DNA of 64,000 nucleotides from Mobula hypostoma (Eukaryota): positions 113,400,001 to 113,464,000 of the forward strand of contig NC_086097.1 in the NCBI RefSeq assembly GCF_963921235.1. The letters run 5' to 3'. The position numbers and the translations under genes are program-made. Each line of letters opens with the position of its first letter. The stretch's first letter is position 1. This document shows, piece after piece, positions 1 through 64,000 of the stretch. The notes beneath the pieces were generated by a model. The model made no database searches. It was not told where the DNA came from and saw only the letters and a list, made by a program, of their open reading frames with translations.

Positions 1-376
1 ACCATTTAAATGAAAGTTGAGTAATATGATCAATTAAGGGAAAAAATTAGTCTTAAATAGATGTTTGTGTTTACAAGTAATTTTAATCCCAAGATATGAA
101 AAATAATTATTAATCAATTTAAACGGAAGGTTATGATACAAGGGAAGTTGCTTATTAATCCGGAAAAGTTCACTCTTACTGAGATTTAACTTGTAACCGG
201 AAAAGAAACTAAATTGTGCTAATAAATCTAAAGCAGCAGGGATAGATTTTTGAGGATTAGAAATATATAAAAGTAAGTCATCAGCATAAAGTGATACTTT
301 ATGAGACTTTAAGCCCCAAGTTATCCCAATAATATTTGGAGATTCTCGAATAGCAATTGCAAGAGATTCTAATGCA

Positions 377-1751
377 CCTCTTGCAATTGCTATTCGAGAA
401 TCTTCAAATATTACTGGGATAACTCGGGGATTAAAGTCCCATAAATTATCACTCTATGCTGATGATTTACTTTTATATATTTCTAATCCTGAGAGATCCA
501 TTCCTGCTGTTTTAGAGTTATTAGCACAATTTGGTCTTTTCTCAGGTTATAAATTAAATCTTAGTAAGTGTGAACTTTTTCCGATTAATAAACATCTTCC
601 CTTATATTATAAATTTCCATTTAAATTGATTAATAATTACTTTTCATATCTTGGGATTAAAATTACTTGTAAACATAAAGATTTATTTAAGACTAACTTT
701 TTACCATTAATAGACCATATTACTCAACTTTCATCTAAATGGTTTCCCTTATATTTAACTTTGATTGGTCGTATTAATGCAGTTAAGATGTTTTTTTTGC
801 CAAAATTTTTATATGTGTTTCAGGCATTACCAATTTTCGTTCCTAAATCTTTTTTTGATAAAGTTGACTCTAAAATTTCTTCATTTATTTGGCAGAATAA
901 GAATCCGAGACTGGGTAAAATACATTTACAGAAAGCTAAGAGAGATGGAGGTTTAGCATTACCTAACTTTAGATTTTATTATTGGGCTATTAATATTCGA
1001 CATATGAAATTTTGGTTACTTGACCGGGACATACTATCTATTCCTAAATGGGTAGCATTGGAATTACAATCTGTTCAGGGTTATACACTTGGTTCTATTT
1101 TAGGTTCCTCTCTTCCTTTTGATTCGAAACGCCTTAAGCAGGTCTCTAACCCGATAGTTAAATATGCTTTGCGCATTTGGTTTCAATTCAGAAAATTTTT
1201 TGATCTTAATCAATTCGGGTTAGCGATTCCTATTTTAGGTAACATATTTTTTCCTCCCTCTTTTACGGATCGCGCTTTTCAAACTTGGAAGACTAAGGGT
1301 ATTTTACAAGTAACCTTTATGATTCTTCATTTAAATTTGAACAGATTTGGGGACCTTTTATTCGATATTTTCATTTAATGTAATATTTACCCTTCTTGTT
1401 TTTTCTTCACTGTTTTAATGGAGGTCGGGATTGAGGACGTGATTTTAAGTTTAACTCTGTTTGGTTTCAAGTTAGCCCATTGCTTTGCTTTGCTTTTAGT
1501 TAGTTGCACGGTGGGTTTTTTTTTGGGTTTTTTTTTTTTCTTTTTTTTCCATTGATATATATAAAATCTAGTATACTATTATGTTATCTTGGTTTCTTAT
1601 GCTTAAATTACATTGTTTGTAGTATTTTCTTTTTGGTATTGTTATCTTTTGGAATTTTATTATACTTTAACATTGTATTAATGTTTATATGGCTTACCTT
1701 TTTTGTATACTTACTCAATAAAAAGATTTAAAAAGAAAAAGAAAGAAAGAA
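377..1751 (+). mobile_element. 5'-truncated L1 copy inserted into the antisense L1, 13-bp TSD
   Basis: RT C-terminal motifs LYADDLL, YLGI, GRINAVKM, GGLALPN. T-rich 3' UTR, AATAAA and an A/GAAA tail. TSD AGATTCTAATGCA at 364-376 and 1752-1764. Confidence 0.92.
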
Positions 1752-4111
1752 AGATTCTAATGCAATGTCAAATAATAAAGGACTAAGAGGACAACCTTGT
1801 CTAGTACCTCGAGAAAGAGGGGAAAAGGGTGAACTTAAAGAGTTAGTACGAACTGAGGCCATAGGAGAATGATATAACAATTTAATCCAGGATATAAATT
1901 TCGAGCTAAAATTAAACATTTCAAGCACCTTAAATAAGTAAGGCCATTCTACTCTGTCAAAGGCTTTTTCAGCATCTAAAGAAATAACTCACTCAGGAAC
2001 ATTTTGTGAAGGAGTATAAACAATATTTAAGAGTGTACGAATGTTATAGAAAGAGTAACGACCTTCAATAAAACCCGTTTCGTCTTCCGAGATAATACAA
2101 GGAAGTGCTTTTTCTAATCTGTTTGCTAATAATTTAGAAAAAATTTTAGGATCAACATTTAATAAAGATATTGGTCTATAAGATGCACATTGAGCAGGAT
2201 CTTTATCCTTCTTTAATATTAGAGAAATTGACACTCTATAGAAGGATTCGGGAAGTTTACCAAGTTTTAATGAAGCCTCCAGAACCCTAAAAAACCAAGG
2301 GATTAATGAAGGTGCAAAAAATTTATAAAATTCTGCAGTAAACTCATCAGGGCCAGGAGCTTTCCCCAGGTTCATAGAAAAAATAACATTCTTAATCTCA
2401 TCAGTGGTAATGGGAGTATCTAGCATAGAGGATATATCCTGTGAAATCTTAGGGAAATCTAGGTTATCTAAAAAGTCATTCATATATTTAGAGTCTCGTA
2501 AAGACTCATTGAGATAAGGAGGAATAAAAATCAAAAAAGGCTTGATTAATCTCAGCATGATCAAGTATCAGTTGATCATTTTGATTATAAATCTGATTAA
2601 TTTGAAAATTAGTATAATTAGTCTTCAACTGATTAGCCAACAGTTACCAACTTTGTCACTATGTACATAAAATTCACTTCTTGTTTTCTTTAATTGATTT
2701 ACAATCGAGGACGAAAGTAATAAACTGTGTTCCATTTGAAGTTCAGTTCTTTGTTTATACAACTCCTCAGAGGGAGCTGTAACATATTTCTTATCAATTT
2801 CCTTAATCTTGTCCACAATTACCAGCTCCTCCTGCATCAGCTTCTTCCTCAAAGCAGCAGAATATGAGATAATCTGACCACGAGTCATATTATAAGTATC
2901 CCAAAGGATGTTCATAGAAATATTTTCTGTATAGTTGATTGTAAAAAAAAAGATCAATCTGTTCATTCATAAAGTTAACAAAATCCAAGTCCTGAAGCAA
3001 CAACGAATTAAAACGCCATTGTCTATTATTTTGTGTATTGGCCTGAATTTTAATAGAAAGCTTAAGTGGAGCATGATCCGAAATGGTTATAGAGTCATAA
3101 TCACATTTAACCACTGAAGAAATAAGACGAGAGTCAATAAAAAAATAATCAATTCTTGAATAGGAATGGTGAATGTGAAAAAAAAGAAAAATCTTTTTCC
3201 TGAAGATGCAAAAAACGCCAAATGACCGTCAACCCAGAATCAAAGAGGAATGAGTTAATCAAAGTTGCAGATTTATTGGGTAAGGTCCGTAAAGGAGCCG
3301 AACGGTCCAAAACTGGAGATAAACAAGTATTAAGATATCCGCCCCAGATCAATGAAAACTCATTCAAATTCAGGAACAGATTAAATAGTGATTTATAAAA
3401 TTCCAGACAGTCCATATTGGGAGCATAAATGTTAACCAAAACTACCTTTTTATTAAAGAGTAGACCACTAACCAATAGAAATCTACCATTCGGATCATGA
3501 ATAATATTATGTTGTACAAAAGTAACTGAGGGGCCTATAAAAATAGAGAGACCTCGAATCTTAGTGTTAGAGTTTGAATGGAACTGTTTACCCTTCCAAA
3601 ATTTAAAAAAACGTAGTCTGTCCCCCCTTCGCACATGGGTCTCTTGTAAAAATAGAACATGTGCTTTAAGTCTCCGGAATACTTTAAAACTTTTTTCCTT
3701 TTAATTGGATGATTAAGACCGTTAGTATTTCAAGAGACAAAATTAATAATAGACTCCATAAACCCTAAAGTCAACCCGCAAAAAAAAGGATTGACAATAG
3801 GTTCGACCCACGAACCCGGAAAGGGAACAGAACAAACAAGAGATAATGGGAAGGAGAACACAACCAATGCTTCAGTAATGTAAATAGCCCAAGAAGAAAA
3901 AAAAACTAAAAAGTGAAGCCCCTCCCACCACCCCCCACCCCATGACCCCAAAGCTAAATCTAAAGCAGAACAGCCAGAAAGAAGCAAGCACTAAGACTAC
4001 CCCTATGACTTCCGATAGACGCTCACTAAAAAAAAGTGTAAGTATAAAAAAGATCAGCTAGAGTTATAAAGCAGTAAAGGAATAAAAAAAAGTAGACCAA
4101 TTAAGACAAAC

Positions 4112-7100
4112 ACAAAGGAGAAAAGTAAAAGTGGCAGGCCGACAAATCCAGGGCAAGCATTAAAAAGGGCCACTTTTCAACATAATTGTACAAGGGCTAA
4201 GAGAGTTGTGAAAGAGCACCTGAAGGCTTTATGTGTCAATGCAAGGAGCATTCGTAATAAGGTGGATGAATTGAAAGTGCAGATTGTTATTAATGATTAT
4301 GATATAGTTGGGATCACAGAGACATGGCTCCAGGGTGACCAGGGATGGGAGCTCAACGTTCAGGGATATTCAATATTCAGGAGGGATAGACATGAAGGAA
4401 GGGGAGGTAGGGTGGCGTTGCTGGTTAAAGAAGAGATTAACGCAATAGAAAGGAAGGACATAAGCCGGGAAGATGTGGAATCGATATGGGTAGAGCTGCG
4501 TAACACTAAGGGGCAGAAGACGCTGGTGGGAGTTGTGTACAGGCCACCTAACAGTAGTAGTGAGGTCGGAAATGGTATTAAACAGGAAATTAGAAATGTG
4601 TGCAATAAAGGAACAGCAGTTATAATGGGTGACTTCAATCTACATGTAGACTGGGTGAACCAAATTGGTAAAGGTGCTGAGGAAGAGGATTTCTTGGAAT
4701 GTATGCGGGATGGTTTTTTGAACCAACATGTCGAGGAACCAACTAGAGAGCAGGCTATTCTGGACTGGGTTTTGAGCAATGAGGAAGGGTTAATTAGCGA
4801 TCTTGTCGTGAGAGGCCCCTTGGGTAAGAGTGACCATAATATGGTGGAATTCTTCATTAATATGGAGAGTGAGATAGTTCATTCAGAAACAAAGGTTCTG
4901 AACTTAAAGAGGGGTAACTTTGAAGGTATGAGACGTGAATTAGCTAAGACAGACTGGCAAATGACACTTAAAGGATTGACGGTGGATATGCAATGGCAAG
5001 CATTTAAAGGTTGCATGGATGAACTACAACAATTGTTCATCCCAGTTTGGCAAAAGAATAAATCAAGGAAGGTAGTGCATCCGTGGCTGACAAGAGAAAT
5101 TAGGGATAGTATCAATTCCAAAGAAGTAGCATGCAAATTAGCCAGAGAAAGTGGCTCACCTGAGGACTGGGAGAAATTCAGAGTTCAGCAGAGGAGGACA
5201 AAGGGCTTAATTAGGAAAGGGAAAAAAGATTATGAGAGAAAACTGGCGGGGAACATAAAAACGGACTGTAAAAGCTTTTATAGATATGTAAAAAGGAAAA
5301 GACTGGTAAAGACAAATGTAGGTCCCCTGCAGACAGAAACAGGTGAAATTGATTATGGGGAGCAAGGACATGGCAGACCAATTGAATAATTACTTTGGTT
5401 CTGTCTTCACTAAGGAGGACATAAATAATCTTCCAGAAATAGTAAGGGACAGAGGGTCCAGTGAGATGGAGGAACTGAGTGAAATACATGTTAGTAGGGA
5501 AGTGGTGTTAGGTAAATTGAAGGGATTGAAGGCAGATAAATCCCCAGGGCCAGATGGTCTGCATCCCAGAGTGCTTAAGGAAGTAGCCCAAGAAATAGTG
5601 GATGCATTAGTGATAATTTTTCAAAACTCGTTAGATTCTGGACTAGTTCCTGAGGATTGGAGGGTGGCTAATGTAACCCCACTTTTTAAAAAAGGAGGGA
5701 GAGAAAAACCGGGGAATTATAGACCGGTTAGCCTAACATCGGTGGTGGGGAAACTGCTGGAGTCAGTTATCAAGGATGTGATAACAGCATATTTGGAAAG
5801 CGGTGAAATGATCGGACAAAGTCAGCATGGATTTGTGAAAGGAAAATCATGTCTGACGAATCTCATAGAATTTTTTGAGGATGTAACTAGTAGAGTGGAT
5901 AGGGGAGAACCAGTGGATGTGGTATATTTGGATTTTCAAAAGGCTTTTGACAAGATCCCACACAGGAGATTAGTGTGCAAACTTAAAGCACACGGTATTG
6001 GGGGTAAGGTATTGGTGTGGGTGGAGAATTGGTTAGCAGACAGGAAGCAAAGAGTGGGAATAAACGGGACCTTTTCAGAATGGCAGGCGGTGACTAGTGG
6101 GGTACCGCAAGGCTCAGTGCTGGGACCCCAGTTGTTTACAATATATATTAATGACTTGGATGAGGGAATTAAATGCAGCATCTCCAAGTTTGCGGATGAC
6201 ACGAAGCTGGGTGGCAGTGTTAGCAGTGAGGAGGATGCTAAGAGGATGCAGGGTGACTTGGATAGGTTGGGTGAGTGGGCAAACTCATGGCAGATGCAAT
6301 TTAATGTGGATAAATGTGAAGTTATCCACTTTGGTGGCAAAAATAGGAAAACAGATTATTATCTGAATGGTGGCTGATTAGGAAAAGGGGAGGTGCAACG
6401 AGACCTGGGTGTCATTATACACCAGTCATTGAAAGTGGGCATGCAGGTACAGCAGGCTGTGAAAAAGGTGAATGGTATGCTGGCATTTATAGCGAGAGGA
6501 TTCGAGTACAGGAGCAGGGAGGTACTACTGCAGTTGTACAAGGCCTTGGTGAGACCACACCTGGAGTATTGTGTGCAGTTTTGGTCCCCTAACCTGAGGA
6601 AAGACATCTTTGCCATAGAGGGAGTACAAAGAAGGTTCACCAGATTGATTCCTGGGATGGCAGTACTTTCATATGAAGAAAGACTGGATGAACTGGGCTT
6701 GTAGTCATTGGAATTTAGAAGATTGAGGGGGGATCTGATTGAAACGTATAAGATCCTAAAGGGATTGGACAGGCTAGATGCAGGAAGATTGTTCCCGATG
6801 TTGGGGAAGTCCAGAACGAGGGGTCACAGTTTGAGGATAGAGGGGAAGCCTTTTAGGACCGAGATTAGGAAAAACTTCTTCACACAGAGAGTGGTGAATC
6901 TGTGGAATTCTCTGCCACAGGAAACTGTTGAGGCCAGTTCATTGGCTATGTTTAAGAGGGAGTTAGATATGGCCCTTGTGGCTACAGGGGTCAGGGGGTA
7001 TGGAGGGAAGGCTGGGGCGGGGTTCTGAGTTGGATGATCAGCCATGATCATAATAAATGGCGGTGCAGGCTCGAAGGGCCGAATGGCCTACTCCTGCACC

Positions 7101-7126
7101 TATTTTCTATGTTTCTATGTTTCTAT
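4112..7126 (+). mobile_element. Young CR1 LINE, 5'-truncated, ORF2 disrupted, inserted in the L1 inter-ORF region
   Basis: APE and RT motifs (ITETW, YRPP, GVPQGSVLGP, FADD). Frameshift near 5343, stops at 6375 and 6702. 3' stem-loop GGTGCAGG...CCTGCACC and (TTTCTATG)n tail. Confidence 0.96.
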
Positions 7127-8487
7127 ATAATACAAAGAAAAAGCCAGTAAATATAAAGAAAACCGTAACGAACAACAGACCCTATGATTAAACAAAAAAA
7201 AGAAACGAGATAATTAACATAGACTAGTTAGGAAAAACTACAAAAAGTATATTTGAAAACTACAAAATTTAAGGCCTCAAAGGAAATAAGTGAAATGATG
7301 CTGAGGGAATAACCATCCAGAATCCCCAGGGAAAAAAAAAGGAATGACGCAGTTGAAAAAAAGTTTGGCAATCATATTAATTAACCAAAAATAAACTTTT
7401 CTGCCCATATAAAGCAAAAAAAAACCCAACAGATTAACAGCCTCCGGTCAAACGGAGATAATTAAAAATTAAGATTAAGATGTTGAAGGTGAAAATTGAT
7501 CCAGGTAACCCTGGGTATCCGATGGAGAAACAAAAAAATGGGGAGCCACATCAAGCGTGTGAATCCTTAAACGCTCTGGGTAAAGCAGCACTGGTTTTAA
7601 ATCCATCTTGTAGAGTTCCGACATCACAGATCTGTAATGAACCCGTTGATCCCGAATCTGTTTACTGAAGTCTTCCACGAATCGGAAATGAAGATCCAAA
7701 AAATCAATGTAACCTTTAGATCGAGCGAATCGAAGCAATTTCTCCTTGTCTTGAAAGTAATGAAATCGTAAAATGACATGCCGAGGTTTATCTGACTTAA
7801 GACGAATATGATGGAACTCTGTGAGCCCGGTCCAATAATGGTGGTTGGTCAGGAAATACGGTGGGAAATGCATCTTTTAAAAGTTGAGAAAAAAACTTTA
7901 TAGGGTTGTCAGATTCAGCAGCTTCACGAACACTAATAATTCGAATATTCTGCCGTCGCATTCTGGATTCTAAGTCAGAGTTTTTAAAAGTCAGAAAGTC
8001 AAGTTTTTTCTTCATTACAGTAATTGTTTCTTCAATTTTCCCCATCTTGAGTTCATTTTGTTGCGTGGATTTTTGAAGATTAAATATAGCAGACTGATGT
8101 TCCGTGATAGATGTTTGCATTTTATCGATTGCATCTGCAATTTTCTGGAAATTAATTGAAATTTCCGCACGAATCAGCTCCGTTATAGAGGTTGAAATTT
8201 CCGTTTGAATTAGATCCGATATAGCTTTCAGAGTTAACGGTGGTTCAGTCGGAGGACAATCGGTACCTTTCGGTCTAACCGGAGGTTTGCTGTCTTTCCC
8301 ATTTTCCCCGTTCTTAGACATAGCAGACCGTAAAAGCATCCAAATATCAAAAAATTTGTTTCAAAGTATTATAAAAGTCGATGCCTTAATGGTTAGCTTA
8401 AATATAGCTGATCATAGGAAAAAAACTCAGAGGTAATGGAGCGAGTCAAAAACACGACTTCACTCCATGAGCTCTCCCGGAAGTCTC

Positions 8488-8892
8488 GGGCTACTTCCTT
8501 AAGCACTCTGAGATGCAGACCATCTGGCCCTGGGGATTTATCTGCCTTTAATCCCTTCAATTTACCTAATACCACTTCTCTACTAACATGTATTTCACTC
8601 GGTTCCTCCTTCTCACTAGACCCTCTGTCCTCTACTATTTTCGGAAGATTATTTATGTCCTCCTTAGTGAAGACAGAACCAAAGTAGTTATTCAATTGGT
8701 CTGCCATGTCCTTGTTCCCCATAATCAATTCACCTGTTTCTGTCTGTAAGGGACCTATATTTGTCTTAACCAATCTTTTTCTTTTCACATATCTATAAAA
8801 GCTTTTACAGTCAGTTTTTATGTTCCCTGCCAGTTTTCTCTCATAATCTCTTTTCCCTTTCCTAATTAAGCCCTTTGTCCTCCTCTGCTGGA
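8488..8892 (-). mobile_element. CR1 ORF2 fragment (the 5' part of a copy split by the L1)
   Basis: QQRRTKGLIRKGK...KSPGPDGLH matches the other CR1 copies. It abuts the L1 5' end at 8487/8488. Confidence 0.9.
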
Positions 8893-9120
8893 ACAGCTTC
8901 TTCCCTCTGCCATCCAATTTCTAAATGGACATTGAACCCATGAACATGACCTCACTTTTTTTTTTGTTCATGCACCATTTTAAATTTAACCATTTAATAT
9001 ACATACATACACCTACCATTATTTATTTATTCTATATTTATCACGTATTGCATTGTACTGCTGCTAAGTTAACGAATTTCAAGACATACGCCAGTGATAT
9101 TAAATTTGATTCCGATTTTG
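8893..9120 (+). mobile_element. Rex1/Babar-like LINE 3' tail
   Basis: Begins aacagcttcttccc...gccatc, as do similar tails near 35920 and 41260, and ends in a gattccgatt-type tail. Family recognised from memory only. Confidence 0.5.
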
Positions 9121-9250
9121 ATATCCTGCATTTTTGCCATTGATCCCACAATCTGTTTCAAATTATTTTGGCTCTGAGAATGCATGTATACATGGAGAAA
9201 TTAGGTAATAGGTGGGTTGAGATGAGATAGGAGATTTGTACGCAATATAT

Positions 9251-9776
9251 GCACGCTGGCCACTTTATTAGGCACAACTGCTCGTTGATGCAAATATCTA
9301 GTCAGCCAATCATGTGGCAGCAACTCAATGCATAAAAAAATGCAGATATGGTCAAGAGGTTCAGGTATTGGTCAGACCAAACATCAGAATGGGGAAGAAA
9401 TGTGACTTTGACCATTGGTACCAGATAGGTTCGTTTGAGTATCTCAGAAACTTGCTGATCTCCTGGCTTTTTCCACACAGAACAGTCGCTAACCTTTACA
9501 AAGAATGGTGGGTGTGAAAAAAAAATCTACTAAGTGCAATTTTGTGAGCAAAAATGTCTTGTTGATGAGATTGATGAGAGAGGTCAGTGGAGAATAGCCA
9601 GACTAGTTCAAGCTGTGGGGAAGACAATAGTAATTCAAATAACCACATGTTAAAAAGGCAGTGCGCAGAAGAGCATCTCTGAATGTACAACACATCGAAC
9701 CTTGAAGTGGATGGGCTACAGTGGCAGAAGACAACACTGGGTTCCACTCTTGTACCTAATAAAGTGGCCACAGTAA
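9251..9776. mobile_element. Non-autonomous Tc1-like element (MITE)
   Basis: Terminal inverted repeats TGGCCACTTTATTAGG (9257-9272) and CCTAATAAAGTGGCCA (9755-9770). Confidence 0.8.
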
Positions 9777-12209
9777 ATACCAGCAAAAGCACAACTGAAA
9801 TGTAACAGCAAATTGAGTAAAATATTTTCACAAACTGACTATTAGCTCCATGTTATATATTTCAAACTCAACAAAGCAGAACTCTTGCACAGTAAGTTAC
9901 TGGAGCTACTCAAACATAACAAAGTTTTAGGTCACTGTCAAATATTTCTTTAGATTTTTTGTGGTTACTTAAATTAGAATTGCAGCTGATTTATTTTAGT
10001 AGTTATTTTAGTAAAATAAGACATAATTGACAATTTTGGGTTATAATGTAGGAATTGTCACATCAACTAATTAATTTGTACTTTGGCAGACATGAAAAGA
10101 CAGTGCAGAAATTGAGTTATTTATGGGACTGGTAAAAATAAAGGTGAAGATTCTAATAGTCTAGCAGCATTAGATGAGAGACAACAATTAGTCTGATTTT
10201 GGAGGACAAGAGTATCAACGATCTGAGGAGGGCTGAGATGCGGACAGTATTTCTCACCACACCAACAAGATCAGATACTTTACAGTATGACACACAACAA
10301 GGTAAAGACTGAATAGTTGAGGGAAAAAATATAGATGTAACATGGAAATAATCGAACACTAAAATGAAAACTATTGGACTAGTAAGTGAAAAGAATATAA
10401 GGCTATCTACATTAAGTCTACACAATCAGAACAAATCCTTCTTCCTGTCAAAGTTAAGCAGGATTTGTCTCCCCCTACTGTAACACATCTCAATAACATT
10501 GACCAAGACCTTTAATAGTTATCAGTACAAATTTTGTTTTTAGGAGGGGATGGAAATGCTGCAACATGTATTGGAACAGTAGACCTTTGGTTTGTCTCCA
10601 GTCTGAAAAACTGATACACTATAGCATACATGCAAGATATAACTTACAAAGATATTGCACTGGATCATGTAAAATGGATTTTGCCTACAATGTCCTGGTC
10701 ACGGCAGAGCATGGAGCGGGAAGAGGAAGAAAAGAGATTGGATGAACTGTGAAATACAGCAAGATGATAAGAACACATGAGAACACAGTGCCTTGTAAAA
10801 GTATTCAGCCCCCATCCCTTTGTTCAAATAAATGAGTATTACAACCCGGCATTTTGATCAATTTAACTGAGAATTTTTATTTATGAATCGCATGCTCCTT
10901 TCTTCACAGTACAGCTCAAACTACAGGGAAAACTGTAAAGCATGAAAAATTAAAAATTAAAAGAACTGAAAAATGTCAATAATTCAAAAGTATTCATCCC
11001 CCTTTGCTCAGTACTTAGTTGAGCCTCCTCTTGCATCTATTACAACCAGTAGTCTTTCTGGATATGTCTCTATTAGCTTTGCACAATGTGATGGAGCAAG
11101 ATTTGCTCATTCCTCCTTACAAAATTGCTCAAGCTGTGCCAAGTTAATCGGGGAATGGCAGCGGACAGCAATCTTGAGGTCTTGCCAGAGATGTTTGATC
11201 GAGTTAAGGTCAGGACTCTGGGCCACTCAAGGACATCAATTTCCTTCATTTGAATCTACTTCATGGTTGTTCTGGCAGTGTATTTTGAGTAGTTGTCCTG
11301 CTGAATGATTAACTTCCTTCCCAGTTTAAGCTTTCTGGCAGAGGCTAGCACATTTTTATCCAGGATCTCTCTGCATTTAGCAGCATTCATCTTCCCATCA
11401 ATCTTTTCTAGATTTCCAGTCCTTGCTGCTGAAAAGCATCGCTGTAGCATGATGGTAGCTCCACCATATTTTATAGTAGGGATGGCATTAGCTGGCCAAT
11501 GCGCAGTATTAGATTTATGCCACATATACTGCTTAGTGTTGAGGCCAAGAAGTTCCACTTTAGTCTCACCTGACTGCAAGACTTTTTTCCACATCTTTAC
11601 AATATCTTCTAAGTGACACTTTGCAAGTTCTTTATAGGCAAGGATATATTTTTAATTAGCCAGGGCTTCTACCTTGCCACTCTTCCATGAATATCCCTTA
11701 TATGCAAGGCCATAAAGGACTGTGAAGCTATGATCTTCATCTCCAGTTGCAGTCACTGACTTCTGCAACTCACTCAGAATGACCAGGTGTCACAGTACAC
11801 TTTCTTACTAGTCCATTCTTCCCTGGTGACTAAGTTTAGAGGAGTGGCCTGACTTAGGCAGTATGGCCGTGGTTTCATACTTTGTCCACTTTTTCACAAT
11901 GGACTCCACTGTGAGCTCCAAGGTATGTTTAGTACCTTTGAGATGGCCTTGTACCCTTCCCCAGATTTATGCTTCTCTATTATCATTTCCCTGACTTTCC
12001 TTGAATGCCCTTTTGTCTTCATTTTGGTTTGGTCTGTTGAAAATCTACTAGACTGTTGGACCTTACATAGAGGGGGTATTTATTCTTATGAATTCACTGA
12101 AAACAGTTGATCCTCCCAATTCTCTACATCAACAAATTAGATGACTTGGTCAAGTAATATACAGTATTTCACCTGAGGAAAGTTAGCGTTGCGATTACAA
12201 AAGCAATGT

Positions 12210-14111
12210 CAGACATCCCACCCTGCAAAAACTCTTTTCAGGGAGGTCTCAACCTCATTTCAGGGAGGTATTAACTGGAAGTCTCAAACTTATTGCAGTC
12301 TGTGTCAATGAATTTGTTAATTTTGCAAGACATCAGATTCACAAGTCTTTTGTGAGACAGCTGACTTCTGAATTCTGTCTTAATGTGCCATGTTCACAAT
12401 AGCTGCTGTCTTGGTTGATGAGCAGGCATAGTTTTTTGCTATTTCTGAATCAGGAAACATTTTCCTGAATAGCTTGCCTGTGTGCTTACAGACCTGGAAT
12501 GGCAGGTTATGCTCAATGATTAAAGATGTAAAGTACACCTCAGCTCTAATGACCTTTTCTGTCAGACTTTGGTTTTCTGCTGAAAAAAACTGTGAAATAC
12601 CTGAGCAGCCTTCCCTGCGCTTAGCCTCCTTAATATGTTGTGGTCCCTTGAAGAAATAAAAGCATAAGGTGTATCCTTATTACTGGTGTGCGCTGCTTAG
12701 CGTCCATTCGGACAATGTCAGATCGCACATACGTCCATAGTCTCACACTCGGACACACACTCAGACGGACACACACACAGAGTCGGGACTTCTCTGTGGA
12801 TTGTCACTTTGTAGCGGTGGAGAGGCTTGTGTGGTCCTGTGATCCCGAGAGCAATGCCGTCTGGAGCTATGCTCCTGGTAGGGTCACCCATGGTGGTAAG
12901 GTCGAGGGTGAGATTCCTGACAAAGAACAATCCAACTAAGACCTCAACCGTGGAACAGGCAGACGATGTTACTTCAAACTCAATGGCTATGAAGGCGGAT
13001 GAAGGCTGCAACAAATCCATCAGCTCCAATCGCCATGGTTTCCATGCCATTGGAATCAGTTGGTTGATTTGTGAAGTATCGTGTGCTTCTTGAACTGCAA
13101 CATCAAGTACACGTTAAACAAATACATGCACAGGCGTCTTCGCTCTGTTGGCCACTTCTTATAGATCAACAGAACGAAGGCCATCATCCTCGACTTCGAG
13201 GGATAGCCACGACGACGACGAACAGTCAGGATCAGAACTTACTTTCTTACGTCGAAATGGGAGATTTTAAATGAGTGATTTAGAAGTTCTGTATCTTCAG
13301 GTTGAAGTTTATTGTCATCTAGCTGATTGTCCACAAAGGAAACAACCTCTGTCCGGACCATGGTGTAGCCACAATACATACATCACGCACACCACAATAT
13401 ATTACCATAAACAATATATTACCATATTATTTAATAAAGTGTAATTCAAAATGCATATAAAGTGCGCAGCACAGGTAAAGAGTTCGCTGTCCTAATGACG
13501 AGACCTCGGTGGGGGCCGGGTATTTATTAAAATTGTTTTTTCTTCTGAAAACGGCAGCGCTTAAACCCAGCCCATCATGGGCTTTGATGTACCTGTAAGT
13601 GGAAGTGTTTCAGGGAAAGAAAACCCCGAAGAATTTGCTTGCTGCGAGCACATTTTTTAAAGATGTCTTAGCGACGATTTTGGAATTTCTCTCCAATTTA
13701 AACCCTGCTCTAATCCCCTTTAAGACCCCAATGCGCCTCGCCTGTATAGGACAGCCTCGTGTAGTCAGGTTGCCACCGCCAGCCTTGGGAATTTCTTCAC
13801 CAGGCTTTTGTTCTTCATCACCAACAGTTGCCTGGATGATTTCAGCATCATTACAGACGGCAGTAACTGAACTGATGGAATATGGGAGAGAGAGAGGTCG
13901 ACTATAAAACCAGCCCACAGAGAAAACTGATAGGTCTACTTTAGCACAAAGAGAGATCAAGCAGGATTCATTCATTTTCTTTCTTTCTTTTCTTCCCTCT
14001 CCTTCTCTAAAAAATAAATTTCCGGGATATTGTACATAACTTGCGGGCATCAGGGAGCCGTTGTCGATATGCTGGAGACTCCCGGAACGCCCAGGAGAGG
14101 TGGGATGTCTG
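12210..14111. mobile_element. Non-autonomous TIR DNA element nested in the Tc1; 13-bp TIR, 6-bp TSD
   Basis: TIRs CAGACATCCCACC (12210-12222) and GGTGGGATGTCTG (14099-14111), with CAATGT directly on both sides. Subterminal GGGAG repeats. Confidence 0.8.
12686..13220 (+). mobile_element. Non-autonomous RTE-derived retroelement (RTE-type 5' domain plus short tail)
   Basis: GGTAGGGTCACCCATGG...GACAAAG resembles the RTE/Expander/BovB 5' UTR. Ends in a (GAC)n tail. The left boundary is approximate. Confidence 0.6.
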
Positions 14112-14639
14112 CAATGTATACTTCTTCAGCCTCAGAATTTTGCTACAATGTTTCGTAGGTTAACTCAAAAAAATCATACCTCAATACATTTTAAATTTAG
14201 AAAATTGAGACAGTAAAATGTGAAAATAGTTGTGGGGGCTGAATATTTGTTCAAGGCACTGTATGTACAAAGGAACACTAAGATCAACACTCTAAACTTC
14301 CTGCCAACAGCCTAGCAGAAATACACCCAGTAACTAATGCTGAGACAGATCTCACTCCCTTACAGACCATGCACTTACATGGCTTCAGTGCAAAAAAGGC
14401 CACTCAATGTTTTATAAACTGCACAGTGACTAGGTGCTCATTAGCAACTGTTAGTTCAATTTGAACATTGAGTTAAAGACCAAATATTGAATCGGATTGG
14501 CATTTAATGAGTTTAAGAGTTAAAGCGTGAAGAAACAACTGTGCAGTTTGTGTTCAGAATTATCCTGACAAGATTGATTTTGGGCAACAAGAATTCACAT
14601 TAGCTTCAAGATACAAACCTCAAGGAATATGCTTCATCT

Positions 14640-16720
14640 ATCACCACCTACACTTGTAAATGTGTAGATGACTTTGGTACCTCACCCCTCGTCCCAGCCA
14701 GAAGCCCTAACTAGACACAGAAGTGTGCTTCCCTTCTAAAAGCCCGGGACACTGCCTTCAAGTCTGGAGATAGAACAACTCTCAGTGCTGCCAAAAGAAA
14801 CCTTATCTTAGGCATCGAGAGAGCAAAGACTGCCTGTGCACAAAAATTCATGAACACCTGTCCAATAACGATCCACTGTGAATGTGGCTGGGCATCAAAG
14901 GCATTATTGAGCACATAAGGAAAAACAGTGTTGACTGTAGCAGAGACATTTCACTGACACTCTAAAACAACTTTTATGCATGCTTTGAGGCATGCAACAT
15001 GACATCATCCACAAAATCTACCCTCCTTTCAGGTGAGCATCCACTGTCTGAAAGAGAAGCAGATATGAGAGGGACTCTGCTGAGAGTCAACCACCTGAAG
15101 ACAACATCCCAGGTCAAGTAGTCAGGGAGTATGCACATCAGCCCACTTACCTCTTCACAAACATCTTTAGTACTTCACTCCTCCAGGTTGCTGTCCCTAC
15201 ATGCTTCAAATCAGCCACCATTATCCCTGTACCAAAGAAGTCTACACCTTCAGAACTAAATGACTACCACTCAGTGGAACTGAGGCCAATCATCATGAAG
15301 TGCTTTGAACAGCTGGTAATGGCACATATCAAAAGCCCCATTCCTACCACACTGCTCACTCATTAATATGCTTAGTGACAGAACAGGTCTAAAACAGATG
15401 CTATAGCATCTATCATGCACCTGGTCTTGACACACCTAGTAACAAGGATACATGTCAGAATGCTCAAGCTTTATAACGGACTACTGAGGCCACACTTGGA
15501 GTACTGTGAGCAGTTCTGGGCTCCTTATTCATGAAAGGATGTGCTGACATTGGAAAAGGTTCAGAAGGAGGTTCACGGGAATGATTCCAGGAATGAAAGG
15601 ATTATCATATGAGGAACAATTGATGGCTCTGGGGTTGTACTCGCTGGGATTTAGAGGAATGAAGGGATATCTTATTGAAACCTATTGAATACTGAAAGGC
15701 CTAGATAGAGTGAATGTAGAGAGGATGTTTCCTATAGTGAGGAAGTCTAGGGCCAGAAGGCACAGTCTCAGTATTGGGGGATGTCCATTTAGAACGGAGC
15801 TGAGGCAGAATTTTTTTTTTCCCCCTGAGGTGACTGTGGAGGCCAAATCACTGGGTGTATTTAAGGCAGAGGTTGATAGATTCTTGATTAGTCAGGGCTT
15901 GAAAGGTTATGGAAAGAAGGCAGGAGAATGGGGTTGAGAGGGAAATGGATCAGCCATGATGAAATCGACGGAGGGATGAAATCCTGCAGCAGACATAATG
16001 GGCTGAATGGCCTAATTCTGCACCTACATCTTATGGTCAGAACGCTGTTTCTGGTTTTTAGTTCGGCATTCAAGATTACTGTCTAACAGACCTCGGTGAA
16101 CGAACTCCTACTCCTCAGTCTAAATACACCACATGCAATTGGGTGTTGACACTTCCTCATCAACAAACCTCGGATAGTCAGGATGCACAACCGCACCACT
16201 CTTCCCATCATTCTCAACATGGGTGTCCCCCCCCCAATGCTGTATGCTCAGCCCATTGCTGTATACTCTACTTACACATGACTGATGACCAGACACTTGA
16301 GTAATTGCATTGTTAAACGCGCTGATGATAGGCCAGTGATGGAGCTCATCACTGACAATGATGAGATGGCCTAAAGGGAGGATATAGAAAGGTCTGAAGC
16401 CTAGTGCCATGTAAATAACCTCTTCCCTAATGTCATCAAGACAAAGATGATGGTTATAAACTTCAGAATAACTTGCATTACTCACACACTTGGCAGCATA
16501 GCAGCAGTTTCAAACTCCTCAGAGTACACATCTCACACAACCCCTCACGGTCTCAGAACACATGCTACACAATCAAGAAAGCTAACCATGCCTCAACTTT
16601 CTGAAGAGGCTGAAGGGACCTGAAGTATGCACATCGATACATCCTTCTACAGATGCACAGCTGAGAACCTTCTAACATGTTGCATCACATCATGGTATGG
16701 AAAATGCACTGTGGCAGACA
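14640..16720 (+). mobile_element. Decayed Rex1/Babar-like LINE split by a CR1 3' fragment
   Basis: Remnant motifs CFKSATIIPVPKKS, NDY, IMKCFEQLV. A VRML-FL motif is split by the insertion. Boundaries are approximate. Confidence 0.7.
15465..16035 (+). mobile_element. Old CR1 3' fragment with 11-bp TSD
   Basis: RPHLEYC-type remnant and a CR1 3' tail (gggctgaatggcctaattctgc). Flanked by GTCAGAA(T/C)GCT at 15454-15464 and 16036-16046. Confidence 0.8.
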
Positions 16721-16948
16721 TAGATAAATGTATTGTGTGCTTTATCGTGATCTTTTCCTGCTGCATCACATCCAGAGTAACAATTATTTTGTTGTCCTTT
16801 ACACTTGTGTACTGGAAACGGCAAACAAATTTGAGCTTTGAAATTACCTTTATGATAGGATAAACATAAAAGCAAAAGCTATGAAATTGTAGACATGTCA
16901 GGCAACATTTCAGAGTTCAAAGTAAACGTTATTAACAAAGTATCTATA

Positions 16949-17480
16949 CAGCTGCAAGAGAAAGTGTGTGAACCCTTTGCAATTACCTGTTTTTTTTTGC
17001 ATTAATTACTGATAAAAATGTGGTCTGCTCTTCATCTAGGTCACAATAATAGACTAACACTATCTGTCCAAATCATAACACAAACAATTGTACTTTTCAT
17101 GTCTTTATTGAACATATTGTTTAATTGTTCACAATCCAGGCTAGAAACATTATGTGAACCCTTGAATTTAATAACTGGGAAGAACTTCTTTTAACACCAA
17201 TAAAATCCAACAAACGTTCTCAGTAGCTGCTGATCAGACTTGTACAATGACGAGGAGGAATTTTAGACCATTCCTCCAGACAAAAATGTTTCAGTATATC
17301 AATATTTATAGGATATCTTGCATGAACAGCCCTCTTCAGGTCATGCCACACCATCTCAATTGAGTTAAGGTCTGGACTCTGACTTTGCAATTCCAAAACA
17401 CGAATTTTCTTTTTTTTTAAGCTATTCTGTTGCTGATTTACTCATGTTTTGGATCATTAATTATGTTGTTGCATCACCCA
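16949..17480 (-). mobile_element. Truncated Tc1 end, same family as 37606-39055
   Basis: TA+CAGCTGCAAGAGAAAGTGTGTGAACCCTTTGC matches the TIR at 37606. The internal part is the reverse complement of that element's transposase 3' end. Confidence 0.75.
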
Positions 17481-19630
17481 AAAGCCATTCGGTAGGACAG
17501 TTGAGGAACAGTGGAATACTTTCAAAGAGATTTTTCACAGTGCCCAACAAAAGTATATTCCAGTCAAAAGTAAGGACAGTAAGTGTGGGGAGAGCCAGCC
17601 TTGGATAACTAAGGAAATAAAAGATAGTATCAAATTAAAAGCTCATTTGTACAAAGTCGCAAAGAGTAGTGGAGGCTGGAGGATTGGGAAAACTTTAAAA
17701 AGCAAAAAGAACAACTAAACAAGAAATAAGGAAAAGGAAGATAGAGTATGAAAGTAAATTAGCACAAAATATAAACAGATAGCAAAAGTTTTTATAAATA
17801 TACAAAGCAGAAGAGGGTGGCTAAAGTCAACGTAGGTCGCTTTGAAGACGACAAGGGGAAATTGATATTAACATAGAAACATAGAAAATAGGTGCAGGAG
17901 TAGGCCATTCGGCCCTTCGAGCCTGCACCGCCATTTATTATGATCATGGCTGATCATCCAACTCAGAACCCAGCCTTCCCTCCATACCCCCTGACCCCTG
18001 TAGCCACAAGGGCCATATCTAACTCCCTCTTAAACATAGCTAATGAACTGGCCTCAACAGTTTGCTGTGGCAGAGAATTCCACAGATTCACCACTCTCTG
18101 TGTGAAGAAGTTTTTCCTAACCTCGGTCCTAAAAGGCTTCCCCTCTATCCTCAAACTGTGACCCCTCGTTCTAGACCTCCCCAACATCGGGAACAATCTT
18201 CCTGCATCTAGCCTGTCCAATCCCTTTAGGATCTTATACGTTTCAATCAGATCCCCCCTCAATCTTCTAAATTCCAACGAGTACAAGCCCAGTTCATCCA
18301 GTCTTTCTTCATATGAAAGACCTGCCATCCCAGGAATCAATCTGGTGAACCTTCTTTGTACTCCCTCTATGGCAAAGATGTCTTTCCTCAGATTAGGGGA
18401 CCAAAACTGCACACAATACTCCAGGTGTGGTCTCACCAAGGCCTTGTACAACTGCAGTAGTACCTCCCTGCTCCTGTACTCGAATCCTCTCGCTATAAAT
18501 GCCAGCATACCGTTCGCCTTTTTCACCGCCTGCTGTACCTGCATGCCCACTTTCAATGACTGGTGTATAATGACACCCAGGTCTCGTTGCACCTCCCCTT
18601 TTCCTAATCGGCCACCATTCAGATAATAATCTGTTTTCCTATTTTTGCCACCAAAGTGGATAACTTCACATTTATCCACATTAAATTGCATCTGCCATGA
18701 GTTTGCCCACTCACCCAACCTATCCAAGTCACCCTGCATCCTCTTAGCATCCTCCTCACTGCTAACACTGCCACCCAGCTTCGTGTCATCCGCAAACTTG
18801 GAGATGCTGCATTTAATTCCCTCATCCAAGTCATTAATATATATTGTAAACAACTGGGGTCCCAGCACTGAGCCTTGCGGTACCCCACTAGTCACCGCCT
18901 GCCATTCTGAAAAGGTCCCGTTTATTCCCACTCTTTGCTTCCTGTCTGCTAACCAATTCTCCACCCACACCAATACCTTACCCCCAATACCGTGTGCTTT
19001 AAGTTTGCACACTAATCTCCTATGTGGGACCTTGTCAAAAGCCTTTTGAAAATCCAAATATACCACATCCACTGGTTCTCCCCTATCCACTCTACTAGTT
19101 ACATCCTCAAAAAATTCTATGAGATTCGTCAGACATGATTTTCCTTTCACAAATCCATGCTGACTTTGTCCGATCATTTCACCGCTTTCCAAATGTGCTG
19201 TTATCACATCCTTGATAACTGACTCCAGCAGTTTCCCCACCACCGACGTTAGGCTAACTGGCCTATAATTCCCCGGTTTCTCTCTCCCTCCTTTTTTAAA
19301 AAGTGGGGTTACATTAGCCACCCTCCAATCCTCAGGAACTAGTCCAGAATCTAATTGGGTGATAAGGAAATGACTGAGGCATTGAACGACTATTTTGTGT
19401 CGGTCTTCACGGTGGAGGAAAGTCTAACATGCCAAAGAATAATGTTATGGATGAAATGGGAGGTAAGGACCTAGATAAAATTACTGTCAATAAAGAGATA
19501 GTGATGAGCAAACTAGAGGGCCTGAAGGTAGATAAGTCGCCTGGTCCTGATGGGACACATCCCAGGGTGCTGAGGGAATTGGCGGGGGTTATAGTAGCCC
19601 CGTTGGTAATCGTTTACCAAAACTCTACGT
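17481..19630 (+). mobile_element. Older CR1 subfamily fragment, split by the young CR1 at 17870-19354
   Basis: PWITKEIK...FYKY on the left continues as DKEM..LNDYFVSVFT...DKSPGPDG on the right (ORF 19429-19749). Confidence 0.8.
17870..19354 (-). mobile_element. Young CR1, 5'-truncated to the RT domain, frame open
   Basis: ORF 17963-19321 is nearly identical to the C-terminus of the 999-aa ORF. (CATAGAAA)n tail at the left end. Confidence 0.96.
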
Positions 19631-19774
19631 TATTTCACTACATTACTGAGTACAACACAGCAATTTATCAAACTGGCTGTCCACCGGCACCAATTCAAGC
19701 TGGATATTTTGCTATTTTACTCAAGTGGTATCCCTCACATTTTGCATAACTAAAAAAAAAAATGCATTCCTTAC

Positions 19775-19974
19775 CTCACCATTACAAGCCCCAGAGATTA
19801 TTGTGGATAAACTCTTAAAGTGCTTAGACATACAGTGCACACCATCTCTGTGCCCATCAAGTGATGCTATAAATGGCTTCGCAAACACTCGTTCCAGTTT
19901 GGTTGCATTCAGGGCTCTGGTGTATTCCCGAGGTACCTCAAATGGATGCAATGTAGGATCATAGTTCCTAGGAA
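19775..19974 (-). CDS. DCAF13: DCAF13 coding exon 2, 200 nt
   Basis: tttcag acceptor and GAG|GTAAGG donor. Encodes (V)PRNYDPTLHPFEVPREYTRALNATKLERVFAKPFIASLDGHRDGVHCMSKHFKSLSTIISGACNGE, with the DCAF13 hallmark ALNATKLERVFAKPF. I found no exon 3 in 1-19774, so it is presumably outside the window. Confidence 0.96.
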
Positions 19975-20335
19975 CTGAAAACAGAAATTGGATCAAATTA
20001 TGCCAATGCCAGTTATTCTGCATTTGATTTCTCAATTGCTTATGAAAAGGTAAGCACAGACCCAGACTACACATAAGCAGTTTTCTTTCTCCATGATGCT
20101 ATTTCCTCTCCATTTCTTATTACTAAGATAATGTGACTTGAAACCAACTAATAGCTTCCATATTACTAGCCCAGAAAGAACTTTGATAATCAGGTATCCA
20201 ACTGCACTCAACAGCTGATGTTTCACGTGCCTCCTTTAAAAACACCAGCCCCTCATTTCCACCCACCAAGTCCACTGTAAAGTTTTTATTATAATACCCA
20301 GTAACATCTTAAAAAAATGATTTGAAAGTGTGAAG

Positions 20336-23232
20336 GGCTGGCTGGTGGCGCAATGACATCGGCGCCGGACCCGGGAGTGGAGGTTCCCGGGTTCAAAACC
20401 AGTCGGATCCACTCCCGAGAACACTTTCCATCCATGCCGGGTTTAGTGTCGAGATCGCAACTCCACCTCGTAAAATAGAAACATAGAAAATAGTTGCAGG
20501 AGTAGGCTATTCGGCCCTTCGAGCCTGCACCGCCATTCAGTATGATCATGATTGATCATCCAACTCAGAACCCTGTACCTGCCTTCTCTCCATACCCCCT
20601 GATCCCTGTAGCCACAAGGGCCATATCTAACTCCCTCTTAAATATAGCCAATGAACTGGCCTCAACTGTTTCCTGTGGCAGAGAATTCCACAGATTCACC
20701 ACTCTCTGTGTGAAGAAGTTTTTCCTCATCTCGGTCCTAAAAGGCTTCCCCTTTATCCTCAAACTGTGACCCCTCGTTCTGGACTTCCCCAACATCAGGA
20801 ACAATCTTCCTGCATCTAGCCTGTCCAATCCCTTTAGGATTTTATACGTTTCAATGAGATCCCCCCTCAATCTCCTAAAGTATAAGCCTAGTCGATCCAG
20901 TCTTTCTTCATATGAAAGTCCTGCCAACCCAGGAATCAATCTGGTGAACCTTCTTTGTACTCCCTCTATGGCAAGAATGTCTTTCCTCCTCAGATTAGGG
21001 GACCAAAACTGCACACAATACTCCAGGTGTGGTCTCACCAAGGCCTTGTACAACTGCAGTAGTACCTCCTTGCTCCTGTACTCGAATCCTCTTGCTACGA
21101 ATGCCAGCATACCATTCGCCTTTTTCACCACCTGCTGTACCTGCATGCCCACTTTCAATGACTGGTGTACAATGACACCCAGGTCTCGTTGCACCTCCCC
21201 TTTTCCCAATCGGCCACCATTCAGATAATAATCTGTTTTCCTGTTCTTGCCACCAAAGTGGATAACCTCACATTTATCCACATTAAATTGTATCTGCCAT
21301 GAATTTGCCCACTCACCTAACCTATCCAAGTCACTCTGCATCCTCTTAGCATCCTCCTCACAGCTAACATTGCCACCCAGCTTCATGTCATCCGCAAACT
21401 TGGAGATGCTGCATTTAATTCCCTCATCTAAGTAATTAATATATATTGTAAACAACTGGGGTCCCCGCACTGATCCTTGCGGTACCCCACTAGTCACTGC
21501 CTGCCATTCCGAAAAGGTCCCATTTATTCCCACTCTTTGCTTCCTGTCTGCCAACCAATTCTCTATCCACAGCAATACCTTACCCCCAATACCGTGTGCT
21601 TTAAGTCTGCACACTAATCTCCTGTGTGGGATCTTGTCAAAAGCCTTTTGAAAATCCAAATATACCACATCCACTGGTTCTCCCCTATCCACTCTACTAG
21701 TTACATCCTCAAAAAATTCTATGAGATTCGTCAGACATGATTTTCCTTTCACAAATCCAAGATGACTTTGTCCGATCATTTCACGGCCTTCCAAATGTGC
21801 TGTTCTCACATCTTTGATAACTGACTCTAGCATTTTCCCCACCACCGATGTCAGGCTTACCGGTCTATAATCCCCCGGTTTCTCTCTCCCTCCTTTTTTA
21901 AAAAGTGGGGTTACATTAGCCACCCTTCAATCCTCAGGAACTGGTCCAGAATCTAAAGAGTTTTGAAAAATTATCACTAATGCATCCACTATTTCTTGGG
22001 CTACTTCCTTAAGCACTCTGGGATGCAGACCATCTGGCCCTGGGGATTTATCTGCCTTTAATCCTTTCAATTTACCTAACACCACTTCTCTACTAACATG
22101 TATTTCCCTCAGTTCCTCCATCTCACTAGACCCTCTGTCCCCTACTATTTCCGGAAGATTATTTATGTCCTCCTTAGTGAAGACAGAACCAAAGTAGTTA
22201 TTCAATTGGTCTGCCATGTCCTTGTTCCCCATGACCAATTCACCTGTTTCTGACTGTAAGGGACCTACATTTGTCTTAACCAATCTTTTTCTTTTCACAT
22301 ATTTATAAAAGCTTTTACAGTCAGTTTTTATGTTCCCTGCCAGCTTTCTCTCATAATCTTTTTTCCCTTTCCTAATTAAGCCCTTTGTCCTCCTCTGCTG
22401 GACTCTGAATTTCTCCCTGTCCTCAGGTGTGCCGCTTTTTCTGGATAATTTGTATGCTTCTTCTTTGGAATTGATACTATCCCTAATTTCTCTTGTCAGC
22501 CACGGGTGCACTACCTTCCCTGGTTTATTCTTTTGCCAAACTGGGATGAACAATTGTTGTAGTTCATCCATGCAATCTTTAAATGCTTGCCATTGCATAT
22601 CCACCGTCAATCCTTTAAGTGTCATTTGCCAGTCTATCTTTGCTAATTCACGTCTCATACCTTCAAAGTTACCCTTCTTTAAGTTCAGAACCTTTGTTTC
22701 TGAATTAACTATGTCACTCTCCATCTTAATGAAGAATTCCACCATATTATGGTCACTTTTGCCCAAGGGGCCTCTCACGACAAGATTGCTAACGAACCCT
22801 TCCTCATTGCTCAAAACCCAGTCTAGAATTGTCTGCTCTCTCGTTGGTTCCTCGACATGTTGGTTCAGAAAACTACCCCGTGTACACTCCAAGAAATCCT
22901 CTTCCTCAGCACCCTTACCAATTTGGTTCACCCAATCTATATGTAGATTGAAGTCACCCATTATAACTGCTGTTCCTTCATTGCATGCATTTTTAATTTC
23001 CTGTTTAATGCCATCCCCGACCTCACTACTACTGTTAGGTAGTAGTGGAATAAAGGGGGAAATGCTGCCAAAATGTCTGTGTGAGGAATGGTGCGCAACA
23101 CAGTCTCTCTCTCGCTCCACGCCTTGTAAAAGCCATGAAAAAGACATCATCACGGACGCACACACGCAGACGCACATGCACAGACGCGAACACACGCACA
23201 GACTCACATGCATGCAGGTACACACAAAAAAA
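20336..23232 (+). mobile_element. tRNA-derived SINE split by a CR1 (head 20336-20474, tail about 23049-23232)
   Basis: A box TGGCGCAATGAC and B box GGTTCAAAACC. The body is homologous to the reverse-strand SINE at 38085-38290. Assignment of the tail is tentative. Confidence 0.6.
20475..23040 (-). mobile_element. CR1 of a sister subfamily, 5'-truncated within the endonuclease
   Basis: ORFs 21927-23270 and 20565-21923 are separated by one TGA (W to stop). CR1 tail at the left end. Confidence 0.95.
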
Positions 23233-23659
23233 AGTGTGTCAAGAGTATTCATGAAAACATTGAATAGCATGGAAGATCTGTCAGTCCTAAAGACCCTATC
23301 AAGTACTTCAGATTTTTAATGTATTGTTTTGCATTAATGTCTCACACTATTTGATTCCTGTTTTTTAAGAATACGTACAAAACACTTGTCATGAGAAGGA
23401 TCAAGGTAGATTGCTATCTGCAGACTTAGTTTACTGCAAAAGGTGAGCTTAATCAAGCAAGAACCAGGATAATTACAATAAATTCAGAGAATAAATGAAA
23501 AGGAACATCAAATTGACAATCAAAATAAGAAATATATTTTGTTTTAGGTTCCCTAAAATATTTACCAATAAGGAAGTGTTCAATGTATGCAGAGGTAACA
23601 AAGGCAATGGTGTTTGTCTAGATGCAGGGTAAGATTAGAATAAGACCATAAGTTAACCT

Positions 23660-24225
23660 TTAAGGAATCCTACACAAGGACTTCCAAGTCCCTTTGTATA
23701 TACTCTCCATTTAGAAAATGGTCTTTGCCATTATTCTTCCACCCAAAGTACATGACCATACATTTCCATACATTGTATTCCATCTGCCATTTTTCTCATC
23801 TAAGTCTTTCTGCCAAGTCCTCCTGCTTCCTCAACACTACCTGCCCTTCAAACTATCTCTGAATCATCTGCGAACTTGGACACAAAGCCACCAATTCCAT
23901 CATCCAGATCATTGACATATAATGTGAAGTGATCCCAACACCAGCCTGAGGAACAAAACTTATTACCAGCAGTCAACCAAAAAATGCCTCCTTTATTCCC
24001 ACTTTGCTTTCTGTCAGTCTGCCAATCTCCTAACCATGCTAGTATCTTCTCATGGGCTCTTACCTTGTTTTGCAGCCTCATGTGTGACACCTTCTCAAAG
24101 GCCTTCTGAAAATCCAAGTATACTGACGTATCCTTTGTTATTTCCACAAAGAATTCCAAGTTTTGTCAGATAAGATTTCCCTCAAGGAAACTATGCTTAT
24201 GTTGGCCTATTTTATCATATTCCTC
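23660..24225 (-). mobile_element. Decayed CR1 RT fragment
   Basis: Motifs YLDFQKAFEKV and NDLDDGIGGFVSKFADD (ORF 23848-24159). Confidence 0.8.
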
Positions 24226-24226
24226 C

Positions 24227-24292
24227 TGTGATGATATCCTGAATGATCCCTTATGACTGTACCTTTAAAGGGGGAGGGGGGTGGGGGGGGGA

Positions 24293-24345
<53 letters not shown>

Positions 24346-24940
24346 GGTCGCCATGGTGACCGAGGGCAGCATTATTTGATGGACAGCTAGTGCTTAGATA
24401 AATACAAAGTCAGGGGGTTGTTAGACAAACACACATTGTTTTGGATACTGGGTGAGCCTTGTGTGCCCACAGAAAGGTGGGTTTTGGAGGATCGATCGGG
24501 AGAATCGATCAGTGGCTCTCGCAATGTGGAAAAAGGGTGACCGGTGGGAAGTTATCAGTGTGTGCAACCCTTGCCTGGGTTGATAGCTTCATCACAGAAG
24601 ACAGTCTCCTTTTTGTGGTCAGATTCGGTGACTTTTAAGGATTTCAGAGGACAACGAAGGATTGACGGCATCGGCTTACTCCGACAACCACAACACCTCT
24701 CTCTCTCCACCATTACTCAACTCAATAACACCAACTGAATTGACTTCATTCACCCATCATCGTAAGACTGTATCCTCCCAAGCTTGAAGATGCTGGGCTT
24801 TCATATAGTTCCACACTTATATATATGCATGAATTTTGCTAACTTGTTTGATTTATCTGATTTTTATATTACTGTACTGCATAGTTACTAATAAAATAGC
24901 TTTAATTAACAGCAATACCAGACTCCCCAGGTGTTTTTCC
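24227..24940 (+). mobile_element. Possible solo-LTR-like segment containing a (GA)n microsatellite
   Basis: Starts TGTGATG, has (GA)n at about 24293-24340 and AATAAA near 24890. I found no terminal CA or TSD. Confidence 0.35.
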
Positions 24941-26149
24941 TTTGGAATCCATCGAGAATACTTAAGTACTTTGTTTCAAAAGTTCTAAGTACATTTATTA
25001 TCAAAGTATTATCAGTGTTTCCTAAAAAGTGGTGGGAGACATCAGTAAAAGTAGAATTTGTGAAAATGATTGATGGGGTGATAATAAACATATGGATACT
25101 GCGTGGGTAAGCAGTCTGGGTCAGGTTTCTTTGGAAATTTTGGGTGGGAGTTATGAAGATAGAGGTGCTCGGCAGAATTGCTAATTTTCCCTAATACAGT
25201 TGTCCCCAACCTCCGGGCAGCGAAGCATGCAGGGGTGCAGTGGTAGCCGGAACACACCCAGCACATCTTTAAGAAAAAAGCTAAAATAAACAAGCAACCA
25301 CTGCCCTAACAGATGCCAGAAGATTGGAAAGTGATAAATGTGACACACTTAATCAAGAATTGGTGACTATGGATTAATCCCTTTAACAATGGTGGTGGAT
25401 GAGGTTCTAGAAATAATAACCAAGGAAAATGTTACCAGGTACTTGGAGTAGTTTACATTTTAGTAGAAATGTTGTTTCACTCTTTCTTCAACAAGTGTTA
25501 TTCATTTTGTATTTTCCAATTTTCTGGCACCTCCCTGCATCAAGAGAAGAGTGAACATTATGTCAAGTTCTCCGTAATCACCACACCCCTCACTCTAAAC
25601 TCAATAATCATCCAGGATTCAAGCTAACTGATCCAGGGAATTTATGTCCTTCAGCAAAGTTTTGTTAAAGGGTAGAACACATCTAACTATTCTAATTGTC
25701 TCTTTTGATGAAATAACATGGACTATTGAAAGGACCATATGTTGTCAGTATGGAGGAAGGTAGAGAACTTGACTATCTCTATAAAACTCAGGTCAAGCCA
25801 CAATTAGAGTGCTGCACGAGCCACAAATGGCACATTTTAGAAAGGATGTCAATGTCGACACAGTAGACGAAATTTACAAGTGTTGCCAAAATGTTACAAG
25901 AATCATGGATTTTTATTACAAGGTTACATTGTAACAATTGGGGTCATTCTTAAAGAGAAGAGGGTTGAGGGGATAATCTGAGACATTTCCAAAAATAACA
26001 ATAGTACAAGTAAGGTAGAAAAAGAAAACTAGCTACCACTTGCTGACATATCAAGGATTCAAGTGGGAAGTTTCAAATTTGAAGCAAGAAACAGAGGGAA
26101 TGTGAGAGAGGATTTTTCTAACACAATTAAAATTTGGAATTTGTTCCAC

Positions 26150-28100
26150 ATAGAACATAGAAATGTTGTGCCGACCATGTAACCTACTCTGCAAACTGCC
26201 TAGAACTACCCTCTCTTAAAAGACCCTATTGTATTCACTTCCACCACCGTCGCCAGCTGTGCATTCTAGGCACCCACCACTCCCTGTGGGGAAAAACTTA
26301 CCCCTAACATGTCCTCTGTACCTACCTCCAAGCACCTTAAAACTATGGCCCCTCGTGTTAGCCATTTCAGTCTTGGGAAAAAGCCTCTGGCTACCCACAT
26401 GATCAATGCCTCTCATCATCCATCACTCCAAGGAGAAAAAGCCAAGTTCACTCAACCTATTCAGTTAAGGCACACTCTCCAATCCAGGCAACAACCTTGT
26501 AAATCTCCACCGCACACTCGCTATAGTATGCACATCCTTCCTGCAGTGAGGTAATCAGAACTGAACACAGTATTCCAAGATGTGGGTCTGACCAAGTTCT
26601 TATATAGCTGTAACATTGCCTCATGGCTCTAGATGAATGCCAACACACCATATGCCTTCTTAACAACAGTGTCAACCTGCCGCAGCAGCTTTGAGTGTCC
26701 TATGGACACAAACACAAAGATCTCTCTGATCTTCCACACTGCCTAGTCTTACTATTAATACTATACTCTGTCTTCAAATTTGACCTACCAAAATGAACCA
26801 CTTCACACTTATCTAGGTTGAATTCCAACTGCCACTTCTCAGCCCAGTTCTGCATCCTATCAATGTCCCACTGTAACCTCTGACAACACTCCAGACTATC
26901 CACAACACCCTCAACTTTTGCGTCATCAGCAAACTTACTAACCCATCCTTCTACTTCTTCATCCAGGTCATTTATAAAAATCACAAAGAGTGGTCCTAGA
27001 ACAGATCCCTGCGGAACACCACTGGTCACCACCCTCCATATAGAATACGAACCATCTACAACCACCTGTGGTTACCACCTTCCGTGAGCAAGCCAATTCT
27101 GGATCCACAAGACAAGGTCTCCTTGGATTCCATACCTCCTTACTTTCTGAATGAGCCTTGCACGGGGAATCTTATCAAATGCCTTGCTGAAATCCATATA
27201 CATTACATCCACTGCTCTACCTTCATCAATATAACACACAAAAAAATGCTGGTGAGCGCAGCAGGCGAGGCTGACAAAACGTCGACTGTACCTCTTCCTA
27301 TAGATGCTGCCTAGCCTGCTGCGTTCACCAGCATTTATGTGTGTTGCTTGAATTTCCAGCATCTGCAGATTTCCTCGTGTTTGCCTTCATCAGTGTGTTT
27401 TGTTACATCCTCAAAGAATTCAATCAGGCGCATAAGGGACGACCTGCCTTGACAAAGCTATGTGGACTAATCAGATTATGTCTCTCCAAATGCCCATGTA
27501 TCCTGCCTCTCAGGATCTTCAACAACTTGCCCACCACTGAGGTAAGACTCACTGATCTATAATTCGTACTCCCTTTCTTGCACAAGGGAACAATATTTGC
27601 AACCCTCCAATCCTCCAGTACTTCTCCTGTCCCTATTGTTGATGCAACGATCATTACCAGGGGCTCAGCAATCTCCTCCCTCGCATCCCACAGTAGCCTG
27701 GGGTATATCCTGCCTGGTCCTGGCGACTTATCTAATCTAATGAATTTTTAAAAGCTCCAGCACATCCTCTTTCCTAATGTCTATCTGCTCAAGTGTTTCA
27801 GTCCACTGTAAGTCATTCCCACAACTGCCAAGGTCCTTTTCCCTGGTGGAAAATGAATCGAAGTATTCATTAAGTACCTCTGCTACCTCCTCCAACTCCG
27901 TGCATGTTTCCACTATCACGCCTGATTGGTCCTGTTCTCACACGACTCATCCTCTTTAGCTTCACATACTTGTAGAATGCCTTGGGGTTTTCCTTAATCC
28001 TGCTCATCAAGGTCATGGCCCCTTCAAGCTCTCCTAATTTAATTTTTAAGCTCCTTCCTGGCAACCTCATAATTTTCTAGAACTCCATCAGTACTTATCT
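26150..28100 (-). mobile_element. Older decayed CR1 containing a Penelope-type insertion
   Basis: ORF fragments GVPQGSVLGP, FADD, YMDFSKAFDK, IKENPKAFYKYV. catagaacatagaa tail near 26150. Confidence 0.88.
27231..27383 (+). mobile_element. Penelope-type terminal fragment with a short 5' inversion and TSD
   Basis: TSD CCTTCATCA at 27220-27228 and 27384-27392. The first ~40 nt are an inverted copy of the body. Same family as 30478-30707. Confidence 0.75.
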
Positions 28101-30477
28101 TTTGCAAGGATATTGGAAAAAGCAATTGATTTCAGATTTTAAAAATGGTATGAGATAAAAAAAAATAATCTATAGGACTATATAGATAGAGCAGTGGAAT
28201 GGACCTGACTGGATTCTTCTAAAGAAAGCCACATGGTTTCCTCTTGTGCCATTAATGCCTTCATGTCTACGACCAAATGATAGCAAGGAAAACAATATAA
28301 CTCTTTGATATGGATAGTTTATAGTTGTCTGGGTAGTAGACATAAAACAGTAATATAAAAAATTGAGATGCTATCTTTCTAAGCTATTAAAAAATTCAGA
28401 GTTTTGTAGTATTTGAGGGAATGACAATATATCATTTAGAAATAAAGCGCGGAGCAGTCCATTCTAGCCCAATGAGCTGCACTGCCCAACATCCCACCTA
28501 TATAACCTCAGACTAATCACTGGACAATTTACAAAGACCAGTTAACCAGTACACCTTTGAAATATGGGAGGAAACCAAATCAGAGAGCTTAGTGCCATTT
28601 AAAAAATGCACTCATCTCCTTGCATATTAAAGGGAAACAAATTTCAAGGACAATTTATTTAAAAACCTTATTTCAAGGTTTTTAGATAAATTGTTCACAA
28701 ACGCCTCATGTTCACTGATTTTATAAGATTATGAAAGATTTATTTTACACACTAATGCACCCTGCAGTAAGCACCAACAATTTAGACATTTCTAGATACT
28801 CAAAGGATTTCTATGAATATTTTATTTTAACACTGACCTGTGATGGGCCTGATAATTATCACTAAAAAATGTATGCCACTGATAAACTGAGAAAATATAT
28901 TAAATGAAGTCAATAAAGTAAATTTTGAGATTATCCTCTTTGAGTGCAAAAGCAAGTCAGAGTATTTTCTAAATGGCAAAAAGCTTGGAAATGTCAATGT
29001 ACAGATGTACCCTAGCTAGTGAATTTAACATTTTGTAAACCTTTACATTAAGGGTATAAAGGCCTTTGATTAGATCCCATCTCAGTAGAGTATGCAATTC
29101 TTGTCCTCTTATATCAAACCGATTTATATTGTTCCCACAGTTAAAATGTCTAATACCAGGGAGCATGCAGTTCGATTGAGTGGCCTACACATCAAAGAAG
29201 ATGAGCGGGGCAAGTTATTTATTTATTTAACACACACAGAATGGTGGGTGCCTAGAATGTGCTGCCTAGGGCAATGCTGGTCTTGGTGTGTAGTTTTTCA
29301 TTGATTCTATAGTATTTTTTTCTTCTACTGTAAAGGCCTGTAAGAAAATGAATCTCAGGGTAGCACTTGGTGACACATACATACTACAATAATAGGTTTA
29401 CTTTGAACTTTGTTTCTATGTTCTAGAGAGAGATATATATATACAGAATCACCAGAATGAAACAAAGGGCAAAAGCATTGAAAAGGAAAGACAAGTTGCA
29501 TAGACATGGATAAAGTAAATGTTAAAGCCAAAAAAGTCTGCTGATGCACAAGCAAAGAAATTATTTCTTCTAATGGACAGAAAGACTGAGTATACACGGC
29601 TTTCAGATTTGTGCTAGGTCATTTCAATGTGGTCTTAAAGTGCCTCTTCACAAATGACATTGGGAATATGAACATAGAAAACGTAATCAAAATCCATGTT
29701 ATTTTTTAAATGCAGAAATGGCAACCACACATGATTTGATATGTTTTGCAGTAGCTAGACATATTTTCTCTTGAAGTCCCACCTCTACAAAAATTAAGAC
29801 TAGGTACTTCCTGATTGAGTTTGTTTATTATCACCTGACTATATATGTACAAACAAAACAACATTCCTCTGGACCACAGTGCACCCACAAAACAAATAAC
29901 ACACACAGCACATAAAACAAAATATTGCCACAAATAAGTTAAAATATAACTCAAAGTGTATGAAATGTGAAGCACAGGTTAACAGTAAACAGCACAGTGA
30001 ACAGCTCTCTGTCTTAGTGATAAGACCTTGATGGTAGCAAGGTATTCATTAGTCTCACAGCCTAAGGGAAGAAGCTGTTAACTAGACTAGCAGTTCTAGT
30101 CCTGATGCTCTGTACCTCTTTCCTGACATAGTGGGTCAAAGATATTGTGGGATGCATGGTAGGGATCCTCAACAATGTTTTGGGCCCTTCTTATACAATG
30201 CTTCTGGTAAATGTCAAAATCTCAGTGGTTTTTACAATCCTCTATAGGGTCTCGCAGTTTGATGCCTTGCAGCTTCCATACCACACAATGAAGGAGTCAG
30301 ACAGGATGATCCTGTGGAACATTGCTAGAATGGGGGCAGTGAACCTTGCACAACCCTCTCATAATCTTTTCAGTTATTATTCACCTTAATATTGATTTAC
30401 AGTCGAATTTTTTCAGCTGCAATGACATTATCAATGTGTAATATTGTTTAACATTGGAAATAGGATCAGAAAATAAT

Positions 30478-30707
30478 ATGCAACACACATCAAAGTTGCT
30501 GGTGAACGCAGCAGGCCAAGCAGCATCTATAGGAAGAGGCGCAGTCGACGTTTCAGGCCGAGACCCTTCGTCAGGACATGACGAAGGGTCTCGGCCTGAA
30601 ACGTCGACTGCGCCTCTTCCTATAGATGCTGCTTGGCCTGCTGCGTTCACCAGCAACTTTGATGTGTGTTGCTTGAATTTCCAGCATCTGCAGAATTCCT
30701 GTTGTTT
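30478..30707 (+). mobile_element. Penelope-like element terminus with an inverted 5' copy (perfect palindrome) and 12-bp TSD
   Basis: Arms 30480-30573 and 30579-30672 are exact reverse complements. TSD TCAGAAAATAAT at 30466-30477 and 30708-30719. Carries the hammerhead core CTGACGA...GAAACGTC. Confidence 0.85.
30542..30577 (-). ncRNA. Minimal type I hammerhead ribozyme motif (Penelope-associated)
   Basis: Minus strand GUC-CUGACGA-AGGGUCUCGGCCU-GAAA-CGUC-GAC: complete core, stem II, palindromic ACGU stem III and a short helix I. Activity is untested. Confidence 0.65.
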
Positions 30708-31453
30708 TCAGAAAATAATTATGTTGTGGCCCCTATAATCAACACAGTTCAACTAGGAGTACACACTACTGAAAGTCATGAAACCTGCACGCTTTAAAAT
30801 CTCCGTGAAATTCTCCAAGTTCATTGCAAGGTAAAAACAAACTCTGTATCTCTTCCAGCACAATATTCCCCATATCAAGTCCTTAGATATATGAGTATTT
30901 GATAATGTGCGAACCGACCCAAGACTGCATAGATTTGACGAGTTGAATTTATTTAGATGACCAACTGCGCTCACAAGATGCCAATTACTGCCCCACTCCC
31001 GGTTTCGTTTAGGACAATATTTTGAACAGAAGACCGCAGATAGTGGAATCTAGACCAACACAAAACACTGAAGAAACTCAGGGTCAGGCAGCATCTGCAG
31101 AACGAAATAGACAGTCGACATCTCAGATTGAAATCTTTCATCTCGACTCAAAGACAGAGGGCTACTGTTATGATGTGAGTTTCTCCAGCTTCCGGTTCGT
31201 TGAACTATTCTTAATGTTTGAATGCAGACCTGTCAGTTTATACAAGTTCTTGTGCGCGCTTCTTACAACTTCCCTTTCTAATGTGAACATGGCTCTGTGT
31301 GGGAATTAATTTACTCACTGCCCCCACCGGATAATCTCAATAGCTCAAGGCCACCCATTCACAAGTATCACCAAACACACTACACGTGGTCCCTGTATGG
31401 CCAGGCCCAGGTTTTCCAGCGTCGCTCAGGTAACCTCCTGCGTAACCACTCAC

Positions 31454-31523
31454 CTCGGTGAATATCTATTTTTGTTTCTCTAACGTAATCATCCGGATTT
31501 CTAGACAGGATCTTCACTTTCAT
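31454..31523 (-). CDS. DCAF13: DCAF13 (WDSOF1/Sof1 family) coding exon 1, 70 nt
   Basis: The reverse strand reads ATG AAA GTG AAG ATC... = MKVKILSRNPDDYVRETKIDIHR, then G|GTGAGT donor. This matches the Sof1/DCAF13 N-terminus (MKVKxLSRNPDxYVRETK). Phase 1 fits exon 2. Confidence 0.96.
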
Positions 31524-31837
31524 TTTAAAATCCCATCCGACTCCAGCGACATCTAAATCAGGCCGGTTTTTTTTCCGCGATCACCACTTGTCTCCTCAGC
31601 AACCCGACGGAAGCGTTTCTGGGTCACGTGATAGGGAAGCGGACGATGACGTCAAGACGTACGAGAGGAGTGGATAGGATGGCGACGAAACGAGTGCTGC
31701 GTCATGTCGTCATGAGCGTTGCTGATGGCATTGTTAGAGTTGCGCATGCGCGGAGTTGGGAGTCCCGGGTCGGTGTGATCCGTGCTGTGTCTGCAAGTGA
31801 TTATCGCCCTTAGCCATCACGGTTTGCTGGCGAGAGG
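31524..31837. promoter_or_regulatory. Bidirectional CpG-rich promoter shared by DCAF13 and SLC25A32
   Basis: 314 bp between divergent ATGs, locally CpG-rich (about 31300-32450). Motifs: ETS CGGAAG 31608-31613, E-box GTCACGTGA 31623-31631, CRE TGACGTCA 31647-31654, YY1-like GATGGCG near 31678, NRF1 TGCGCATGCGC 31741-31751. Confidence 0.88.
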
Positions 31838-32006
31838 ATGTCACCGGGAGCCGGCCCGGCCCCGGAGCCCGATGTCACCTGGGCAGCGGCATTCCTGCGC
31901 TTTGTTAATTTGGTGAAGTACGAGAACCTGGTGGCCGGCGTCAGCGGCGGAGTGGTGTCGACCCTGGTACTGCACCCGCTGGACCTCGTCAAGATCAGGT
32001 TCGCAG
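31838..32006 (+). CDS. SLC25A32: SLC25A32 mitochondrial folate/FAD carrier coding exon 1, 169 nt
   Basis: MSPGAGP...[29 protein letters not shown] contains the carrier signature PLDLVKIR. Donor G|GTAAAC. Confidence 0.95.
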
Positions 32007-33669
32007 GTAAACAAAGTCCCTGCCCTCCCCTAGCTCCCGAGCAACGTGAAACCGTGTGTAAGTCGGGCGCCAGTGGCCGAAAGTACAAACCACGTGTCAG
32101 TGAGCCGGGGTCGCCGTATTTCCGAGCGACATACAGTATACCTAGTGTATGCTGACTCATACTGCAAATCAATTAACCCCCCCCCCCAGTATTTACCCCT
32201 GTACTTCATTCTTGCCATACACCCCCTCCCCACACGCCCTCCTATTCTACCTCTCACAAGGAGTAGTTTTAACTGGCTGGCTAACTAATTAACCAACCAA
32301 CCAACCACGCTTCTTTTAGGATGTGGGCGTTAATCGCTGCACCCGGCGGAAACACCGCGGTTAGAAGGCGAAGGTCCAAATTCTAGTCGTCGCCGGAGTT
32401 CCAGGTTGAATCCAGGGACCTGACGATGTTAGGCGGCAGCAGCAGCTCTATTATCTGTGCTGCTGTGAGTGTAAAGTGCACGGTTGGGAGTATGGATGTT
32501 GGGATCAGTAGGTAGGATTGTCAGATGCTGGAAATCCAGAGCGACGCACAAAATGTTGGAGGAACTCAGCATTTGCGAACCATACTGGGAGGTGGATTGT
32601 GAGAGCTGTGCTTTTATTTAAACAAGACCTTTTTTATTTGCAAAATTGGAAAGTTACTAAAATGTTATCTCCTTAATTAGCGGAGGTCAATCAATCAGGC
32701 GACAATCAGCTCCGTTTATGGTTGACTAAAATCTTTAGTGTCTGATGTATTGGCGGCACAAGTTCAGGTCATGATCATGCAGACTCCGCGCAAGCAGGAG
32801 CCTTTCCTATATTTTTCTCGGTCAAGTCTGTTACGTGTGGAAAGAGACACCTCCTCAACCAAGCCTTATCCCTGTGAAATCTAGTTGGAGTTATTAAGCA
32901 TAACAGTGGAGACTGAGTACTTTCATGGAGTGCATATGTTAAATTCAGGATGTGTGCGCAAGGTCCTTTTTTTTATTCCTAGAGGCAGAACGTGTACAAT
33001 AGCGTTGCTGGCTCGCAGCTACCGCGATTTGGGTTCTGTCCTGAACATGGCTGTGTCCCGTTTGGAGTTTGCACGTTCTCCTTGTGTCTGACTTTCCCTG
33101 GGCTGGTTCTCATCCCTTTGGCAGCCCAGAGAGTGCTGTTGAGTAAGTTGATTGGAGACTGTAAGATAGGCACGTGAGAGAAGTTGGCATGTAGACGTAA
33201 TGGGTTGAAGCCTCCATTATCATCATTATGTGCCATGCCATGTCCTATGACGTGGTGATCTTCACCTTGACCATGATTGTTCATGGCAAATTTTTCTTAC
33301 TGAAATGGTCTGCCATTGCTGCCTTCTGGGCGGCGGGTGACCGCAGCCATTATCAAAGATTCAGAAATGTCTGCCTGGCATCAGTGGTTTGCATAACCAG
33401 GAGTTGCGATATGTACCAACTGCTCATATGACCATCTACCATTTGCTCCCATGGCTTTGCGTGACCCTGATCTTGGGGGCGCTACTCCTTGCAAAGGGTG
33501 ATCTGCAGTCTAGTGGAGGGAAGGAGTACCTTGCACTTCCTTTGGTGGAGACCGCCATCTTTTCCATTAGAAGTATGTGTGTTCTGGGGGCATCATTTAT
33601 ACGTCATCATGCAGGGAGAGAGCCATGAATTGGGTGGCTTAAGTTTTTTACTTCAAGACAAAATGCGGA

Positions 33670-33920
33670 ACTGACCCTTCCAGCCCACTGAGCCGCACTG
33701 CCCAGCAGCCCAATCATTTAACCCGAGCCTAATCACAGAACAACTTACAATGGCGAATTAACTTACTAATCATTACGTCCTTGGACTGTGGCAGGAAACC
33801 AGAGCACCTGAAGGAAACCCATGTGGTCACAGGGAGAACATCCTTACAGATGGCACTGGACTTGAACCCCAAACTGATTTGTATTAGCATCGTGTTAACT
33901 GCAGCACTACTGTGGCACCC
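33670..33920 (-). mobile_element. HE1/V-SINE-like tRNA SINE (other copies at about 28440-28580, 32300-32460, 40430-40590, 51050-51270 and 59360-59670)
   Basis: The recurrent motif ttggactgtgg(g/c)aggaaaccagagcacc...gaaacc is followed by reverse-complement B and A boxes (gaacccggg; ctactgtgccaccc). Confidence 0.65.
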
Positions 33921-34072
33921 ATAAAGTGTAATCTACCTGCATGCAGCTTTGAGAAAAAGTGTTATGGCATTTACTGCACATATTCCATAGTTTTACTAAA
34001 GACTAACCAAAACTGGATCTTGGGAAGATATTTGATTTGATCTTTAAAATGTGTTTTTTTTTTGCTGTGCAG

Positions 34073-34223
34073 TGAGTGATGGCTTGCAGGTAAGACCTAA
34101 ATACAATGGAATTCTACATTGCATCAAAAGCATCTGGAAGGCTGATGGAATTCAAGGGCTCTATCAAGGAGTAACCCCCAATGTCTGGGGCGCAGGATTG
34201 TCTTGGGGATTATATTTCTTTTT
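34073..34223 (+). CDS. SLC25A32: SLC25A32 exon 2, 151 nt
   Basis: Polypyrimidine tract + cag acceptor. Encodes (V)[49 protein letters not shown]. Donor GTAAGT. Confidence 0.96.
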
Positions 34224-34584
34224 GTAAGTATAACAAATATTTTTTGTAAGTTAGAAATTCCTTGTTACTGGGCTGAATTGTGTTGAACCAGGCCTGCTGT
34301 CCAGAATCACTGCTTAATATCCTGTCATGCTCACAGTAACGTGGGATGGCCCATGCCGATCCGGAGTCCAGCAGCATGATATGGAAAGCAAATGTCACCA
34401 GGCAGTGAATTGCAAACTTCATGCCCTGAGATGCTTGCCAGATGACAAAGCGGGAGCTGCAGATTTGCTCACTATGTCTGGTGTAATTCATTTTAATAAT
34501 CTTTAAATCTTTGGCATTTGAAGCATGGGTTTTTGAAGTAAACTTTAATCAGCAAATAAGTATATCAATTATTAATGTGTATAA

Positions 34585-34698
34585 AAAACACGAGATACTG
34601 CTGATGTTGGAACTCTTAATGGAGAAAATCAACAGGTCAGGCAGCAGTGGGGGGAATGAACAGTTGATATTTCAGGCTGAGACCCTTCATCAGGACAG
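34585..34698 (-). mobile_element. Decayed Penelope-type terminus (similar relics at about 31040-31150, 32520-32570 and 36500-36735)
   Basis: The reverse complement contains GTCCTGATGAAGGGTCTCAGCCTGAAATATCAAC, a CpG-decayed hammerhead. Confidence 0.65.
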
Positions 34699-35010
34699 TG
34701 TGTATCTGTTGGCCAATTAAAATCAGATTCTTTATAGTAACGTCTCCTTGACTCAAATTTTGCTGGGAGTAGCTCTGAGTTCCTCACAGAACCCTTGGCA
34801 TTTCTCAGCATTTGTGCTTATGGGTTTTGAGGCTCCCGTACAAAGGCCAAAAACCCAAACTTAAAGGATAGGCTGGGCTTTCACTGGGGAATCTTTCCCA
34901 GGTCTGGGAGAGAAGAAGAAAGTAAGACAGAAAAATACTGCAAGTGCTCAGCAGGGCAAGCAGCTTTAGTTGGCAGAGAAATGGCTTCAGTCACCACACT
35001 ATCAGAAGGT

Positions 35011-35318
35011 GTGGGCGCGTGGCCAAGTGGTTAAGGCATTCGTCTAGTGATTTGAAGGTCGCTAGTTGGAGCCTTGGCTGAGGCAGCGTGTTGTGTCCTT
35101 GAGCAAGGCACTTCACCACACATTGCTCTGTGACGATACTGGTGCCAAACTGTATGGGTCCTAATGCCCTTCCCTTGGACAACATCGCTGGTGTGGAGAG
35201 GGGAGATTTGCAGCATGGGCAACTGCTGGTCTTCCATACAACCTTGCCCAGGCTTGCTCCCTGGAAACCTTCGAAGGCGCAAATCCATGGTCTCACGAGA
35301 CTACCAGATGCCGATAAA
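35011..35318 (+). mobile_element. tRNA-derived CORE-type SINE
   Basis: A box TGGCCAAGTGG, degenerate B box AGTTGGAGCC, CORE-like GTGTCCTTGAGCAAGGCACTT. Related reverse-strand pieces at about 36426-36502 and 39085-39235. Confidence 0.75.
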
Positions 35319-37270
35319 TCAGAAGGTCGCAGAGGTTTTGGCACGGCTGCAGAAGAGATTCACCAAAATGTTGCTTTTATTGGACTGTACTGTCTATAAA
35401 GAGAGGTTTTCTCTGGAGGCTGAGGGCCAACCTGATAGAGGTATATAAAGTTGTGAGGGGCATAAGTTGGGTATGTGGGTCAGTGTCCTTTTGCCAGGGT
35501 GGAAGTAGTAAGGTGAGGCGGTGGGGGGGAATTTAAAGGGAATGTGTGAGGCAAATTTTAACAGTGTTGCAGGTGATTGGAAGGTGGTAGAATGAGATAC
35601 AATAGTAATGTTTAAAGGCATTCAGACAGATACATGAGCATGCAGGGAATGGAAGGATAGAGAGCATGTGCAGGCATATGTGATTACATCAGATATGGGC
35701 CTCTTCTGTACTGTTTTGTTCTTTCAATCAAGCTGAAAAAGTAAAAAATGAGCATGTTTTAAGTTGCAAAGAAGGTGATTTGGAGAATGGTGAGTCTCCC
35801 CCGCCCTGCCATTCAGAAGCGCTGCATTCGCAGAGCTCTCAGCATTGTCATTGAACCTTCCCATCCATCCCACAATCAGAAGGTACCACAGTATAATAGC
35901 GAAGACTGCTGAGCTGGACAACAGCTTCTTTCCCCAGGCTGTGTAACACCCTGCTACCACCCAGTTCACATTATTTATGACAGCACCGGTAGCATTATAC
36001 TATTTTACTATATATATACACACACACACACATACACATTTTATGTCAACAGAATCCTTTTTATGTCAACAGAATCCTTTATCTGTTAATATTATTTTAT
36101 GTGCTGTGTGTTATACACGTACTGTAATTTGCACAGTGGAATGTGTTCCTCTAACCCCTATGTGTTCATGTCTCTTGTAAATGCCTCTTAAGCATTGCAA
36201 TTCCATTTGTTTCTACCATCTCTCATGGCTTATAAAGGGTGATTTTTCTTCTCCATTTTGATTGTTCCTGTATCACATTTGGCGATAGAAATTAGGTACA
36301 TCTGGGTAAGTATGATATTTGAAGATTAAATGCATTACTATAAACAAACTTTAACAAATTTTGATCCTTTGACAAAAAAAATGATTAAACTTATTTCATC
36401 TTAAATCGTTTACCCCCTTCCTCCAGAGCAATGTGTGGTTAAGTGCCTTGCTCAAGGACACAACACGCTGCCTCAGCCAAGGCTCGAACTAATGACCTTC
36501 AGCCTGCATTCTCACTCACCTGGTTTCACCTATCATTTGCCAACTTCTACTCCGTTCCCCCCCCCACCAACCATCTTATTATGGCTTCTTGCCCTTACTT
36601 TCCAGTCCTTATGAAGGGTTTCAACCCAATACATCAACTGTTTATTCATTTCCCTAGCTGTTGCCTGACCTGTTGAGTTTCTCCAGCATTTTGTGTGTTG
36701 CTTTGGATTTCTAGCATCTGCAGAACCTCTTGTGGTTATGGGGGCATGGTGTTTTGATTTGATGATGTTGGTGTTGTTGCTGCTGAACATTTGGGCATGC
36801 TATGTTAGCACTGAAATGTGTGGTGATACTTGTGGACTGCCCACAGCACATCCTGGCAAGTGCTGATTTTTTAAATGCAAAATAACATTATTTCTCTACA
36901 TATTTCAGTGCGCGTGTCATAAACAAATTTGAATTGAACCATGCCTTCTTGTATGAATATATGTGAATAATCCTTTATTTCAATGTGGATAGCTAGTCAA
37001 GGCTCAAAAGCCACATGGAATCTGTTGCTTTGCTGTACCCAGTTCTGTGTGTGAACAAGTAATTAATGTTTCCTTAAATTAATGATTTTTATTTGTGCAG
37101 CCCAACTGAAAATATTCAAGTATGAAAAAACTAATTAGTTTCTTGCTATGAAAATTATTCAAGTAGAGGTTTTTTTTTTAGTAGTTGATATAGTTTGAAG
37201 GTGTGTAAGAAAAGAGAGTATCTTTGGTGTTGCCAATCATCGCTAAATGTTAAATGTATGCTACTTACAG

Positions 37271-37356
37271 TTATAATGCTATCAAGGCTTACAAGCAGGA
37301 TGGTTCTTCAACACAGCTTAGTGCTACTCAGCACCTCATCTCAGCTGCTGAAGCTG
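37271..37356 (+). CDS. SLC25A32: SLC25A32 exon 3, 86 nt
   Basis: ttacag acceptor. Encodes YNAIKAYKQDGSSTQLSATQHLISAAEA. Donor GTAAGT; phases are consistent with both neighbours. Confidence 0.95.
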
Positions 37357-37605
37357 GTAAGTATTCGGAAAATTTGCTTGACATGACGATACAGTATTGA
37401 TACTTTATATTTTAATAGTATCGGCGTTGCCCTCCAGAATGCTTTTATTCATTACTGTAATTGATAGTTTTATTTCATTATTGTAATTCTGACTTCACCA
37501 GAGAGGGATCATCTTACAGTGTACAGGTTATAGCAAACTTTTAGCCAAAAAGATCATTTCCATATTTAACTGCATTTTCATTTTTCTGTCTGTTCGGAAT
37601 AAGTA

Positions 37606-39055
37606 CAGTTGCAAGAAAAAGTTTGTGAACCCTTTGCAAGTACCTGGTTTTCTGCATTAATTACTCATAAAATTGGTCTGATCTTCATCTAAGTCACAAT
37701 AATAGATAAACAGTTTCTGCCTAAACTAATAATATACTTCTCATCAATACTGAGTACACCATTTAAACAATCACAGTCTAGGTTCAAAAAATTATGTGAA
37801 CCTCTGGGGTAATGCCTTCTAATAAAGTCATTTGGAGTCAGGTGTTCCAATCAATGAGATGAAATTGGAGGTGTAGAAGTGCTCTGCTCTATAACAGAGC
37901 CTACTCTTCTCAAGAAAGTTCTATTTATGTGCACAGGGCCTCATACAAAACAACTTTTAGAGGACATTAGAAGAACTGTAGCCGGTAAAGACTAAAGCAT
38001 TTCTAAAGACCTGAGTGCTCATCAGTAAGAGAAATTGTCTACGAATGGAGGAAATTCAGTACTGTTGCTACTCTCCCTAGGAGTAAGAAGGAAGAAGAAG
38101 GAATTCCTTAACTCCGATTGGAGTCATCAGGACGCCGTCATGACAGCGTTTTTTTTAGCAGGCTTTCTTATTTTTACGAGGCCAAGTGGCTAGCTGGACG
38201 CTTAACCCAGCACGGATGGAAAGTGTGCAAGGGAGCCAGCTAGATTGGAACTCCGCTCCAAAGTCCAGTGCTGATGCCACTACACTACCTCCTTAGGAGT
38301 GGGCGTCTTGCAAAGATCACAAAGTGCTGAAGGAGGTGAAAAAGAACCCAAGTGTGACAGCAAAAGACCTGTAGATATCTCTAGAATTGGCTAAACTCTC
38401 TATTCATGTGTCGATTACAAGAAAAACACTGAACAAGAATGGTGCACATGGAAGGACACCATGGAAACAACAACTGCTCTCAAAAAAAAATATTGCTGCA
38501 CGTCTCAAGTTTGCAGAGGATCGCTGGATGTTCCACAGCACTTCCGGAATAATGTTCTGTGGATAGATGAGACAAAAGTTGAACTTTTTGGCAGAAATGC
38601 ACATTGCTGTGTTTGGAAGATAAAGAGCACTACACAGCACACCAAATCCTCATCCCAACTGTGAAGCATGGTAAAAGGAGCATTATGGTTTGAAGCTGCT
38701 TTGTTGCCTCTGCACCTGGACCACTTGCAATTGTTGAGGGAACAATGAATTCAAAATTATATCCAGACATTTTACAGGAGAATAAGGGCAGCAGTCACCT
38801 GAAGCTTATTAGAAGTTGGGTGATGCAACAAGACAGGGCCTGAAAGACAAGTAAATCAACAACAGAATGGCTTAAAAAGAAGAAAATTTGTGGTTTGAAT
38901 TGGCCAAATCAGTGTCCAGACCTTAACCCATGACTTGAAGAGGGCTGTTCATACAAAGTATTCCCGAAATATTGATGTACTGAAACATTTTTGTTTGGAG
39001 GTCTGGTCTGAAGTTCCTGCTCGTCATTGTGCAATTCTGATCAGCAGCTACAGGT
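37606..39055 (+). mobile_element. Decayed Tc1 transposon, right end missing, with a SINE insertion
   Basis: TA+CAGTTGCAAGAAAAAGTTTGTGAACCC TIR. Transposase remnants NNVLWIDETKVELFG, TVKHG and WPNQCPDLNP. Confidence 0.85.
38085..38290 (-). mobile_element. tRNA SINE inserted in the Tc1
   Basis: (CTT)n tail on the minus strand and an imperfect TSD TCC(C/T)TAGGAGT on both sides. Homologous to the SINE at 20336. Confidence 0.65.
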
Positions 39056-42000
39056 AATGGTGTGCGTGTGTGTGTGTGTGTGTCCATTGGTTGGGGCTGA
39101 GCATGGATGTTGCATCCGAGTTGTCTGTGATATGCGGGCTAGGGCAGTACGATATGGAAGACAAGTTGTTGCCTGTGTAGCAGGCTCTCCCTCTCCCTCT
39201 CCACGCAGCTGATGAATTCAAAGGGATGGCAGTAGGTATTCTAGAAATACTCAAACGGATAGCAACTGTGGAGAAAGAAACCGTTAATAAGTTCATCAGC
39301 CTAAAACGATAACTCTAATTTTCTACATAGAAATGCGACCTCAATAGCTGAGTATTTCTGGCATTTCTTTATTTTATATTTTTCATTTTATTCATCTGCC
39401 AGAGGTAAATGAATAAAATAATAAAAGGTCCAAAATGATAGAGGTACATAAAATAGATCAATATCGGTATCTCAGAACTGTGCAGTTTGTTAGTACTTTG
39501 AAATGTGTTGCAATAAAATTGTTTTTGTCAATCTGTTTATTAATTATGAATCAGATTTTCACCATCATGTTTAATTGAAGATCCTGTTGGTCAGATATCC
39601 TTGGCCCTTTGTTTCTCTTCAATTCCCTGCAACCATATTGGGCCAAAAATATTGTTAGGATTTTGAGAATAAAAAAGTTAATTTATTTTGAATGTTTTCA
39701 AAATATGATGTGAAGTTCATCTAGAATATTAGCAAATTGCATATAATGTTAACTGGGAAAACTAGGAAATTCATATAACCCAAGGCCACTTTAAAGAGGC
39801 GTTTATTCCAAAATTTTAGCTGTTATTGGGATATGAGCTGTAGTAACTTTGAACTGTATGTCATAGAGCCTGCAGAAGAGTTTCCATTATTATAGACAAA
39901 TAAGCTTTTGTTTCATTTCCAAACAATACATTCTTGAAAGAAGTATGTTATATTTCCCATTTATATCACTTGTATTTGCACCTAATTATCAAAGAAGTCC
40001 ATTTGGCCTGTGTTGTCTCTGTTGGCTCTCAGTTTCCCATAGGCCTCATTTCCCCACTTGGTTTGTGTGTGTATTTGTAACCAGCAAAGATGGAATTCAT
40101 CTTTTAATGTCCATGGATTGTAATATTTATGTTTGGACAGCCTCTAAACTGTTTGGGTTTGACAGAAATAGTACACACAATTTTTTCAAATTTGATTAAA
40201 GTGACTAGTTGCTGATTCATTCTGTGTATTGTAGGAATCACCTTTTTAGAATATTAACTATGAGAATTTTATTAAAATAGTACTCTAGAATTTCAAATAG
40301 CTTAATGCTCTTTATGTCTGTGCTTTGTATGAGAAGGTCTCTTTCCAAAAATGAAAATTGGAAGTGGCCATTTCTCGATTTCATTCCTCTTCTGAATATC
40401 TGCATGTTATTTCTTTATTGAGATAAATCAACCGGTACTCTTTGGACTGTGGGAGGAAACCAGAGCACCTGGAAGAAACACAGAGGGACAGCATACAAAT
40501 TCCTTACATGCAGTGCCGGGAATTGAACCCGGGTCACTAATACTGTTAAAGCAATGTGCTAACCACTACGCTACTGTGCCACCCCTAGCTTGAGAAGTAT
40601 GATCAACCATATCATTTATTGTGTAACACTATCGTTTCCTATTGTTGGGTGATATTTGATGAAGCTGTATACCTGTCATTGTAAGCTGATAAAAAAGGTT
40701 TGATAACAGAAATTGTTCTGCAGCTGGGCAGTTTGAAACATAAATCAGATTCTCACATATGATGTCTATAGTCCATTGCAGAGCAGTGTGGAGACTACAT
40801 GCTCATTCTGGTGCTTACTTGTAACCATTACTAAAACTTTACTGAGCTGCTCTGCCGCCTTAGAATGTGGGGGCTTCTTAAGGTGGATATGTGTTTGTTG
40901 ATTCCCTTGCACTGGAGCTGGTGCATGGAAGGAGATCACTGTAGCAGACTATGCAACCCCTACCCTACCCCCCCCCAAAAAAAGTCATCTCCCTCACTGC
41001 AAAGACTATAGGGAGCTACACTCCTATTTCACCACTCTAAGGTTAACCAACTTACTGTTTAGTCTCAGGCCCACTACTCTGCCAGTCAAAGCTGTCTACA
41101 GGTGGTTGTGTCTGATTAGTACCACATTTCATAGTTTGCTGTGCAATGCACTACTGTAGGATAATGAAATGGGTGACAGATGACACATACTGATCCAGGA
41201 CATGCTCTCTTCTCACTTCTGCCATCAGGAAGAAGGTACAAGAGTCTTATCAGTAGGTTCAGGAACAGCTATTACCCCTCAACCATCAGACTCTCGAACC
41301 AGTTGGGATAACTTCACTCAACCTCATTCACCCCATCACTGAACTGTTCCCTCAATCTATGGTCTCTTTTGAGGACTCCTCATTTCACATTCTTGATATT
41401 TGTTGCTTACTTGTTTAATTTTTATTTATTTTTCCTTTGTACTTCCACAGTTTGTTGTCGTTTGCACATTGGTTGTTTGTCTGCCCTGTTGGGTGCAGTC
41501 TTTCATTGGTTCTGTTATTTCTTGGGGATAACTTCACTCAACTTCACTTGCCCTATCACTGAAATGTCCCCAGAACCTATGGACTCACTTTCAAGGACTC
41601 TTCGTCTCACGTTCTTGATACTTCATGTTGGGACAGTCTTCCTGCATGTTATAAGACTGCAAGTATTGAACTAGCCTTCTCCTGTGTGGTCTTTTTATGA
41701 TGCAACCAATGTACTGTGTGATACAAGATTCTGGTGAATCAACTGAATAGATTTATTCATTTTCTAGCTGATTATTGTGTGTAGTGACTTCAAAGTTAAG
41801 TTGTAGGGTAGTGTTTGGGGTGATAGATTCAATGACATGTGGCTACCAACCAATCAGACATTGATTCATTGTCTTCTGATGGCTCCTGCTCTCCACGTGA
41901 ACCTTTGGTGCTGGTGAACCTGCAAATTTCAGGATAGCAATAGAAACCATAAAGGAATTGTGTACAAATGCCAAATCTAAAATTTTCAATACTGGAGTGC

Positions 42001-42958
42001 ATGATGTGGAGGAACCATGAGATGCTTGTGTACCACAAATGTTGCTACTTGGTCCTGTGGACTGTGAGCTATAATTTGTGGCTCCTCCAGTGCACATCAG
42101 GGGTCGGGGGTGGGGGGGTGCTTTTCCTCCAAGTAGATTAGTCTCTGACACTGAGAGGGCTCCCTTACTGCTAGGAGCAAGATTTCTTGTAATGTACTGT
42201 ACAATATAGAGGCTTACTAATTAGGTGTATCCTGGGCATGGTTCGCTGATTTAATATTTCTGGCTCTGATGTAGTGAGTGACAGGGGATGGCTATCTTTC
42301 TGGTTATTGAATTTGTGGGAGTGAGATCTAGTGCCATTGTGCTACAAATATTGCTACTTGAGCAGTACATCCCAGTAGCCAAAGCTTTCAAATTGCATAC
42401 ATCTTGTTTTGGTTTGCTTCAGTTTTGGAGGTTGGTTCCACAGCCATCTGTTTGTTGTTGCTCTCTATGGTCAATACCCTGTCCTTGGAACAAAGGACCC
42501 ATCTCTCCTATGAATATCCACTGTGAGGTTTTGAGGACTCCCTCAAATAAGTGGAATATTGCCTTTTTATTTGCCTCTTTCTTCATTTTTTTTTCCTGTT
42601 ACATTAACCTCTCAGTGTCAGAGACACATTAATGGTTCATACCTTTGCTTAGGTTCCTCTAGAGCTGAAGGCTATGTTGCAGTCGCAATGGCATGTGCAA
42701 ATGTCAGTTGAACTTTTAATGGGTCACATAAAAGAAATCAGTTGAAAGAAGAACACGTGCGCTATTCAAGAGATAAATAAAGAACATGGAGCATTGTTCT
42801 AATGCTTCTATTTCAGAGCATGTTATTTCTGAATCAGTTTTTAAAAAGCTCTTTGGTTTGATATTAAGCTATATTTGATTTATTTTAATATTAAATTGTA
42901 CTGTTACTTAAATTAAGTATTTCAAGTAATAGAAGTAAATTTATCTGTTTCTGTGTAG

Positions 42959-43119
42959 GTGCAATGACTCTTTGCATTACAAATCCAATTTGGGTGACAA
43001 AGACACGATTGGTTCTGCAGTACGAAGCAGCTGTTGATCCATCAAAGAGAGTGTACAAAGGCATGTTTCATGCCCTTTTCAAAATATATCAGAATGAAGG
43101 TATTCATGGACTTTACAAG
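42959..43119 (+). CDS. SLC25A32: SLC25A32 exon 4, 161 nt
   Basis: tgtag acceptor. Encodes (G)[61 protein letters not shown] has the Trp typical of folate/FAD carriers. Donor GTGAGA. Confidence 0.96.
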
Positions 43120-43292
43120 GTGAGATAATGGCAGCAGTAAGTTTTCTTTGAAGTTGCTAAGTATTTAATAAGAAAAAAATTTGTAATAGAAAATTGATAA
43201 GTTGGTATATTATTATGACTCGTACAAAGTGGAAAAACTTTATCTGCATGACATCCATACAGATCATTTCATCACATTAATACACTGAGCTA

Positions 43293-44103
43293 CAGGTTGA
43301 GTACCCCAATCCAAAATTCCTAAATCCAAAGTTCATTTTTGAGGGCTGACATGACAATACAAATGGAAAATTCCATAAGGTGCTGAGAAGGTTCCCAGGC
43401 AATGCACAGGTCTCTGTGCACCACGGACAATTCTGAGAAGTGATCTCACACATGCAGTGAACGGAAGTTAATGAAAAATACAAAAACACTGCATAAAGCG
43501 AAAAATGAAGATCTCAATCGTGTACCATCAGTGTTGGAGTCAACATATTCTGCTTAACAGTATGATGATCATGAAACAAGCAAAAATCTATCACAACAAA
43601 CTGAAAATCAAAGGTTATTGTGAATATTCAGCAGGGTGGTTGCAGAAATTTAAGAAAAGATGTAGCATTAAATTTTTAAAGCATCTGCTGATCACAAAAA
43701 TCTTAACACCAGACCACGTCTACAATGCTGATTATTTTTATACCTTACATGAAACCTTAAAAAAAAGGGGTAAAATACAAATACAGTGTACTGTAACCTT
43801 TTATTCAAAACATGGCATCGCAGGTGGCGGCTGGAAGCCTGGCGTTGTTTATTGTTCAACAGCTGATTCAGGTATTCTCCTGATGCTGCCTTGTTGCTTT
43901 TGTTACCCTGCACACACTATATTTTCATTATATTAATGATAGGTAATAATTTTTATTGTGTGATGAACAAGTGTAAGACAAAGACACTTACTGGTAGCAC
44001 ATCAATTCAGAGTTGGAAATGATGGTGATCCAATGCTATTTCATTATACATTGCACAATCTGAAACACTTCTGGCCCTCAGCATTTTGGATTAAAAAAAA
44101 CTG
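43293..44103 (+). mobile_element. Tigger/pogo-derived internally deleted DNA transposon
   Basis: TA+CAGGTTGAGTACCCC left end and a decayed right end ...CTG+TA. CENP-B-type HTH remnant SAGWLQKFKKR and DHVYNAD (ORF 43505-43936). Confidence 0.8.
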
Positions 44104-46099
44104 TAGTACAAGGGAAAAGCAGTAATAGAATGCAAAATAAAGTGTTACGGAGAATTTTTATTGTGAGGTGATTGTGCTTACTTGTTATAAGTTGCATAGA
44201 AATTAATGGTGAGGTGATCGTGCTCATCACTATTACAGTATAGGAGCTAGAATAAGATATTCAGCCACTAGAGCCTTCTCTGCCAAGAAAAAAAAATCAT
44301 GGCAGAGAAATGAAAATGAAATAATACAGCACCTTTCCTGCGTCAATATTATTTTTGTCCCTTTTCCCATATCACTGGTTCCTCTAATAAAGCATGTTTA
44401 AGAATTCTGCCAATTTTTTGATTCAGATCATTTTATGATAAACTGAGTATGAAACTAAAATGGATTACATGGGGAATAGCAGTGGAAAGAAGGTACCAGT
44501 GGGATTAGTGTCGAGCCCCTGTGAGTATTGCCTCTTGACAGGCCAACACTTAAAATGTAACAAATAACCTGCTAGTGGAGCTCTGGGTGGAGTAGCATTT
44601 GTCTGATGGTGGTGGGGGAGTGGAATTTGTTGATATTTTGTGTTGAAATTATGCATCAGGCATTGTAGTACACATTTGTCTTCAAAGTTCAAAGTAAATG
44701 TATTATCAAAGTTCATATATGTCACCGTACACAACCCTGAGATTTGTGAAAGACCCCACCCAACAGGATGGACAGTCAACCAATGTGCAAGAGCTGACTA
44801 AGTGTGCAAATACAGTAGAGAAAATATAATGATTATAAATAAGCAATAAATATCAGGAACATGAGATTGAGTCCTTGAAAGCGAGTCCATTGCTTAAATG
44901 TATTCAGACAAAGGATTAATAGGAGACCAGGATCAGAATCAGGTTTAATATCACTGGCATATGTCATGAAATAATGTTGTTTTGTAGCAGCAATACATTG
45001 CAATCCATAATAAAACTATAAAATCTGTATTTTGCATATTTTAGCCCAGCTACACTAGGGGTAATTTACAGCATCTAATTAAGGTAACAGCAGATATGAC
45101 TCTGCTGTGTGAGAGGGATCCAGAAGAGCCAGTGGAAATCCCCAAGGTAATAAGAAAAACGTGCAGACTCTGAAGGTCAGAACTGAACATGGGTTGCTGG
45201 AGCTTTGATGCAGCTGCACTGGCTGCAACTGCCCTCTGCAAACAATGGCATGCAGCATCAGGTAAATCTGGCATCTGTGGAGTCAGGATTGCATTCTTGT
45301 CAGTAACGACTATTTATCAGTGCCAAAAAGATGTCTTAAATAAACTCCAATACAGAGTTAACTTGTGTGTTTAATATGTTGTACATACTGTGTAACATTA
45401 ACTAAGTCGCTTGTCTGGCACTTAAAGTATCCTGAATGCCCTGCCTTTGACGTTCAGCCAGCACGAAAATGCAGTGTGATCTTGCCTCCATGTTTCCCAC
45501 TCAAGGTCTTGGCCTCCCTTGCTAATAATTGCATGCTAGGACAAAGTAGAAAAGAGAGCTTGCCTGAAAGTTATGGTGATAATCATTAGAGAAATCAAAT
45601 AGATAAGGTTAAAATATTTTCGTAATAGTGTTTAAACTGGTCTCATTTTGGAGGGATATCAAATGATCATTATATTGAACTATTGCATTTATATTAAGAG
45701 AGAAGAACTCAAATAAGAGCCAATATGAGGGCATAGATGCAGAGCTAACTAAAGTGATCTGGCAAATTAGAATGAAGTGTCTTTTGAGATGGAAAGTCAT
45801 ATATTTAAGGGAATCTTTAAGGATTCAATTCAAGTTCAAGTACATTTGTTATCAACGTATGTATAAACTATACAACCTTGATTTGTCTGCGTACATGCAG
45901 CCACAAAACAAGAAACCCGAAATAACACTTTTTAAAAGAAATAAAGACCGACACTCAATGCTCAGAGAAAGAGGGGAAAAAAAAACAAAAAGCATGCAAA
46001 CAATAGAAGCGAGCATGGCATTCCAAACCAAACAGATTTACATGTACATAGAATGGATACAGTCCAGCAAGAAAGCAAAATCCCACCTGCCACGAGTCA

Positions 46100-47670
46100 G
46101 AGTTGTACAGCACAGAAACAGGTTCTTTGGATTTGTCCCCTTTGAATATGTATCTTTCTGTGCCTTGCCTATTTAACTGCCTGTTCAAACACCTGAAGCA
46201 CAATTGTGTCAGATTCTGATACACTTTGGCCACACGTTTCAGATAAACCACTTTTTTGTGATGTGGTCTTTTTCTTAAACTTAAACTTTCCCCTCAAACC
46301 CCTTTAAAAGTCCTCAGTCACACCTTAAACCTATGCCCTCTTGTTTTTGGTGCTCCTAAGAGAAATTCTGACCTTCTATCCTATCTATGTTTCTTTTTGG
46401 GCCACAATTTGGCTTCCTTTTAGCTCCAGTGAAAACAAACTCAGTTTATCAAATCTCTCCCCTTAACTAAATTCCTGAAATCCAGGCAACAGCCTGATTA
46501 ATCTCCCCTCTTCTTTCTCCAGTGCAACCAAGTTTTTCCTATTATGTACGAGAACTGTACACAATACTCCAAGTCTAACCAGCATTTTGCAAAGTAGTAA
46601 TGTAACATCCCGATTTTTATATTCTGTGACCTGATCTATGAAGGCAGATATGCCACATGCTACCTTCACCACCCTATCTACCGGTGTTCCCACTTTCTGG
46701 GAACTATGGACTTAAAACCCCAAGGTCCTTCAGTTAATTCATAGTGCCCTATCAGTTATTGTATATATTCCATACCTGTCTGATTCCCCAACTTTTTGGG
46801 ATTACATACTATCTGTCAACAGTCTGTCAGTTCTCCATTTGATCTAAGCCCTGCTGTAGTCTGGGATATCTAACTCACTGTACAGCACACCGCCAAATTT
46901 CATGTCATCCTCAAACTTACTAACTTCTGCCTCCTACATTCCTATCAAGTCATTGATAAATCACAAACAGCAAGGGTTCTAGCACCAATCCTTGTACATC
47001 ATTCAATAAGAATCCCTCTGCTACTTCTCTCTGCCTCCTATTATCAGGACAATTTTCAATTTGGTTAGCTAGCTTGCTTTGGCTTTCATGTGCCTTAACT
47101 GTCTGAACTAGACAGCCTGTGGGACTTTGTTTATCTGGATCAACTTTACTAAAGCATTTAACACCTACCACCTTGCCTTCATTAATCTTCTTAGTCCCCT
47201 CCTGCCTTTGTTACCTGCAGTTAACAAAAATAAAGGTGGTGTCAGTGCTGAGGAAAGAAAGTATGTAACATATACAAAGACAGGTAGCAGATCAGATGAT
47301 GAGATATGTGATAAAAAAAATGGAATTGATTGACTATAAGATTATGAAGGAAGGTGTCGCATTTTGATCAGTCAAAATAGGGTAATACTTACACAATTAA
47401 GTGGTAGTCCCCTGGAGTGCATTACAGATCAGAAACCTAGAGGTACAGGTGCATGGTTCCTTGAAAGTGGTGACACAGGTAGAAGGTGAAGAAGTCTGCT
47501 TGCCTTCATGTTTGGAGCGTTGAGTATAGGAGTCGGTATGTAATGTTACAGCTATACAAGTCATTGGTGACACTACCCTTGTGTTCTTTTCTAATCACCC
47601 AACTATAGGAAGGATGTCATTAAGTGGGAAAGAGTACAGAAAAGATTCATAAAAATGTTGCCAGACTTGT
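46100..47670. mobile_element. Heavily decayed CR1 fragments (minus about 46100-47200, plus about 47320-47670)
   Basis: Residual CR1 RT and 3' motifs. Boundaries are approximate. Confidence 0.6.
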
Positions 47671-47796
47671 GCTATTTTTTTAAAATCTGTTTTTTTTAAT
47701 CTAGTTGATGGTACTTAATTGAATTACAGTACATCCACAGAAAAATTTAATGCCGGAGGTATATACTAAACTCTTGTTGTATCTGCATTTGTGTAG

Positions 47797-47910
47797 GGAT
47801 TTGTACCTGGGCTTTTTGGTACATCGCACGGTGCTCTCCAGTTCATGGCTTATGAGGAGCTGAAGAAAGAATACAATAATTACAAGAATCGGGCAGCAAG
47901 TGCAAAACTA
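47797..47910 (+). CDS. SLC25A32: SLC25A32 exon 5, 114 nt
   Basis: tgtag acceptor. Encodes [38 protein letters not shown]. Donor GTGAGT. Confidence 0.96.
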
Positions 47911-47965
47911 GTGAGTTTGTTTTTCACGGCATGGTTGAAACTAATAAATGCACTTACAGTGCCTT

Positions 47966-49745
47966 TCTAACTAAATTCCTTGTTGTCAATATCCACTGCT
48001 TTGCCTTCATCAACTTCCCTGGTAACTTCCTTGAAAAACGCTTTAAGATTGGTTAGACATGACCTACTGCGCACAAAGCCAGGTTGACCATCCCTAATTA
48101 GACCCTGTCTAGCCGAATACTTGTACATTTGGATCCTTAGAATACTTTCCAATAACTTACCTGCTACTGATGTTAGGCTTACTGATCCATTATTTCCTGG
48201 CTTGTTGTTAAAGCCTTTCATAAATAACGAGCAACATTAGCTGTCCTCCAATCCTCGGGCTCCTCTCCCATGACTAAGGATGTTTTAAATAGTGCCCTGC
48301 AGTTTCTGCACTAGCCTCCCAAAGAGTCGAAGGGAACGTCTTGTCAAGACCTGGGAATGTATCCACCCTAATTTTTCTCAAACACATTTTCTGTGATCTG
48401 TATAGGGTCCATGACCTCACTGCTGCTTTGCCTCACTTCTAGAGACTCCCTGTCCATCTCCTGAGTAAATATAGATGCAAATAAAGCATTTAAGATCTAA
48501 TTTCTTTTTGTTCCTTGCATAGATGACCTCTCAGATATTTGCTCTCCTTTTGCTCTTAATCTATCTGTAGAAGCTGTAGTTGTTCTTCACCTTGTCTGCT
48601 AGAGCAACCTCGTGTCTTTTAATCCCTTTGATTTCCTTCTTAAGTGTTCTCTTGCATTTCTTATACTCAATAACTTCATTTGCTACTTTCTGCCTGTACC
48701 TGCTATTCACCTTCTTCTTAACCATGGCCTCAAGATATCTTGACCACCAAGGATCCTTAAACATATTATCCTTGTGCCTTTTATTCTGACAGGAACATAA
48801 ACTCTATGCTCTCAAAATTTCACTTTTGATAGCCTCTCACTTACCAAGTGCATTTTTGCCAGAAAATAACCCATCCCAATCCAACTTGCCAAATCCTTTC
48901 TGATACCATCAAAAATGGCCTTTCACCAATTTAGAATCTCAACCCAAAGACCAGACCTATCCTTCTCCGTAATTATCTTGAAACTAATGGCGCGATGATC
49001 TCCAGGTGCAAAGTGTTCCCCCACACAAAGTTCTGATACCTGCCCCATCACATTTCCTAAGTAGAAGATCTGATATTACTCTTTCTGGTTGGGACCTCCA
49101 TGTACTGATTAAGGAAACTTTTCTGAGTACATTTGACAGACTCTATCCCATCCTGACCTTTTACAACATGAGAGTCATAGTTAATATGGGGGAAGTTAAA
49201 ATCACGTACCATCGCAACCTTATATTCTTCGCAACTGTCTTCAGTCTCTACAAACTTGCTCCTCTAAATCCTGTGAACTGTTGGGTGGTCTATAATATAA
49301 TCCCTCTAATGTTGTCATCCCTTTCTCATTCCTCATTTCTACCCATATAACCTCCACTCTGTTCTGTTGGAGCACTGCCGTCACATTTCCCTGACTCATC
49401 ATGCCACCATTCCCCTCTTTAATCTCTCCCATTCTATCATGTCTAAAGAACCGGACCCTAGAACATTGAATGCTGCCCCACTTGCAAACAAGTCTCACTA
49501 ATGTCTACAATGTCACATGCTGATCCATATCCTAAGCTCATCCACCTTTCCTACAATACTCCTTGCATTGAAATGTACACAACTCAGGGCATTGGTCCCA
49601 ACATGCTCAATCTATCATTGCTTACTTTGTACGTAGGCTTAACAACGTCTTTCCCCAAACTACTCCACTATCAGTTCTGGCACTCTGGTTCCCATCCCCC
49701 GCAACTGTAGTCCCTGTGCAGCATTAGCAAACCTTCCGTAAGGAA
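47966..49745 (-). mobile_element. Old CR1 fragment spanning the ORF1/ORF2 junction, EN and early RT
   Basis: Remnants IWVEMRN..YYRPPNS, SVSLTSVAGKLLE and SCLTNL. The junction-like motif GGGGGATGGGAACCAG lies at about 49686-49701. Confidence 0.8.
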
Positions 49746-50259
49746 AGCAGCAACAGTAAGATGGTGACATTTTGTAGGCAGCAAACAAAACTACAAACTA
49801 TTCTATTAATTATACTACTTATAATTATTTGGGAAAGTTTTCTGGACTTTGATCACTGCAATCCACAGCCTGTAATTTCCATTTGGGAGTTGTGTTTTTG
49901 AACCATCTATACAACTTGCTGTTTTTGTGGCATTCTGAAGGATTCAGCGATTAGACTCTCTAGAATGCAGGTACAGCCACAGTGGCCAGTGCTGGAGTGG
50001 ACTTGGGTATGAATTGAAATGGTGGAGCCCAGGCCCGAGAGAGGAAAACAAACTGATATTTAGCTGACAACACTGAGCCAGATAAAAAAAATAATCAAGG
50101 GGTTGAGGCAGAGGTCTTCAGCTCACTAATCCAAGAGGCTTTATTCACTTCAGCACTGAACTGGGTCCGTGGCTGTGGCCTGCAACCATCAGGCTCCTGG
50201 ACCACTTGTAGCACTGGAATTGCTTCGCAGCTGTGGACTGTATGGCTGCATAATTCATG

Positions 50260-50960
50260 AGGTGCTTACACAAGGCCTGAGTGTGCACCCTGAGGTCGTT
50301 CGTTCCATTCCGAATAAGGCTGCTGCACATTGAGTGGTTCCCAGGAGTTGGGGAGGTATCTGGTGGAGTTTAGAATGGTGTGTCTGTTTCAGAGTCTGGT
50401 GTTGGACATCTGAACACTGTAGTCTGCTCAACAATGCCATATTGTCTTTGATGCTGCCTTGGAGGGAATACTTGACCTTCAAATGCACTTCGTAGATTTT
50501 GTAAAGATAGTATTGGTGTATTTTTTCAATGCCTAGAGATGCTTGCAATTGATAATCCAGACCTCAGAAGCACGTAGAAGAACCTCTGCTGCCCATTACA
50601 ACATGAGTTTTGCACTAGGTCTGAGGTCTTGGCCTTCAAATACCTTTCTCAACTGACCAAAGACACTACTAGCACAATGAAGGAGCTAGTGATTTTCAGC
50701 ACTTATGGCTACTTTTACCAAGAGAAAGTTGCCAAGATGTGGGAAGTGGCCTGTGTTTTCCAGGGTCGTCTTGTTGCTGTTGTTGGAGGGTGGTGCGGTG
50801 CAGCAGAGGAGCTGGTACATAGAAGACCTTGCTCTTCTGAACGGTAAGCGTAAGACCCATTCTCTTATGAATGGTGAGCCAATTGATAATATCTTGGGCT
50901 TTAAGCATGCAGAAATGCCTGCATCATCTGCATTCTGCAGCTAAACCACTGACTAAGGTT
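50260..50960 (-). mobile_element. Decayed RTE/BovB-like LINE fragment
   Basis: Degenerate RTE C-terminal-like remnants on the minus strand. Recognised by eye only. Confidence 0.4.
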
Positions 50961-53900
50961 CATGTAACCTTCATCCGTGGATTGGACAGCTTTGCATTTT
51001 AAAAGCCAGCTTTTATCTCATGGGGAAATTCTTGGTGGGAGGCACTTTTTTTTTACAGTGCCATAACAGGCCCTTCCAGCCCGGTGATCCCACTCTGCCC
51101 AACCACAGCCTTGTGGCTAATTAACCTACAAAACCGTGTGAATTTGGAACGTGGGAGGAAATCCATATAGTCACGGGGAGAACATCCTTCCAGACGGTGG
51201 TGGGAATGGAAGCCTTGTCGCTGACACTGTAATAACATTAGGCTACCCACCATGCTACTATGCCGCCCCCGTCAAGAAAGATTAAGTGAAGTTTTTGGGC
51301 AATGGCTTTGTTGGGCACCAGTCTTCATTGAGAGAGGTTCTGTTGTGGACTCAGAGTATCAGGGCAATCATTGTCTGGAATACATTTCAATGAATTTTTT
51401 TACTACCATATTGCTCGAAGACAAAAACACAATTCTTCAAGCACTCAGCGCCTAAAGCACCATTATTGAGGCTATTTCAGTTCACGGTGATGCCTCTCGA
51501 AATGCCATGTCCTCAGAACACTTTCTGGTTTTGGATCTCTTGCATTTGTAATTTCTATTTCTTCCTGTTGTAACAAGTTAGTTTTAATTCTTTTAATTTT
51601 ACTGGATGAGCTTTCTCTTGGTATATGATTGAGAAGGTCAGATTGACTTCTGTGGTTGCAAGCAAAAGCAATTTAGGAGCAACATTTGATCTAATAACGG
51701 GTGAAAATTCTGATTTCCTTGCTTATGTCAGTAAAGCTTACAGAACAAATTTACTTGGTAGTTTGAGAGTTCATCTTTGCAATTCCAGTGTTCAAAATGA
51801 TTCATCTTTGCAAGGAATGTGTCCAATGTCCATGAATCTGTGGAAATTATATATCTGAAAATTATCATTCACACACCTCTAAGTGCTTTCACAGGCTTAG
51901 TAAACTTTAAGAAAAGACATTAAAGGCTTACCCTCACAACGTTATGCCAGCAAGGACAATTGAGTGTGGTCTTATTTCTCGAAATTAGCAATTCTGAATT
52001 CCATTTTGATTTAAGATACATTAATCATCTCTTTGTTAATGTTACTGTCAGCCTTTATAGATGTTGACTTGTTGCGAGGAAGACTAAAAATGTCTGCTGG
52101 ATAAAAACTTTTAATTAGAATTGCCATAGTTACTTAATCCAACAAAGCAGGTTTATGAGATTGTGACAGTTATTTTTGTTTTGTGTTCAAAATGAACTAG
52201 CAGTTTTTCATATAAAAGCCACTGAAGCTCCATGTGTACTAAGCGAGTTTGGTGTTCCTCTTAATCTCTTAATTAAACAAAACATGTTCTGCTGTTTGAT
52301 TAACTTCCTGAGAGTAAAGTACAAAAGTATAGTTTGTGGATTTTTAGGAATCTTTTTTCCTGCTCATCTTTTGATAGTCAGGCAGTGAAATGCTATACAT
52401 TCAAGAGATTTATTTCTTTCAACTGTTCTTTAATCTCACCATCAGCGGTGACCTACAGTGCTTGCTGAACACCAATGTTAAATATTCATTGAGGATCTTG
52501 CACACCCACTTTCTTTGGCTCTGCACATAAATCCTCTCTTTTGTTCTTAGATTGGACCTATTTTTTCCTCCACCTGCTCTTTCTTGCTCCTAATGTGTGT
52601 ATAAAATGCCTTTGGTTTCTCCTTAATCCTACTTGCCAAGGATGGCTCATGATCCCTTTTAGCCCTCCTAATTTCTTGCTGAAATTCTTTCCTGGTTCCT
52701 TTACATTGGTCAAGAGGCTTGTCTGATTTTAGTTTCTTAAACTTTGCATATGTTTCCTTTTCCTTTTGGGCTAAATTTAGTGTTCTTTATCACCCAAATT
52801 TGGAAAGTGTTTGGACCTTTTGCATCTTCACAGGCATAGACTGCTCCTGAGCTCTAATCACCTGGCCTCATGGAGTTTGGTGCAGCAAAATGCAGGCCTT
52901 ACTGGCTGAAAGCTTCTGTAATGGTTGCAGGAGCATCTGGTGGGATGGAAGAACAAAGATCCCAGGAGTGGGTGTGTTAGTGACCTTCCGAAATGTGGGG
53001 TTGGTCAGTTCCAGTCGAGACCTGATATGACTAGATCAGCAATTTCTATTGTCTCACAATTAAATAGAGTACTATTTGCATTGTAATTCTTGTTCGCAGA
53101 ATTGGTACTTAAGATCAAGTAAGTGGTTTTGCATAAATAACTGGCAGCAAAGACATCTTAATGGATCCATTGATTTTTTTTTTGTGAAGTGTTGCTGACC
53201 TATTATTCAATACAGAGGAAGCTTCAAAACCTGATTAATGGCGAACATGCAAAATTAGCATTATATGATCGAATTACTGGGCATACATATTGCCCCTGTG
53301 AACAAATCCCCCAAATATTTTGAAAATATGTTAATTGAGATAATGTAAATAATAAAGGTGTTGACTTGCGGTGTTTAAATCCAAGGTACTGTTAGAAGTT
53401 AGAAACGAGGCGTAAAACTTATTGCTTCATGATCATTTTATTAAGAGTTGATCAAAGAGAACACAAACAGAAACAGGCGGTCTTACTAGTTGATGAAGAG
53501 GATCGAAAGATTATGTCATGGTGGATAGATTAGTAGGCACACTGAAGCAAGTTTGAACTATTCTGTTAATGATCGCCTTCAAGCGGTAAAAACCCTGTAA
53601 ATTTTGATAAGGCATATTAGCAAGAATAATATGACTCATAATATTGAACAACCCCCAGCTTCTGAGACTTGGATGAATCCAATCAAAGAAATCCTATCCA
53701 TCAGATTCCTGTATTTTAGCTGTTTCTTTATGAATATGATCAGCCAAATTAGTTACGTCTTCAGATTCATGCTACGTATGTACAACGCTCTTTCCCTATT
53801 ACTGCATGTTTCCCCCCCACCTCCAAATACTAAGAGGAGATCTAACTCCATACGATTTTGTAGAACCACTTGCACATGGCAACCATTTCTTTATTTTTCC

Positions 53901-54155
53901 CAAGGCTTCAGCAGTGTCATTGGTTACTCTTTATAAAATTGCAGCAACATTTTTAATCTCTCTTATACTCCTTGCAACACCATAAAATCAGATTAAAATT
54001 GATGCAAAATGATCTCCTTCTGAAATGTCTCGTTTACTTTTAGATTCAGTAGATAATATAGAAACATAGAAACATAGAAAATAGGTGCAGGAGTAGGCCA
54101 TTCGGCCCTTCGAGCCTGCACCGCCATTTATTATGATCATGGCTGATCATCCAAC

Positions 54156-57155
54156 TCAGAACCCAGCCTTCCCTCCATACCCCCTGACCCCTGTAGCCAC
54201 AAGGGCCATATCTAACTTCCTTTTAAACATAGCTAATGAACTGGCCTCAACAGTTTGCTGTGGCAGAGAATTCCACAGATTCACCACTCTCTGTGTGAAG
54301 AAGTTTTTCCTAATCTCGGTCCTAAAAGGCTTCCCCTCTATCCTCAAACTGTGACCCCTCGTTCTGGACCTCCCCAACATCGGGAACAATCTTCCCGCAT
54401 CTAGCCTGTCCAATCCCTTTAGGATCTTATACGTTTCAATCAGATCCCCCCTCAATCTTCTAAATTCCAACGAGTACAAGCCCAGTTCATCCAGTCTTTC
54501 TTCATATGAAAGACCTGCCATCCCAGGAATCAATCTGGTGAACCTTCTTTGTACTCCCTCTATGGCAAAGATGTCTTTCCTCAGATTAGGGGACCAAAAC
54601 TGCACACAATACTCCAGGTGTGGTCTCACCAAGGCCTTGTACAACTGCAGTAGTACCTCCCTGCTCCTGTACTCGAATCCTCTCGCTATAAATGCCAGCA
54701 TACCGTTCGCCTTTTTCACCGCCTGCTGTACCTGCATGCCCACTTTCAATGACTGGTGTATAATGACACCCAGGTCTCGTTGCACCTCCCCTTTTCCTAA
54801 TCGGCCACCATTCAGATAATAATCTGTTTTCCTATTTTTGCCACCAAAGTGGATAACTTCACATTTATCCACATTAAATTGCATCTGCCATGAGTTTGCC
54901 CACTCACCCAACCTATCCAAGTCACCCTGCATCCTCTTAGCATCCTCCTCACTGCTAACACTGCCACCCAGCTTCGTGTCATCCGCAAACTTGGAGATGC
55001 TGCATTTAATTCCCTCATCCAAGTCATTAATATATATTGTAAACAACTGGGGTCCCAGCACTGAGCCTTGCGGTACCCCACTAGTCACCGCCTGCCATTC
55101 TGAAAAGGTCCCGTTTATTCCCACTCTTTGCTTCCTGTCTGCTAACCAATTCTCCACCCACACCAATACCTTACCCCCAATACCGTGTGCTTTAAGTTTG
55201 CACACTAATCTCCTGTGTGGGACCTTGTCAAAAGCCTTTTGAAAATCCAAATATACCACATCCACTGGTTCTCCCCTATCCACTCTACTAGTTACATCCT
55301 CAAAAAATTCTATGAGATTCGTCAGACATGATTTTCCTTTCACAAATCCATGCTGACTTTGTCCGATCATTTCACCGCTTTCCAAATGTGCTGTTATCAC
55401 ATCCTTGATAACTGACTCCAGCAGTTTCCCCACCACCGACGTTAGGCTAACCGGCCTATAATTCCCCGGTTTCTCTCTCCCTCCTTTTTTAAAAAGTGGG
55501 GTTACATTAGCCACCCTCCAATCCTCAGGAACTAGTCCAGAATCTAACGAGTTTTGAAAAATTATCACTAATGCATCCACTATTTCTTGGGCTACTTCCT
55601 TAAGCACTCTGGGATGCAGACCATCTGGCCCTGGGGATTTATCTGCCTTCAATCCCTTCAATTTACCTAACACCACTTCCCTACTAACATGTATTTCGCT
55701 CAGTTCCTCCATCTCACTGGACCCTCTGTCCCTTACTATTTCTGGAAGATTATTTATGTCCTCCTTAGTGAAGACAGAACCAAAGTAATTATTCAATTGG
55801 TCTGCCATGTCCTTGCTCCCCATAATCAATTCACCTGTTTCTGTTTGCAGGGGACCTACATTTGTCTTTATCAGTCTTTTCCTTTTTACATATCTATAAA
55901 AGCTTTTACAGTCTGTTTTTATGTTCTCTGCCAGTTTTCTCTCATAATCTTTTTTCCCCTTCCTAATTAAGCCCTTTGTCCTCCTCTGCTGAACTCTGAA
56001 TTTCTCCCAGTCCTCAGGTGAGCCACTTTCTCTGGCTAATTTGTATGCTACTTCTTTGGAATTGATACTATCCCTAATTTCTCTTGTCAGCCACGGGTGC
56101 ACTACCTTCCTTGATTTATTCTTTTGCCAAACTGGGATGAACAATTGTTGTAGTTCATCCATGCAACCTTTAAATGCCTGCCATTGCATATCCACCGTCA
56201 ATCCTTTAAGTGTCATTTGCCAGTCTATCTTAGCTAATTCACGACTCATACCTTCAAAGTTACCCCTCTTTAAGTTCAGAACCTTTGTTTCTGAATTAAC
56301 TACGTCACTCTCCATGTTAATGAAGAATTCCACCATATTATGGTCACTCTTACCCAAGGGGCCTCTCATGACAAGATCACTAATTAACCCTTCCTCATTG
56401 CTCAATACCCAGTCCAGAATAGCCTGCTCTCTAGTCGGTTCCTCGACATGTTGGTTCAAAAAACCATCCCGCATACATTCCAAGAAATCCTCTTCCTCAG
56501 CACCTTTACCAATTTGGTTCACCCAGTCTACATGTAGATTGAAGTCACCCATTATAACTGCTGTTCCTTTATTGCACACATTTCTAATTTCCTGTTTAAT
56601 ACCATCTCCGACCTCACTACTACTGTTAGGTGGCCTGTACACAACTCCCACCAGCGTCTTCTGCCCCTTAGTGTTACGCAGCTCTACCCATATCGATTCC
56701 ACATCTTCCCGGCTTATGTCCTTCCTTTCTATTGCGTTAATCTCTTTTTTAACCAGCAACGCCACCCCACCTCCCCTTCCTTCATGTCTATCCCTCCTGA
56801 ATATTGAATATCCCTGAACGTTGAGCTCCCATCCCTGGTCACCCTGGAGCCATGTCTCTGTGATCCCAACTATATCATAATCATTAATAACAATCTGCAC
56901 TTTCAATTCATCCACCTTATTACGAATGCTCCTTGCATTGACACATAAAGCCTTCAGGCGCTCTTTTACAACTCTCTTAGCCCTTTTTAATGCTTGCCCT
57001 GGATTTGTCGGCCTGCCACTTTTACTTTTCCCCTTTGTACTTTTCACTTCTACGCTCACTTTACACCCCTCTGTCTCTCTGCACTGGTTCCCATCCCTCT
57101 GTTGTGAACTAACCTCCTCACACCTAGCCTCTTTAATTTGATTCCCACCCCCCAA
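54156..57155 (-). CDS. CR1 ORF2: APE endonuclease + reverse transcriptase, 999 codons uninterrupted, no N-terminal AUG
   Basis: Motifs CVNARS, GITETW, VYRPP, MGDFN, SDH, YRPVSLTS, LDFQKAFD, GVPQGSVLGP, FADD. The start in the ORF track is TTG; the first ATG is codon 202. Confidence 0.93.
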   Translation of the reverse strand: MGGGNQIKEARCEEVSSQQRDGNQCRETEGCKVSVEVKSTKGKSKSGRPTNPGQALKRAKRVVKERLKALCVNARSIRNKVDELKVQIVINDYDIVGITETWLQGDQGWELNVQGYSIFRRDRHEGRGGGVALLVKKEINAIERKDISREDVESIWVELRNTKGQKTLVGVVYRPPNSSSEVGDGIKQEIRNVCNKGTAVIMGDFNLHVDWVNQIGKGAEEEDFLECMRDGFLNQHVEEPTREQAILDWVLSNEEGLISDLVMRGPLGKSDHNMVEFFINMESDVVNSETKVLNLKRGNFEGMSRELAKIDWQMTLKGLTVDMQWQAFKGCMDELQQLFIPVWQKNKSRKVVHPWLTREIRDSINSKEVAYKLARESGSPEDWEKFRVQQRRTKGLIRKGKKDYERKLAENIKTDCKSFYRYVKRKRLIKTNVGPLQTETGELIMGSKDMADQLNNYFGSVFTKEDINNLPEIVRDRGSSEMEELSEIHVSREVVLGKLKGLKADKSPGPDGLHPRVLKEVAQEIVDALVIIFQNSLDSGLVPEDWRVANVTPLFKKGGREKPGNYRPVSLTSVVGKLLESVIKDVITAHLESGEMIGQSQHGFVKGKSCLTNLIEFFEDVTSRVDRGEPVDVVYLDFQKAFDKVPHRRLVCKLKAHGIGGKVLVWVENWLADRKQRVGINGTFSEWQAVTSGVPQGSVLGPQLFTIYINDLDEGIKCSISKFADDTKLGGSVSSEEDAKRMQGDLDRLGEWANSWQMQFNVDKCEVIHFGGKNRKTDYYLNGGRLGKGEVQRDLGVIIHQSLKVGMQVQQAVKKANGMLAFIARGFEYRSREVLLQLYKALVRPHLEYCVQFWSPNLRKDIFAIEGVQRRFTRLIPGMAGLSYEERLDELGLYSLEFRRLRGDLIETYKILKGLDRLDAGRLFPMLGRSRTRGHSLRIEGKPFRTEIRKNFFTQRVVNLWNSLPQQTVEASSLAMFKRKLDMALVATGVRGYGGKAGF

Positions 57156-57160
57156 CCATT

Positions 57161-58029
57161 CTAGTTTAAAGTCACCTCAGTAGCCCCCGCTAATCTCCCT
57201 GCCAGGATATTGGTCCCCCTAGGATTTAAGTGTAACCCGTCCTTTTTGTACAGGTCACACCTGCGCCAAAAGAGGTCCCAATGATCCAAAAACTTGAATC
57301 CCTGCCCCCTGCTCCAATCCCTCAGCCACGCATTTATCCTCCACCTCATCGCATTCCTACTCTCACTGTCGCGTGGCACAGGCAGTAATCCCGAGATTAC
57401 TACCTTTGCGGTCCTTTTTCTCAACTCCCTTCCTAGCTCCCTATATTCTTCTTTCAGGACCTCATCCCTTTTCCTACCTATGTCATTGGTACCTATATGT
57501 ACCAGGACCTCTGGCTCTTCACCCTCCCACTTCAGGATATCTTGGACACGATCAGAAATATCCCGGACCCTGGCACCAGGGAGGCAAACTACCATCCGAG
57601 TCTCTGGACTGCGTCCACAGAATCGCCTATCTGACCCCCTTACTATCGAGTCCCCTATCACAACTGCCCTCCTCTTCCTTGCCCTACCCTTCTGAGCTAC
57701 AGGGCCAGACTCTGTGCTGGAGGCAGGGCCACTGTCGCTTCCCCCGGGTAAGCTGTCCCCCCCAACAGTACTCAAACAGGAGTAGCTGTTGTTAAGGGGC
57801 ACAGCTGCCGGGGTACTCCCCATCACCTGCCTTTTCCCCTTCCCCCTCCTAACCGTGACCCACTTGTCTGCCTCCCGTGGCCCCGGCGTGACCACCTGCC
57901 TTCCACTCCTCTCTATCACCTCCTCGCTCTCCCTGACCAGACGAAGGTCATCGAGCTGCAGCTCCAGTTCCGTAACGCGGTCCCTTAGGAGCTGCATCTC
58001 GATGCACTTGGCGCAGATGTAGACGTCCG
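57161..58029 (-). CDS. CR1 ORF1 (5'-truncated): zinc finger/leucine zipper + SGNH esterase
   Basis: YICAKC then a coiled coil (LLRDRVTELELQLDDL). SGNH blocks VIGDSIV, LPGA, HIGTND and DGLH. Ends ...EVTLN-TAG. Confidence 0.9.
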
Positions 58030-58596
58030 TATGTGTGTATGTCTCCTGGCAGGAAAATCATATCCTAAGATCCTAACTAATTGCTTGGAAGAGAGGTGAA
58101 AGCTCTATTTCCGTATTGCTCCATGAAGATTCTAAATCTTTACAATTGTCCTAACTGACTATTGTTGGATTTTTTTAGAGGTCAGGAATGAAGCATAAAA
58201 CTTGTTGCTTCATGGTCATTTTATTAAGAGTTGATCAAGGGGAACAGAACAGTGACAAGGGGTTTTTAGTAGTTGATGAAGAGGATCTAAAGATAGCACC
58301 TAGCATAAAACAGCTACTTTTATACCCAAAAAATAAGAACATTCAATAGATAATAATCCAATTAGAAAATACTTATTTAATACTGTAGTAAAGTTAACCA
58401 AGGAGAAAATACTAGCCATTTAATGAAAGAACAAAGAAGCATCCTGAATTATACACAGTAAAGCCTCTAGAGTCATATTAAACTGTTACGTATATAAATG
58501 CTACTTAAAATACAAGCATAATTACAATTAAATGTTGGATCTAACAAAGGTTGATGAGAATATTAATGATTAATTTTTGTTTCTCTTCTATATTAG

Positions 58597-58742
58597 AATA
58601 CCTTAGAATACATAACGATGGCAGCAATGTCCAAAGTATTTGCTGTATCAGCAACATATCCATATCAAGTGATACGTGCTAGGCTGCAGGATCAACATAC
58701 CCAGTACTCAGGGACAATGAGTGCCATATGGAGAACGTTCAG
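58597..58742 (+). CDS. SLC25A32: SLC25A32 exon 6, 146 nt
   Basis: Pyrimidine tract + ttag acceptor. Encodes [48 protein letters not shown](R). Donor GTAAGA. Confidence 0.96.
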
Positions 58743-59080
58743 GTAAGATTTTTAAAAAAGACTTTGAACGAGGTTAAATCGCTGCTGTACCATTTAACAG
58801 TAACATTGCAGATCTGAATATAACCATACCTTCACATTGCTGTTGTATTTTGCAGTGACCTTTGAACCCCTTTCTTATTAAGAATCCATTTGCCTCAACC
58901 TTGAAAGTATTCATAGGTGGCTAAGGAGTAGGTCAATTGGTATTGTAAATTATCCTGTAATTAGACTAGGGTTAAATAGGTGGGCTGTGCTGCTTGTTGG
59001 GCCAGAAGGGCCTGTTCTGGTTTTTTTCGCTAAATAAAATAAATGAGAAGAGAGTTCCAATGCCTCATGACCCTCTGAGA

Positions 59081-59159
59081 CAGGGGTTCACTACTGGGGT
59101 CCAAGGACCCCTTTCTTAATTGTATTGGTCCATGGCATAAAAATGGTTAGGAACCCCAT
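59081..59159. mobile_element. 79-bp hAT-type MITE
   Basis: Ends CAGGGGTT and AACCCCAT, with the 8-bp TSD CTCTGAGA at 59073-59080 and 59160-59167. Confidence 0.75.
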
Positions 59160-60057
59160 CTCTGAGAGAGGTAATTTTTTGTTCCTCTCTCTTAAGTGGG
59201 CGACTTCTTATTTTTAAACTAAGTCGTAGTTCTCGTTAAGAAAAAATAGCCTTTCTCTCTGACCTTGCAGACTCTTTATACACTTTAATCAGGCCTTATT
59301 TTTCTAAGCTCGGGCAGATACTAGCCTAGCCTATCCAACCTTTCCTTGTAAGACAACTAAAGGGTGGCACCTTGATGCAGTGAATAGAGCTATTCCCTTA
59401 CAATGCCAATGACTTGGGTTAATTCCTGGCCTCCATTGGGGGGAGGGGGGGTATGTGTTTGGAGTTTGCGTTTTCTCTATTTGGGTTTGCTCCAGATATT
59501 TCAGTTTCTACCCACATTCAGGAAATGAATGGATTAATGGGTTAATTGATCACTGCAAATTGTCCCTAATGTGCAGTTAAGTGTTTGGATCCAGAGATAA
59601 AACAAGAATTAGTGTAAATGGGTGCTTAACATGATCTTGTTGAGCCACCTTCTGTGTTCTGTATCTCTGTGACTATCCATCCATACCAGGCTGGTGATCT
59701 GGAATTCTTTGTCACGTGCATGGAATTTAACAATGAAAGGACTGTCTTCTGCTATAAATCTTCAGTACATTAAATGATTCTGTCTTCCTCTTGTGATTTC
59801 TCGTGTAGTAGCCCTACATTCTGGAATTCTCCTGCCTATTAACACCACCTCTAATACACTGACTCCTCCCGGTGTCTTTGGCTGACCATACTTCACTGAG
59901 CTGTATTGGAATACTTGTAAATTTTGATGCTTTATATGTAAATGCTGCCAATTGAAGGGATCTTTGGATATTTTAATCGTTGCTAGTCTTGTACCAAGTA
60001 TGTTGATCTAAGTAAAGATGTTTTTTTTTACCCTGGTGACATTTCTATTACTCCTAA

Positions 60058-60579
60058 AGCCTAATTTCTACTTCTGCGTCAACGCGATGCCGTAAGTACT
60101 GCGTCACCGCAAACCCTACGCAGAGCCAACGCGGATCCCTACGCCAGAGCCTGTGTTGCTGTGACGCACACCTCTTCCAAAATGTAACCGCGCATTGCGG
60201 CAACGCAGAACGCAACAGCTGTGATTGGTCCACTTGGTAGCATCGCATTTCATCCTATGCTGCAATAGCTTCCCATTGGCCGGCTGAAGGGCAGGGAAGG
60301 AATTCTTAGCTGCAATGCTTTCCATAAAGCTTTACAGACCTCCGAAATTATGGAGGACACATTTCGCTTTTAAGAAAAAAAACGCTCGCTTCTTGTTTAC
60401 CCCAAGAAAGACTACCATGACCATGAAGCCTTGCACGGGCAGGTGTGTGCGCATGCGTGACGTGCGTGAATTGCAGAGCGATGCAGACACACCAATGCAC
60501 AAATATAAATGCTCTCAACACGCACAAGTCACTTGCGTGGGTTACGGCATCCAGTTAAGGCAGAAGTATAAATCAGACT
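60058..60579. mobile_element. PIF/Harbinger-type MITE
   Basis: Imperfect ~40-bp TIRs (AGCCTAATTTCTACTTCTGC..GATGCCGTAA and TTACGGCATC..GCAGAAGTATAAATCAGACT), with TAA on both sides. Confidence 0.8.
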
Positions 60580-61204
60580 TAATGCTTTACTTGGTTCTTC
60601 TGACGCAAAAGGTTGAAAGCTCAAACGGCACTCCATTTGAATGTAAAAAAAAACAGCAGGAGGCCATTTGCTTCTTTGTTCCTGCTGCTTTATTCGTTAT
60701 GATCATGTTAATTGATTTCTTATTGTCTCCTTCACTAAGCCCCTTAATGTTGTAATTTATTGGTTTCTGGGTTGAAAATACCCAGTGGCCGAGCACTCTT
60801 ATGCAGTGAATTTCAATGATTCAGAACAATCTGGGTGAAGAACTTCTTCTCAACTCCCTCTTTGAGGACTGACCCTTTGTTGCTGTATGATCTAGACACC
60901 CAATCCATGAAAAACAGCAACTCCGCACCTACCCATTGAAGCCCCATAAGAATTTTGTATGTTTCATGATATTGCAAGGTGTTATTAAGAGTAATCTGGG
61001 TGTTCTTGTATGCAAATCATTGGAAGTTAAAATGCATATATGGTTACCTTTCCCCAATTACCTGCTCCATACTGAGTATAGACACAGCTTGCTACAATTA
61101 AAGTGGCCAGGTGAGGCTGCAGCTCATTGGGTATATGTAAAGCAGAGGTTGATAGGTTCTTGATTGGTAAGGGTGTCAAAGGTAATGGGGAGATAATAGA
61201 ATGT

Positions 61205-61712
61205 AAACGCAAACACGAGGAAATCTGCAGATGCTGGAACTTCAAGCAACACATATAAAAGTTGCTGGTGAACGCAGCAGGCTGGGCAGCATCTCTAGGA
61301 AGAGGTACAGTCAACAGAGGAACATTGACAAACTTCCGCTAATGCCCCACCTCCCCCTCGTACCCCATCCGTTATTTATTTATATACACACATTCTTTTT
61401 CTCCCTCTGTCCCCCTCACTATACCCCTTGCCCATCCTCTGGGCTTTTTCCCCCCTCCCCCTTTTCTTTCTCCCTAGGCCTCTTGTCCCATGATCCTCTC
61501 ATATCCCTTTTGCTAATCACCTGTCCAGCTCTTGGCTCCATCCCTCCCCCTCCTGTCCTCTCCTATCATTTCAGATTTCCCCTTCCCCCTCCCACTTTCA
61601 AATCTCTTACTAGCTCTTCTTTCAGTTGGTCCTGACGAAGGGTCTCAGCCTGAAACGTCGACTGTGCCTCTTCCTAGAGATGCTGCCTGGCCTGCTGCAT
61701 TCACCAGCAACT
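61205..61712. mobile_element. Penelope-type terminal repeat with inversion, inserted in a CR1 3' end
   Basis: About 61260-61315 is an imperfect inverted copy of about 61657-61712. Includes a pyrimidine-rich segment and the hammerhead motif. Confidence 0.75.
61628..61663 (+). ncRNA. Minimal type I hammerhead ribozyme motif (Penelope-associated)
   Basis: GGUC-CUGACGA-AGGGUCUCAGCCU-GAAA-CGUC-GACU on the SLC25A32 sense strand, intron 6. Activity is untested. Confidence 0.65.
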
Positions 61713-62648
61713 GGAGAATGCGGTTGAGAGAGGAAAAACAAAGCTGCCACGATCAAATAGTGGAGCAGACTTCATGGGCCAAGTGGCCTAATTCTGCTCC
61801 TATGTCTTATGTTCTTCTGGTTACACTTTTCACAGAAAATTTGAGTTTGTCAAATTCTCCAGGTTGCTTTGCCTAGTCCCACTGGAAGAAAGATATACAT
61901 GCAACACAAGAATGTAGAGATAGGGCTAGATAATTCCTGGAAATACGAGATTGTAGATGCTGGAATGTAGAGCAAAAAGCAAATTTCTTCTCGTATAACA
62001 AACCTGCCATGTCAAATATCAATCTTGTGATCCATTACTGCACTTCCTGTATTACATATATATCTTTAGTAGGAGACTAGGCATGCACAATATATATTAG
62101 CTGTGGTCTCACAAGGGCTCTGTGTAATTGGAGCAAGGTATGTCTATGCTCAATATAGAGCAGGTAATTTGGATAAGTAACCATATATGCATCTTAACTT
62201 CCAGTGATTTGCATACAGATATGCTCAGATTATTCTTAACATTATCACCTTGCAATCTTCCACTATTCTGAGAAAAAAAACTGCTTATTCTACCAAAATG
62301 GATGACTTCGTGTTTTTCCATATTAATTTTTTGCAAAGACTTTTTAATTGTAATTGTCGCGTAAAATTGTTCAAATAATTACGGCAGAATGCCTGACCAG
62401 ATTTACCATCTTTCAGGTGGAATGTGTAGCCTCATATTTGGATGATTGGTTTGGATATTACAGATATAATGGCATTACGTAAGGAAAGGCAAGGAGTTTG
62501 TCTCTAACACTTTCCGGTATTTTCAACCAAAATCAGATGAATTGGTATTTTGATTATAACTGTATGTTTGAAACCTTTACTTTCAAAACAGTAATTGTTG
62601 AGTTTAGTAGCATAATTCAGAAATTCAAAATTTTTGGTTATCTTTCAG

Positions 62649-62778
62649 GAATGAAGGCATTCACGGATTTTACAAAGGAATCGTTCCAAATGTGGTCAAA
62701 GTGACACCTGCATGCTGCATTACATTTGTAGTGTATGAAAACGTTTCACAGTTTTTATTTGGTTTGCGACAATCGTGA
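62649..62778 (+). CDS. SLC25A32: SLC25A32 exon 7, last coding exon, 130 nt including stop
   Basis: tttcag acceptor. Encodes [45 protein letters not shown]. The seven exons total 957 nt = 318 aa + stop, in one open frame. Confidence 0.96.
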
Positions 62779-63148
62779 ACCATAGTTTATTGTCAGAATT
62801 TGAAACAAAGTTTTATTATTTACTAAAGTCAGCAGGCACAAGGAAAACATAAGGTGCTTTCTAATTACTACTTGCAGCATTCCTGGTTGCAACAGTGATG
62901 TTTCAGCACCACGATTAAAATAATATTTATTTAACTGAATGAATCTGTAAAGCTTGCAGATAAATTATAAGTGCAATTCTAATTTTTTAAAGATTATATG
63001 TTAACTCAAGGATAAGATGTGTAATATTTCATAATTGTCCTTGTATCAATGTGTTGACACTATAATCAACAAGAAATCATTATCAAATATTAAGCAGTGT
63101 CAAGCTGAATTGCTTTTAAAAATGATTTGTATTCCTGCAATCTTTTGT

Positions 63149-63349
63149 AATAAATTACATTTGGTTATGGGTTGTTACTTCGGATATAAGAGTTTTATTC
63201 TAATGTAATTTAATAAGTAGAGTTACTTATGACTTAACAGGAAATATTGAGCTTTAGGAACATTTATAAGGTAACATGTAAATTTACTTTCATGATGTCA
63301 CTAAATCTACTTAGTGCTTTGAAGCTTGTAGGTAGGAGAACAGAATAAA
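63149..63349 (+). terminator. Candidate SLC25A32 polyadenylation signals (AATAAA at 63149-63154 and 63344-63349)
   Basis: Two AATAAA hexamers in the AT-rich 3' UTR. The first is followed by a GT-rich tract (ttggttatgggttgtt). Actual usage cannot be determined from sequence. Confidence 0.5.
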
Positions 63350-63569
63350 GACCTTATTTTTTTAAGACCTGTCCAATTATGTCTTGCCAACAAATTTGAT
63401 CAAAGAGTTTCAATAATGTGTTGAACTGATGGCTTCCATTAATCCATTATGAGTGCAGCTCTGTTTCCTGCAATATGATATGTACAGTTACATTTAAGCT
63501 TCGTTGTTAGTCTCAGCTGATTGCCATCGAGTGAGTTAAGTATCATTTCTGGAGCTGGATTTTCTTCAA

Positions 63570-64000
63570 TAACACAACCTTTTTTGCATCATAACATTTT
63601 GAGACCTGGGGGAGAGATTCAGCTGGAATAAGTCTGAACTGTTATTTCGCTGGGATATAAAAGCAAGAGTATATTGCTGGGGCTTTATAAGGTGTTGGTC
63701 AGACCACGTCTGGAGTATTATGAGTAGTTTTGGGCTGCATATCTGAGGAAGGATGAACTGGCATTGGAAAGGATCCAAAGTAGATTCACAATAATGATCC
63801 TGGTGATGAAAGGGTTAATTATATGTTGAGCTGTGGATGCCACTGGGCCTGTACTCGCCAGAGTTCAGAAAGATGAAAGAGGATCTCATTGGAACCTATT
63901 GAATATTGAAAGCCTAGATAGAGTGGGCATGGACAGGATGTTTCTGGCAATGGTGTCTAGGAGCAGAGCACAGAGCATTAGAATAAAAGGGTGTCCACTC
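63570..64000 (+). mobile_element. Decayed CR1 3' fragment downstream of SLC25A32
   Basis: LYKVLVRPRLEY-type remnant running to the end of the window. Confidence 0.75.

Follow-up and report, generated by a model that had tools for sequence, protein, structure and literature searches.

The question raised by this locus is how the reverse transcriptase of a vertebrate CR1 element is translated when its reading frame has no start codon of its own. ORF2 synthesis from bicistronic LINE RNAs has been described as unclear outside SART1 and L1, and CR1 is reported to be the main repeat of birds, amounting to 11.8% of the chicken assembly. In the window (the whole 64,000-nucleotide stretch of Mobula hypostoma DNA analysed here), a young LINE copy was identified on the minus strand (Table 1), with a 5' truncation at ORF1 codon 24 relative to full-length copies L001 and L011, whose ORF1 possesses an N-terminal cysteine motif (CxxC...CxxC). 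The element displays an esterase ORF1, an APE endonuclease and reverse transcriptase in ORF2, a short 3' tandem repeat and frequent 5' truncation, all traits of CR1. This architecture, together with an ORF2 that shares 40-44% identity with those of bird and turtle elements, points to its being a CR1. Homologues of its esterase ORF1 range from rays to birds, and the same ORF1/ORF2 architecture is found in vertebrate CR1_7, type IVB (zinc finger/leucine zipper and esterase ORF1; PMC4120745). The other long copy in the window (4112-7131, plus strand) is truncated and breaks off about 125 nt 3' of the junction without reaching it, leaving a single intact junction, as originally predicted.

Table 1. 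Features of the CR1 copy and its ORF1/ORF2 junction, in window coordinates
Feature	Position	Strand	Remarks
Young CR1 LINE copy, 5'-truncated	54058..58030	-	ORF1 remnant, junction, ORF2, 3' UTR, short octamer repeats at 3' end
ORF1, codons 24-311 of a 311-aa zinc-finger/coiled-coil/SGNH-esterase protein	57161..58030	-	C-terminus Leu-Asn-stop
SGNH/GDSL esterase domain of ORF1	57215..57661	-	Pfam PF13472, E 2.7e-16
Cys-Leu-Pro-Gly-Ala codons of ORF1, weak candidate RNA element or partner of G motif	57572..57586	-	biased silent sites
TGA closing the ORF2 (-1) frame	57177..57179	-	two codons upstream of heptamer
Slippery heptamer U UUA AAC in phase with ORF1, likely site of -1 frameshifting	57164..57170	-	
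ORF1 stop TAG	57161..57163	-	directly 3' of heptamer
AUG-initiated 8-codon ORF (MVGGWESN), third frame	57133..57159	-	not conserved
G5-N2-G3-AA motif, conserved, candidate stimulator	57142..57153	-	10 nt past heptamer
AUG-free linker, slip site to endonuclease	56949..57164	-	72 codons
ORF2, -1 frame (variable linker, APE endonuclease, reverse transcriptase)	54156..57164	-	1002 codons
APE endonuclease	56340..56948	-	first motif at 56948; Pfam match PF03372 at 56900-56340, E 1.2e-11
First in-frame ATG of ORF2	56550..56552	-	inside endonuclease
Reverse transcriptase domain	54828..55481	-	PF00078, E 1e-33

When read from the minus strand, ORF1 ends GAG GTG ACT TTA AAC TAG, with the heptamer in X XXY YYZ phase right before the stop. 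ORF2 occupies the -1 register, open from 57176 to its stop at 54156 and overlapping ORF1 by 16 nt. The original prediction of this geometry was accurate, as was its reading of the ATG at 57159 as opening just an eight-codon third-frame peptide; a third-frame ATG near the junction was found in one of 46 other copies. ORF2 is uninterrupted as predicted, its length, counted from the CTA that follows the slip, being 1002 codons instead of 999, and its first in-frame ATG lies at 56552 as predicted, this being codon 205 from the same CTA instead of 202. No other canonical in-frame heptamer occurs in the 311-codon ORF1 and 1004-codon ORF2. A single occurrence of TTTAAACTAG does not exceed chance expectation over 64 kb (five matches at no more than one mismatch, 8.3 expected); the case rests on conservation.

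Conservation within the window family is complete, as all 40 scored genomic copies of the junction are identical over 221 nt; a copy-specific indel at the junction was therefore rejected. Across the ray genome, where CR1 is abundant, the pattern heptamer-stop-N7-G5-N2-G3-AA has 13,807 exact matches, compared to 270 with N6 spacing and none for the reversed pattern. As an anchor unbiased towards the heptamer, 90 other copies were chosen by the upstream codons for DGLHLN. TTTAAACTAR was present in 49 of these exactly and in 71 within one mismatch, while at five control offsets it was found within one mismatch in 0 of 90. A second anchor returned mostly chance or reverse transcriptase matches; in five ORF1 matches the heptamer was exact and its offset unchanged.

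Silent sites were counted in the 46 anchored copies with an undamaged ORF1 end. The third position preceding TTA is T in 45 of 46, under Gly, Asp, Cys, Ser and Ala codons (background 24%). The Leu codon is TTA in 40 of 41 (background 12%) and the Asn codon AAC in 38 of 40 (background 44%), even though AAT would be silent in both frames. These three third positions are the best kept in the C-terminal half of ORF1, and all three are retained in 22 of the 23 clusters covered, out of 41; the last three codons are uncovered in the remaining 18, a bias towards intact ends. Because copies and clusters are related, these are not independent observations, and no p-value is given. The stop itself varies (TAA in 30 of the 46 copies, TAG in 16), and over 87 junctions the -1 frame upstream of the heptamer is open for a median of five codons.

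Similar junctions were identified outside rays. A bird-like set was formed by 13 of 55 metagenome loci (42 ended before, or failed to align to, the ORF1 end), with the ORF1 ends of L134 and L143 placed by hand because of indels. The exact heptamer is present in 11 of the 13, and the ORF1 stop of L143 is TGA. At the protein level, a Leu-Asn C-terminus was found in 72 of 81 ORF1 homologues with a DGxH motif (among 120 matches listed), these originating from rays, sharks, coelacanth, frogs, turtles, squamates and a hummingbird. Of 120 named ORF2 models from birds and turtles, 25 carry FKL..xG.G upstream of the endonuclease, none of them with Met at position 5. More distant esterase ORF1 proteins end in Gly-Asn (nine) or Leu-Asn (seven) among 49 matching short of the last profile position. 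A search for DNA encoding distant Gly-Asn or Lys-Asn enders gave no viral contigs, no plasmids and two uninformative loci in genome contigs.

The linker between slip site and endonuclease measures 34 to 105 codons in relatives. Its -1 frame is open to the endonuclease in 29 of 72 junctions and the endonuclease lies in that frame in 26 of these, with stops interrupting the other two frames in 25 and 26 of the 26 linkers. In the window family, ORF2 is open over all 537 codons covered in 20 of 30 copies. The lack of an ORF2 AUG, put forward in the original prediction, does not extend to CR1 as a rule, as 13 of 26 intact junctions of relatives carry an AUG before the endonuclease, and many bird and turtle ORF2 models begin at a linker Met.

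On these sequence grounds, it is likely that CR1 ORF2 is produced by programmed -1 frameshifting on U UUA AAC, giving an ORF1-ORF2 fusion. Features of a -1 signal are present, with a phased heptamer fixed at silent sites and, in the window family, an ORF2 in the -1 frame without its own start; U_UUA_AAC also ranks with the heptamers listed as shiftiest on mammalian ribosomes (PMC5009743). The frameshift interpretation of the original prediction is supported by all computational comparisons that could have told against it: register and sequence are family-wide, no AUG lies at the junction of the window family (nor before the endonuclease in 29 of 30 copies), and the heptamer is kept at silent positions across diverged ray families and bird-like elements. 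The main product would be the 311-aa ORF1 protein, with the fusion, some 1313 aa long, as the minor one. With Leu tRNA on UUA and Asn tRNA on AAC, ribosomes would pause at the following stop and G motif, the paused tRNAs would re-pair on UUU AAA and translation would resume at CUA. The fusion might then enter ORF1p multimers at a set ratio, like Pol with Gag. A search for a natural full-length in-frame esterase-endonuclease-reverse transcriptase family, a weak one with five matches, found none.

The most substantial rival is termination-reinitiation, in which ribosomes restart a few bases past the ORF1 stop, at an AUG or else a non-AUG codon, with the G motif positioning them. This is kept as a rival because some lineages have a nearby AUG: in the bird-like set an in-frame AUG overlaps or adjoins the ORF1 stop in six of 13 loci (two bases past it in five, as UAAUG in L142), and UAAUG also occurs in four of the first 100 ray matches listed. 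The ORF1 stop and the ORF2 start region coincide, and the mechanism has been reported for SART1 and L1 (PMC3708506, PMC5972666, PMC2881922), with a downstream element used by SART1 and any sense codon reported to be tolerated at the human L1 ORF2 start (PMC1965478). In both of these bicistronic LINE RNAs (UAAUG coupling in SART1, reinitiation in mammalian L1), ORF2 output is described as depending on ORF1 translation. However, they yield free ORF2p, whereas in the window CR1 family the slippery heptamer is conserved and the first 204 codons of ORF2 contain no in-frame AUG. No member of that family has an AUG at the ORF1 stop, and among the 46 ray copies an in-frame AUG near the stop was found in only four, 27 having no in-frame AUG at all. 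In favour of reinitiation, ORF2 codon 5 is TTG in nine, ATG in four and ACG in two of 26 junctions; against it, this codon is TGG in seven, including the window family, and 15 of 25 bird models have Ser there. UGGGA (TURBS motif 1) lies 30-100 nt upstream in 20 of 46 copies, where it coincides with Trp-Asp codons; the window family lacks it at that position. Reinitiation would also not account for the fixation of TTA and AAC or for the T that is invariant three codons ahead of the stop, and it is considered improbable.

Two further readings are much less probable still. Splicing of an upstream AUG exon to an acceptor at or just before the junction, with Phe-Lys-Leu kept through two-frame coding, would agree with public gene models that enter ORF2 at the junction and with the AG that 34 of 46 copies have in the brief open -1 segment ahead of it. 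There is, however, no pyrimidine tract (41% pyrimidines over the 25 nt upstream), in 30 of 46 the stop is TAA, which offers no AG acceptor, position 7 of the heptamer is fixed as C though silent in both frames, and residues past FKL vary freely; this reading is very unlikely. No sense-strand intron ending at the junction was seen among the 15 joints listed (30 more were unlisted) from four sets of putative RNA contigs, a result that has no bearing on expression or splicing. An equally slight chance is given to a non-translational role of the junction, in RNA packaging, dimerisation through the TTTAAA palindrome or provision of a Leu-Asn C-terminus for the esterase, with ORF2 initiated at a downstream AUG. 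The invariant dipeptide at the end of ORF1 and the G before the heptamer in 36 of 46 copies, which extends the palindrome, would suit such a role, but in other families, the window family among them, this position is A or C. Moreover, starting at a downstream AUG would here remove both first motifs of the endonuclease and 116 of the 187 residues in its Pfam match, and 13 copies retain an open linker of 44-72 codons without any AUG.

For the preferred frameshift reading, the candidate stimulator is the G motif, as G5-N2-G3 is held at a fixed 10-nt distance in both ray and bird-like groups, exceeding the usual stimulator spacing of 5-8 nt (PMC3919603). RNAalifold on 33 junctions gave zero consensus pairs, folding z-scores fell below -2 in only three of 26 junctions (window copy -0.29), and no shared stem-loop or pseudoknot 5-8 nt downstream was found within the consensus pairing that this test covers. 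The hairpin or two-tier quadruplex originally proposed can form in the window family but does not hold as a conserved stimulator, a two-tier quadruplex being predicted at the junction in five of 26, including the window copy. No downstream long-range (C-rich) partner of the G motif is shared among 26 long copies. An upstream partner was also considered in the Cys-Leu-Pro-Gly-Ala segment of ORF1, found about 415 nt upstream in 39 of 87 junctions with biased codons (TGC 39/39, CTC 33/39, GCC 34/39), similar to those of 46 metagenome motifs, and with a predicted pairing to the G motif of -17.9 kcal/mol in the window copy. It was not accepted, as many other columns show similar bias and no covariation was evident by eye. 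The G motif may instead be a protein-bound sequence element and not a local stem.

In arterivirus nsp2 frameshifting, no structure is involved and a short motif lies about 10 nt past the slip site. Stimulation there is described as occurring in trans by a homopolymer-binding protein (nsp1-beta with poly(C)-binding protein); that motif is C-rich and directs -2/-1 shifts, whereas the CR1 motif is G-rich and a candidate protein-bound element only. An identical heptamer and phase with a short overlap are described for coronaviruses and arteriviruses (IBV U_UUA_AAC) and for retroviruses (ALV gag-pol) (PMC5009743, PMC11835228), where, as at the CR1 junction, a structural protein lies upstream and the polymerase downstream. 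These viral signals differ in that CR1 has the unstructured G motif at 10 nt in place of a pseudoknot or stem-loop 5-8 nt downstream, none being found, and its stop directly past the heptamer; it is also a LINE, with no known protease cutting the fusion. Among LINEs, -1 frameshifting has been stated for the Dictyostelium TRE elements (TRE5-A and TRE3-A, L1-clade APE LINEs), which belong to another clade and host and are without an esterase ORF1. The word 'frameshift' is absent from the main text of PMC4120745 and of the esterase structure paper PMC3905857, and no earlier report of CR1 frameshifting was found in a search of literature other than the papers that first described CR1 in turtle and chicken and that of Kapitonov and Jurka 2003.

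A broader proposal is offered tentatively and is doubtful as a whole: jawed-vertebrate CR1 elements may have been Gag-Pol-like since the ray/bird split, making an esterase-endonuclease-reverse transcriptase fusion with a stimulator new in kind, namely the unstructured G5-N2-G3 at 10 nt past the heptamer, to which ORF1p itself or a G-tract protein of the host would bind. Distant esterase LINEs would use other putative heptamers, and frameshifting would be an ancient module travelling with the esterase ORF1. A defined seven-base site makes the question of ORF2 synthesis testable in one reporter experiment. If frameshifting is confirmed, the CR1 replicase would be a fusion to ORF1p, which would change the annotation and expression of ORF2p, and cis-preference and stoichiometry would be explained in a new way. 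CR1 would also be exposed to host factors acting on frameshifting, and its junction would provide a natural frameshift stimulator without evident structure.

On the minus strand, ORF1 of the CR1 copy ends GAG GTG ACT TTA AAC TAG. Pfam analysis identified an SGNH esterase domain in ORF1 and APE endonuclease and RT domains in ORF2. The elements of the junction are listed below, and the coordinates first proposed for the heptamer, the stop codon and the ORF2 frame were correct. Downstream of the TGA that closes it, the -1 frame contains no stop until 54156, and from CTA, the first codon after the slip, ORF2 comprises 1002 codons; the arrangement in the original prediction stands, with its counts (999 codons, first AUG at codon 202) each being three too low. 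At its 5' end the copy is cut off at ORF1 codon 24 (about 58030); its 3' end, near 54058, consists of short octamer repeats. The closest named ORF1 protein (98% identical) carries the label Mobula hypostoma.

Features of the ORF1/ORF2 junction in the CR1 copy (window positions)
Feature	Position	Strand	Remark
Slippery heptamer	57170-57164	-	X XXY YYZ phase relative to ORF1
ORF1 stop TAG	57163-57161	-	directly 3' of heptamer
TGA closing -1 frame upstream	57179-57177	-	sequence
First ORF2 AUG	56552	-	codon 205
Start of first endonuclease motif	56948	-	5' of first ORF2 AUG

Four further copies of the same family lie in the window, at 4112-7131 (+), 8484-8890 (-), 17870-19354 (-) and 20472-23040 (-); they are 93-99.5% identical and the junction is absent from all four. 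The CR1 copies at 4112-8890 are interspersed with L1/Tx1-like ORF fragments, those at 305-1378 (+), 1989-3700 (-) and 7797-8360 (-) resembling, by eye, L1/Tx1-type ORF2 and ORF1. Segments 26001-28000 and 48001-50000 have a strong negative GC skew as in minus-strand LINE copies, with no blastn match to this CR1 family.

Comparison of 57060-57280 with the genome gave 40 of 40 scored matches at 100% identity (40 scored of 1069 candidates), ruling out an accident of a single copy as the source of the junction. Among thirty of the matching copies, the full-length ORF1 is 311 aa, ORF2 is open across all 537 codons covered in 20, and no Met precedes the endonuclease motif in 29. Judged from these sequences, this is a young family that normally carries such a junction.

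Relatives were picked by the upstream DGLHLN codon pattern, excluding the window's family and without selection on the heptamer; 5,245 places matched, and the sample consisted of the first 90 matches listed, all on one contig. TTTAAACTAR was present exactly in 49 of these 90 copies and with at most one mismatch in 71, at a mostly constant offset; at five control offsets, 0/90 copies came within one mismatch. Silent sites were counted in the 46 copies with an undamaged ORF1 end. The codon preceding Leu-Asn encodes Gly (25), Asp (9), Cys (6), Ser (5) or Ala (1), and its third base is T in 45/46 (background 24%); the penultimate Leu is TTA in 40/41 (background 12%) and the last Asn is AAC in 38/40 (background 44%). 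The stop is TAA in 30 copies and TAG in 16, and neighbouring conserved Asn, Leu and Gly codons show free silent variation. As AAT would preserve both the ORF1 Asn and the ORF2 Leu, the fixed C points to a constraint on the last base of the heptamer acting at the RNA level. When 94 of 141 aligned sequences were grouped into 41 clusters (mean between-cluster identity 56%), the third positions of the T-ending codon, TTA and AAC were the best kept of all third positions in ORF1 codons 135-311. All three were present in 22 of the 23 clusters covered, a count given without a p-value since the other 18 clusters lack coverage there and clusters are related to one another. The heptamer originally noted in one copy is kept beyond that copy and its family.

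Eighty-seven junctions were examined for register. The endonuclease start was detectable in 72, lying in the -1 frame in 40 and in the other two frames in 17 and 15, as expected for decayed copies; where no stop precedes the endonuclease, 26 of 29 junctions are in the -1 frame. Linkers from heptamer to endonuclease span 34-105 codons and are unalike in sequence. The other two frames are interrupted by stops in 25/26 and 26/26 intact linkers and the -1 frame upstream of the heptamer has a median of five open codons, so that entry into ORF2 is narrow and centred on the heptamer.

A Leu-Asn C-terminus was found in 72 of the 81 listed ORF1 homologues with a DGxH motif, their source labels being rays, sharks, coelacanth, frogs, turtles, lizards, snake and hummingbird. 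Thirteen of 55 metagenome loci extend past the ORF1 end and have ORF2s similar to named bird proteins; 11 of these bird-like loci carry the exact heptamer, the next codon being TAG, TAA or TGA (TGC in one). Of 120 named ORF2 models, 25 have FKL followed by xG.G upstream of the endonuclease; the motif recurs in turtle, crane, stingray and unnamed proteins with a natural frameshift. Where FK is read in one frame and LN in the other, the DNA must be TTTAAAY, and the heptamer thus extends to turtles. Rays and birds split more than 400 million years ago.

A wide search yielded 49 ORF1-like esterases whose match ends before the last profile position, with Gly-Asn (9), Leu-Asn (7) or scattered ends; Gln-Gly-Asn ends, seen at protein level, would fit G GGA AAC. 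Distant unnamed esterase ORF1s (P0115, P0183, P0191, P0223, P0228, P0230, P0238, P0244, P0248, P0208 and P0200) have Gln/Ser-Gly-Asn, Lys-Asn or Asp-Phe ends, which, again at protein level, would fit other known slippery heptamers. Another distant family (P0277, a cluster of 223 unnamed proteins) ends in Ser-Leu-Asn, one member being fused in frame via FKLVGKGG to an endonuclease with 38% identity to ORF2. Two entries labelled as bacterial, a Pseudomonas aeruginosa protein (P0021) and a Providencia contig (L177), contain CR1 ORF1 sequence, probably through host contamination of public assemblies. In the public host-gene models P0026, P0064, P0067, P0119, P0120, P0280 and P0281, some exons derive from CR1 ORF1 or from the junction; in P0280 the esterase and the endonuclease are joined in one reading frame.

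A G motif (G5-N2-G3) begins 10 nt after the heptamer, with identical spacing in the bird-like loci. Counted from the heptamer's first T, G occupies positions 18-22 in 42, 46, 41, 38 and 41 of the 46 copies and positions 25-27 in 41, 38 and 36. GGG is used at ORF2 codon 7 in 23/26 and codon 9 in 22/26 (background 33% of Gly), while the third base of codon 6 is G in 25/26 and the first base of codon 8 in 26/26, the encoded amino acids differing. Exact genomic matches numbered 13,807 with seven nucleotides between stop and motif versus 270 with six. The motif looks like an RNA element, of a kind other than the hairpin or two-tier quadruplex first suggested as stimulator: RNAalifold predicted zero pairs on 33 junctions, folding was better than shuffles (z < -2) in only 3/26, a two-tier quadruplex at the junction was predicted in 5/26, and no shared downstream pairing partner was found. 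The esterase Cys-Leu-Pro-Gly-Ala codons at 57572-57586 (-) are strongly biased (TGC CTC CCN GGN GCC), in homologous ray and bird-like sites alike; this upstream C-rich site is a weak candidate for a local hairpin or partner of the motif. By elimination, we would guess at a protein-bound motif.

In reviews, SART1 and L1 are assigned to reinitiation and the general mechanism is described as unclear (PMC3708506, PMC5972666, PMC2881922). Elsewhere, Dictyostelium TRE5-A and TRE3-A are said to use a -1 frameshift (PMC5911963), +1 frameshifting or reinitiation is suggested for Paramecium elements (PMC5405496), and a frameshift is required within gag of HeT-A. 'CR1' is absent from the searched part of the Atkins review, and 'frameshift' from the main text of PMC4120745 and PMC3905857. 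A report of CR1 frameshifting was not found in the portion of the literature searched, the original turtle and chicken CR1 descriptions lying outside it. In those papers the ORFs reportedly overlap or lie close together, and a frameshift may have been proposed.

The heptamer, its phase, the -1 ORF2 and their conservation argue that CR1 ORF2 is probably made by programmed -1 frameshifting, as originally predicted apart from the stimulator; U_UUA_AAC, G_GGA_AAC and A_AAA_AAC are, according to PMC5009743, among the most shifty heptamers on mammalian ribosomes. Reinitiation after the ORF1 stop, alone or beside frameshifting in some lineages, is unlikely, leaving the silent-site fixation unexplained, and is kept as a rival because of AUGs near the junction or in the linker and the tolerance of the L1 ORF2 start, which is reported to accept any sense codon (PMC1965478). 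An AUG precedes the endonuclease at 13 of 26 intact junctions of relatives, so the AUG-less ORF2 of the original prediction holds for the window's family and not across these. AUG lies two bases past the stop in 5 of 13 bird-like loci, a further one of them has UAAUG, UAAUG occurs in 4 of the first 100 ray matches listed, and many bird and turtle gene models start at a linker Met. Splicing into ORF2 at the junction is very improbable, as there is no pyrimidine tract and the acceptor is not constant.

In L142 (3004-3015) and in a ray family that includes L202, UAAUG spans the ORF1 stop with its AUG in the ORF2 frame and the heptamer intact; in such lineages frameshifting and reinitiation could operate side by side. 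Under programmed -1 frameshifting, the CR1 junction would work like retroviral and coronaviral -1 sites, although their canonical 3' structure is absent from it. The majority of ribosomes would terminate at the ORF1 stop to give a 35-kDa ORF1p, and a minority would slip one base back on UUA AAC, producing a fusion of 311 + 1002 residues of about 149 kDa.
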